A program made the position numbers and the translations under genes. 64,000 nucleotides of DNA from assembly GCA_002633005.1 (NCBI GenBank), contig NMRA01000012.1:1258564-1322563 (forward strand), read 5' to 3'. This document shows positions 1-64,000 of this stretch, piece by piece (positions within the stretch are counted from its first letter, which is position 1; every line of letters starts with the position of its first letter). This DNA is from Phoronis australis. Its lineage: Eukaryota; Animalia; Phoronida. The notes beneath the pieces are model-generated. The model was given only the letters and a program-made list of their open reading frames with translations. It ran no database searches and was not told the origin of the DNA.

Positions 1-34
1 GTCCTTGCCAGGGCGTCCAGAATGAAGGCCTGGT
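1..34 (-). CDS. Probable exon 2 (partial, runs off the window) of the minus-strand secreted/membrane protein gene
   Basis: Minus-strand acceptor tttgtatacAG|accagg at 35/34. Joined in phase 1 to the 1133-1058 exon it reads open as (D)QAFILDALART. Confidence 0.5.
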
Positions 35-1057
35 CTGTATACAAATATTTAGACATGTTCCAAACGGTTCTTTAACCGTGGAACACAATTTTGCCCAAAT
101 ATTGCAAATTAAAATCGTTCCTGTGGTAGTTGCAAGGCCTGAATGAAGCAAAATACAGTATCAGTTCCTAACCAAAATGGAAAGACATTTAATGAAAGAA
201 GTCGTTAGTAAATGGAAAAGTCAACATTTTCCACACACAAACTTTGCTCTCGACACCATCTTGTTGCTGAGTGATACTACCGTAAGTTGATGTCATGATT
301 TGAGAAAAGATGTCAACTGTTAACCTAATGACCTAGTTTGTGGTTAAATGCCATTGGTTGATTTAGAAATGAGATCAACCCTCGAAATCTTAATCTGCCA
401 GAACCAGAAGTGGAAGTCACCATTTTGCAGGTGATCTTTTTAACGACAAATTTCTTTAATTTTGGGCTGCTAATTCTTGTGCTGAAAGTGACCAGAGGCA
501 GAACAGGATGATCATTTTATAATCCAGGTGTCTTTTTAAACTATTAATTATGAAAGTCGCACATTCCACATTTCTTTGACAACAGATTCTTGCAAAAACT
601 GCAAGAAAAGCCAGCCAGAACTTTCGAATAGAAGTGGTATGTGACTGTATCTTACCAGTGCCCTTCTTGAACAATTTAAATTTATTTGCCTAGTAACAAA
701 ACTTCAAAATGAAAGCCAAGGAAAACATATTATACAAGATTTTGCTGAGTATCTACAGAAAATTATAAGGCAGTGCAAGGTAAGATGGAAAGGTGTCGAA
801 AATGGGTAAGCTCGGTCGGAAAATTGGCAAGACTGCTAAGAAACGGACTTTTGCAAAATCGCCAAAAACAGTCGAAAACTACGGTTACCGAGCAAAACGA
901 ACGTGAACAACTCTTGGAGAAGAGAACACAAGACCATGTAACTAGATGCACCAAGTCATTGCCGCCCATGTGTGTGGAGGGTCAACGTTAATTTCTGTGC
1001 CACGTATGCAAGCCGGTACACAAAAACAAGGTAGATGTCGATTAGAAATTAACTCAC

Positions 1058-1133
1058 CATTTCCAGCAGACATAAAAGTCGTCGGCAATACAAGAAGCAT
1101 CAGTAACAGCAATTTTCCTATAAGCGAATTCAT
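1058..1133 (-). CDS. First coding exon encoding a signal peptide (MNSLIGKLLLLMLLVLPTTFMSAGN), phase-1 donor
   Basis: ATG at 1133, a Lys followed by a hydrophobic core, and small residues at the end. After 25 codons + 1 nt comes a consensus donor atG|GTGAGT (GT at 1057-1056). The surrounding sequence is locally CpG-richer. Confidence 0.7.
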
Positions 1134-1400
1134 TGTCGTTTCCTAGTAAATAAAAGGTCGAAAACACGGATGGACCGGGATTTTACTCCCAGCCTGGATC
1201 ACCGAATATCTACACCAAGCAATGGACGTTTCAAAAGGAAACACTTGTTGACTCAAAACGAGGCAGTAAAGACAATTTACATTGACCTCTTTCATTCGTC
1301 TATTTTTGGGTCAATATCCTAACTGGTCACATTTCAGCCAATTAAGATCGCGTTCTCATGAGGAGAGTCACGATAGCAATTACTGTACGAAAAGGTGTTT
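1134..1400. promoter_or_regulatory. Candidate bidirectional (head-to-head) promoter
   Basis: About 300 bp of CpG-enriched sequence between two outward-facing GTGAGT donors (1057 minus, 1435 plus). CCAAT box at 1338-1342. Confidence 0.5.
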
Positions 1401-1434
1401 CCCGGTATTTTAGTTACTCAGTCAGCTGTTTACG
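1385..1434 (+). other. Non-coding first exon of the large plus-strand gene (5' end approximate)
   Basis: Strong donor ACG|GTGAGT at 1434/1435, downstream of the CCAAT box. No ATG in the exon. Confidence 0.5.
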
Positions 1435-3547
1435 GTGAGTTGGAACATTTTGCATTGTGTTACTGCACAATAAGACCTGTTTCCTGTTCTGGCGATATAT
1501 ATGGTATTTGATATTATTTCATTTAGACCTACTTCATGTAGACACTAAAGACTGTGACTCAAACTTTAGACAGGAATTAACAAGTGGTGGCCTAACCGTT
1601 GACAATTGTCACTTGTCATTTGACTTTTTGTGGCTAGAGTCGAGACGCTGCTAACTGACTGTGACCGAGTGCGCAGTTACCAGTTGGCCTGTACTGTGTT
1701 GGGATTGGGATTTGTGGAGTGAGTACTCTGTAGGCAATAACCACATTGATCAGTATAAATGGAAAGGGAAAGAGGACAATTGGGACAATTCCCTTCCCTG
1801 AAAAATGGTGATGCAATGTTAGTACTAGACCAAGTTAAACACCAGACCGAATTAACTTGGTCTGCTTACATGGTTGCAGCTAAGCAGTTGCAAAATGCCA
1901 AAGCCATGATGTGGGGCATGTCCCAACCTATCTCTACCTGGCCTTGGGTGATGAAATGGAAAGCGGAAAATATACCAGGTACTAGTATCACAGTAGTTGT
2001 ACCATACTTATGCCTGAATAAAGGTTGTTCCTTAACTGGCTTAAGCCATTCACTAGGTGTGTAACACTGTAAGTGTACGTCTTCGTATATAGCCACTAGC
2101 CAGCCAGGCAGCCGGCTAGACAGTACCACCATTTGGTGCAAGCAATGTAAAAATGGCCAGTTGCTAATTTTGACAAATGAACGAATGATTGTTCGAAAAA
2201 AGTTTGATTGTGGGAGTATTTGTTCGAGTTCGGAAGAGTTAAAGACATCACCGGGTTTCATCAGTGTGAGGAATAATTTCTTGCAAGCTCTTATTTAAAG
2301 CCGATGCATATTATCACTCTACAAATTTAGCAGTAAAACAATGGTACAATGGTAATTTTGTATTCAGTGGATGTAACTGGTTCTAGTTTATAATGTAAAA
2401 TGAAATGAGATTAGCTGTGATTGATGTGAACTGTTCATGAAAACTGATGGACACTTCTTTTAAGTTATTGATGTCCTGATTGATATCTTTGGAGGTAGAA
2501 ATGATTTTATTTTAAGATATGGAAATATGTGAGATATGCTTAGCGAGTTGGGTAACCTGGTTTACAATTTACATTTTGGTAGTGAGGAAGAAAGAGTGAG
2601 TCCCTTTAAAGAGTGAATTGCTGTGTAAGTTCCTGTGTTACTTAGTTAAGGTGTTCTGAAAGAATATACCATGAAAGCCACAAGTTTGTGTTAGTGGAAC
2701 TTTTAGGCATGAGGAAACAGGCTTACTTGTCAATGAAAGAAATATGTATACATGACTGTTAGTAGGTTGGGTGATGGGCTAGTTCCCTGCATGATTGCTT
2801 TATAGCATTACTGACAAGTACAAAATGAAAAAACAAAAAATGCCAGCATGCCATTTTTGAGGCTAATGCAATCGTCTACCTTTTCATCATTTTAGTTGGG
2901 CCACCCTCGTAATATCCCTGTGATATCTAGTGTGTTGTCATGTGCTCTTCTCTCATTCTGTAGTGTTGTCTATGAGGATGTTTAGTGATGACCTGTCTGC
3001 TAGTAGCACTATTGTGACACCACTTCAGGTGGAAAAGGAATAGATATGCAGTCACATCAAATTGTTAATAACTTCGGAGGTCTTGGATATTTTTCTATTC
3101 AGGTACCCTCAGGGATATTTTGGTATTCAAAACTTTTACTTAATTGTCCATTTAGATCAATGCGTGTCCTTTCACTCACTGGGTGTTCCCTGAGGAGTTG
3201 AGAATGAATAAAATTAACAGGGTCCGTGCCCCCTAACCCCTCCCTCCATCCTAATAATTTTCAAAGCACCTATCAATTTAAAGCACCATATAACTGGCCT
3301 ATTGCGCTGTGAACACATATACCCTATAATGATTACTCATGGGACGTCATTACAAAAAAATACCTGTGATGTACAATATTTTCACTAAAGCGATTTGAAC
3401 AAGAACAAACTGTCTGTGACTAGGATTGCGTTTTATTTTGCTCTCAAAGTTTCGACTACGGAAAGGTTTTTTGCAATGTTTACTGGTGCTCGATCTATGC
3501 TGATCTGTTCTTATGCACTTACTGATATTCTGTTGACGTAAAAACAA

Positions 3548-3723
3548 TGGGGAGGGACCCGTTACATGGTGTAACACATTTAGTGAGTTTAAGGTGGACT
3601 GTTGGCCCTAGGCGACACTGACAACGGGCAGCACAGACATGAGTGGGTTGTGCGAAAACTGTAGGGCCTAGGGGAACACTGTTATCTTCTACCCCAGGCG
3701 ACAATAACCCTAGCTATGCCACT
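3548..3723. mobile_element. Relic of hAT-like non-autonomous element ends
   Basis: Ends in ccctagctatgccact, the reverse complement of a CAGTGGCGTAGCTAG-type terminus. Also contains ctaggggaacactg, a CAGTGTTCCCC-type terminus. Confidence 0.35.
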
Positions 3724-4344
3724 TAACACATTTAATCTGATCAGGAACAGTACTGGATGTTGGCAGGTCAGACAAGACATGGAACAAAAGCCTGCCTAGG
3801 CCTATGCCAAACACTGACCCACATGTTTGTACTATGGGTGGGTTTTGTGTATTTCCCTATGATAGACTTCATTAGGACACAATGTGTGTATGACTACAGC
3901 AAAATCATAGGGAAGTAACTTAATAAAATACAGAAGTATATAAACCTAAGGTAGTAGTAGTAGTAATACTAACTGTTTATACTATTGTAAATATTAGTTT
4001 TGTCGTTTTAGAAATCTAAATGTGTGCACTATATACCCCACAAATGTGGCGATTATCTTTTATACTGAACAAAATAGCACTGTGAACCTGGGCTTAAAGT
4101 TCATAGGGTGCCTTCTATTGTTATCTGACGTCTCGTTTTATAGTCCAATAATAAGTTCAAGGTATGAAAATTTGACAGATATGAAGTGTCTAGTTATCAC
4201 TAAACATTATTTATAACTGCATTCATTCAGTGGTATTTATTTACTCTGGAAATGATTTTCTTCGAGGTGTTCTACTCCGGGTCCGTCAAACAAACAAACT
4301 TTTCATTTGCCTACTGTTATGAAACTGATCTGTTGAGCCTGTTC

Positions 4345-5105
4345 TTAAGGTTATCTATTACCTTATCAAGTCTGTATTCAGCCAAATATTTACAAAACTA
4401 TGGAACTTAACTCGGTAAAAGTATATATTTTGTGAAAGTAGAAAATCTGTAGAATTTGAGTTTAGCATTTATACTAATCTGCCATTGATTGGGTCACGTG
4501 ACCATTTTCTTTTAGTAAAACAGCAAAAAAGATAGGCACATTCATAGCAAAATAGTAGCGCCAATAACATAACCGAATTTCTTTGAAATAAATTTTCAAG
4601 ATTAACTCTCAAAAACACTGCAACAATTTTCTAAATTATCATTTCGTTTCAATTATGCAACTTTGGAGTTTTTTCATTAAAATCATAAGAACTTCATTTT
4701 TGATATCCCTTTAGCAAAAGTGTATCGGAGAATGGTGCAGAATGGTGAAAGTTTAATTTGAATGCGATCAGTCATAGCATAAAACGAAAACTACGTAAAT
4801 GTTTCAGAAAATTGTGTCTTCATTTTTTAGATCTTGTCTTGAAAATTTAAGTGAAATAAGGTTTCGCCATGTTGATGATACCGTTGTTTTGCTTTCAGTT
4901 TGCCTTTCTTTTTTGCTAAACATCACTATAGATATGAGCGTGTGACCCAGTTAATGGCAGATTGATCAAAAGTCAAAAATCAAATTCTGCAAGCTTTCTA
5001 CTTGCAGAAAGTGATACTTTTACCGAGTTAAAATATGTAGTTTTATTGATATTTGACAAAATACACAGGGTTGTCAGTAAGTAAGGTCATACTGACTCCT
5101 ACATA
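4345..5105. mobile_element. Non-autonomous DNA transposon with long imperfect terminal inverted repeats (TTAA-flanked, Kolobok-like)
   Basis: The block aactcggtaaaagta...aaagtagaaa...gaatttga...atctgccattgattgggtcac (4409-4498) is mirrored by gtgacccagttaatggcagat...tcaaattc...tttctactt...tacttttaccgagtt (4942-5029). It begins at ttaaggtt. Confidence 0.65.
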
Positions 5106-5663
5106 AAATTAACAACTGACAAATAATGAAACCTCCGGATTTTGTTCTACAATAATCTCACTAGTAACTTATTAGGGTCATGAGGTGTATTCAGTTTTGA
5201 GCAAAACAATTTTTTTCAAAATTAAAGTTGACAAACATCTTTTGTCTGACATTGCTTTTAAACCAGTTGAGCGTATCACAATGACATTTGAACCATGATA
5301 TACTACCAACAGAATTTATTCTAAAACTCTGAATCTGAGCATGTGTGAATTCAGTCTAGTTCATAACTAATCTTTGGGCATGAAATGCAGCATGTTGTGG
5401 TAATGATTTGGAATTTCTGTTCAAGTGTTTCTCTAATTTTGATTCAATTACAGTCAGAGGCAGTGTTCAATGCATGCATGGTGAATAGGACACGGTAACT
5501 CCATTTTTAGGAGAAAATTACTGTTTCTATCCATTCCTCTAGTTTTCAAAGGTTTTATTTGTTGGTGTGTCAGATCAGAGTTTTGATGTAGCTGAATGTT
5601 ATGAACTGTCAAATTTCTTGTTCATCTTCACTTCTGAAAAGTAAAAAATTACCTCCAACTATG

Positions 5664-5759
5664 TTGACAACTGATCGTCGCTGGTGTCTTCATCATAACC
5701 TGACTACGGTACACATGACACACACTGATGAAGACACCAGCAGTGATCAGTTGTCGAAA
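5664..5759 (+). ncRNA. Minimal hammerhead-ribozyme-like core within an inverted repeat (Penelope-type relic)
   Basis: CTGATGA (5725-5731), then AGAC...GTC stem II, then GAAA (5756-5759). A degenerate inverted copy lies at 5664-5695. Stem III and the cleavage triplet are not convincingly intact. Confidence 0.55.
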
Positions 5760-8059
5760 AACTTTTGAAGGCAATTCTGAATTTTTTGGAAGCTTATAGG
5801 AAATCAGTTATCATTCAAAACACCTGTACTGAATTTCTTGAGATTTATTTTTGTTCAGATAGTTGGAAATATAATATTAAAAGTTATCCAATATTTTGTC
5901 CTTTACCACAAAGGGCAGTTTTGTGCATGGCAGTCACAAGTTACACATTTGATGATCCAGTTTAGCGACCTAAAGCTCGCGAATGCGATGTCAGATTTGG
6001 TGACTTGGAAAAAATCCAACTTACCATGAAGTCGCCAGATTTTTGTTGTATCCAAGTCAGAAGAAGTTGGACAAACAAGAATTGACTTGGAAATTTGTGG
6101 TGCCTTCCAAACTTTAAAATTAATAACATTTTCCCAACAGATCTCTGTTGTTATGCTTGTGAAATCATTTGTACACATGCGAGCACGCGATCAAAGTACA
6201 ACAGGAAGTTAACTGTCGAAGTTGCTTTCCAAAAACTGGCTGGTTTTGACTTGACCATGAGGCATGTGTCTACAATGTTTTCTCATCACTTTAGTTAGGT
6301 AGGAGCTTAATGAGAACGAAAAATATGCCGAAACATCCAAAAATGATCCAACAGTGGACTTTCCTTAATCGAATTGGACATGAAGGTGCTGCAACACACC
6401 ATTTTTCTTTTGTAGTCAAATGGGAAAATAGGTAAGCATACTGTTGTATCGTGATGCTGATAACAAATTTTTCTGTTTTTAGCCACCTCATTTTGCCAGA
6501 TTGCATTTGCGGAGTTGAGCGTCGAACCATGCATTTCTTTACAGTTTAGTGCATGAAGCCTGGTATTTGAATAAGTTAACCTGCATGCTTTGCTACTAGT
6601 GTTTTCCCTCTCACTTTGGTACCTGTTGACATTGAGATGAAAGCAAAGGAAATTACTTTCTAGTATGTGGGCATTCATGTGTCTTTTTAGTTTGTGTAAA
6701 AGAGTGTACGGTGTAGTAGGTGTTGAGTTGGATGCCCTAGGCATGAACATTCTGGTTTATGTGTTTCCTACTTTCGATTTAAACACGGAAATTGTAAAAT
6801 GGGCTCTTACAAACTGACCTTGCAAATTTTTCAGCCATAAAGGGAAATTGCAAGATAACCTATTGTAGCAAAAATGGACATTGTGAAATTGGACCGTAGA
6901 CCCATAATTTTATAGAATGGCTTCCTCTGGTTTCAGTATTATCATTCGTTATGAGTTGTTCTTATTTACTAGTATATGGTCTGAAGACTGCCTTGATGCC
7001 TTACTGGTTTCTTAAAGTCAGCTCAGGGGTGAATTATTTTTGGTGCTAGAATGGTCTTGCCTTGCTTGGTCTTGTTGGTATGGTAATTTGCAATTGCTGT
7101 TGTACTATCACTGAAAAGGCACTGACAGAAGGTTCATAGACTGTTTACTACAAAAGTGTTACATAATTTCAAGGCATTTATGTCATGAAATGAATCTAAA
7201 CAAACTACCTGTATGTTATCCTCATTTCGTAATTATTAGTTAAAAGTTTTGACCAGCTATTATACAATAATTCTTCGCCTGTTTATCTCGCAATGCTTGT
7301 GGTGCAAAAATAAATGTGTAGTCTGTCATTAGCTTGGGTTAAACTGTTTTAGGCATCTTAAAACAACATTTGGGAGGGTTTCCATTATTTGCTGCAAGGC
7401 CTTTGAAATTAAGAAAAATGACAACTTTGACTATCATTTTTGTATTCAGAGTAAGTGAAGGATTACAGAATATACTTAAACATGTTTATGAAATATGAAT
7501 TAATAAAAACTAATAGAATTATAACCTCATTCCATGGTTGTAGTACCATACAGGCCAGTACTTGTGACAACACACTTATTAACTACCAGTATGTAGTATT
7601 TGGTGACTCATTGCAATTCTGGGAATCCTGACAATACAGTTATGGTAGTTTAGAGTGTGTGTTTGTGTGTCTAGCTAGTCTTGTGGTACCTTTCTCATTT
7701 TAATCTTGACCACATGCATGTTTGCACATTCATGAGTAAACTTGTGGTTACTACTAATTTTTTCTTCTATGTTACTGGTTATGTAAGTTATGAGGCTCAA
7801 ATTCCTGGAATTGAACTCAACCTCAGGCTCTAAGTCTGTATTCATTGTTGGTTGTTGCCTCCAGACACTCTGTGAGAATTGGCAACTGTGTGTGAAGTGT
7901 AGTCTGTTCATTTTAATACGTATTATAAAAGTGCGATTTAGGTGCATATTGTCAAGTAAGATTGCAGATTTTTGGTGGTGCAATTTCTGAAATTCCAAGG
8001 AAAATAGTTGTATGATTCATTGAATTCTAAGTCGAACCAATAAATTTTGAGTTTCAATC

Positions 8060-8145
8060 TTTTATTTATTTATTTATTATTGTGATATTTAAAATGAGGG
8101 TGGCCTCTTCAGTGATAGCACTGCTTTCCAAGAGGGCCCTCAAAC
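8060..8145 (-). mobile_element. Extreme 3' tail of a 5'-truncated LINE (CR1/L2-like)
   Basis: The minus strand reads gagggccctcttgg...ctgaagaggccaccctc (a stem-loop) followed by an (AAAT)n microsatellite tail. Confidence 0.5.
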
Positions 8146-8779
8146 ACTATTCTTGTCTTAAAGTGCTCACCAATTCCTTTTCTCTGCTTGGTCAAATTAG
8201 TTAAAAACACAACATATAGCGACTATTTGAAAATGAAGGAGGTTGAAAATTGCCAAATGTTTTGTATCAAAAATGATCCGCTATAAATCACTCAACTGTG
8301 TCTAGTAAGTATTGTAATGTGGTGTTTGGGAACAACACTGCACGATGCTGGTTATGTGAGCCCCCAAGGCACGTCATTAGTGTAAAAGTACCCTTATTTG
8401 CAGCATTTTTTGTTTTCACATTCACAAGTTGTCAATGAATACAACTTTGTATAGCACAGATGGTGTTCAAATAGCTTCGCTGTTTAGTTCCTGCTGCAGA
8501 TTAGCGTAGTTAGGAGCATGCAAATACATATTTAAGTTTATTTCATGGGAATTCCACAGTAATTGTATAGAGTATCAGTGGCTGTATTTATCTGCACTTA
8601 AACTGTAGTATCAAAAATTACTGATAAATTTTAGGAAACCTGCACCATCATTTGTCACTTAGTCACTTAAGGGGAAAGTGCGTAAGGTTGTAATTAATTT
8701 GTATTCCGTGGCCTGAGTGGACAGCTACAGAATTTACAATGACTACTGTGTGGTAGGTGGAGTCTGTTATTGAGTCTCT

Positions 8780-9045
8780 GAGCGTATTCCTGACTGGGTT
8801 CCTGGGCACTATTGTATCTGGAGCCCTGAATACAGTGGGCTGAGGTACTGGGCACAGTCCTTACTGGCTCAAACCATGGACACAGTTCTTACTGACCCAA
8901 ACCCTGGGCATAGTCCTGACCCCTGGGTGCTGTCCTGACTGGAGCCATTGGCACAGTTCTGACTAGAGCTCTGGGCACTGTCATGATGGGAGCCCTTGTC
9001 ACAGTTCTGGACTAGAGCCCTGGGCACTCTCCTACTATTTAGAGC
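8780..9045. repeat. Degenerate GC-rich minisatellite, unit about 24 bp (ctgactggagccctgggcacagtc-like)
   Basis: Roughly ten recurring ctgact...gagccctgggcac(a/t)gt motifs. Confidence 0.8.
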
Positions 9046-9533
9046 ATTAGTTTTTTTCCACAGTGGATTCGTTGTTTGTCTGCGTTATTCTTTCAATAGG
9101 TTGATTGACATTTTTCTCTTGGGTTTACAGAACGTACCTGGCTTGATTCAAACTACTCCCTGGTGTGGCAAGTGGAGTGTGGCCATTAGTGTAGTGTCCT
9201 AATTACTTGATTTGACCACTTCATGTAGAGCAAGTGGTAACTGGATGCCTTATGAGTGGCAGTTTCATAAACTTTGTCTTGGCAGCTAGTTGTCTCAGTG
9301 CTTCTTGTCCTAAGATGATCCAATGCCAGGGAATGTCTAGACAAACATTAATCTGTCTTAAAGGAGAATGCCACCCGATTTAATTAGTCTTCTTTACTGT
9401 CTTAATCGGTCTATATTCACATCAACTCGTATACAGTCGATCTCACCTCGCCGAGAGGTGTCGCGTTAACCTGTGAGGAAGGTGAGAAACAACTCAGCGA
9501 TGTCAGTGGTTCTTCTGCAGAGTGAGTGCCGCT

Positions 9534-9840
9534 ATGGAGTGGTGTATCGTTCCCGCTTGTGTGAACTATGAAGCTACGAGGAAAGCAGGTATATCGTTTT
9601 TTTCGATTTCCTCGAGAGCACACAATGCTTCAGAAGAGGTTCGCGGTAGTGAAGAATGAAATGACGCCGTAATACCAATTAAGTATGAGGCCGTGAAACT
9701 TCTCCGTGTCTGTGGCCGGCATTTCGTCTACAGTGATTTCACTGACGATCGAATGCCGGCTTACCAAACAGCTCATGCCAGGGCAGAAAAAGAGACTGAG
9801 GATGAAGTCAGATATTGTGCCTAGTGTGTTTGCGTTTGGT
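9534..9840 (+). pseudogene. Frameshifted THAP zinc-finger domain (transposase N-terminus)
   Basis: Across frameshifts it reads MEWCIVPACVNY..GISFF/RFPR..KLLRVCGRHFVYSDF..KKRLRMKSDIVPSVF. This gives the C2CH ligands, the FP motif and the AVPTIF-like box. Confidence 0.8.
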
Positions 9841-9959
9841 AGGCAGAAGACAAAACAACGCAGATCGGTTGTTGCTCAGTTTTTGATTATGGAGAATTGT
9901 AGCTGGCCATGGAAACATAAACAATTACAATTAATTCAAGACATGAGAACATAACGTTT

Positions 9960-10375
9960 TATATAACCTGTTTGATGACTGGTCCTCTGGGTATAGGACG
10001 TTTTCGCCAGTTCTTTTTCCCAGTCCCAAAAACGTCGTAAGCAGACTTCTATTTAGAAAAAAAATCAGGATGGTCCGGGAGATACATCTACGCTTCTCCA
10101 AGAAGGCGTTTCACTTGTGGAATTTCGTGGCAGCAAACGCAAACGTCAGTTGTTTCCATTATCGTGCAGTCAGTGCACTGACACCCTGACAAATGATTCA
10201 AACGGTTTTTGAAACTATCCATGTGTTCCGTTGTCTGTGCTTGTTCACGGCGCCTCTCTTGAATTTCTTGATCAGTGAATTCCGGTTCGAACTGATAACT
10301 TGTGAAACCTAACGATCGACCTGTGAAGTTTTCGTCGGATGAGCACTCGTCTAAGTCGGGATTGCGAATTGCCAC
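9960..10375 (-). pseudogene. KolX / P2X7 C-terminal ballast-like Cys-rich protein relic
   Basis: ORF 10375-10088 contains SYQFEPE...RL...CQCTDCTIMETTDVCVCCHE. After a disruption it continues as CI../DHPDFF. This matches the YxFEP...CxCxxC..M.T....CC.E...CI..HP.F pattern I recall for this family. Confidence 0.7.
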
Positions 10376-11332
10376 GGTTAACGTTTATTAATGTTCGCTC
10401 TGTTTCAAAATGAATAATTCTCACCCTAACCAATGCTTATATAAAACTGAAACCAAGATGCAATAAACTAATTGACTGGGCACCTTCATACCGTAAATAA
10501 TACGCTTACAAGGAAGTCACGCATTTCTAAAGATATGCGGGAATTTTCACCACTCTTCATTCTGAGAGGCTTGTACCAGGATCAAAGAGAGCGCGGCGCC
10601 AGAATTAGGTACAGTTGTGATGACCGCATTGCCCGATGCGAGCAAGACCCAATTAAATGTAATTATCCGACCATAAACTGTGTTAAACATCTTTGACTAT
10701 ATAATGGCGAATTATCAAAATGCATTAACCACTAATTTTCGTTATAAACGAACTCCACAACGGTATTCAGCTGGAAAAAAACAACCAAGTACGGTTTTCG
10801 ATTTTTAAAAATCGATGAACTAACAGCCAATTGGGTATGATTGAAGATAAACTACCGCGCGTATTGATATACTCCATAGATATACAAACACTGATCAGAG
10901 TTAACAATATCACATGGATTCATTTTTAATATTCTTTCAATATCGTTTAACCAGATTTTTGACCAGGAAACAGTGGTACTTAACTTGTGCACACTTTTCA
11001 TTTTTTATTACTGACAAAGAGCTAGAATAGTTATATAGTCAGTGCCACCGAAATAGTCCAGAGATTCCAAATCTTCAGTTTGGATATCACCGTATTTGCA
11101 CTTTTGTGTATATTTTATGATTTGAGTTCTAATAAAGATTAAGCTAATGACAAGTGAAATGTTTAGTGTACCTGTAATGTGGTAAGTTTAGGGATGGGCT
11201 CACAATGAACTTAACTAATTAAGTTTAACTGGCGATCAAAATCTACCACTGTTTTGGTACTTCATGTTTAAAACTTAGATTAAAAAGTTATCAGCCTGTT
11301 CCCGGTAAGAAAAAAATGAGAGCGCTCAGAGG

Positions 11333-11624
11333 AGCGACACTTGGCGAAATTAACCGAAAAGACGATGATGGGGAGGACGATGACGATCATGACGATGAAG
11401 GCAGCAATTATGAATAACACTATAACATTCATGGGACTAGTGAAGAAATCACTAAGAAATAGGCTACAGTCTCGAACGACACTTGCTGAAGTTAACTGAA
11501 AAGACGACGATGGAGATGACGACGACGATGGAGATGACAACGACGATGATGATAGTGGGGATTATGAACAACACGATAACATTTATATGACTAGCGAAGA
11601 TGTCAGAAATCAGTAAGAAATAGG
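11333..11624. repeat. Diverged tandem duplication (about 140 bp x2) containing (GAC/GAT)n triplet runs
   Basis: cgacacttg...ttaac(c/t)gaaaagacga...attatgaa...ataacatt...gactag...aagaaatagg occurs twice (11335-11463 and 11478-11624). Confidence 0.75.
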
Positions 11625-11673
11625 CAACTGCCTTGTTCAATAGTCGCTAAACCATCAGTGCAGCAAGACCAGT

Positions 11674-12425
11674 CAACAAGGGAACAGTGCTATCAGAAAA
11701 TATCGAATAATTCAAAAACTACACGTCCTAGCGAAAACTGGAAAACATCTTCCGAAAACCCGTTCAAAACTCTATCTCCTGGCAAATTTTTAGAAAATTC
11801 GTAAAATTTTTTGAAAAATTTCAAATTTTGCAATTTTTTGATATTTAAAGTCCAATAACTCAAAAAGGCTAAGTTTGAGAAAAATGTTATCACAGAACTT
11901 TTGAAAAACATACTTCAAGGAAACCACATGCAAAAATTCACGTCATTTGCTTTTCCCGTTCAAAATGCGACTGTAGAACGATCGAAAATGGGTGAAAATG
12001 CACCAGAGCCGCCATCTTGAAAGTGACTTCTGGTTAAACAAAATTTTATAATAGCCAATCAAAAAAAACCGAGAACGTGACGAGTTTGAAAGTGATTGAT
12101 TCGCCAATGCGCCCTCTACAGGAGAAAACGTTTTCGGCCAGATATCTAGGTGCGCATGCGCCATTGCCAATATTTCCGCCATCTTTGACCGGAAGTTAAT
12201 GATTTACGGCGCAGTTGTAGTACTTGTGTGCTTTAATAATCGTACCAATTTTCAGCCCTGTACTTTAAAAAATGCGGCCCCTATGAGCATTTGAATCTGA
12301 AACTGGAAACAAAATGGCCGCCACGTCTGCCATTTTGAATCCGATCACGACCAAAAGCAATAGGCTTCCAGGACTTTCTGATCCACTGGGCCATACTGCT
12401 AGACCCTTGAGTCAGGTTTCTAGCT
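11674..12425 (-). mobile_element. HINE/Helentron-like non-autonomous element
   Basis: AACAAG end, repeated ccgccatctt/aaaatggccgcc motifs and aaaatt-rich blocks. Small terminal hairpin ctagacc...ggtttctag at about 12399-12423. Confidence 0.4.
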
Positions 12426-12449
12426 CCTCAGCTCGGTTTTAACTATATA

Positions 12450-12690
12450 TTAATAAAGCACAAAAAATATTTCCAGGTGATCAGTGCAATGGGCCCTCAT
12501 GCGCGGCCTGCGCACATCTGGTACAACGTGTAGCAGACCGCCTGCAATTATTTTTTTATTTTTACACGTGTGTGAATTTCGTGCGAATCGGACGAAAATT
12601 GCGACCTGTAGAGTGCAAACAAAAAAAATTGACGTCAGAGCAACATACTTGTCGGAAGTCAAAGAATTCCTCCAAGAAGCATTAAAAATT
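12450..12690 (-). mobile_element. DINE-1/HINE-like element 5' fragment
   Basis: The minus strand shows a short sub-terminal inverted repeat, then tgtttgcactctacaggtcgcaattttcgtccgattcgcacgaaatt, a typical HINE-like core. Confidence 0.4.
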
Positions 12691-14807
12691 AAATAAAGAA
12701 AACTTATTGTTCCTTTGGGAAGTGGCCCTTTGTGAAGATAAACACAAGTTAACCTTTAACCTTTTTAGTCGTTTTGTAATATTTATAATGTACCAAGTTA
12801 AAACTACTTTCCAGAGTTGCAGGCTATAACTCTGCAAATGTCAAGGAAAACCAAATTGGGGTACTAACAACAACCATTGTTGAGACAGTAATGCTAGCAA
12901 TTACCTTTCCACTTCATTAGCTCAGATCTACATCAATACAAAGGGCATGCTGAATAGGCATCCTAAAAGTTGTCTGGGACTTAGGGAATCAGAGGTTACC
13001 AGTGTAAGTGAGAAATTCTCCACATGTTGGCCATGTGAGCGCATGCTAATTCAGTGTTTTCTGACAGAAAGCTGTTGTGAAACAATATTTCGATTGTACA
13101 GTATATCCTATGGTCAGATGTTAGGGGAATCTTTATTTAGATATTCATATACATTCAAATCATTGCTAATGTACAACTTTTGCACTGATGGTTTTGCTAT
13201 GGAAGGGTAACCTGACTTCGCGATCTCCGACGAGCTAGTAAGTAGATTTGCAGTTTTGCGTCTAATTCACCAAAATAATCATGTGCACATTATTTCTTTG
13301 GCTCACTAGTATACTCTTTTCGTGACTGGAAGTTTAGTTTCTACTTTTGGCTGGTTTATGTTCGTGATGTCTTCAGGCCAGCCGCGATGGGCCTGATCAG
13401 GTTTTGAGCCACTGGCCGGGATAACGAGCGCTTTTGTATGTTTAGAACTCAAAAAAATCGCAAGTCTAAAATTACAACACACAGCTATGTTCTCCTGTCT
13501 GTATTTCACGGACGAATAATTCGAATTTATCACCGAACAGGGCCCAAAGCTCCCTCGACTGACCTTGGTAAATTGGTCTACCGAACTTTGTAGGCTATGG
13601 TACCTTCCAATACCTATAAATCCGTAACAGCGAAATAAAACAACACATTTGTTCAATAGCTCGATGTATTTGGAAGGGTTTTACATCGAATTTTGTTGAT
13701 TAATTGTTGTAAAATGAATTCAACCGATAAGCTGGCACCAGTAAGCGTGTTGTGAACTGTTGAACAGACTGTGTTCGAACCTCTGACACCATTGGTTAAT
13801 TTCAACACCTCCGTCTGCCGTCTTGTGTCAGATAAAAGAACCGTACTTGCTGTTATTGAGTGGAACTACTCGATCTAAATTGATACAAAATGGAACTTGT
13901 TTTTTGGCTGACTCAGGTATCACAGATTACCTCACCTTTTCAAAGTGGATAAGCTGTACCCATCAGCCAGGAAGGGTCAAGGTATTATATTATCAGGTAC
14001 ATACTAATATGCACTGTTATTTAAAGGGACATTCCCTTCTGATACAAAATAATGCAAAAAATAATGTGCTCGGCCTTTTTCTCTGTATTGACACTGGTGC
14101 AGCTGGGCTGAAAAGGAGCAAGTTGCCCTTGGAGCACAAGAATAGCCTGGGCAAAGCAATCTAGACTCTGTGTGCATCTTTCTTTGCTTAGACTTTTTAA
14201 TCAATTGTGTTCCCAACTAATAGAAACTGACTAAGGTTATTAGCACTAAACAGTTGGACATTGGCCATATTGTTGTAGGGTCATTGTTAGCTTATCAGAT
14301 ATGTAACAGTACAGGACTGCAGTAAACCCACTCGGTTTGATAAAGGTTGGGAATACCTGGGACAAGGCAAGGACACTGGTAATGTGTCTAGACCTGCCCT
14401 TTGACTAGGAAATTACATGCTGTTTGGTTCTACTCAGGTATTTTGTAGTGTTACTGTGTATTTACCTACTCGTTGGTTGTGTATTTACGACCTATTCTGT
14501 GTGTCCCATCCGGGCAGGGGGGGGGGTCTGTGAAGCGAAGATCTCCTGAAGTTTCTCTTAATCGAGGTGAGCACAGTAAAATCTCACCAGTTTCAGACAA
14601 AATCAATTGCCAGAGTTATGCTTTTTGATCAACCCGTTTGCAATGTCCATGCTACGGAGGTAGGGCCTACTGTTTATTCAAATAGGAATGTTGACAAACT
14701 CAAAAAAAGTATAATGGCCATAATTGTCATTTCCCGTTTTGTCAGAAATTCATTACATTGTTAAAATTGCTCGGAATTTCTTCATTTTCATTCAGTGTCA
14801 ATGGCAG

Positions 14808-14981
14808 CTGTACACTGTAAACGTACGCTATAAACGTTGTACACTATAAATGTTGTACTCTGTAAACGTTGTAAACTATAAACGTATACTATAAATGTTG
14901 TACACTATATACCTTGTACACTATAAACGTTGTACACTATAAGCGTTGTACACTATAAACGTTGTACACTATAAATGTTGC
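14808..14981. repeat. Minisatellite, 16-bp unit (ttgtacactataaacg)
   Basis: About 11 near-identical tandem units are directly visible. Confidence 0.9.
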
Positions 14982-15282
14982 AAAAAATAAAGTAAGTCTT
15001 CACGTTTATTTTGGTTGAAAATTTTGATAACATGAAATTTCCTTGTTCTGCAACGTTGTGCTCAAACTTGAAGAAACTTTGCCGGACATTTTTCAGTTAC
15101 CTATAAAATGAACTGCCGTTTTTCATTTTTTGAAGAACAACCTCATTGCAATAGTTTTTCCAAAAAATCTGGATGCCTTATTGAAGCAGCTAAATGAAGA
15201 CTGGTCGGTTATTATTCAGTATACTGCTTTGCATCAAGGCTATGAAGCTTTATGCTGGGCCGTCCTTGGAAAGTGTGGTCAT

Positions 15283-15450
15283 ATGTCCCATCCATACACA
15301 GACTTACCCTTGAACAACTTAAACTTGTGCAAATTGCCCCACTTTAAGTGGAGCGTCCACACTCACACTAGCGCAAGACAGAAGTTGCTGCTCTGCGCTT
15401 GGCAATTAACAGCTGAATCGAATTCGATGCTAAGAAGAAAATCTGTATTA
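15283..15450 (+). mobile_element. Truncated copy of the Harbinger-like MITE found at 35472 and 45463
   Basis: Shares catccatacacagacttaccc..gaacaactt..ccactttaagtggagcgtccacac..gcaagac.gaagttg with the other copies. Confidence 0.7.
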
Positions 15451-17052
15451 TACCAAAGCATTGACGCTTCGCTGTAAAATCCACCTTTTAACTTTGGAGT
15501 TAACTTGTGCTCTTAACTTCAGTGAAAGATGGAAGTTAAGTGTTCTCACTGACCGAAGCTTCGGTAATACCGAAGGCAGTGGGAAAGGCCTTTTAGACAC
15601 CGAAACGAGAATTTAGGTCAAAAGGAAGATGTTTTCATGCTCTCATATCTAAGAATTAAATTGTGTGTTGTATAATGGTAGCCCTGTGTAGCCATTCATT
15701 CAAGAGCAATTTTCTTATAAACACTGTTGTTAAGAAATTTAGCAGGGTAAACTGTTAATGGCATTGCATAGTAAATTCAAGGTTCATGCATTGTGTAGTA
15801 AATTCAAGGTTCAGATAATGAAATCTGCTGCTCTATCAGTGATCTATGTGCAGTTATTGTTCTGGAGTGGAGGCCTGACCTAGAAATCGCTTTGATTGAT
15901 AACAGATTCTGACGCAAGATTGCGTCCTGCTAGATTGCCAGCTGGTTGCGCTTAGTAAAATTTACCTGTAGCTCAGGTGAGAATGCGGAGGTGTATTTGC
16001 ATGGAAAAGTTTTTTTTTTATAGTTTTGACACCATTATTTAGTTTTAATTGCCACCTGGAGTCGGCTTGACTGAAGGTCTGGATTTGCAGTCTCCCTGTA
16101 TGTATGTAATTGCTGTGGAATTCTGGATCATGCTTTTTAAGTTAATTTCTTGGATTAGTATAACTTAGGAATAAAAGTCTTGGATTGAACACTGCCACCT
16201 GATAGGACATCTGGGTTGTCTGGTAGATTTTCATGCCCTCTTTGCAGTTTGGAAATTGCAATATGCACTTCAATGACAATTGAATGCTTGTATGGTAAAA
16301 TCAAAAAAATAGGATACAACATGGAGAGGACAAGCAAATTTTCCCATTCTTTCCATAAAATGTTTGTGGCCCCATATTAATGCTTTTCCATACTCAAGTA
16401 CCATTAGCTACCACTAGAAAATGTTTTGAAAAAATGGACATTCACAACATTGTTAGAAGCCCTTGAAAACTAAATATATGGCAATTTTAGCGATTATTTT
16501 TGTGCAAAAGGGGTGTGATTTTGCCGTATGCAAACTTGTGATTCAAGTACTGGTGATGGAAGCAGGAAGTTATGTGATGGGAACAGTCAGCATTATGGCT
16601 GCTGTCTTCACAAAATTCGACTTTAGAGGAGCAGTTTGAGAGCGACTTAGGTATTTTCATTGGTGGCCTTTTTGCTTGAATTTTGTCTAGTGATGTGCGG
16701 GCTTTATACCAAAAGTCAAATGGGATCTTGGGATCTTGAATCATACACCAGAATGATCTGGTTTAACTCATGGGATACTGGAGTGATTAAGCACCTCTGG
16801 TCATGACAGTGTGTCTGGGTCGAAGGTCACTCCCCATTGTTGGCCTGCTTGCACCCAGTGCTGGGCTGACAACTGCCAACACTTGAACTTTCTAGTCACA
16901 TGATGTTGGGTGGAGGAATGTCACTACACACTTTGTAGTAGCTGTGTTTACTCAGCAGTGACTGACTGTTGGAATGGTGAGTGAGGGTGTTATGTAACTA
17001 CAGACTGTCTAAGGAGGCAGTGATGGGGTTGTGTACTCTCAACAGGATTCTT

Positions 17053-17484
17053 TAGTGCCATTTACTCTTCATAAGTTGACATGGATCAGCTGACATGGAT
17101 CAGCTGACATGGAACAGAATGAGTTGTTCCAGTGTGTAAACGGGACTGATGACACCGCGGTGAGAAAGGTTGCCACCCATTTGCAAGGTAGAGCAATTTG
17201 TGCCCGAACATCTTGCTCCGTGTCAATTATATGTCTAAACGCGAAACTAGGGCGAGGCGGAAAGGATCGTCTCTACTGCGCTTGCCTAATGACCTACGTA
17301 CGGGCTCTTTGTCTCTGCAACTCTCGTCATTTGTAAACCTGCGCATGTGCGATCCAGTCTCTTCAGCCTACAATTTCCGTCTTGTCACAGTTAGTGAGTT
17401 GTGTGTGTAAGCGGCGGCTTGACACGGGTCAATTTGCTCCGTGTCAGTTGTGCCGGGCCAAAAATTGATGTCTAAATGGGACTA
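17053..17484. mobile_element. Harbinger-like MITE
   Basis: Imperfect TIRs tagtgccatttact / tctaaatgggacta. Internal repeats ctccgtgtca/tgacacgg and a short gacatggatcagct tandem. Confidence 0.45.
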
Positions 17485-19064
17485 TGCGATTGCCCTGTGG
17501 AATGTTGGCTGTAATCTCTTGTCATCATGTAAATAAGAGGTTTATACTTCAAGTATGATGAGTTTCATTCTGTGTACAACATGTTTTGCATGTCGTACAT
17601 TGGGGGTTATACTCTGGTGTTGCCAGGTTGTTGCCCCATTTTTCAGAAGTCTTGTTGTCATACCTTTAGCAGTTTTGACTTGGCAGACCATTAGGTGTCA
17701 TTTTTATTACTAGTTTATAAGGCCTCTCGTAAGCATTCATCTATTTAGCCCCCAAAATATGGTTGTAGAAAAATGAATTTCTTTGTCATGAACTTTCTCA
17801 ACTTCGTTATCTGCATGTGGTATCATTAGTCATAAAACAACAGTCTTAATTATTAGTTGAAAAGTAGAAGAATAACAATTTAGGTAATGTGTAACTAATA
17901 TGTGTGTTATTGAAATTACTGTTCACTTGACATCGAAAAATAACCGTAGTCTTTAGAAAGTAGATGCACAAACTTGTTGAACATGACAAATCTTAGTAAA
18001 ATGACTCCTGAATTCTTCATCAATATGAAGATAGTGACTTATGGTATAGTATGTAATCACATTTCAGGTCCTTAGCAGATTACATTTGAGTTAAAATTTT
18101 CACAGAGATCAAACATTTGCACATTTGCAGTGTTCCATTTCCTCAGTTTTCAGGGAGGTCATTTTGTTGTTGCATGAAATGTAAATTTGATTTTAAAAAT
18201 GGCTTCCGTTTTATGTTCAGCGTGTCAAACAAAGCTTCATTAAAAGCATTATAGAGGTGTTTTCTTTGCATGTCTGTATTATGATAATAACAACTCCCCT
18301 TGTAAGGACATTAATTTCCAATTGTAAAGCCGGCTATATGTGTGTTTATACCACCTACCTGTGACAGGAGTTGGTATTATTTCTTCAGAAAATTGTTACA
18401 TTCTCAGCATGGCGCCTGTGTTTTCATTGACTTAAAAGTTTGATTCTGACTTAAGCATTTGATAGAATTTAATTTTTACCAGCTTATTACCTCATTAAAA
18501 TAGAAATGGCCATAACCATCATGACCTTGCAACTATTGTGAGTAATAAATCTTTTGTCTGTCTGTACATGGGCCATTATGAAATGCTGTTTTACTATATT
18601 ATAGGTTTGTGATTCTTGGTACGTATTTAATAACTGTTTGTACTTGGGCTATTGTTATATTTGTCCAGGCCAACTGTGATTGTGTGCTGGTTTTATTTCT
18701 TTGCTTTCATATCAGCTTGTGAAGGAACCACTGTTAGATAATGGATGTCTTGTGGCTCCTCTCTGCCCAGAGTATTTGCTGTTTGATTCATAGGAACCTC
18801 AAATACATTTCAGTTCATTTTGCATGTTTCATGCTGCTAAATTGCATAAAATTTATTAGTAATAAACTTTTTATGGCATGTAATTTTTTTGGGCGAGCAC
18901 GTTTTTTTGTTGGCTCTTTTTCATTTGTAGCTTGGAACTGCTGTCAAATGAATTTATAATTAATATAAATCAGTCATGAGAGCTATGAAATTGAATTTTG
19001 ATTATTTTAAATTGTGTAAAGTGATCCAAAAATTGTCATTACAGACAGATGCTTGTTTCAAGTG

Positions 19065-19161
19065 ATGTCCACACCGAGGCCGGTTAACGGAGACACAGGA
19101 CTTCATCACTCGCCAACAGAGGGCATGAGATCTGCCAGTAGCAGCTCCCCACAAGCATCAG
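19065..19161 (+). CDS. Coding exon of the large plus-strand gene (exon 19045-19161; MSTPRPVNGDTGLHHSPTEGMRSASSSSPQAS, phase-1 end)
   Basis: Acceptor ttgtcattacAG at 19044, a GC-richer open frame from ATG 19065, and a consensus donor CAG|GTAAGA at 19161/19162. The peptide is a Ser/Pro-rich, disordered-looking N-terminus; the family was not recognised. Confidence 0.7.
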
Positions 19162-19848
19162 GTAAGATCAGTAAAATTTTCTCTAAGCTCTGCTATCCTT
19201 GTAAACCCCGTATTTGATAATGTTAACACCCAAGACACTTCATTGAGAAACTTGAAAATAAGGAGGTGAGTTCAGCACTGTCTTTGAAAATGATTGTTTT
19301 GGTTTGTGTCACAGGGTGGACCCCTTTGAGTGCTCTAGTGTGAACATTCATTGCTGCTGTCTTGATTTGTTTCGGTTTGAAATTAGCGATTTTGGCCGGA
19401 CTCAGTTTGCGCTGCATGGGACTTTAAGCTCTACAACAGAACCCAAAGTGTGTAAAAATGGAATCTTTTCAGGGTTGAGATTTGAGCTGAAGGTAGACAT
19501 TAACTTGAGCAGATACAATGTAACTATTAGCTTGGCGTGTCATTTCTCGATTATCCACTGAAACACATTGCTACCATCGAAAAAAAATCTTTTTGTTGTT
19601 AACTACTAGATATGCCCTAGATTTAGTATTCGTGTGCAAAATCTCCGATTTGGGGCACAATATGTCCGACAAATGACATTTTATGTTATCAGGAGTCATC
19701 TGCAGAAGTTGTAATTGTTAATGACCACAATCTCTTAATATCCACCCCCAATTTCCAATAGTTTTACAACTTTTTATACATTCAAATGCCACCAGCAATA
19801 ATTTCATCTTCCAAAACGCTCATCTGTCATTTACAAATGGTGCATTAC

Positions 19849-20067
19849 ATGAAAATCTCGCTAATTTAGGTCACAACATGGCGGACATTTGAAATTTGAT
19901 TTTCTCACTATTCCATGAAACATGCATAACACCAAAGTTTTGCTTCTCCATGTTCGAGTTTTATACCATCAAACAAAGTTATGAAGAATTGTAGGCATTC
20001 ACAACAGTGTTGATAAAGGGTAATTTTGACCACTAATTTTGTCCGAAATTGGCGAGATTTTACTATA
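19849..20067. mobile_element. pogo/Tc1-mariner-like MITE (about 230 bp, multicopy family)
   Basis: TIRs aaaatctcgctaatttagg / ccgaaattggcgagattttacta. Related copies at about 14573, 19634, 42537, 46039, 48279, 50630, 52450, 54974 and 60022. Confidence 0.7.
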
Positions 20068-20763
20068 TTTTAAAAAATCTCTGCATTGGGAATAGCCCTT
20101 TGAAGTGGATGAATAAGTGTATCTCCTTGATAGAGTATTACTCATCAATTGCCATTTAATGGCATGTGTTTGTGAGTAGGTAATGTCTGATATACAACCA
20201 AACTTATCGGGCTCACCGGCTTCATTTCCCCTGTCCATTTGAACGGATGCGGCTGAGTGATCGTGTTTACACGCGCTTTCTGTCGATGCTCTGTTCGACT
20301 GAATCGCCCCACCGTGTGATTTCACACAGCCGTTGCTGTTGCGGATATGTCAATCAGTTTGCTTGCATGACCGTGTGTTAATGCTGGACGCAGTGAAAAT
20401 CAGATGGATATGAGGTAATGCAGCGTGCAGGATTGTGTTTATAGTGCGTTAAAACTATTTCCATGGTTGTGCATCAAAGGGCTGCCATTGTATATACAGG
20501 GTGACCTGAAAAACAAAAACAAAAACAATTCCATTCTACAGAAACACGTTTACTTTCTGAAATTTTGTACACTTAAATTTCAATCCATGAACGATGTTTC
20601 CACAGTTTAACCGTATGATTTGGCTTGTATTGAATTTTTTGTTCTTTCCAAGTGAATTAGAATTTGGAAATTTTCTTATCGGTCTTTTTTGTCACCCTAT
20701 AAGTTGCAGAATATACTTCTCCTCTGCAATGATGAAATCTTGGTGCATTTGTATTCTCAGCTA

Positions 20764-20855
20764 TACGTCATGCAGTCTTTCATTGGCTGTCTAGATTAAT
20801 GTTTTAGTACGTCATGCAGTCTTTCATTGGCTGTCTAGATTAATGTTTTAGTACG
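20764..20855. repeat. Perfect 44-bp tandem duplication
   Basis: tacgtcatgcagtctttcattggctgtctagattaatgttttag at 20764 and 20808. Confidence 0.9.
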
Positions 20856-23118
20856 CTGACTGATAATTCTGTGCTTTTGTAATTAACCCCTTGTCGTGCA
20901 CGTAAATGAATTAAGCATGTCAAATCAGTTCGCATTACTGGAGGCCACTTGAGGATTACAGGGTTAGTGTGTGGTGTGCGCACACGCACGTCATTGTTAT
21001 ATATGGCGAGCAGAGCTCATCATTGAGGTTACTGCCTCAATGGATTCACCTGAGGCGTAATTCATACCCTGACCAACAGGCGTGCGTAAACACAGGAAAT
21101 ACACCTGAGGTGCTCGACATATGGCCAGGCAGGTAGTTGTGGGTCTGAAAGTTTATCGCCGCAGTTACTGAATCGACTAGTGCTACAACACATCACAGGT
21201 GCAGTTATCTTGGGACGCGGGGGTGTATATCTCCCCTGCTGAGTATGTTTAAGGGAGTTCCTTGTTCTGCTGTTCAGTAGCTTGGCTATATAACATCCAT
21301 TTTTGCCATTTGATTTTTTCTGGGACTCTCCTGATGGGTGGACATTGAGATTAGTTGTAGTCGTTTTTCTACTTTTAAAAACAAGTAGTTCCAGTGTCTA
21401 TTAGGGAGCAGTATTCGACACTAACCATTGACATATGTAAGTTATCAGTGCAGGTGTCTGTACCGAAACAAGAAGTCTAATCTTGGCTTGTACATCACTG
21501 TGATTGTGTCATTTTTGAGATTTAAATCAGATAAATGCTCGTCCTTTTCTGTTTGGGAAAATTTAAAATCTAAGCTTGACTTGTTGTGGTTGCATCTTTT
21601 TCAACATTCAGTTGGTATCGACTGGTAACCTGCAGTTGAACTGAGGCAAAGTCAGAAGCATTTTTTTACTGGCAATGTGTTCTGCATGCACGTAACTATA
21701 GTAGTAAAACGTTACCGTGGTAAGGAAAATTTCAAGACTGATTTTGTTGGGGGTAAGTCGCTTAGTTTTGTTTTTGTTCTTTTGTACAGCTAAATGGTAT
21801 GAAGTACAGGTTTTTAATGTCGTCGTATATGTTTCATTGTCTAATGTACAATTTCTCACTTTGTTGTTATTCAACTTATTTCACTTGTGGGCACTTATAG
21901 GTGGCTACTCTGCAGGTGCGTGTCTTAAAATGGATATTTTGTTATGTTTTTGGTCCATTCTTTGGAAAGTTTCCTGTAAGTCAAGTAAAATTAATGGCAA
22001 ATTGTTCAATTTTTAATTTTTCAAGCGTTGACTGTACTGCCAAAAATGTTCAAAATTTCATCACGAGTTTGTCGATGACAGCCGTTTTAATGAAGTTTTG
22101 AAATAATTGAATAAAATTGTCTTATTGTAATCTCTTGTTGAAAATTTTGATAAACTAAATTTTACTGTTGTGCCCTATTGTGCCCTATTATGCGTTAATT
22201 TGAAGAAACTTCACCACATGTTTACTTCTTAATTTCACTCGGATGTTTTGAAGTACAGTGTTCATGCGAGGCTGTGTTCTTGGACATTTAAAAAAGAAGC
22301 ATATTGAATTCATGGGCGTGTCATCTTGAATGCTTTTTTTCATAACTTAAAATCTAAAGAAATGCAAATCATTCTGTGTGTTTCTTGGTGATGTTTCTGT
22401 GTTTTATACTAATAAAAGTTCTACAAGATTTCCCTGATTTTTCCAATATAAATTTTGCGTTAAATGAAGATCCTGAGTAGTTTCGTGTTTGATGTGCATT
22501 AAATTGAAACTTTTACTTCTGAAAGGAAGTTTTCTTTAGCTAGCCAGTCATCATGTCTTATTTTTCATTGAATGCAATAACAGCTTAACGAGTCATTCTC
22601 AGCGACAAAGTAACTGTACAGAAAGTAGCAGTAGCGTGGAATGAAACACTCTAACACCAAACGTTTTGCTTCTAACCTTTACTAAATCTGTATTTTTAGC
22701 ATATTGAAATGGTAAAGTCCTCAGCCTTGATTTCAGCGAATATTGAGCAGGCAACAGTGAAAATTGGTGATTTGCTATCAAATCACACAAAAACAACGGA
22801 TTGATTTCATAGCTCTCGCCAAATCTCATAACTTCAAGAAGTATATCCCATCTAATTGTAATTCCAAAATTGTGTTTTAGGTCACAACAACAATGTTATT
22901 GTAGTTTGTGAACTGATCATAACTGCACTACATCTATATGAAGTGGAGTGCAGGTACATATTAAAACCTTCTGTTGCAAAAAATGTCTCAGTCTGAAACA
23001 GTTAATTAATGTCATGCAGCACGTGAGCATGGTTATTACAGTGAAATTGTTTTCAAATATGTCTATTGCAATTACTTCGATTACGATGTCCATTAACTCA
23101 ATAAACTTGGCAGTTTAC

Positions 23119-23570
23119 CAAGGTACCTAAACTACACGGTCAACGGACTCATAAACACGGGGCACGGACGCATGAACAAGACTCACGGACCTGCAAACAC
23201 CGTCCACTGACTCACAAACACGGGAACGGACTCACAAAACATGATCCACGCACCCAAATACACGGGACACGGACTCATATTCACGAGGAAACACGGTTAA
23301 TGGACCGTCAAACACGTTTCACATACAAAATGGAGATGACAGCTGACCCAGGAAGCCGATGAGTCCGTGACCCGTGTTTGACGGTCCGTTAACCATGTTT
23401 CCTCGTGAATATGAGTCCGTATCCCGTGTATTTGGGTGCGTGGATCGTGTTTTGTGTGTCCGTTCCCGTGTTTGTGAGTCAGTGGATGGTGTTTGCAGGT
23501 CCGTGAGTCGTGTTCATGCGTCCGTGGCCAGTGTTTATGAGTCCGTTGACCGTCTAGTTTAGGTACCTTG
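23119..23570. mobile_element. Fold-back MITE: about 195-bp near-perfect inverted arms around a spacer of about 56 bp
   Basis: caaggtacctaaactacacggtcaacggactcataaacac...gaccgtcaaacacg (23119-23316) is the reverse complement of 23373-23570, with few mismatches. Confidence 0.9.
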
Positions 23571-25504
23571 TTTCCATCGAGACTGTTCTCATACCGCAGT
23601 ATCAAGTTAGTGTCAGAGGGCGTTCAAATTTCAAGTGTTTGTTGTCTGTTTGGGTAACAATAACTATCCTACGCAAAAATTTCTTATGAATTAGGAGCCA
23701 TAGTTTTTGTGAGACCTGGTGTTCAATTCAAATTAGTTCAACTTATGTAAGTCAATTGGAGTAAATTGGTTCAAACTAAATCTGTACCTGAACTTCAGTG
23801 TAAATACCTAAGTTTATGAAAATAATTCTATAAGTTCAGACAGGCTGGAATAAACTGTGAACTGTAAACCTTCCAGAAAAAAAACATACTCTATCAACAA
23901 ACACAAAAATAGCATCACTCTGTCAATAACCATTTTCCCATATAGTGCTAACTGATATAGTGCTGACGTGATGAAATACGCCTTGTCACTAGATGACTAC
24001 AGGGTTGGATTTAATGTAGTGGTATATTTTCTAGCATTTTATGTATTACTGCTGTCAAATTGCCATTGTTGTGAGGTAGAGCATTCAAATATTTTACTCA
24101 AAAATGTTGTCGCTTGACTGAAACAAATGGCATTTTGTGCCTCAACTCTGCGAGTCTTGCACATGAGAATTATCAACTGGAATGGAGATTTTGTGGTCTC
24201 CCAATACTAAAGAGTTGGATGTAGAACATTTCCTTTTGAAAAGGCCAGCTGCTAGTTAATCAGCTACCAACTAATTTCACTTCCTGTGTGAAAGTAAACT
24301 CTGGTGAAACAACCAAATCAAACCAATTTAAAAATGACAAATAGTCTCATTAAATGGGGGAAATCCTTTTTATAGACTAATAAACTTTAGAAAGTCCTCT
24401 GTCCTCAAAAAATCAGTCGATAAATTTCCTGTTTCGGTAAGCAATCAGATCACGTGTGTCTATTTTTATTAATTATTGAGGATGGGTGATGACTGAATGA
24501 AATGCTCTAAACCTGAAATATGCTTTGGTTGCACTGTACAGTTAGACTGTTGCAGCGGCCACCTGGCACTCCCTGGAAATTAAATTCCTCGGGTAGGCCA
24601 GGTTTTGCGGCAGTTTTGAGGTATACATGGTTAGGAGGTTCAGTGAAACTGGTTTGCTTGTGGTCGTGAACATGGTGTTAATCAGAAAAGTCTACTAGTT
24701 TTGCTTTAGATAACCTTTTCTTCAAAATGGAGACTCCATGTAGCTGTGTTGCTTGTGGTACAGTGTCTGGGGAATCTGCAATTTCAAGTATCCCTCAAAT
24801 AATCCAGAATTGCAAAAACTCTTGATTGTATGGATGCACTTTTGGACCACATTCGTGAAATCTGTAGTAATTTATTTTTGAAATTTAGTGTTGGCTTGTG
24901 TCAAACATTGGCTGAGCAGTGGTGGTTTAGAGCTGGAAATGCTAATGTTCCATTTTTGTGCCACCTTTTCCCCAGAGCCTGGCTTCCTTTTCGGTAGAAG
25001 TGAAAGTGCCAAAAGTATGAGACAGATATAGTTGCTGTGGTCTTTCTTGTGTAGTACTTATGAGGTTAAATGACTCAACTTTTAATTCTGTTCATACAGT
25101 TCTTTGCACAGTGGAATAAAGGCAGCTTGTCCAATGATGTGTGGACGCCAGGCAAAACCCAGTCACAACTGGTCCATGCCTTGTTTGTTGATGTCCTAAA
25201 AAGCTTATTTCTCAAACAAACTAAGCTGTTGCTTGCATTCTATCTGTCTGTTGCAGAGTCATGGCGATGTTTTGTAGACCTCTGATTTCACAAATAAGAC
25301 TCCCAACAAACGGGGACCAATTAATCCTCTTGTTGAAGAGGATAACTTGCCAATCACCCTTTTGAACCAGTGCAAGCTGCTTGTTTGCTAGCTTCCCTGA
25401 AAGTGAAGTGCCTGTTAGATGGCGCTGTTTTATAGGACCAGCTGGCAGAGGTTGCTGAAAATGTCTTGAATTGGATTAAAAGACGATGGTTAATCAGAAA
25501 AAAG

Positions 25505-26220
25505 TTAAAGGTTGTTTTTAGAAAAATCTCCAAATTTGGCTAACTTCGGAACATCTCATCTCAGAAATGGCTGATTTGGTTCATGTGATACTTTCACATA
25601 TTGAGGTAATTTGCCACTTATATCGCACAAAAATAATTGCGAAAATTATCATTGCCTTATTACAAGTATTGGTAGCTTTACCAAATATTTATGACATCTA
25701 CACAACGCAAACCTAGCTAATCATAGACTATAATGTTATTCATATATGCCGAAAATTTTGTCCAAATAAAGTTAAGTTTGCCTACCATATTATATGCTAG
25801 ACAGGCGAAGAATCACCATGGGCTTTATGCGCTGTTCTCCGAAATGCTCTTCAAAATTTTTTGAAAACGCTGCACTTTTGCATGATAAACAATATAAAAA
25901 GTTTTGATACAGTTTTTATGAAACAAATCAAGTCGCGTCAATGGAGTACGAAATGATAATTTAGAAAATTGTAAGGGCATTTTTAGATTTTGTCTTGAGC
26001 ATTGATATCAAATGACTTATGGTCAGTGTTATTGATACCGTTACTTTGTTACGAATGTACCTTTCTTTTTGCTAGATTTTGCTAATAAAGTCATGGTCAC
26101 ATGACTGGTACAAAGTAAAAGAAATAAATCCTACACAGACTTTCTACTTTCAGAAAATATGGAGTTTTACAATTTAAGAACTAAAGTTTTGTATGTATGT
26201 GGCTAAATACACTGACTGCT
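25505..26220. mobile_element. Older relative of the 4345-5105 TIR element
   Basis: Shares gaaaattgt...cattttt(t)agat.ttgtcttga, tgataccgtt...cctttcttttt(t)gcta and ctttctactt.cagaaa with 4807-5010. Starts at ttaaagg. Confidence 0.5.
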
Positions 26221-28878
26221 CATATATAAGCTTGTTGTATTTATTTTTTTTTTCAATATATTCAGTCGCTTGAACACTGCCACTATCCTCCTTTTTGCAA
26301 GTCTTGTTTCACACTGCGTTTGTTTGGATTGTGTAATCTTACTGTGGACAAGATTAAAAGTGAACCCAGATTGGATTATTTATGTACATTTGCAAGTAGG
26401 TGCTTCAATCTGAAAGGGGCTGTAAAAAAGTGGAACTTATTTCTAAACATGTGCTCAGTGTGAAGCCAGTGTAAATCTAAACATATTGCATGAATTGAGC
26501 TCCATGTGACTGACATCTGTGCTTTATGTCTCTCTTTCTGTTTATGTCAGTGTAAACATTTCTGTCTACTGAACTTTTCATTTACTAGGCATCTCTCTCA
26601 AATGTTGGCCCCAGACTAGTTTGTCAAACTACAATACCACCATCCCTAGGGAGTTAGAAAATGCATTGTATGCTTGACCTAATTTTTTGTGTCAGGTGCT
26701 TCTGAGTTGAAACTAACAGCGAAAAGTGATCCGTTGCGCATCCATGGATATTATAAGGTACCTGCTTGTTTTGCCAATTTCCTGGTGGCAGTGTTGCAAG
26801 TTGCAGTGCAGAAGGAAACCTATGCTGGTGTAAGAACTATGACTTCAATAAATGTGTGAACTGTTGCAGTCTTAAATATATGAGGTGTTGTGGGTAAATG
26901 TCATTGAACATGGCATGATGGTGTGGTAGTTGGGGATGGGCCTATTGCAACGTGCATGATTTTGGTGTTGTTAGGTTGCAGAACCTATGGAGATGACCTA
27001 GGGAAAAATGTTTCTTGTGAACTTGAATTACCCCAAAGGATAAGTGATGTGGAAATAAGTCTTCCACCAAGCTGAAAAAGCAGAACTCGTCAATAGGATT
27101 ATATTCATAACTTGCCACAAACATTTTGTTAATATCTTAGGAGGAAAGTTGACAACTGAGCCTTATTATGTAAGGGAAGACTGATTCTAAGTCTTGTTAA
27201 TTGCCATGTCCAAGAAATGTTCTGTACCACCTTCAGGCACAGATCGGGGCAGGAAGTTTGAGGGGTACAAGTGCAACCTCCCCCNCCCCCCCCCCCCCCC
27301 CCCTGTGTCTGTTCATAGTGTAGCCCATGGGTCATGGCACTGTAGCTGTAGCTGATTCTTTAATTGACCTTTTTACAGCTGGAGATTTGTTTGTGGGGAT
27401 ATCTATCTTACTCACCACACGTTAGCCAGAAATGTAGGTGTATGTTTTCTGGTTTCATTAGTTGGTTTCATTGTGCTTAAAATGCCAACTTCCACAATCC
27501 ATTGCAGATATGTCTCGGGCCTCAGGGCTTAATCTTTTTACAGGAAATGGAACCCGAAAATATTTTTGATACAAACTCAAAATAATTATCTATTATTTCG
27601 TGCTTGAGTACATTGTGGATAACACAAGTGATTGTGCAGTTTAAATTCGCACTTGATGACCTATAGATTTGTGCTACAAACTAGGGTAAAAGCATAGGAT
27701 TTTGAGTAAAACTCAAGTTTTCTAGTTCAGACTTGAACTTATAGCTGGGGTCATCAACTGCAAAATAGGATTACGATGTCATCCACGTAAACCATAATAT
27801 ACTCCAGCGTAGAATATTAGAAACTTATCTTAAGTTTGTACGGAAGTAGATTGGAAAATGATTTCAAACCATGGAAATGCCAGTGATTGGATCCTCTCTA
27901 GGAGACCCGTTGTTGACAAGTGGTTGATTTGGTTTCAGTTTTCTATGAGGAGGGGAGGTGCAATTAGTTACTATTCAAAATTAAGACTGCTTAGTTCAAG
28001 CCGTTGCCAACTTCAAAATCAAAAAATGAATAAAAGATGAGCACATGGTTGGTGAAAGTCTGTGGAATGGCTAGGTTAAAAAATTAGGTGATCCTGCCAT
28101 CGCTTGTGCAAGTTTAGTTGAAAAGATTTTAATATTCTTAACATTCTTGCAGACAACCAAGGAAAACAACATGAAGCTAACCATTGGTTCGAAGTATGCA
28201 AATTATCTACTTTATTTTAAAGGTGTTAAAATTTGCATTTTATGTCTTATTTCTGTGAGTAAAATTAGTTACAAGAACTGACAGGGATGAATGAACATGC
28301 TAATTAGGTAAAGCCAAAATCCCAAGTTTGAAACCAGGTATAAATTAACTTTGCAGTATCAAATCTTCCCGGTGAAGCTGTCAATGAACTCTATTCGGTC
28401 CTTGATGTTATCTGATCACCATCCTAAAAACGTGACCTAAAAACGATGGTTTTCAATTATGGCGTTGCACATGGCTTTAAGAAGGGTTTAAGACTGAAAA
28501 TAGCAACCTGTTTGGGATTCCTGACATATCACCTCCTGAGCTTTTTATGTGCCATTCCTGTGACCCATGTCACTCCTGTTGTTTGCTTGGTTATGTTATT
28601 TAACATATGTCATCTGGGACTGTTGAAGTTATCCCTGTGTTTATAAACACCTGAGTTTATGACCTGGCCGTCTTGTCTGGATGCAAGCTGAGTCTCTGCT
28701 TAGATCAAATTTGAGGTGCAGTGCAAAGAATTTACTGGGCAAATCACAATCCACATTGAATGCCTGGTTGAAATCTGGCATACTTGTGAAATGCATTGTT
28801 TTTGAAGTACAGCAGTATGGGTATAAATGTTTTATAGAGTTCCGCTTCCAACTTTCACAATAAACCTATGAGCTCTGC

Positions 28879-29030
28879 AACCAATTAGCCAATGAGGTTT
28901 TGCCTGACAGGAGTGCCCCAAGGGGATGGTGAGTGACAGGCTAGTATTTGCACGTTTTGTAGATGTTGTGCCTGGTGCCTGAGAGAGAAGACACTTATAA
29001 AACGCTGGCCAACAAATGTGTACCTGTTAC
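28879..29030 (+). promoter_or_regulatory. Candidate intronic TATA promoter
   Basis: Tandem CCAAT boxes (aaccaattagccaatg, 28879-28894) about 100 bp upstream of TATAAAA (28996-29002). Confidence 0.3.
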
Positions 29031-29317
29031 ACCTGCTAGACACTTATTATTTACTTGACTGTTTTCTAACTGTGCCACTGAAAATTATCTGATACAACAC
29101 TTCACTGCTAAATTATTCACACACTATAACTATAACTTCTCTACTATGAACAGTGAACTTCAGATGGATACACAACTGCTTCTAGTAATGCAGAATGTTC
29201 AAACCAACAGTTGAATACCGAGACTGCTGAATATGTTTTACAACAGGACTGTGTGAGACGAGCATGTCATGAATCCAGGAAGCAAATCCATTTGGTACAT
29301 GTTTCTTGAAAAGTGCA

Positions 29318-29515
29318 TTGTCTTTTGACTTTTGGCTAAAAATCAATCTGTGGATGGCTAAAATGCCAGGAAATTACTCTACAACTGGAAGTCAAGAGAC
29401 AGAAATCCATACTCTGCTCGACTAGACAGAGGACAAAACATTTTGCCAAAGACAAAGAAATCAACTTTTGGCTGTTCATAATCAAATTTCTGGCTTGGCT
29501 AAAGTCAAAAGACAA
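29318..29515. mobile_element. Small element with terminal inverted repeats (MITE-like)
   Basis: ttgtcttttgacttt at 29318 pairs with aaagtcaaaagacaa ending at 29515. Confidence 0.45.
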
Positions 29516-31397
29516 AAGCCCATTCCAGCAACAGGCCGTTGATGTTTGTTTAGATGTTTGTGCTGAAATTTCATGGCACGCATAAATTAGGTGTAAAAAG
29601 TTTCAGTCACGATCAATATCAGCTTCTTGTTAAATCACATTTTTAAACATACTTAATGCTATGTGTCGGCAATTTGGATTGTTGTTTGGATATGGACGAG
29701 AGTGTGCCCTCGGCGATTCAGATGTGCGCTGGATGCGATTTAGTCTGAAGCAGACTAAGTATTTTCTTACTTCACTGGATAACCTGAGGCATACTATGGA
29801 TTTGTCTTCACGAGAATAAGGAAATCATATAAGAAAACAAACTGATGGACGCGGTATACCTCAGGTGGTTAGTACTCGTATGTATTCTGTAATCCTTAGT
29901 TTTGTAGCCATTTTGTCTCTCCAGAATTGCACCATTATTACGTCACAGTAGTACTGTGAGAGCATGTGCCGTTCACTTGGCCAAGTTTCAAATTCTGGTG
30001 TGCAAGATGGGCGAATAGCAATTTCTTTCATTCGCATTTATTTCGAGTTGTTGGAATTTGGTGGCAATCATTTGTGTTTTACACCATGCAATGATGGTAA
30101 TTTGACGGCATGATACTCACAAAAATAATTTTTGAAAGGCTGGAAAATCCCACTGCGCTATATTTAAACAAAATGCTGAACCCTGTCCACCAATTTCTCT
30201 GTCGTCATCTAGGGAGTTGGCATATTTCGTTATGTTGGCGCAATGTCGGAGAATGGCTCTTAGTCTTGTGTTGTTACTCAGACTACAGTTTGTGTAGTTT
30301 CTATTCATGGTTATAGAATTTATGCTAATTGTGTGATCAGTGGTGCGTGAAATGTTTGAAGTGTAGCCTGAAAATGAAACAAATCGAATGATTCCAGTCC
30401 ACTAAATAAAAAGACTATCAAAGTCCATCGGGACATGCTTATAACCGTAAATTGAGCTCCCTGACTGTATTGTACAATATATCTCCCCTAATGCCTTGTG
30501 GTGTACTTGTCTTGCAATTTAATGTTACAAGCACTGTGTGTTTATGAAAAGCAGGTCTCGGAATGTTGATCATTTCTGCAAAAATACTGGTTTCTGAGAT
30601 TCTGAAACAAGTGGAGATATTTTCTTTCTAAGAAATGCAATGGTGCAGGAAGTTATGGAAGTTCTTTTGTGAGGAAAATGTAATAGTTGAAATATTCTGG
30701 TAATTCTGCTTTCTCAAATTCAGTATGTCTGAATATTTTCAATACTATTTTGAACCCATAATTTAGTTAAAGTTTGTAGTAAAAGTTCTTGTAGTTTCTC
30801 TGATGCAAGCCTGGTCGTTTTCAATTGGATCTATAGTTCAGACTACAGTCAAGAGAGATCGAAATGAACCCATAGCCAACCAGTGTGGTCGAACCATTGA
30901 CTTTGACTCTAACTATGGCCCAACCTTCCTGCGGACATGGATAAGGGTTGTCAGAAGATGGCGACGTCCGAGTCGTTGCTAGAAAATTGAACAATATCTT
31001 TGATTAATATGTGGCATTGCCCAAAATAACCAATAAACTGCATCGAAAATGCAAAGTTTGCATTAACTAAATAATAGGGAATGTAAGTTACTTTGCTATT
31101 TAGATGTATTGTTTTATTCTTAATGTGTACGCACTTTATTTTATTGATCGGTTAGGTGACGTTCACATGCTTACTTCAGTGCCACTTCAGTACGCGTGTC
31201 TTTTTATGCGCCATGTTTACAAGTGTATTGCTGTCACCTCCGTCTGGGCGGACAACGGTCACCTGGCATCTGCTACAGTGATCTCTTAAACCCTAGCTGG
31301 ATTTTTGTGAAATTTGTTGAGTGTGTTCCAGTCTGATAATGGGTAGAGGCACTTTATGGACGGATCTGACTACCGATGTACTCCCTAATGTCCCTTA

Positions 31398-32145
31398 TTT
31401 TTTATGCGTCCACATATTTATGTATGGGTAAATTATGCTGTCATCCTTGTCTGGCTGGTATCCACCCTGAATCCACTGCTCTGTCTCCAAAACCTTTGTA
31501 TGTATGTTCATGAAATTTTGCAGATGTGTTCCTTTCATGGATGGGACGGCTTGAGCAAATTTTCAAATGGATCCTACAGCTGGTGTGTCCCCTAGTGGCA
31601 GTTTTAGTTTTTTAAATTTTCCACTGTATCTTTGAATTTTCATAAAATGTGGCAAATGGGTATCTAACAGTGAGGTGTAACCATCATCCCGTTTTTGGAT
31701 GGATTTGAGGCATTTTGCGCCATCTAATGACTATTTTTCTGGTTTTTTTGGCGTCTGCCCCTCTATCAGCCAAAACACTCTAAGAAAGATTATGAAAATT
31801 GGCATATAAGGTGAAGGTAGCTAGCGATGATTTTCAAATGACTCCAACTACTGTGATGCCTCCTAGTCCTAAATCCTTTGCTGGATCCTTGTTGAGTTTG
31901 GCAACTGTTTTTGTAAGATGACAACAGATAACTTTTGGACAGATTCGACTACTGCTGTGGCCCTTAGTGGCAATTTTATTTCTCCCATTTTATTCTCCAT
32001 CTTTGAAGTTCCGTAATGTGTTTTTTATGAAATTTGGCAAATACGTTTATGAAAAGGGCAATGGCACCATCCTGTTCTCAGATGAATTTTATGAAGTGTA
32101 TGCCTCCTAGTGGTCATTTTTATTACTTTCAAATCCATCTCTATC
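31398..32145 (+). mobile_element. HINE/Helentron-like element with internal tandem subrepeats
   Basis: Its 5' part (ccacatattta..caaaacc..gttcatgaaattttgca..gttcctttcatggatgggac) is homologous to 48605 onward. Recurring ctagtggc..tttta blocks. Confidence 0.7.
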
Positions 32146-32350
32146 GGGCAAACCACTACATGTTCTGTAGTGTAGCTACCGTCAGAAACTGCTGTTGATA
32201 TTCGCAACAATGTTAGAAACCATCGAAGAAATGAAAAGGGGAATTTTTACGTTTATTTTCGTTTGAAGTTGGTGATAAATTACTGTATTTATTAGTTAAT
32301 GTAGCATTTTATGATCATATGGAACATAAAATTACTCATTATATATACAT

Positions 32351-33172
32351 ATAGATTATTACATGGCGAAGTCGTTATCCCCCATATTCTAGAGCCCGAG
32401 TGGATATTGGATAATTCTCCAAAATCCACGAGGGCTCTAGATAAAGGGGATAACGACTGAGAACATGTTATAATCTATTTATACCACATACTGAATGAGA
32501 AACATTGCAATGAATCGATCTACCCTTCTCGACTCGCCTCGGCTTTTGTAACTACTTCCAATGTCAGGGGCCTGAGGTTGGAGGTCGTGACCTTTGAGGA
32601 AATGCCGAGTTTTTCTTGTTAAAATGTTTTTTACTTAAAACCAAATAAAAATTGAACCAAAATAGAACTAAAGTGAATCTGTAAAGTAATTTTTATTTTC
32701 AGCAACTACTCCAGCTTACTACACATCTTATCACGCTAAGCTTCCATCGTGAAAATATCGTCTGCTAAATTAGGTTACCACTGGTTACTGAGTCCAAGTT
32801 AAAGCAACCCGACCACACGTCATTCACATTTAAACTGGAGATCGATGATTTACAAGTGAGAGAAAATGAAGATAAATTTTACTCAATTAAAGATGTCGTT
32901 TTTATTGAAATTTTGCGTCTTATTTTTCATAGCACAATGCCGTTTGTTGAACATGCAATTATTGCGCGTGCTCATGTAAGTATTCTATTTTCACGTTCGA
33001 TGATGTCAACCGCTGAGTGATGTAGTGGTAAAGTCAACGGCCCGAAACTCTTGCAGAGCGGGTTCGAAACCAGCCTTGGTTTCCCGCCAAAATGTTATTT
33101 AACGCCGTTACATAACTAAATGGGTTGTTAAACGGTTGTATTGGCCATTTGAGGCTGATATTGTGGTATAAA
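32351..33172. mobile_element. Crypton-like (CryptonV-type) non-autonomous element
   Basis: 128-bp terminal palindrome (atagattat..tcgttatcccc..tctagagccc // gggctctaga..ggggataacga..ataatctat, 32351-32478). Then tttataccaca (32478) inverted with tgtggtataaa (33162-33172). Confidence 0.55.
33012..33080 (+). pseudogene. tRNA-derived sequence (pol III A/B boxes)
   Basis: A box tgatgtagtggta and B box ggttcgaaacc at tRNA-like spacing. The anticodon and acceptor stems are imperfect. Confidence 0.55.
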
Positions 33173-34057
33173 AATGTATATTAAGATAGATGATACTGTC
33201 ACTAGTAAAATGACGCAACACAAAAAGGAGCCATTGACTATCAATTGGCTAAAAAAGCACTTATAAATAATTGAGTGTCTTTCCCATCATTGTCTTTTTA
33301 ACCAATTTTATAACCCAAAGGATAGAAGTGCTATCGCTATTTGCTATTCTTGCTTTAGAAACTGGGTCATAAGTTTGATCATCCCCCCACCACCCACTGA
33401 CATCAGTCACAGCAGTGAAAACATCCCTGGGTCAGATTATCTTTTCTCTGGTCTCCATTCCAGTTGAGCTGTGTTTTTATTCAGCCACACAGACCTCTGA
33501 AGCAACACCCTCCCAGACATATATTGCCTTGTTTCTACCCATCCCTATTTATACACTCCACAGGAGATCCAATACCTGACTGGCCATGTGTAATACTCAC
33601 TAGTAGCCAAGTACTACCAGCCCTGATGGACCTTGAATAGACTATGTCTAGCCAGTCTAATGTCTTATTAACCCTATTCCAGCCATTGTCCTGGGCTACA
33701 GTTGAACCCTGCCTGAATACAAGAGCCACTGTTGGTTCACCTGATAAATCCAGCTATTGATTACTTTGTCTGGGTCTACACATTCATAGAGTTTGTTAGA
33801 CCAATACACACACACACACATACACACAGAGTGGCATGTTTGTCTGAAAGCCTGCTACTACAGTACTATTAACAACCACTGCCAGGAGTGCGTGGGGGTT
33901 ACACTCCTATCACACTGTCTGTTACCAGTATTACTCCAGCTCACATACACACACAGACAGGCAAGCAGGCAGGTTCATACAGAGATAACTGCTCACACAG
34001 ACAGCCTGCTGCACTGTCCAACAGTTTGGGGTAGAGCTCTCAGCTCATTGCCGCTGA

Positions 34058-34100
34058 ATGAATGTGTACAAGAACTCTGCTGCTTTTGCCACTGGTCAAG
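34058..34100 (+). CDS. Candidate alternative first coding exon (MNVYKNSAAFATGQ, phase-1 end)
   Basis: ATG 34058, 14 codons + 1 nt, donor AAG|GTAATT at 34100/34101. It is preceded by a C/A-rich UTR-like tract (33800-34057) that differs in composition from the flanking T-rich intron. Confidence 0.5.
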
Positions 34101-35345
34101 GTAATTAATCTGAATTCTACTTTCCATTTGGGTTAACTTTGCTAATGTTTGTTATTTGCAGTATTGGAGGTCGTCTCTTAGAACTTGCGCTTTTGACCTG
34201 TATGTGTGTGAGTCATTGTGTCAATTGGGTAGGCTTTTCCCCTATTTAGAAGTATCAAATCATTATCTCATGCGTTGAAATGAGTCAATGCCATGAAACT
34301 TACTAAATTCACATGCAGCTCTCAAATGATCAAGTGGAAATATAAGGGTCAAGATGTTACTGTGAACTATTTAACCCAATCTGAGATGAGGTGTGTTATA
34401 TGAGAAAGATGAGAGGGGGAATTTTCAAGGAGCGTGTGAATATTTTACAAAATGTCGCTCATTTGGCAATGACTCTGAAGTATTGGTTTGTTTAATGAAA
34501 GTGAGTGTTAGCTTGTAATTTCGAAGGAGTCAAGCCTTGGCAAACATTTGCAAACCTCGGTGTAATCCATTGATTGTGTTCTGTCCTAATAGAATGCCTG
34601 TTTGATAGCGGTATGTTTTTCCTGTTAGTATCTGCCGGTTGCCCTTAAAATGTTTAGAAATTGGCTCTTAATAGGCTTGTATTGTATTGATTCTCTCAAA
34701 TCTCATTTGATTTTGTAAGATATGAGAACCTTTATAAGTGAATTTAGATCTATACTAAGAACAACAGAAAGATGTAAGGTGTAATATTGATGTAAAGAGG
34801 GTTGGTATCGAAGACATATTCAAATATTTCTTGTTGAAAGTAGGTGTGCTATGCTCGTCATGCAATTGATCATGTAAATTTCTCTTTATAAATCCATCTT
34901 GAACGGTCAATTTGTAGGTCAATTTATATTTTTGCTAGAAAGAACAGCAAACTGGTGTGTTTTCTTAATGTAAAAGCATGCGCAAGAAACTTCAGGCAAA
35001 AACTCTTTGCTCATGAAACCAAAGCAATGAATTTTCTCCCGTGATTCATGAGTCCAGTCTCGCCAGCCAATTGCTTTAGTGGCGGCAACATTGCAAGTGT
35101 TCTCTACTTGGGTAATGAGCTTACCTGTGAAAACGCTCGACTTTCACTTGTGTATTTCTTCATGGTCTCGTAACAAACTCGCTCCACGTTATACATCACA
35201 TGGGATCTATGATTTGTGCTGCCACCTGGTTAAGTACAATACTTCTTCCTTGTTAACGAAGTAATGGAAAACGTTTCTGAAACTAATATTATGATCATGT
35301 GAGCAAGCATACTTTAGCAATGAAGCGTTAATATGAAAATGGTTG

Positions 35346-35498
35346 AAAATGTCAGGATGAGCACTGTGAAAAGTCCTGCCCACACACAGCCTACCCAAAA
35401 TGTCAGGATGAGCACTGTGAAAAGTCCTGCCCACACACAGCCTACCCAAAATGTCAGGATGAGCACTGTGAAAAGTCCTGCCCACACACAGCCTACCC
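35346..35498. repeat. Perfect 51-bp tandem triplication spanning a MITE junction
   Basis: aaaatgtcaggatgagcactgtgaaaagtcctgcccacacacagcctaccc at 35346, 35397 and 35448. Confidence 0.95.
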
Positions 35499-35893
35499 TA
35501 GAACAACTTGCACTAGTGCAACTTACCCCACTTTTAAGTGGAGCGTCCAAACACACGCATCCGATAAACGGGCAAGACGGAAGTTGTCGCTCGGTGTGTG
35601 ACAATGCACACATATTGCCAATATGGCGCGTAAGAGAAAACACGTCTGTATGTAACTACAGCTGATAATTACTTCTGCCCTACTCCATTTTTGCGACCAC
35701 ACAGCGATTACAAAGTGGTGCAAGTTATGCTGGAACAAGTTACCCCACCTTGATAATGTGGAGTATGTTGTCATAAGTGGGGTAAGTTGTGCTAGCTTAA
35801 AACAGCGTCCAGACAGCACTCAAACCTAGTGACAACCCATTGCAGCACTGGAGTAACTTATTGTAGGGTAAGTCTATGTGTGGATGGCACTTA
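35472..35893 (+). mobile_element. PIF/Harbinger-like MITE
   Basis: Imperfect TIRs (..cccacacacagcctaccctagaacaac / gtaacttattgtagggtaagtctatgtgtggatggcactt). Homologous along its length to 45463-46003. Confidence 0.75.
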
Positions 35894-37589
35894 AGTCTCA
35901 AGTTGAGCTGTAATGTTGATTAGGGATAGTTCCTCACAGCAGAAACTAGGCAGACAGGGGCAGGGAATTAATTACATCATTCAGGCAGATAACTGGCTAT
36001 TATCTACGACCTGTTTTGTAGTAATCCAAGGGATTTATTTGATAGACTTAACACATGGAACTGTCTTAGACAATGTGGGTTGTGAGTGTGTCCTGCCTTG
36101 TTGAAGATAAGCTGATAATGGCTAAACCTGGCTTGTTTTGGTGTGTATGAGTAAACTCGATAGAGAATCTTGCTTACTGGTTGTGAGGTGTGTATTTTTG
36201 AAGGTGAAAAATGTGCCAAGACAACTGTCCTCTGGATAAAGCTTGGAATAATAGTTCTTTGAGAATTTTATTTGATCAGCGGCATGTACCATAAAGGCAA
36301 CACGCTCACGACGATATTTTCGTATGAAACAGAACGGACTGACTACTTCAGTGGTGGCCGTTTTGCTAATCTGTGCTAGAAAGGCCTGTAGCTTACTTGC
36401 AGAACGCGTCATTTTATTTACCATAGTCTTGCGTGATTTTGCTTTTCTCGCATGAAATTTGCTATGTGGAACGCACATCTGGTGAAGGTTTGGCTTATAC
36501 ATACATTCAACTTTTTCATTTTAACTAGTGCACTGCAAACTAATACCCTGTTGTATATATGTTTAGTAAATGGTGAGTTTTGTTTATGTTTAGCAATACC
36601 ACATGTCTTCTGAAGAAATAATTCAACTCATGAAATGGGGCATGTTACCCCATCATAGTTTTGTGGAATTACGGTATGGCCAGGTGGATCTCATAGTTGG
36701 TGTTTGCTGCTTCTCAAACATTCTGCCGTGGCTCAGTGTTTTAGCTGACTATCAATTCAAATGATCGAAGGTTGGAAATGTTTGCTTGCTTTTATTATTT
36801 ATCTTGTCTCATTTTGCTCTGTTCCAAATTGCAAAAAAATGTTGTTCTGTATAACTCATAACTGTAGGTATAAATGTACTTGGAAATTTTGATGTACAGT
36901 TTCCATTAAATTTTTACGATCTCATAAAAAAACTCTGCTGGTCTTGGAATTGTATAACCAGTTTACCAGTGGTCCTGCTCAGCTATTCACTCTAGACTCT
37001 GTTGTGTTCATTTACCAATGCGATTAATTGATCACCTCTTTCGTATGTGGGTGTGCTTGCCATACTACAAATGTTACTCAGCAAAGGAGTGGCTACTCAG
37101 ATCTGTATGTTCCTGCTCACTGGTGCAAATCACTATGGCTCTGGCTAGGTTTTGTGGATTAAACTTGACCCATTTTTATATCCAGCAGTAACTATGTTCC
37201 CAGATGAGAATGGTCACCCCTGTCTGCTCCACATGACCACAGTAAAGGTAGTGAGTACTTCATGCCTTCTCACACTGGGGTGCAAGTCTGGTGGGAAAGT
37301 AGGTCAAAGTTCATTGGGTTGATGATGTTGGTGAAACTGGAAGTATGATTTAGCGTGTTTTGTGGTAATAGATACTCACAGGGAGTAATACCTATTACCT
37401 ATCAAACTGGTTCTTAGAATGCGGGATCCCTGGCTTATTGCTTATTTTGCAATTTTTTGGAAGCAGTTCTTTTTTGAACTAATGCTTTTGATGTTATACC
37501 ACATTCACTTGTTTTGCTGGATGCAGGATTATAAATCAAAATTTCTAGAAAAACCATTGTTATTTTCTCGTAACATTGAAGAGTTGCTT

Positions 37590-37646
37590 GGCTGCTTGTA
37601 CTGGGGAAGGTGATTGGCTGCTTGTACTGGGGAAGGTGATTGGCTG
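37590..37646. repeat. 26-bp tandem duplication
   Basis: ggctgcttgtactggggaaggtgatt x2, plus a partial third copy. Confidence 0.85.
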
Positions 37647-40600
37647 ATTACATTGCCCTCTGTCAGTGTTTTTGAGCAACAATACAATTTCGATTTTCTG
37701 ACTAGTCAGGGTTTGTAGTTGTTGTCCAGGAACACCAACAAAATTTGACACAGTTTTCGCAGGAGTCTGTCTACTTACTCTCTCAAGTAGAAAGAGTCGG
37801 ACGGCTCTGCAACGTCACAAGAAAATAGCAGTGAGTTTTCCAAGGCCAGAGTCTTGTCTCCAAATTCAGACTTAGACTTGAAACTTAACAAATCACACTG
37901 CATGATTTTAGTACACATTTGTAAATTTACTAGAAGTGTGCTGTGTAATTGATCAATTTTGAAGTTGAGTTAGGAGTACAGAGTTTAGATGCCTGGCCCA
38001 AAAGTTTCTATTTATTATTGCACACCCGCTCTTATTGATCATGAGGGTTTGATCTCGTTCTCGAAACAGAAGGCATATTTAAAGCTGCATTTTGCCCTGT
38101 CTAGCTTGCTAAATGTTGGCCTTTTGGTTTCATGAAATCAGTAGCACAGCATTCCTTTCATAGCACGTTAACTTTTTCATTCCCTCCAAGTGTAACCTTC
38201 GAAGTCTGTGTTTGAGTAACAACTCCTGCATAATGTTGTAACTATAGGCAAACTTCACTGGAGCATATGATTCTATGAAAATATGTATCAATGTGATTGG
38301 CTAGTGCAAAGGAAATAGAGACTAAATGCAGGTTGACACAGTTAAAACATGATAAAAATTTGGAGTATTCGGCTTTCAATGCAGACGCAGTCTTGTTGTG
38401 ACTGTTGGTTTTCACCTTGTCAAAAGGAGTCGGAAATTCACACAGTGTAATGTTCGTCACGTCATGTACGTAACAGAGGTTAGGATTGTACAAAGATTGA
38501 TCTATTTCAAAAATTTTCGTAGCTTGCCAAATTCTTGTTTTGCTACATCATGAAATATTCATGTGGTGTCCTGGTTTTCTTTCTGGACTGTCCAAATTTC
38601 GGTAAACTAATTAGTACGAAAATAAACCTCTTCCACGGTCCTCGTTTTGTCATGAAATTTGATTTCTGATGCAGAAATACCTTGAAATGGTGAGGATACC
38701 TGCAGTTGTAGGTATTCTATGCCTTACTGTGTCACGGTTGAGCGATCAGAGCTTCAGGGTTCATTTGCAAACATGAAATTAGATTATGGCATGAGAATTT
38801 TTCTAACATGAGGCAGCCTACTACTATGAAATTTCTTATTAATTAATCTGATGTTATTTTTTAACCGAAAAGTTATGGGTTCTATTCCTGGTTCCCTTAA
38901 GGACAAGGAGCAATTGATTAGAGAATAGATGGACAAAAATTACACAACAGGTGGCAATCTATTTCATGGTGCTCAAAGCTGACACCAGTGATCACTACAA
39001 AGTTAGCAGCAGAGTAATAGAATGATGTCTGTTTTAGCACCACTTACCAATTTAATATACCCGAAAAAGAGTGTAGTTTTTAATATAAAATTTCTGTCTG
39101 ATTTTATTTCAGTCACTTTTTACCCAGATTTTTCCAAAGCTGTATGTTTTATACAGCTCTTTCCCAAGGATAGGTATTTACCTGCAATGGACTAGTATCC
39201 TGTTTTGAGGGGAGACGAAAGACTCAAAGAAACTGGATTTAATTGCCTGCTCAGTAAGTCTGATGGCTAGTGAAAAAGTAGGCAGGTTGTGATTTGTGCA
39301 TCTTGATTTAATATTTGTGATTTTCTTCAATACCCATCTTTCAAACAAGTTACAACTTATTAAAGTTACTTTTCTGGTCGGATGACAATCGGCCAATTAA
39401 GGCCTGCATTTTCTGAGTGATGCGAAATAAAAACCATGAATGAAAGTCATGAACCTACTCTTCTCTTGTGTGGTTTCGTAGTTGTAAACAGAACATCAAT
39501 CCTCAGTTAATTGGCTAGTTCAGTCCAGTTTCTGTTGTGAGTTTTGGGTTTTCTCGACAGCATGAACAAACCCTTGTTTTTAACCAGCCTCCACTGCTTA
39601 GTCACTGCATGGTTTGTCCTGGAGGAGCTCCATGGAAAAAAATTCCTGACTATTCATTGGTAGTTTCTCAGTAAAACTTGCATTCATATTCATGTGATTG
39701 AAGAAATTTGTTGGACATATGTTTTGAAGCCTAAATGCCTCTTTGACCTTTGCATAAATGGTAGAATTGAAAACTGTTTAACTTCTGTTAATGGATTTAG
39801 GTACAGTAATTCTTCGTCTATTTAGCACGCAATATGGCCGACGAGTGAGAAAACTTTAGGCTGTTACTAGCATGGTTTGCACTGTGTAGATATCATAAAA
39901 TAACTTTTAGAAATTTTCCATTATGTAATGTTATCAACGTTTGGAAAATGGAAAAATGACATCAAGCGATATAAATGTAGTATAATCTTCTGCGTGTAAT
40001 GTTAGTGGTTTTGTTTAAGTCTTGGGGTATGACTGAAATCAAAGAAGCCACTGCAGATCCCCAAATGCAACCTGGGGTTTTGTGCAAATCACAAACCGTG
40101 ACCTAGAAGTAATCATGTGAGCGCTGTGTTCCGTAGCGCTGCGTCGTCGGTGATGTGGGCTATTAGGGTAAAGTTTCTTCAAATTTAAACAAAATGGCCA
40201 CATGTCTCAATCTTCCATTTTTGAATGCTCACTGTGTTATTAAAACGCTCCAAATTTCATCCTGTGTATGTTGACGACGATTGTAAAATATAAACTGTAC
40301 AAGTTATGAAGCACGTTTTCTTCTTGCGTATTTTTGTTTAAAATTTTGACAAAATAAAATATTCCTCCATATTGTATTCTAAATTGAATAACTTTACCAT
40401 GGTGTAGTTCCCAATCGTCATGACTAACAACGGTGTACCCATTCTCGACACCTTTTTACCATATTTTGCACATCCATTTATGGTTTTAGTATTTCTTGAA
40501 AAGCTTACTCGATGTAATAAAGCATTTTCCTGGGCTTTCGAATGGTGTCTCCTAAGAAAAATGGATCAAGAGACTAACTCACTTGGCTCACAAAAGTGTG

Positions 40601-42536
40601 TACCCATAATCGACACTCCACAACTGAATGTTTCCGAAAGCATGTCTCTACACGTTGTGATTATCTGATGAGTAGTAATTCAGTTAAATTAAATTAAATT
40701 TAGGTATTCTCAGTACTATCTAATGTACATTTCTGTTTCAAATTTCCTTTTTTCAAGAATGGAAACTTGTCAGTCGTTTACTTCCTTTGCGACTTTAGCT
40801 CACTATTACTCGCGTTCAAAAAGCATGATTTTGTGCACGCGCGATTCAGTAAACAAAGTGGCACGCATCTGAGACTTGAACGGAAGTCAGTTTAACTGGT
40901 AAGACCGTTAAACACTTGTTTGTTCAACGAAAATCGTAATGTGTCGATTGTGAGTAGTTTCGATTATGAGTACGATGATGCTAAAAGCCATGTACTGCAA
41001 GCACAGGAACCAGAAAAAAAAACTGATGGAAACTCATCAAAAGACCATTTTGCGATGGGGTTGCGGATTTTGTTAACTAGTTTGGTGCCCATTATTCTGT
41101 AGAGAAAGCTGATTCTCAATGATCTGTAACAAATTGTATCTCTACTTTTTGCAGGAAAAATTGTTCATTGAAACTACATACTGAAATCCTGGAAAACGCA
41201 TGGTTAACGAAAACACGATAGGAGTAGAAACCATGATTAAACATCACAAGTTTAATTTTTTGCAAAAGTGGGAAATCACATGACGTGGTTCCTGGTGTCA
41301 AGTGATTTTGAATTAGAAACTAAGTTATTAAATGGTATTGATATTGATCTGTTGGAAGGAGATAATGTTTCCTGACTGTGTTGGGTAAAATGTTGGACAA
41401 TCTCATGCGTAAGAGATTTGAAAATTTACCAAAACATACGTTTTGAGATCTGTTGCCATCTTGTTAAGCTTTTTGCTAGTACCCAATGTTGTTTTGAAAT
41501 ATGATGTTAGATTTTATCTTCATTTCCACTTTTCGACCTGAAAATTCAACAACTAACTGAATTATGTAACATACCGTAATTTGTACAATCAAAACTGCAA
41601 CAATTGCCTAGAAAGTTAACAAGAGTCAAGATATTTAAACTTATATTTTTTGATAATCATGACCATTGGGTTGTCAGTATGAGAGTCCAATGTTATATGA
41701 CAAGCATGGGACTTGTTATCAACTGTTGAGCACATTGTCATGATATATACCTGTTTCACAAGATAATCTCTCAACACTTTTGATTTTGAACAATAGATGG
41801 CATTGCTGTAGCTAAATCAGCTGTTCCTTAGGCTTGAGTAAATAGGGCAGTTAAGCAAATTGGTGTGAAGAGAAATTAAAACTATTGATTATGTATCAAA
41901 ATTCAATATCTTAAAATGTATTTATATTTGTGAAATGTGCTGTTCATACTGCATTTACTTAAGTCGGAATGTAATACTTTTGAAAAAGGATGCGAGTATC
42001 ATGTCGTGGAACACTGCTTCTTGGTGGTTTTGTTTTAGAAACATTTTAAACATTTTTTAAGTAGAAGGTACGGATCATCTTGTTGACAAAGTAATTATGC
42101 CGGTTGTTATAACTTTATGCTGCCCTGATTCATATAACATCAATTCAATTATTTTATTATGTTTACTTATACTGTACGCATGAAATGAATTTTAAAAAAT
42201 AATTTTGTGCTTGAGTAGTCAATGCAGGTGTACTGACTCCTGTTTGAAATAGACAAGAGTCTTTTCGATCAAAGACCTCTTGGCCAGTGCCCCATGCCTG
42301 TTAATTTATCTGTCTGGCAGTTTGAAGATGTTACTAGGGACGTGGTAATGAAGTGCTGTGCAGAGCTGAGTCTTGCCCCAGGCAGACTTGTTCAATATTT
42401 ACGGAACAACACTGAGTGGTCATTTCATAAGTGCATATTTTTCACTTCAATGACATCCACAAAGCTACATCAAATCTATCCACTGATAAAATAAAACTGT
42501 GAATGTTTACATCTTGGATTCTGACTTATCATGATT

Positions 42537-42783
42537 TACGGTAAAATCTCATCAATTTCGGACAAAAATAATTAACAAATTTAATAATCTCTCTTTTCTT
42601 CATTTTTCAAAGGCTTCTCGTGTTGTTTATGTTTAAATTACTCTAATCATTGCCTGATGGTATCCATGTAGAAAACTTTAAAAAAAGCACTTGTTTGGTG
42701 CTATTTATGTTTTGTGAAAAATGGAAGAAAAAGAAATTTCTCTTGTTTACAAAACTGTCCTCTAAATTAGTTCTTGTTACCAT
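42537..42783. mobile_element. pogo/Tc1-like MITE copy
   Basis: Left end tacggtaaaatctcatcaatttcggacaaaaataatt; degenerate right end. Homologous to the 54974 and 60022 copies. Confidence 0.65.
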
Positions 42784-42933
42784 TTTCTAGACTAGGGTGT
42801 CTGATGCTGCAAAATACACTTCTATCTATGGGGCAACTGAGAAAGTGGGTACCCGATATAAAACTAGATCATGAAAAACAGTGTGAACAATTCCGCTTAT
42901 CCCCTTCGAGATGAAGACCGAGTTAGCAACGTA

Positions 42934-43148
42934 CCCCAGATCCTCCTATGGAAAATGACATTCCTGGGTTAGCAGCATGCCCCAGACCCACCTATGGAAG
43001 ATACCTATTCCTGGGTTAGCAGCATGCCCCAGATCCACCTATGGAAGATCCTATTCTTGGGTTATCAGCATGTTCTAAACCCTTCTATAGAGGATCCCAT
43101 TCCTGGGTTACCTGCATGCTCCAAGCTTTCCTGTGGAAGAGCCTCCCT
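42934..43148. repeat. Minisatellite, unit about 46 bp, about 4.5 copies
   Basis: Variants of ccccagatccacctatggaagatcctattcctgggttagcagcatg in tandem. Confidence 0.9.
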
Positions 43149-45462
43149 GACCCGCTTTTTCCAAAATAAGTATGTGATGAGTTTTGACCAGTGACTTACT
43201 ATCTAGATTGCATTGTTACTGGACTGTGTTCAATAGCATGCCAAGTTGTTTGTCAATCATATGTTCATAGGGAAGGAAGATCCCTAAGCAGAAAAGTTGT
43301 GACTAGATTTCTTCACTGAAGTGAAAGTGTGAAGGTGACTAGCACTTGATTCAATATTTCATCTTACGTTGGCCTGGAGTGAGTGACTTACCACTGCCCG
43401 TTTTTTCTTCAAAAGTCTCTTTCCTTTATTTTCACAAGATAGTTTAAACCACAGAAGAGTTTCATCAATCGAGAGATGTAAAAACATTTTTCAGTAATGA
43501 TAATTTGTAAAAAGTGAAGTTCATTGAGCTGTCGTGGCCATTTTGTCAGTGCACCGCTAAAAACTCAAGAATTGTTTTGAAAATTCTATGGTTTATTGTG
43601 GTTTTTGAAAAAACAGTTGATTAGTCTTGAAAGAGCATCATTTGGCATAAAGTTTAAATGGACATTATTGGCGAGGAAAGTAATTGTCTGAGAACAGCAT
43701 CAGTGCGCAAAGTAACCTTTAACACCTGCAGTTGCACCAGTCTAACCTCTGGTTTCGGAGCTGAATCCCACTTGTTAAATGACAGAGAATTTTAAGACTA
43801 TTTAGCTTGTAGTCACCAGCCTTGACCTCCGTGAATGTCTAACAGACAATTAAGAAAATTGGCGACTGGCGATAAAATCACAAAAGCACCAAAATTGGTT
43901 GATTTACAGCATTGTTCCAACGTTTATCCCATTCAACAATAATCCAGAAATGCATTTTTGGTTGTAAAACGGATATTGCCCCTTTAAACTATGTAACTGG
44001 TTTTGCAGTCAATTTCCTACTATGAAGTTTTTTACTGAAAATAAAGGGAAAGCGTATTTTATTATGACATGATGGCGATGAGTTATTGATAAGTGCTGTA
44101 AAATGTGCTAGTTTGAATGTTATTCAATATCCAGCAGGAATTGTAGGGTGTGCTGAACATTTGTCCACTGATGCAGTTCACAAAATTCAATCGGAAAGGA
44201 GCTCCTTAGTGTGAGGCGTCAGCTCTGAAGTGCAGATCACAATATGTCTTTTGATCTCAAGCCTGGTTTAAAAATGACTCCACTATTAGTTCAAGCCGAT
44301 ATCACAAACTTCCAATTGGAGTAAATCAAGTTACTTGCTTTGAACCTCCCTGCTAAAGCAATCAACAAGCTCCATTAGGACCATAGTCTTGTGTGCTATT
44401 AGGAACCCTAACTGGCTGTATTAAAAATCCAAAACAAAAGGTTGCACTGCATGGGGCTGTAAAGCATGCACTATTAGAGTGGGAATGGTTGGGTATTGAT
44501 CTGTCACTGTCCTGATTAGGTCTGTCAGTAATAAGTTAGCTTGTGTATAAGGCCAGCCCCCGTTATCCTTACATTGGACAAGTGGTGGGAATTTTACTAA
44601 GGCAAGGAATCCGTTCTTACGTCTGAGAAGGACTTCTGAGCGCCTGCCATGTGCTAATCCCGGTTTAAGTTTGCCTGGAAATACGTTGCGAGTTATTAGT
44701 CTACTTAATTATATGAGCAAGACGCGAGTGAATTGGTACAATTTAAATGAAAAGGTTATGCTGAAATCGCCTAGGGATTATCTGTAATAAAATTTACTCT
44801 AGTGTCCTTGTAAACTACTGTCTACCTTTTATTGATGAGATCTATACTCCTCTACTGTCGTTCTTTCATAATTCTTATTGACTTGCAAGTGTGAATAGCA
44901 TGAAGGTGGCTGAAAAATCTTGATTCACAAGGAAAGGAAATAAATCCATTCTCGATTTGATTTAAACTTCTTATTTAGCGTTGAAAAAGAATTTAGATCT
45001 TGCTACAAACTTATCAATTCAGGACAATATGGCTGACAAGAGAAATTTTATTTTTCATTTTTTTTACTTTAGATAAATAGCTCCAAATAAATGCTTTATC
45101 GTTTTTCACTTTACACCATAGCCACTGTCAAACACTGTTCTGGATAATCAGGGTATTCACTGTAACTCTAACAGAAGCGTTTGAAAAACAGTTTTGGTAA
45201 TTCTTGTTATCTGAAATTGAAATTGCTGAAATTTTACTGTATTCACAGCATATTCTCTCTTTTCCTGAGCTTCTTAGACGACTTGTTTCTTTAAATTTTA
45301 ATTTAATGTAATTAAAGCATGCGCTTAATCATTCTTGTTTTCTCATCAAAGATGTATTTTCTTGGAGTTTGTTGGTATTGCTTCAATAGCATCAAAGTTT
45401 ATGAAATAGTAAGTTACTTCTAAAATAATCTGTCGCTTTCACTTTTCATAAATTTTTAATCT

Positions 45463-45633
45463 AAGGTCCCGTCCACACACAGCTTGCCCTAGAACAACCT
45501 GCACCAGTGCAACTTACGCCACTTTCAAGTGGAACGTACACACACACACACACACACAGACACACACACAGACACACACACAGACACACACACAGACAGA
45601 CACACANNNNNNNNNNNNNNNNNNNNNNNNNNN

Positions 45634-45677
<44 letters not shown>

Positions 45678-46003
45678 GTATCCGATAACTAAGGTAAGGC
45701 GGAAGTTGTCGCTCTGTGCGTGACAATGAACACCTAATGCCAACACGTTAAGCAAAAGAAAACCTGTATGTAACCGCAGCTGATAATTACTTCCACCTTG
45801 CCGCAGGTTTGTAGCCAAGCAGCGGTTACAAGTGGTGCAAGTTACCCTAGGACAAGTTACACCACCTCGATAATGTAGAGTAAGTTGTCACAAGTGGGGT
45901 AGGTTGCACTAGTTTAAATATTGTCCACACAGCACTCAAACCTAGCGACATCTCGTTCCAGGAGTAACTTGTTCTGGGGTAAGTCTGTGTGTGGACGGCA
46001 CTT
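45463..46003 (+). mobile_element. PIF/Harbinger-like MITE with an internal (CA)n expansion
   Basis: TIRs aaggtcccgtccacacacagcttgccctagaacaa / ttgttctggggtaagtctgtgtgtggacggcactt, in a TAA/TTA context. Confidence 0.8.
45538..45677. repeat. (CA)n / (CACACAGACACA)n microsatellite with an assembly gap (N at 45607-45633)
   Basis: Directly visible. Confidence 0.95.
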
Positions 46004-48604
46004 TAGCTGCAAACATGGCACTCAGTCATGTTGAAACTAGGGGAAAATCTCCCCAATTAAGACATATTATGGCTTACAAATGAAATTTCTATTTTATTTT
46101 TTCATGTCTTTAGTAAAATTTAACAAAAAGTTACATCCATGCATAACAACAGTATCAAAGAAGACGAAGAAGACCAAATTTCATTTTGAGAAAGTTCGGT
46201 TTTCTAAAATATATTTTTTGTTTTCTTCCAACTTGAGTCTCTTAGAAAAATCCTAGAAGTCCTATTTTGGATAACTCCTCACGCACTAGTGGAACATTTT
46301 AACAATTACAGCTTCATTCAATGCGATCAGCCAGTTTAAGATATGATGTTCTGAAGTTGGCCAAATTAAGACATTTTTGAGGGTCCTAGTAACCTTAACT
46401 TATGTCCATAAGTAACAACATGGCTATCAAATGTACAGTACAGCCGAAAGTATCGAGACAAAATGCCCCAGAATTCCCGTCATGATGGTTCTGCGGAAGC
46501 TGAATTCATTGGCAGTGTATCCTTCCCTTACACCGAGAATGAATGGAAATAACAGGAAAGATAGTAAGATGGCTAAGCCATTCTGTAGTTTTAGTACCAT
46601 AGTTTAGTGTTCATTACCTGTCAGTTTTGCTGTTAACAGAATTACCCTTCATGGCAGAGAAACGGTATTTGTTCTGAATACCTTTGCCCTGTACTTCAGG
46701 CTGGCGAGGAATTAGCGGCAGACGTACACCTTTGAATTTACTGAAAATGTCTATGGGAATTCTGTACAGGGGGATAAAAGCACCGTTTTGGAACTACTTG
46801 TTTAGGCATTTCACACTTTAGAGTTAGAACTGTAGATAAAGGTTGTTTCGCGACCACAAGTGTTTATGACCAATGACATAAGTGTTTTAGACCGGTCTGA
46901 ATTTAGGACGGTATTAACATTAAAATGCTCGAAAAGACCGGATTGGACTAGTTACTCCGATTCTGCAAGTGAAGTGCAAAATGTTTAGACCGCATTATTT
47001 TCTCGACTGTCCTCAGTTGCTCAATCCAACGGCCTGGGGTTTGCTTCTCCGAGTTTGGTTTAGTTGCATTTCTATACATTTCAGATGTAATCAAAACAAA
47101 AATTAAAGCTGGGAGGGTTCCTTAGAAACTCTGCATCAGAAAAGTTTGACCTACTTTGAAGTTAAGTAATGGTTCATATAACTGACGGGGTCTGAAACTG
47201 CGTATGCTCTCACAGAGTTTGCATAAGGTTTCTTGACAGCTTTGTCTGATATGGCCGTCGAGCAGGATTATGACATGTCTTCTGTCAAATTGAGAGTTTG
47301 TGGCGAACAGGATGGTGGAGTTGGGTCGTTGTGTTCAAAATAATTATGCAAAGGTCCTGACAATTATAAAGTACCTCGGACAAGAAAACCTTTCTAGTGT
47401 ATAGTTTCCTGCATTGAGTTAAGACGACAGACTGTGTGAAAGGCAGCTGTTGACAACTGGCTTATATTGCTCATTGGAAATATGTTCTAAACCTCAAACT
47501 AGTATGGACTGTAATGCGAAAGCAGCTTTAATACACGTTTTTGAAAATGTTCATAATTGTATGATCCATTACACACTTTGTCACACAGTGGTGTTACACT
47601 TCATTGTAAGTAATCAGTTATGAGGATTATTATTTCAAGTGCAGACTTGGTTATTCGGTGTGTGCTTAAACTTTAAGTACATTTACCGTTGGTATAATCC
47701 AGTGTTCTCCACCTCAGAAAATTCAAACTTAACAAAAATTCATGAACTTGTTCGAAAGTCTGTGTCTGTACTTTGGGGAGGCTTGTACGTTAAATCTTGA
47801 AATTCATGCATCGAACTGGCTCCATAGGTCCAACGTGCTCTAATTTGGTAAAGAAAAGTAAACCTTTCAAAAGTTCAAACTCCTTGCACAGGTTTTCAAA
47901 GTCCATTCAAGTAAGCCACACTTGTTAACATGGAATTCAAACTGGTTATTGTGACAAGTCAAAACTTGTTGTACCGAACACTGTAATCATGACATGGAAA
48001 CGACTCCGTGTTGGCGAGGACCGAGCTTTCTGGTTGCCTTCTCATCTTAACCTGTAGTGGCCAATACTTCTAAAACATGTGACAATTCTGTATTTTTTCT
48101 GTGCCAAAGTGATTCGAATTCTTTATCAGTTTCACCCCATTTGGTGGTCGTTCTCGTTTATCGGTTTGACATCATGTGCTTTTTTGTCTTGTGACTTACG
48201 CTCTTGCTGTGTGATAGAGTGTCACATCGTTCTTTGACACACTCTTGAAGATCTTGGCTGACAGCTTATGGTTGTATATACAGTAAAATCTCACTAATTT
48301 AGGGCATATTAGGGCTAACATAAGTGAAATTTTATTTTTTCATTTTTTTATGAAATAGCTGTTGCACCAATCAAAATGTTTCAACATTTTAGAATTCTGT
48401 ACCACTCGCTACCACAAAAGGCAATAGTGTGATATATAACGTGCCCGTATTTTGGGAACCAGTTTGATGACCGTTATTTAGTGGAGAAAACTGGCTCTCA
48501 AAATTCTGGCACGCTATATCAGACCATTACCACCACCAGACAATGTTTTGAGAAACTGGACAGCCATAACGACATTGGAGGGATTTAGAAAATGAATAGA
48601 TCAG

Positions 48605-50080
48605 TTTTTATTTGCCCACATATTTATATGTGGGGGCACTATGGCGTCTTTCCTGTCCGTTTGGCGTCCGCTGCTCTATTTCCAAAACCTTTTGATGCGT
48701 GTTCATGAAATTTTGCAAATACGTTCCTTTCATGGATGGGACAGCATGAGCGAATTTTTGGACATATCGGACTACGGGTGTGCCGCCTAGTGGCACTTTT
48801 AGTTTTTTACATTTACCACTGTATCTTCAAAGGTTGTCGATGGATTTTTATAAAATGTGGTAAATGGGTATCTATTAGTGAGATGACGCTACCTTCCGGT
48901 TTTCGGATGGATTCAAAGTATTTTTTGCCACCTAGTGGCCATTTTGCTGTTTTCGAGTCTGTTTTTTTGGCATCTGCCACTCTATCAACCAAACTATTCT
49001 AAAGATTGTAAAAATTGACATATATGTTATTACTGTGAAGAGGATGGCCGATGATGATTTTCTGATGACTTTGACTCCTGTGGTGCTTCTAGTGGCAGTT
49101 TTGTTTTCTTTGCGCCCATGGCTGTATTTCCTAAACCTTCTTCAGCCCCTCTATCAACCAAACCACTCTAAGGAGGTGAAGAGGATAGCTGATGATGATT
49201 TTCGGACTTGGACTACTGTGGCCATCCTAGTGCCAATTTTTGTGCTCCAAGGCTATATCTCCCAAACCCTGTGCAGGATTTTTATTAAATTTGGGAAGTA
49301 TATTTATATGAAGTTGACAACCACGACATTTCGACAGTTCCGACTACCACTGTGCCTCCAAGTGGCTATTTTATTTTTTCGTTGGGTTCTGTATCTTTGA
49401 AACTCCATGACCGATTTTTATAAAATTTAACAAATAGATTTCCTATTAAAGAGATGATGTCGGGTTCACGTTTTCTGATAGATTTGACTTATAGCTGCCG
49501 TTTTTACTATGAAATTTTGTAAATAGGTTTCTATTAAGGATACAACGCTTTCTCATTTTTGGTTGGATTTGACATTTTCTACCCCATTTAAAAATTTTGG
49601 GTACACTTTTGACATCATCGTCTCCATCCACTAAACTACTTGAAGAATCATTAGTAAAATTTGGAAATGTGTTCTTGATGAGAAGACCGAGGCTGACGTT
49701 GAATTTTGGAAGTGTTCGACTATTCTGGCAACCCCTGGCATTATTTTGCGTCCACGGCTGTGTCTTTTTTATTGTTTGCAAAATCTTTATGAAATTTTAC
49801 TGAGGCATTCCTATGGAGATGGCAACAGCTATTAGGAAGACAACAGCACCTTTCCTTTTTGGGATGGATACATTTATTCTGCTCCAGCTAGGGGCCGTTT
49901 TATTTTTTAAACTTTTTTGTCATCTGCTTCTATATCTGCGGAGGATCATTAAGGAAATTGGCAGATTTTCATGAAGTTTGGCAAATAGTTTTTTGAGGCG
50001 ACACATTTTGGATGGGTTCAATATATTCTGTGCCATCTAATGGTCATTTTTATGATACAAATGAACATCCATAGAAGTAA
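48605..50080 (+). mobile_element. HINE/Helentron-like element with internal tandem subrepeats
   Basis: T-rich start, 5' hairpin cccacatatttatatgtggg (48615-48634) and gtccgt-like motifs. Repeated gattttta(t)aaattt and ctagtggc blocks. Homologous to 31398-32145. Confidence 0.7.
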
Positions 50081-51818
50081 CACGTTTGCAGTGTAGTCGT
50101 TGGCACATTTCAACATTGAGCGTTGCTCTTGTAACAATTATTTTTGCTCAAAATTGGTGAGATTTTACTGTTATGCCGCCACACATGCTGACTATTGTCT
50201 TGCATCCCAGGTGTTTATTCTACGTTTATTTTATTTGAAAGTCTTTAAAGAGTTCTACCTGGCCACTGACCAATTAATTTCCGAAGGTGTTGGCAGGTAA
50301 TGTCTGTATTTAAAGTTTTAGCAGTGATAATGATGCCTCCTAATTGCTAGGTATGACCCAAACGTAAGCCGTAAAGTCCTTGTGAGGCGATTGTGAGGCA
50401 TTAGGAATTTCATCACCTTAGTATGGATTAGTACTGTCTGCAATAAGGTGTCATCTAATTCATTTGAACTTAAGACCAGAAGGGTCACCTTGGGAAGTCT
50501 CGGGTAGGTTAATCCACCTTTAGGATACACTGGTATTATCTTGTTTTCCGTGGCGTTCGTTTTATTTGTTTCTGAGTGAGTGTTTTGTGGTGAAAGTTGT
50601 ATGAATGTGACCATTCCTTATGCTATGGCACAAATTCTTCAGTTGGGGACACAATATTAAAGTGAAATTTTATTTCGTCAAATTTCTCATGAAGACTACT
50701 TTTTCGTGAAACTTTACTTGACTTTTAGCATGCTTTGTACAGTACAGCTGGCACCAGACATTTGGAAATTTTGAGCCTTGGGAGCTATGTACAATAGTCA
50801 ATTTTCTACCGAAGTAAAGAAATTTTAGCCTAGTAGATACAAGGCCTATACATACCTGACGGACCATTGGGTAAACAGGTCAAAGGCAAACACCAGATGT
50901 GGAATTCCAAAACTTCAATTTTTAGTAAGTTCTCCAAAATGGACATCTTGCAAATTTGTTTCAGTTCAAAAAGGTCTCTTTGAACTTAGTTTTGTTCGTA
51001 GAGGTTCAAGATATAGTGCGGTGTGCACCTTTTCTCTGTGCTAAGAGCAGTAGCGCTGAATGGGTGATGAACCTGGCTTGCCATTGGTTAAAAGTCCAAA
51101 TAAACATTATCTGATTGGTTGGAAGGTAACATTCAAGAATTTCCATTGGTTGGAAGTTCAGACATACTAGATCGACATGTTCCACGAAAGGTTGTGTTGC
51201 TTGAATCACTCAAGATATCTGGGCATCAACTAAACAGTATAGAGAGATTCATTACACTTTTCTAAGTGTATTCCGGTGTCATTTGTTTATGACAATTGTC
51301 CAATTTACAGAGGCATGCATATTGATGTCTTTTAGAAGTAATTCTGTGTAAAATGATCCTCCTTTTACAATGCCACTTCTCCAGAGGTGGCGCTGTGAAA
51401 GAGCGTGTACGGTAGTTCGATGTATCTTGTTGGTCTGATGATTAGGAAATCTTGAGATGTCAAGTTAGGTAACCATTTCATGACATGCATTACAATGTCA
51501 TATTGCTAGGAGTATATTGCCCGCGATTTTGCATCTTGCATAAGTTATTTTTCGACTAGTCAGAAGTGGATTAGTGGTTTCATTTATGCCTTCTAACTAT
51601 GAACTCCCAAAGGCAGTTAACAGCCAATGAATACCATGCATGGGCGATGATTTCAAATTGTTTTCGGCATTTGAACACAAACATAATTATTTCTTCATTG
51701 TTTATTTATTATTTTTATATCTATATCTATGATCTACAAGGAAAAAATAATAAAACTACTATTGCTGTTTTTATGCTTATGTATGCCAGCATGATGTAGG
51801 CTCATGACCTTGACCTGA

Positions 51819-51840
51819 ATGAGGTTACCTCCTCCAAAAG
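51819..51840 (+). CDS. Weak candidate alternative first coding exon (MRLPPPK, phase-1 end)
   Basis: ATG 51819, 7 codons + 1 nt, strong donor AAG|GTAAGC at 51840/51841. Short enough to arise by chance. Confidence 0.3.
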
Positions 51841-54800
51841 GTAAGCAGTGCCAAAACTGCTTTGGTCAACATGACATGCATCGCGAATAGCGAGACTGTC
51901 ACAGGTGTACTATTGCCTGTATTCCACCCACGCAATGCATTAGGAAATCAACACTCTGAGACAGATAGGTCGCTGTGAGAATAGATCTAAACACTGATTA
52001 GTTCCTTGAGTTACTGCGTCAGTCGTAAACGAGGCCAGCATAGTCTGTGGTATTCTTTAGAGCATCTATCTTAGCGTTTTACTATGGATTTACCCTATGG
52101 TGTCGTGTAAAGGTCGATCTAGACGCAAAGAATGCGTGGTCGGGAGTGAAGGAGTTGTTAGATGTTGGCAGATTTCAAGGTAGCTGGTTTTACCTGTATG
52201 GTTTTGCCTGAAGAAACACCATTATCCTTTTGCAAATAACATCGTTTTCTCTCAAGTAAATGTTCATGGGAATAGAAAATTGTGAGTGACGGAAGACTGG
52301 CTGCCGTGTAAAAGCCAATATTTTCTGTTTTATTGCTGCAGTCCTAGCGGGATTTCATTAAAAGATTTCAGCCTCCAGTCACCGTCATGTTTTGGCATGT
52401 TCTCTGTTTCACTATATTGAACTGTTGGAAAAACATTTTGTCTGAACCTATGTTAAAGTCTCACCAATTTCAGACAAAAATAATCGCCAAAATTACCTTT
52501 TTCTCATTTTCAATATCTTTTTGCATTGTTGTGACTGCCCAGAAGTTTTCAGATTTTGGTGCCGTGGTATGTCATTCAAAACTTTAGCTTGGTAAAGCAT
52601 AACATTTGATGCTATATCTGGTACGAAAAAAGGAGAAAACATAATTTCAGCTGTCCGCCATACTGTGCCCTAAAGTGATGTGGTTTTGCCATATATAAAC
52701 CTACAACAGGTGGCATAGCCTGCTGCAGCATTTTAAGGCCACATGCAACGTCCTCTTTGAAACCCATTTTCACTCTTTTTTGGATGGAACATTTTGTTTT
52801 AATACTACCAATTCGCATGCTCAGTTTCACACGATAACTCCATGAACCGAGTGCATTTCATTGGTTGCTTCAACGGTAAGATTAACTCGAATGAACATGG
52901 CTTATTCCTGATTGAAGTTTACGACTTCTGACCCAATCATTAGCGCTGCGTGGGACTTTAACCCTGATTAAGTTTGGGTTGAATTCTTAGTTCTTGTCAA
53001 ACTTCTGACTAATTATACTGCATTACCAAATCAAGTTCTTCTGTTTTGAAAAGTATATTCCACACTGGAATTGTTTTGAACAATGCCAGTAGGTGGAGGA
53101 GGTTTCTATGATTTTTACCAACATATATTCTTTATCAGTAAGGATTTAGGCGATCAAATTGTCTTGCTTCTGTTTGTGATCTATATGAGGGGTCCTGTAC
53201 TGTACTCACAGGTGCAGCGATGGTGAATATTCAGGAACGACATTGTGAAGGAACCACATTGACTTCTGATAGACTGCTTGAAAATAATTTCGTTATCAAG
53301 TAAAAAGAAAACGATTACTCCGGATGTATTCAAGTGGTGCAATGCAGGTACCATTTCCCTAAGTGAATTTCTTACCTTGTATTTCTTCTTTTAGCACAAC
53401 TGCCTCCTGGATTTGATTTCTTAGAAGGGAACAGTCATCTTGTAAGTTATGAATGTTGTGATTTAGGCGGAGCTTTCTATTATATTTTGTTGCTGGTTTT
53501 ATGATTTCTTTGTTGGTATATTACGCATGTCTTCTCAAATCCTTGTGCATTAAGCAGGAAACAACGACTCGCTGGTAGAGAACGACTGATGAATTATTCT
53601 CAAACCTCAGTCACCCGCTTTTTTACATTATGGCATGAACACACTTTTGTCATTGATAACGAGACATTATGTCTTAATTAGAGGGGTGACCTCAGTACAC
53701 AGTTTTTCACGCGGTACAATCAATGCTGTGCACAGCCATAGAACATTCCACATGCTATGCATTTTCACACCAACTTACCAACTTACTTGTAGCAGTAATA
53801 GAGCTTTGATTGCAATCGATGTTTCTGCAAACGTACTATCTTTGATGTTGAGACGTACCCGTAAGGTATCCGTTAGCCTTGCTTTTTAATATGAGTTGCT
53901 CTGCCAGCCAGAAATTGCTTTAAAGTATAAAGGTCTTGAAGTCTGCTAACCAGTTAAAATGCATGATGCTTGTGAAACTGTAACATTAATGAGGAGGTTA
54001 AAAGAAAGTATGTAACCGAAATGAAGGCAGCGTCTTCAATTTCACACACATGAATAATTGCCAAAATTTCTTTCATTTCCAAAGATTGAATGTGTATAGG
54101 GTGTTCACATTTTTCTGAAGTTTTGTTTTATGATAGCTGTTCCACACACATTGTGAAGTGAACTTTTTCTTAACTCTATTTTTTCAGAAATTTGGGGAAA
54201 TTGAAATTCCACTTAAATGCCGTATTGTATGCTAAACGCAAGACTGTTCATCATATTCATAACTTACATTATACAAAGTAGCTACTGCAAGTGTTTGCTA
54301 TTTTTGAAGTTGATACACATCAACTTGTCAAAGTAGGGTCTCTCTTTTTGCTTTGAAATGGAAACAAAACTGTACTTTGACTGGATTTGCGCTTTATCCT
54401 TCTGCTCGGTTGTGCCAGCCCTGTTTTTTCTGTGATCTTGGGTTCCGTCTCTGGTTAATTATTTCCTCTGGGTATACAATTGTTCTTCCGGCTCCCAGCC
54501 TCACTCCAGCCGAGTGAGGTTGTGACCTTTTCCGGGTATCAGTTGCACCTCCCCAGGTTGTACTAATGCACAGTTGTTGCGCCCCTCGGCTGTTTTCTCA
54601 CTTGAGCTTACATGAATGAAACACACGTATTATCAGTGGATACAACCAGTTCCCCACTTCAGATGTGTTAGTCGTTCCATCTAAGGTTATCAGAACTGCT
54701 GGTATCTGAACTGTAAGGGCTATTATAGTTTTCTCCGATTAAACACAATTTCTATGGCAAATGTATGTCGACGTTTTTTGGCTCCGTTGTCCTTGTAGGT

Positions 54801-54973
54801 CCAAGGCAGCTGGGCATTTCCATTATTGTTATAACTGTTGTGAAATGTTGAGAAATATGACATTTATGTTTAGTCATTGGTGATAGCAGCCATGAGGTTG
54901 TAGTGTCATAAGAAATGGTTCAAACAAACCGTGGGAATATGCGCTTGGGTACGTTAGTACAATATGAACGTAA

Positions 54974-55217
54974 CTGGTAAAACATCCTTAACTTCGGACA
55001 AAAATAATTGTCAAAATTGGTCTTTTTTCATTTTTCAAAGGCTCTTACATTCTTGTGAACTTTCACAATTTCTCAAAAATATTGTCTTATGAAAATTGTG
55101 GTATAGAACTTACAAATTATAATTTAGAGGTTTTTTGTGTTACGTACATGATAAAGGGCAAGAAGAAAATTCCACTTGTCGGCCATATTGTGTCCTAAGT
55201 TTGTGAGATTTTCCCAT
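54974..55217. mobile_element. pogo/Tc1-like MITE copy
   Basis: ggtaaaacatccttaacttcggacaaaaataatt ... tgtcctaagtttgtgagattttccc. Confidence 0.65.
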
Positions 55218-55568
55218 ATAACTACTCAGCTATTTTGTCACCACAATGTCTCAGTGGGTATTTCACTCAGCTAGGTTTAATCTTAGGTGAGTATTTTGAC
55301 TTTGTGGTACCAGTGGTATCGTCCTAGGTACTTTAAGTGTTTTGGTTTTGTGACGGTAATGTCTTGTGTGGTCGGCAAGAGTTAGTGATGTCATGCATTT
55401 CGTTAGGTTTCTTATCATTTGATGTCATGCATTTTGTTAGGTTTGTTATCATTTGGCTTTGTCTCATACACTGGTTTTCCGATTGTCCAGGTATTGCCAC
55501 GGTCTATAGTTCATATGTATTGTACCTTGCCTGTGAGGTGGAAGTGGACTTCGCTGAAACTTTACTTT

Positions 55569-56018
55569 CCTTTCCCACTAGACACCGATATCGAAGTTTT
55601 CGCTAGATTGCGATTTAGTCATCGGAGTAAACACCAGATGGCGCAGTTCATTCGTACTCTCAAACAAATATTAGAGTGGTGGGTAATAAGAGATAATAAA
55701 TAATAATGAGGAAAAAGAATGACAGAAATAAGAAATAAGAATGATGAACTGAAATGTACCAACGTAAACTGACTCTTCAATAACAAAGAGTCATTAAGTC
55801 TCACTGATCCTATATCGTTGCTGAGACCTCTCCGAATAACTTTGCCGAAGTTTCGCTCCGAGTTTCCCCACTACAATGATGTTTCGTTGAGTACCAAAGC
55901 TTGGCTTTTAAATCCTTCTATTTTCCGCAAAGTTTCACCTGCAGATTAACTATCAGAGTTAACCTTTCCCACATACCGAAACTTCGCTTAAAGCAAAGTT
56001 TCACCTCTAGTGGGAAAA
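55569..56018. mobile_element. Harbinger-like MITE
   Basis: TIRs tttcccactaga / tctagtgggaaa, with internal cgaagttt and tttcccac subrepeats. Related fragment at about 15540-15595. Confidence 0.55.
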
Positions 56019-59000
56019 CACTGTTAGAAAGTAAAAGTAACTTGAATTCAGTCTTCCTGTGCCGGCCAGTCCTTTATTCCTTGTTGTTGCTAGATATTAT
56101 CACAAGATTACATTTTTTTCACCGGGCTTCTCCTCCAGTTGCAAGTGCTCATTTTCTGCTTCCTTGTCTCCATAATATCATTAGAACATTGTTTCATTTT
56201 ATCTACTTTTTGCCTGGTTATGATTTTATATCGTAGTCATCATCAACATAAAAACAGACAATCCAGCATTTTGTCAGGCATTGTGCTTCTTCTAAGATAA
56301 CCCTTCAGGTCAGACAAATAATGCTTCTTGGAATGTTGGTCATATCCTGGAGAAACTCTTGGTTTGTGTGGTCAAAGGCTTTCCATGAATCTAGGAAGTT
56401 GAGAGGATAGAAGTATCTGTGTTCACTTGTTTCTTGGTCAGTTGTGAGATGGTGTCCAGGTAATTCTCATGTCAGTCTGTTGAGAGATTTCTCCTTAATA
56501 CTGGTATTAATCGTTGGTTTGTTAGTGGATAGGTGTCATAAATCTTATTGATTATGCTTTGAAATTGAGAATTTTGAATTTGGATTAATAACTAGCTATA
56601 GGCAGAGTCATGGAATAACATCATATTCACAGCAAGCTTTGAATACAATGAAAGCTGACTGAAAGCTTTCGTTGACAACCTGCTGTCTTAGTCACTCTTT
56701 TTCACGAATTGACTGTAAGATAGCACGGTGTCAGACAACTCTAGTTGATTAAATTCACACTCGGTATGGTGTCTAAGGTAGTAATGCTACACCTTCAGGA
56801 GATAGTAAAGGTCTGCATCCCTATGCAGACACTGGAGTCATTAGTAGATTTCATGAATTTGGAAAAACTGCCTTCTCGTCAGTATGCACAGGGCATCCTA
56901 CCCAGTTGGATCTCTATGCTGGTATGATCGTCACATTCAAAGATGTTCACACTAACTAGGGCTGTTTGTAAAAGGATGCTATTAGCTGATGAACTTTGCA
57001 GAATTGTTTTTCTCTAATCACAACCAAAGCATCTCACCTTTTTGAAGCAATGAAAAATTTTTCAGAAATTATAGAGGTAGGTAGAGAAAATTGATTAATC
57101 CGCAGCTTACCTTACTAACTTTATTTTAAAGCTTACTTGAGCCGTCATTACTGTTTCTAAAAGCCAGCTCAGACACCTACGTGACTGGCATTGTTATGAG
57201 GAGGTGTTTCATATTGATTAATAGAGGTGTGAACATGGGTACTCTTGTGAGATTTCTTCAAAACAGATCACCTTTTCTAGTTTCAGTTAACAAAGTTTAA
57301 TTTTTATATGTATTGTTAACAGAGACATTTTCTGAAAATCTTGTTTGTTATATCCTAAACTTTTGGTATATTGAGCACCAGTTCTTCATCTATTTAGCAG
57401 ACAAATGGCCGACAATTAAAATTTTGTTTTGTCATATTTTTTAAAAAAATAAGAGGTTGAGAAAATTAGTGTTATTAGCACAATAAAACTCTATAGGTAA
57501 AGGTGCTATTATTTGCAGCACTTTAATCAACCTTGGAAAGATGGGAAATTGACACATTTGGCAGTTATAGTTATTTTTGTGTCAAATAATTGGAGAAGTA
57601 TAGCAGTATGAGCTCATGGAGTTAAATTTAAGTGTTTTGTTAACCCTTCCAGTAAAGGTTCTATTTTTAGGAAAATCTTTTTTTTCCATATTCTTCATAC
57701 TTTATACCATTAGTAGTATTTATTACAGTAAATTCTGCTGCAATTTTTGTGCTAAGGAAAGTATTTTCAAATCACAAACTTACTGGTGACAGGACTCATG
57801 GCGCAATTATTACACTTAAGCAAATCTTCCTCTGCTCTTCAGCAGGGGAGGTAGCATTTAGCATGGTGTGTTCAGCTGACATTCCGCCAGCCTGCAGGTC
57901 AAACTGTTCTCAATTAACCCAGAACTTTTACAGACATCTGGTTCCCGTTTGCTCCGTTTATATTTCTCAATTATTTTAGGCTATCCAGTCAAAACTCATT
58001 TGGACAGACTTGCCCTGAGAGCTGGGCTGCAGTTTCCTCATGTGTCTGTGTATAGTGAGTAGAATTGGTAATTCACTCCATTGGTGAGTTTACTCCAGGT
58101 CCTGGCCTTCAGTTACCTCTGCGTGGTTTGCTCTCATTCGATTATACTCCAGGTTGCACTACAAGCGATGAGACTGCTGCCTCCATTGGTGTAGCTGTGT
58201 GCCAGTAACTGTTTCAGATACTGTTCCGTTCTGTTTTGATTCCTGATACTGTACTTCACCTGTGATCTGGTGAGTTGAAATTTCAGCCAACAAGGCTGAA
58301 TCTCGTTGGTTGGGAATTGGTCTTTGACAGAGGATAATGAGGAGTTTTAGTCTTTTACAGAATTCATTCATGCAGTGTTTGTCATATTTGACTCTTAGTT
58401 AGTTCGTGATAGACAGTATAATTAACAGATTATTGTCCCGACATTTCTATGTTGTTGAGGAAATCAGTTGTGTCATGTGTTTGTTTATTTGCGTGTTAAT
58501 GTCCAACATTGACATTAATGAAACATCTTCCCCATGAAAGAGGACAAGCCTATGATAAAATGACTGAATTGTGGGACAGTGCAAGGTATCTTATTCAACA
58601 GATATACCACAGCAGGGCTGACACAGGTTCTCGTAACTTATTTGAAATGTGGCCTGATTCATATTGGGTAATATTTGCTTTGGGATCAGACAAACGGCCG
58701 TTGATTGCTCTGAATGCAGTAATCCAGACAACGCCACGTAATACTTCTAGCGTAGCCTAATTGACCCGACGGACTTTGGCAAAAGTAGTACTAATCGGCG
58801 ATATGTTCGTAGAAATGGCAAATGATCTAATTTACAGTTATTAAAAGGTTTGGTAGTTATCCGGTCTTATGCAAGTCGTGGTCAATAGCTAGTAATGCAG
58901 ATGTCTCAGTATTTATCTCCTTCATTTTGTTCTCAATGCACAGAGCTAGAGTGGTATTGCTGTTATGTCTGACATGCTTTTTTTACTGAAATTGTTGCCC

Positions 59001-60021
59001 TTTCATGCTCTGTGAGGCTAAAACCTCATGGCGCCACATCCTTGCGACTTGTAAATCGAAATTTATTAGAGGAACAGAGCATTTACTGTTTTGAAAGAAC
59101 AAGTTTGCCTGGTCGTCCGTTTGTACTATAACATCTGGACCTTTGATTGGTCAATGCACACATGCTGGGATTGTTGTTTTGATAATAATGTTGTCAAATC
59201 ATAAGAAGTGCTTGACCAGTTTGATAGTTTTTGTCAAATTACTACAAGACCAATGAAGCGTAAGTCCAACTAGTAATAAATTGTTTGATAATATTGTCAA
59301 ATAAAATCAACAAGACTGCGTGCCATATCAGGAAGTATCAAATAAATGTTGGGAGGATCAAGAAATAGTACAACCTGAAACAAATGTACCCACTTTTCTT
59401 GAAGCTAAGTGACTACTGTTTTCCAAGTTTGGGACAATAATACGGTATTATCGACTTGGGAGGTAGACAGTAGTGTGTCACTGGTGAGGATGCAGAGAGT
59501 GTTCAGGGTTCCCTTCCTGTCCCCTCTCAGTTATTTGGACTGTGTTAGATCCAGAAGGGACGGAACCTTTTTGCTCTCTAATTTTTTCATCGCTACATTG
59601 GAGAAATCTTCAGTCACCCTTGAAACTCATGTCTATTACTATGAATATGGGTTTTAGTTTGAACTGGGTTTTCCTTTTCATAGACTACATACCATCCATT
59701 TATTTTAAGTGGTATTTGTACTTACTAATTATTTTTTGTCTGGCTAATATGAAATTTCATCCATTACCTCCTCTGCACTGGCTGTGTATTTTTGGTACAA
59801 GACAGAAGTTTTTATGTGTCACTCAATGCATGATATTTACGACTGGTCGCATTCCTGCCATAGTCATTAAACCATGTGACCTTGGGTGCAGACAATACAA
59901 ACTTTGCTGATGTGATGGGTGGATGGCTGGATCAACTTCTTTCAGGAGCAATGTTGCGTAATTGCTGGGGGCAGGGGAGTGTGGTACAGTTTGGTCTCTG
60001 TTTTTTCTAGCCATGAGCTGG

Positions 60022-60250
60022 TACGGTAAAATCTCATCAATTTTGAACAGACGTTATTATCAAAATTGTTCTTTTTTCATTTCCCAAGGTCTAACGTTGT
60101 GAATAGTCGTGTTTTTTCTAGCATCTGATGGTGGCTGTGCTTCAGAACTTGAACATGAAAAGCATTAATTTGGCACGGCATGTCTGAAGAGTAATAAAAC
60201 AAGATTTCACTTGATGGCCATGTTATGTGCAAATTGGTGATATTACCACA
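60022..60250. mobile_element. pogo/Tc1-like MITE copy
   Basis: tacggtaaaatctcatcaatttt ... aaattggtgatattacc. Confidence 0.65.
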
Positions 60251-60950
60251 ATGTGATGATTGTTGCGACTCAATGTGAATACTTCACTATGGTCAGAACA
60301 CCATCCCAGCTTAACCCCTCTTTTGTTTGATGTTAGTGGCATAATACCATATGGGATTAAGTGGGTAGAATTTCTTTATTTTTGTTGGAAGACTGATTAC
60401 CCAAAAGAAAACTTCCATTTAATGTTTTCTAAAGGCAATGTCATACCTGCTATAATATTTTCATGAAATGGGCAGAAATGAGAGTGAGAAATGATTTACT
60501 TAGGCCAAAAATGCCTCGATTACAACACTTTTTAGATAGGGTAACTTACTCAAATATGCACATCACTTAGACGGTTTCCACTTAGTTTGCCAGGTTTTCA
60601 AGATCGTACTGAGAACTGTGTACCTTGGTATGACAAAGCTCTTGGGACACACATCTAGGATACTTCATGTAGCCTTGCAATAGTCAGAATTCCACCATGT
60701 GGTGTTTACTGACAGCCGTGTCTAAATATGCTAAAATGATGTTTTCAAAATTTATTTTGGCGAGAAATTTAAGATAACAAAATTTCCCTTTTATTATAGT
60801 TTAAATTAAACTGACATGAGGTCTTAGGGTTGTTATTTTCTCTGAATGTCAGTTGAAGAATTCAGTTTATGTACTGGAGCATGACGCTCAACAATGAAAG
60901 CTAGTTACAGTTTCATTTCCTCGTTTTCTTCCTAAAATTAGAGCTTTAAT

Positions 60951-61072
60951 GGGGCGTAGGCACACATAGGCGCATCCAACCACCTTTTGGCATTTGAACG
61001 TAACGCCTACGCACGGTAAGTTACGTTCAGTGCTCAAGGTGGTACGGTGGGCTTTGGGCGCCTACCTACCTC
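60951..61072. repeat. Small hairpin / mini-MITE
   Basis: accacctt..tgaacgtaac (60979-61004) pairs with gttacgttca..aaggtggt (61020-61043). Outer pair taggcgc / gcgccta. Confidence 0.65.
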
Positions 61073-61522
61073 TTATTTTACCACTACAGCACTGCCTAAA
61101 AGACATGCATAACCATAAACACCTCCATGTGCAAGTTCTGTACCATAGCTCTGAGCATCAAACCTTATTTTGAAGTATTGTGGGCATACTAATATTGTTA
61201 GAAAACCTTGAAAACTGGAAAAGGAAATTTTGGAAATTGCTTTTGTCCAAAATTAGTGAGGCTTTACCGTGTTTTCATTGGGTACCAAAATTCGAAGAGT
61301 TAAAAGAGTTAGATCATGTGGACACCCTTTTACGAAGAGGTTGCCATTTTATTTCAAACTAGTTCTTGAAGTCTGCTTGTAATGGTCAGTACCTGTATCC
61401 ACCAATGTACAGAGAAACAGGTGATGGGTTATTTCTAGAACTCTGCTGATCTGCTTTAGGTATTTGACCTAATGCCATACTCTTCATAAGTAGACTTAAT
61501 TCCAATGTTTTTTTGATCTGTT

Positions 61523-61756
61523 TCATTTTAATGCAGGCATAGAATAGGGCTGTTCCAAATTACACGGCGATAAAACTCTCCTTTGTCCTGGAGATAAGAA
61601 AGCCTGTGACCTAGTTTCGGAAATCAGGCACATTTTCATGTCTCTCACTGATCTCGGAAAGGCGAAAAATTTCAGTTCACGAATACACGTGTCCAGTTTA
61701 TCAAACTTTTTCATATAGAAGTTGCAGCCCACAGCACAGCAGTTCTTAGTTGGCAT
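61523..61756 (-). pseudogene. Decayed THAP-domain fragment (transposon-derived)
   Basis: MPTKNCCAVGCN...LKFFAFPR matches the THAP N-terminal CxxxxC and FP motifs. The C-terminal CxxHF is lost. Confidence 0.6.
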
Positions 61757-62376
61757 TGAAAGGACAAATACAGTAATGCAACCAAGAAAAACTTGTAAAG
61801 AATCGGACAACAACTATTAACATGTCTGACGAATGTATACGGTATTGTGGATCAATACAGCGAGATTCGAGTGTCGCTGTGTAATCCGGGATGGCCCTAT
61901 TGGAGGTGTTCAGTTCTGTTTAACTCCATCAGTTGCAGTCTGCCTCTAATGTTTCTGTAGATGTTTTTTAACACTTTTATGTTAGGTCATTGTATTCTTT
62001 TCAGACCTCACCCAAAACACAATTTTTGACTAGTTCAAGTCAAAACTGAACTTTGTAGTAATTTGAGGAGTGTATAGGATGTCCTATTTTCTAATTGTCT
62101 GCTACATTTTTTAATGTGTTGCGATGGACATTGAATTAACAAATCTTGCTCTGTGCAGAGCAGAGTTTTGTGGAGTAAAGTGTTTGTTTTTCAGAAAGAG
62201 ACGTAAGGTTTTGTGAACTGTTGGATGAGTGTTTCCCTATGAGCGGGAACTTGCCTACCTTCAGCTAGAGCATGGTAATTTCCGGGAGATAAGAACATGT
62301 GACCAGTGTGAAACAATAAGAACTTCTCCCTTGTTATGACCTAAAATGAACCGCCCGAGGGCCGTGTTCACCTGTA

Positions 62377-62479
62377 TTCTAACTGACCTCGTTTTTTGTT
62401 TCTTTTCTAGGTAAGTCCTCAGCCACCAGACCTTGATTATAAGACTCAGACTGAATAATTATACGGATCTCAGGTAATG
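62377..62479 (+). other. Candidate recursive splice site (3'ss/5'ss fusion TAG|GTAAGT) with a 63-nt stop-containing exon at 62411-62473
   Basis: Branch point TTCTAAC at 62377-62383 and pyrimidine tract 62387-62408. TAG ends at 62410 and is immediately followed by GTAAGT. Second donor CAG|GTAATG at 62473/62474. Confidence 0.6.
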
Positions 62480-62771
62480 AATCTGATCATTTCCTTTTTG
62501 CTCCGGTGGTAGGGTATAGTTGTGTTGGAGATTATGGAAGAAGGGAGGGAGAGAAAATTATGGTGTGATATCTGTGGTATGATGTCTTCATGTGTGTGTT
62601 TGTGTGTTTGTGTGTGTTGAGGTGTATGTGATGTTATGTTTTTCGTCAGGTTGAAGATTGATGAACTAAGGCAGCATACTCTTGGTTAAACGTACATGCC
62701 AGCCACAGTCTCTGCATTTATGAACAACTCTGTCCAAGTAGTATGATTATAATGCCTTGTTGAATGCAAAT

Positions 62772-63340
62772 AACCGAGCACCACGTCTACGGGGTATTCT
62801 CAGTGAGTATCCAGCACCACATTTACGGGGTATTGAGAGCGAGTAAACAGCACCTGACTTTTGCAGAATATCATTATTAAGTAAACCGCACCATATTGAC
62901 AGAGTATCATTATTAAGTACACCGCACCATGATTTCAGAGTATCATTATTAAGTAACCAGCACTTTGTTTTACTAAGTATTATTAGTGAGTAAATGGTAC
63001 TACATTTGCAGCATCTTATTTACAGAGTATTGTGAACAGCACCTTGTTAACAGAGTATTGTTACTAAGTAAAGAGCGCGGTTTACAGAGTATTGTCATTG
63101 AGTAAACATTACCATATTTACTAAGTATTTTAATGAATCAATAGCACCGCATTTGTAGGGTACTGTCCATGAGTAAATTGTACCGCATTTTCAGAGTACT
63201 GTGATTAAACAGGAACACGTTTACGGATTATTTTCAATGAATAAATGTTACCACATTTGTAGAGTGAGTAGCACCGTATTTGCAAAGTATTGTTGATGAG
63301 TTTATAGCACCATGTTTATAGATTGTTTTAATGGGTAAAA
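62772..63340. repeat. Degenerate minisatellite, unit about 33 bp (agtaaacagcaccatatttacagagtattgttatt-like)
   Basis: Recurring agta..gcacc...ttt.cagagtat motif, roughly 15-17 units. Confidence 0.85.
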
Positions 63341-63354
63341 AATGTAATGTTTAT

Positions 63355-63580
63355 CAGTGGCGGATCTAGGATATCACAAGGGGGGGCCCAACATTTTGTC
63401 CAGCTGTAAGCATTTGTGCAAATCACGATTGTAGATGCGTATAGCACCGAATGGGGGGAGGTCGGAAGGGGGGCGAACCCCCGCCCAGGAAATTTATCTG
63501 TTTTTTCCTCTAAAAATCAAGCCTTTTCCTTGATTCCTGAAGTATTATCCAAGAAAAAAAAAGCAAAAAAAAAAACAAAA
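63355..63580 (+). mobile_element. hAT-like element left end
   Basis: CAGTGGCGGATCTAGG followed by G-runs (ggggggggccc, ggggggaggtcggaaggggg), a typical hAT MITE head. No right end was seen. Confidence 0.55.
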
Positions 63581-63610
63581 ACACAGGGAACGTGTCAAAC
63601 AGGAAAAACT

Positions 63611-63680
63611 GCAAGTTCCACAGACTCTAACTCACGACCTGGCGGATAGAGCGCGCGTGCTTTACCACTACACCACCACG
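63611..63680 (-). pseudogene. tRNA-derived sequence / SINE head
   Basis: The minus strand reads gtggtggtgtagtggtaaagcacgcgcgct...ggtcgtgagttagagtc: an A box and a mutated B box. Confidence 0.55.
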
Positions 63681-64000
63681 ATTTAATTACTAATCTTATC
63701 CAAAGAGACCTTTGGCTACTTGTTTACGGTCCACAGCGTTTGCGATCGAAACCTACTTCTTTTTGTAATGCTTGTTACACGTTTTATATTTTGTGCAATC
63801 GGTTCTTAACAAATTTGTTGTGTTTAAAATAGTCTTCAAATACCCAAAAGACCAAATCCGTTTTTCGTGTTGGCAATAATGACGGGATTGCTTTGGAAAT
63901 CATCTTAAGTTAAGGTTTGACAAAAAGAGAATTATGAGTTTCTGAGTGATTCACTAAGGCTTCGATTAAAATTCATATCTTACCAGCAGCTTCTGTTTTT

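What the first reader, a model, noticed from the sequence alone, without database searches (positions are those of the whole stretch)
62377..62479. Candidate recursive-splicing (ratchet) site with a poison RS-exon in a very long intron
Seen: a near-ideal 3' splice site. It has a TTCTAAC branch point 28 nt upstream, an AG-free tract ctcgttttttgtttcttttc, and TAG at 62408-62410, and it is fused directly to a perfect donor hexamer GTAAGT. A second donor, CAG|GTAATG, lies 63 nt later. The 63-nt exon has a stop in every frame (TAA at +2, TGA at +24, TAA at +46). The site lies about 43 kb after the 19161 donor and 28 kb after the 34100 donor. Splicing any candidate upstream exon (ending CAG or AAG) onto it rebuilds a full-consensus MAG|GTAAGT donor. 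Established: this AG|GT plus cryptic-exon architecture defines recursive splicing in Drosophila and vertebrate long introns, where RS-exon inclusion can trigger NMD depending on the upstream exon. Inference: stepwise intron removal, and possibly promoter-dependent quality control, in an animal lineage where I am not aware it has been characterised.
Basis: partly seen in the sequence, partly recalled or inferred. Interest (0 to 1): 0.8.

Follow-up and report, generated by a model that had tools for sequence, protein, structure and literature searches.

The report
Expressed exon with latent recursive donor
RNA reads show that the flagged site starts a real 63-base exon that is kept in the message; because it opens with a perfect intron-start signal it likely doubles as a stepping stone for removing a long intron in other versions of the transcript, a known trick of flies and vertebrates whose stepwise part was not observed here.

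Summary
The motif is exactly as described and beyond chance: best of 247 + strand AG|GT sites, matched in 0 of 450 local shuffles. RNA changes the reading. In 2 of 3 raw RNA runs, 62411-62473 is a spliced exon that is kept. All 8 reads with a listed upstream junction come from an exon ending CTT at 53441, 8,969 nt upstream. None comes from 19161 or 34100, and 51840 has no RNA cover. All 11 sense reads on the exon leave through its own donor; none runs on into the intron. The rebuilt donor CTT|GTAAGT is weaker than the exon's CAG|GTAATG, so inclusion fits donor competition. Best reading (0.5): an expressed RS-exon, kept behind this weak-ended exon and likely ratcheted away in longer isoforms; that second step is unseen. 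Main rival (0.35): an ordinary, likely untranslated exon that starts GTAAGT by coincidence. The poison/NMD role is unsupported. Gene and organism were not identified. The scan has noted such sites in other invertebrate genomes (137 word matches). New member of a known kind; interest 0.35.

The parts
53395..53441 (+). Upstream exon E1 (3' part; ends CTT). 5' limit uncertain: 53395 if the acceptor at 53394 is used, but it may reach back to about 53212
   Evidence: Loose end before 62411 in 5 reads of X6 and 3 reads of X8 equals window 53412-53441; sense depth 0.69 (X6) and 0.18 (X8) in bin 53201-53800
53442..62410 (+). Intron of 8,969 nt, GT..AG, donor CTT|GTAAGT
   Evidence: Junction reads, length; T>A skew 0.107, z 8.0
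62377..62383 (+). Predicted branch point TTCTAAC (A at 62382)
   Evidence: Sequence; branch use not tested
62389..62407 (+). Polypyrimidine tract, AG-free
   Evidence: Sequence; the acceptor ranks 5th on +, and 5 of 3,528 AGs reach its score
62408..62410 (+). 3' splice site TAG, used in RNA
   Evidence: Sense depth steps from 0 to 5 (X6) and 0 to 4.3 (X8) exactly at 62411
62411..62473 (+). 63-nt exon E2, included in spliced RNA; stop codon in each frame, no ATG
62411..62416 (+). Latent recursive donor hexamer GTAAGT at the exon start
   Evidence: Sequence; after splicing to E1 it rebuilds the same -3..+6 nine-mer as E1's own used donor; its use as a donor not observed
62471..62479 (+). E2's own donor CAG|GTAATG, used in RNA; next exon lies outside the window
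   Evidence: Loose end behind 62474 in 6 X8 reads; no match to that exon's start in the window at up to 3 mismatches

Best explanation
62411-62473 is a real 63-nt exon that is kept behind a nearby exon ending CTT, and it likely also acts as a recursive (ratchet) site for longer transcripts of the same gene. Shown: the strong acceptor at 62410 is joined to the exon ending at 53441, and the exon leaves through its own donor at 62473 to an exon beyond the window. Computed: after that first join the rebuilt donor CTT|GTAAGT pairs with U1 less well (-5.4 kcal/mol) than CAG|GTAATG (-8.1). Inferred: the outer donor therefore wins, possibly helped by the exon junction complex, and the exon is kept, likely in a 5' untranslated leader. 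Inferred and unseen: transcripts starting further upstream, whose exons end CAG or AAG (candidates 19161, 34100), would rebuild a much stronger donor (-12.1, -10.6), re-splice from 62411 and drop the exon without trace, cutting a long intron in two.
For: Exon borders and both neighbours are shown by RNA. The motif is the single outlier among 484 AG|GT sites on both strands and unmatched in 450 shuffles. All 8 listed upstream junctions come from the one weak-ended exon (agreement 1.0), as donor competition predicts; U1 energies rank the donors in the needed order. T>A and G>C skews on + hold upstream of E1 too (19162-34100 z 6.6; 34101-53200 z 7.8), and X7 has a few sense reads at 50201-51400, so a longer + unit likely crosses the site. 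X7 has sense intron reads but no sense read on E2. Literature prior: such sites are 4-22 times enriched on the sense strand of large introns in sea urchin, fly, bee and beetle (PMC2773006 Table 2, section read); recursive acceptors are stronger than ordinary ones (PMC6110457, passage).
Against: No recursive intermediate: 0 of 11 sense reads on E2 run past 62474 into the intron. No upstream exon ending in MAG was shown to be transcribed or joined here; 19161 and 34100 were outside both lays, and 51840 has zero depth. In X8 the cover of E1 (about 108 bases) is accounted for by inclusion reads, so no skipping product was seen. The level is not trace (depth 5-6; roughly 7-9 TPM on crude assumptions). 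Exons that rebuild a donor are common and mostly constitutive: 3.6% of human exons, 93.8% of them constitutive (PMC6224609, passages). In flies fewer than 50 RS-exons are expressed against more than 500 intronic sites (PMC8605326 introduction). The site was picked because of its motif, so the chance figures overstate the case. The 11 reads are mates of perhaps 5-6 molecules.
Confidence: 0.5

Rival explanations
1. An ordinary internal exon, likely of a 5' untranslated leader or a non-coding RNA, that begins with GTAAGT by coincidence. The latent donor is tolerated because the preceding exon ends CTT and the exon's own donor (and the exon junction complex) suppress it; no recursive splicing happens in normal cells.
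For: 11 of 11 sense reads include the exon and 8 of 8 listed upstream junctions are to one exon 9 kb away. No ATG in E1's last 47 nt plus E2. By eye, the next exon's first letters hold an ATG preceded by in-frame stops, as a leader/start exon would. Included exons with latent donors are common in humans, with a similar share in sea urchin (PMC6224609). It needs nothing unseen.
Against: A full six-of-six donor directly after one of the strongest acceptors is rare: GTAAGT occurs at 4.5e-4 per position, so about 0.01 such cases are expected among the 21 acceptors scoring 6 or more. An exon-poor 64-kb window would show this by coincidence well under 1 time in 100 (rough estimate), whereas invertebrate large introns carry 0.5-2.2 such sites per 100 kb. 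The 63-nt, stop-filled exon matches the size and content of fly RS-exons (about 50 nt).
Confidence: 0.35
2. One reading: E2 lies inside a coding region and is a poison exon. An upstream phase-1 exon reads through the 47-nt E1 and then stops at +46 of E2, so the included form is an NMD substrate and the productive mRNA omits E2 by recursive splicing or skipping.
For: If 19161 or 34100 (both ATG-led, phase 1) were joined to 53395, the frame is open through E1 and closes at +46 of E2, 15 nt before the next junction. By eye, two frames of the next exon's first letters are open.
Against: The included form is readily seen (depth 5-6 against intron depth 0-0.3) and no E1-to-next-exon product was seen. 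A stop 15 nt before a junction needs further downstream junctions to trigger NMD (established rule, recalled). X6's 414 bases in E1's bin match 5 reads of about 83 nt lying locally, which would put in-frame stops upstream of E1's last 47 nt. No protein relative was found for E1 or the 19045-19161 stretch.
Confidence: 0.12
3. A chance motif in intronic or repeat DNA, or a mapping artefact.
For: Few reads; much of the window's RNA cover comes from repeats.
Against: 62051-62760 has no other copy in the window. 13 of the 14 reads laid from X6 and X8 are at least 99% alike, depth steps at both predicted borders, and the upstream partner maps 9 kb away with GT..AG ends.
Confidence: 0.02

Closest known systems
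Expressed RS-exons of Drosophila (Ubx m1/m2, msi, heph, ps, sm, mub; PMC8605326, introduction, one results section and discussion read)
   Same: Short exon whose first bases form a donor directly after the acceptor; own downstream donor; inclusion seen in mRNA; outcome expected to depend on donor competition.
   Different: There recursive use was verified by mutating the recursive donor; here it is unseen. Ubx m1/m2 are 51 nt and conserved; this exon has stops in all frames and conservation could not be tested.
Rare CADM2 isoform that retains its RS-exon (aCADM2 versus mCADM2; Sibley 2015 as described in PMC6224609, passages; the original paper not read)
   Same: One RS-exon that is kept in one isoform and removed recursively in another; this is the two-outcome model proposed here.
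   Different: Only the included outcome is observed here. That the preceding exon's last bases set the switch in CADM2 is recalled, not seen in the passages.
Annotated, mostly constitutive RS-exons held in by the exon junction complex (PMC6224609, passages)
   Same: Meets the spirit of their definition: the exon rebuilds a usable donor at the junction with its preceding exon, yet is included.
   Different: Their MaxEntScan threshold could not be computed; EJC dependence is untested; most such exons are ordinary coding exons.
Cryptic intronic ratchet points of Drosophila (kuz, Bx, Ubx-RP; PMC8605326; PMC6110457 passages)
   Same: Very strong acceptor fused to GTAAGT, second donor under 100 nt downstream, out-of-frame content, intron-rich long transcription unit.
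   Different: Those exons are essentially absent from mRNA; this one is present in all sense reads seen, so it is not filed as a cryptic ratchet point.

Membership tests
Cryptic intronic ratchet point (zero-nucleotide recursive site) | Strong 3' splice site fused to a strong donor (AG|GTRAG) | tested here: met
Cryptic intronic ratchet point (zero-nucleotide recursive site) | Acceptor is used in vivo | tested here: met
   8 junction reads with a listed loose end in 2 of 3 raw RNA runs
Cryptic intronic ratchet point (zero-nucleotide recursive site) | Second donor under 100 nt downstream defining an RS-exon | tested here: met
   CAG|GTAATG at +63, used in RNA
Cryptic intronic ratchet point (zero-nucleotide recursive site) | RS-exon absent from mature mRNA | tested here: not met
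   Included in 11 of 11 sense reads on it; isoforms that omit both E1 and E2 would be invisible in the stretches laid
Cryptic intronic ratchet point (zero-nucleotide recursive site) | Part-spliced intermediates and saw-tooth intron cover | tested here: inconclusive
   0 of 11 reads continue past 62474; mean sense intron depth 0.13, 0.23, 0 over 11 repeat-poor bins; library selection unspecified; 18-19% of each run read
Cryptic intronic ratchet point (zero-nucleotide recursive site) | Lies in a very long intron | tested here: inconclusive
   Upstream segment shown is 8,969 nt; downstream segment over 1.5 kb, end outside the window; a longer unit is suggested by skew only
Cryptic intronic ratchet point (zero-nucleotide recursive site) | Recursive lariats; conserved AG|GT motif | not testable with these tools
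   No genome held, no relative found, no lariat search available
Expressed / annotated RS-exon | Junction with the preceding exon rebuilds a donor of usable strength | tested here: met
   Rebuilt -3..+6 nine-mer is identical to the donor used at 53441|53442; MaxEntScan itself not available
Expressed / annotated RS-exon | Included in mRNA through its own donor | tested here: met
Expressed / annotated RS-exon | Skipping, where it occurs, depends on the rebuilt donor (mutation, EJC depletion) | not testable with these tools
   Needs reporter or knock-down experiments
Poison exon (AS-NMD) | Stop codon in the frame of an upstream coding region | tested here: inconclusive
   True only if a phase-1 coding exon feeds a 47-nt E1; that junction was not observed and no protein relative was found
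Poison exon (AS-NMD) | Included form is NMD-sensitive and scarce | not testable with these tools
   No NMD-inhibited data; included form is readily seen

The most novel reading that the evidence does not exclude
An upstream-exon-controlled recursive switch in an invertebrate outside arthropods and chordates (an earlier scan note suggests a horseshoe worm; not tested here). An internal-promoter or cassette exon ending CTT keeps the 63-nt exon, while distal exons ending CAG/AAG ratchet it away. This would be an RNA-supported case of two-outcome RS-exon logic in a third animal branch and would point to its origin in the bilaterian ancestor.
Probability: 0.35. Interest if true: 0.6.

Novelty: new member of a known kind. 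Interest (0 to 1): 0.35.

Why it matters
The mechanism is known from flies and vertebrates. My searches found no paper pairing recursive splicing with lophotrochozoans or molluscs (one search was uninformative), but the library lacks most subscription papers. Blazquez et al. contrast included RS-exons (deuterostomes) with cryptic ones (flies). A site with both outcomes in another invertebrate lineage would help decide which state is ancestral and whether the preceding exon's last three bases act as a general isoform switch. Practically, the case shows that a textbook ratchet motif read from DNA alone can be an expressed exon, so such calls need RNA. As one site with the recursive step unseen, in an unidentified gene, it is a moderate lead.

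Tried and rejected
Own genome: none held, so no genome-wide enrichment test. Run search: no RNA holder listed; three raw RNA runs were added by species label. First lay of 46001-64000 at 90% likeness was swamped by repeat reads; the E1-E2 joint was not among the 15 of 98 joints shown. X9 contigs: 0 laid. X5 (another label) has near-identical contigs elsewhere at depth 2 and no listed piece over the site, so it is useless for conservation (61 pieces not shown). 51840 as upstream exon: rejected for these samples (zero depth). 19161 and 34100: never laid; both lay calls are spent. Gene identity: protein searches with 19032-19163, 53367-53501 and 147-287 found nothing; the representative search gave one ankyrin-repeat protein, judged spurious. 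Pfam 0 of 14 (12 window ORFs or pieces of the first kb and of the 24 listed ORFs, plus P0001). Rfam 0. Exact 23-mer over the junction in metagenome contigs 0. Scan notes near, in relatives, or on ratchet sites in this genome: 0. Other + strand YAG|GTRAG sites (6431, 15976, 19161, 55286) are not among the top joint scores and were rejected as ratchet candidates. Saw-tooth test abandoned for lack of depth. Papers: searches; no supplements were opened, and none is relied on.

Full report
Observation. It is the only AGGTAAGT on either strand. The bare YAGGTAAGT is not rare (0.5-0.8 expected per strand), but with a 17-of-19 pyrimidine tract and a branch motif it arose in 0 of 300 order-2 and 1 of 300 order-4 Markov strands. 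With approximate, recalled weight matrices it scores 12.7 against 3.4 for the next of 247 + sites and 6.4 for the best of 237 - sites, and 0 of 450 block shuffles reached it. These definitions were set after seeing the site. The stretch 62051-62760 has no second copy in the window.

Setting. The window is 38% G+C, repeat-rich animal-like DNA with no long ORF, no Pfam hit in 14 pieces tested and no Rfam hit. T>A and G>C skews on + hold in five of six segments (z 2.4-8.0 for T-A; the last, short segment has z 1.0), as expected for long + transcription (inference). No genome is held. The organism was not identified here; a scan note on this genome suggests a horseshoe worm (e1-10416423, unchecked).

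RNA evidence. Three raw RNA runs under the same species label were available; 18-19% of each was read. On 62138-62767, with bins set to the exon borders, X6 laid 8 reads, X7 2, X8 6 and the contig set X9 none. In X6 sense depth goes 0 to 5 at 62411 and falls to 0.24 after 62473; in X8 it goes 0 to 4.3-6 and falls to 0.29. The residue is one base per read, the G shared with the next exon. Loose ends before 62411 (5 reads in X6, 3 in X8, agreement 1.0) equal window 53412-53441, the end of an exon E1 followed by GTAAGT at 53442; the intron is 8,969 nt. Six X8 reads show the next exon, whose start is not in the window. All spliced reads have the first mate on -, which fixes that direction as + RNA. 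X7's two reads are an unspliced pair of the opposite direction. The other three X6 reads are intronic. The 11 exon reads are overlapping mates, perhaps 5-6 molecules.

The acceptor, the exon and its donor are real. But the exon is kept: 11 of 11 sense reads on it leave at 62474 and none runs into the intron. The partner is not 19161, 34100 or 51840; the bin of 51840 is empty in 3 of 3 runs, and the other two lay outside both lays. In X8 the 108 bases on E1's bin are explained by the three inclusion reads. In X6 the 414 bases exceed what a 47-nt E1 gives (235, or 376 with mates) and match five reads of about 83 nt lying locally. So E1 may extend upstream (a possible acceptor at 53211, or a first exon), although extra reads, including some that skip E2, are not excluded. 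Mean sense intron depth in 11 repeat-poor bins is 0.13, 0.23 and 0 (the 18 other bins besides E1's were dropped as repeat-laden or holding E2), too low for a saw-tooth test. The absence of intermediates is therefore inconclusive.

Mechanism. After E1 joins 62411 the junction reads CTT|GTAAGT, the same -3..+6 letters as E1's own, demonstrably used donor. Its predicted U1 duplex is -5.4 kcal/mol, against -8.1 for E2's donor, -12.1 if 19161 were joined and -10.6 if 34100 were. So inclusion behind E1 is what donor competition predicts, and removal without trace is what it predicts behind a CAG- or AAG-ended exon. The first half is observed. The second is inferred and would be invisible in the stretches laid. 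Competition is not the only factor in flies: exon content and upstream splicing also matter (PMC8605326). The stops in E2 need not make it poison: the last 47 nt of E1 plus E2 hold no ATG, in-frame stops lie just upstream if E1 is contiguous, and by eye the next exon's first letters contain an ATG behind in-frame stops, although its two other frames are open. The coding reading survives only if a phase-1 exon feeds a 47-nt E1, in which case translation stops at +46 of E2. Protein searches did not settle it.

Weighing. For recursion: the donor is six-of-six; about 0.01 such cases are expected among the window's 21 strong acceptors; invertebrate large introns carry 0.5-2.2 such sites per 100 kb on the sense strand against about 0.1 on the other (PMC2773006); recursive acceptors are unusually strong (PMC6110457); the exon's size matches fly RS-exons. 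Against: expressed RS-exons are under a tenth of fly sites; included exons with latent donors are common and mostly constitutive (PMC6224609); nothing recursive was seen; the site was selected for its motif. I put the two-outcome RS-exon at 0.5, the ordinary exon at 0.35, the poison model at 0.12 and artefact at 0.02. These are judgements, not computed posteriors.

Comparison and novelty. It works like the expressed RS-exons of Drosophila and the RS-exon-retaining CADM2 isoform. It fails the 'absent from mRNA' test for cryptic ratchet points, so it is not filed as one; it meets the two testable criteria of an expressed RS-exon. What I saw of papers: PMC8605326 (outline, introduction, one results section, discussion), PMC6224609, PMC6110457, PMC5126111, PMC8911335 and 10.1101/2025.08.14.666599 (passages), PMC2773006 (abstract, one results section), 10.1101/2024.12.11.627982 (abstract). 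Sibley 2015, Duff 2015 and Joseph 2018 were not read and are known only through these or recalled. Searches pairing recursive splicing with 'lophotrochozoa', with 'ratchet' and 'mollusc', or with 'invertebrates', 'conserved' and 'ratchet point' gave 0 papers; with 'sea urchin' 6. The scan holds 137 notes with these words in at least 13 genomes; of the 8 shown, five on animal candidates report DNA-only evidence and one an RNA hint (unchecked). Verdict: a real, RNA-confirmed exon with a latent recursive donor; new member of a known kind; interest 0.35.

Noticed in passing
window 53212-53441 (+): Possible upstream part of E1: acceptor-like AG at 53210-53211 followed by GT, a 27-codon ATG frame at 53220-53303, and a GT..AG stretch of only 47 nt at 53348-53394. 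X6 read bases fit E1 extending into this region. CCAAT-like boxes lie at about 52.8-53.0 kb, so an internal promoter is possible.
   Followed up: partly
window 19045-19161 and 34058-34100 (+): Two candidate exons with ATG-led frames, both ending in phase 1; the second sits behind a CA-repeat-rich stretch like an alternative first exon. No protein relatives found for the first; neither was laid with RNA.
   Followed up: partly
window 50211-50296 (+): Exon-like 86-nt stretch (CAG before, CAG|GTAATG after) that also starts with GT; X7 has about 66 sense bases in its bin.
   Followed up: no
window 147-780 (+): Several short open frames with splice-like borders, perhaps a separate gene or a transposon; no Pfam hit and no homologue.
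   Followed up: partly
window 62328-62484: One unspliced read pair of the opposite direction in X7 spans the whole site (antisense RNA or DNA carry-over).
   Followed up: no
window 48400-50200, 55000-55600, 60400-62200, 62800-64000: Interspersed repeats that attract hundreds to thousands of RNA reads from other loci; 48.4-49.6 kb is strongly one-stranded.
   Followed up: no
window 45607-45633 and 27285: Run of 27 N inside a CA microsatellite and one N in a C run: small assembly gaps.
   Followed up: no
window 58362-58662 and 60250-60511: Run X5, filed under another organism label, has contigs with 1 and 0 differences to the window at depth 2, so it probably holds DNA of this or a very close species.
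   Followed up: no
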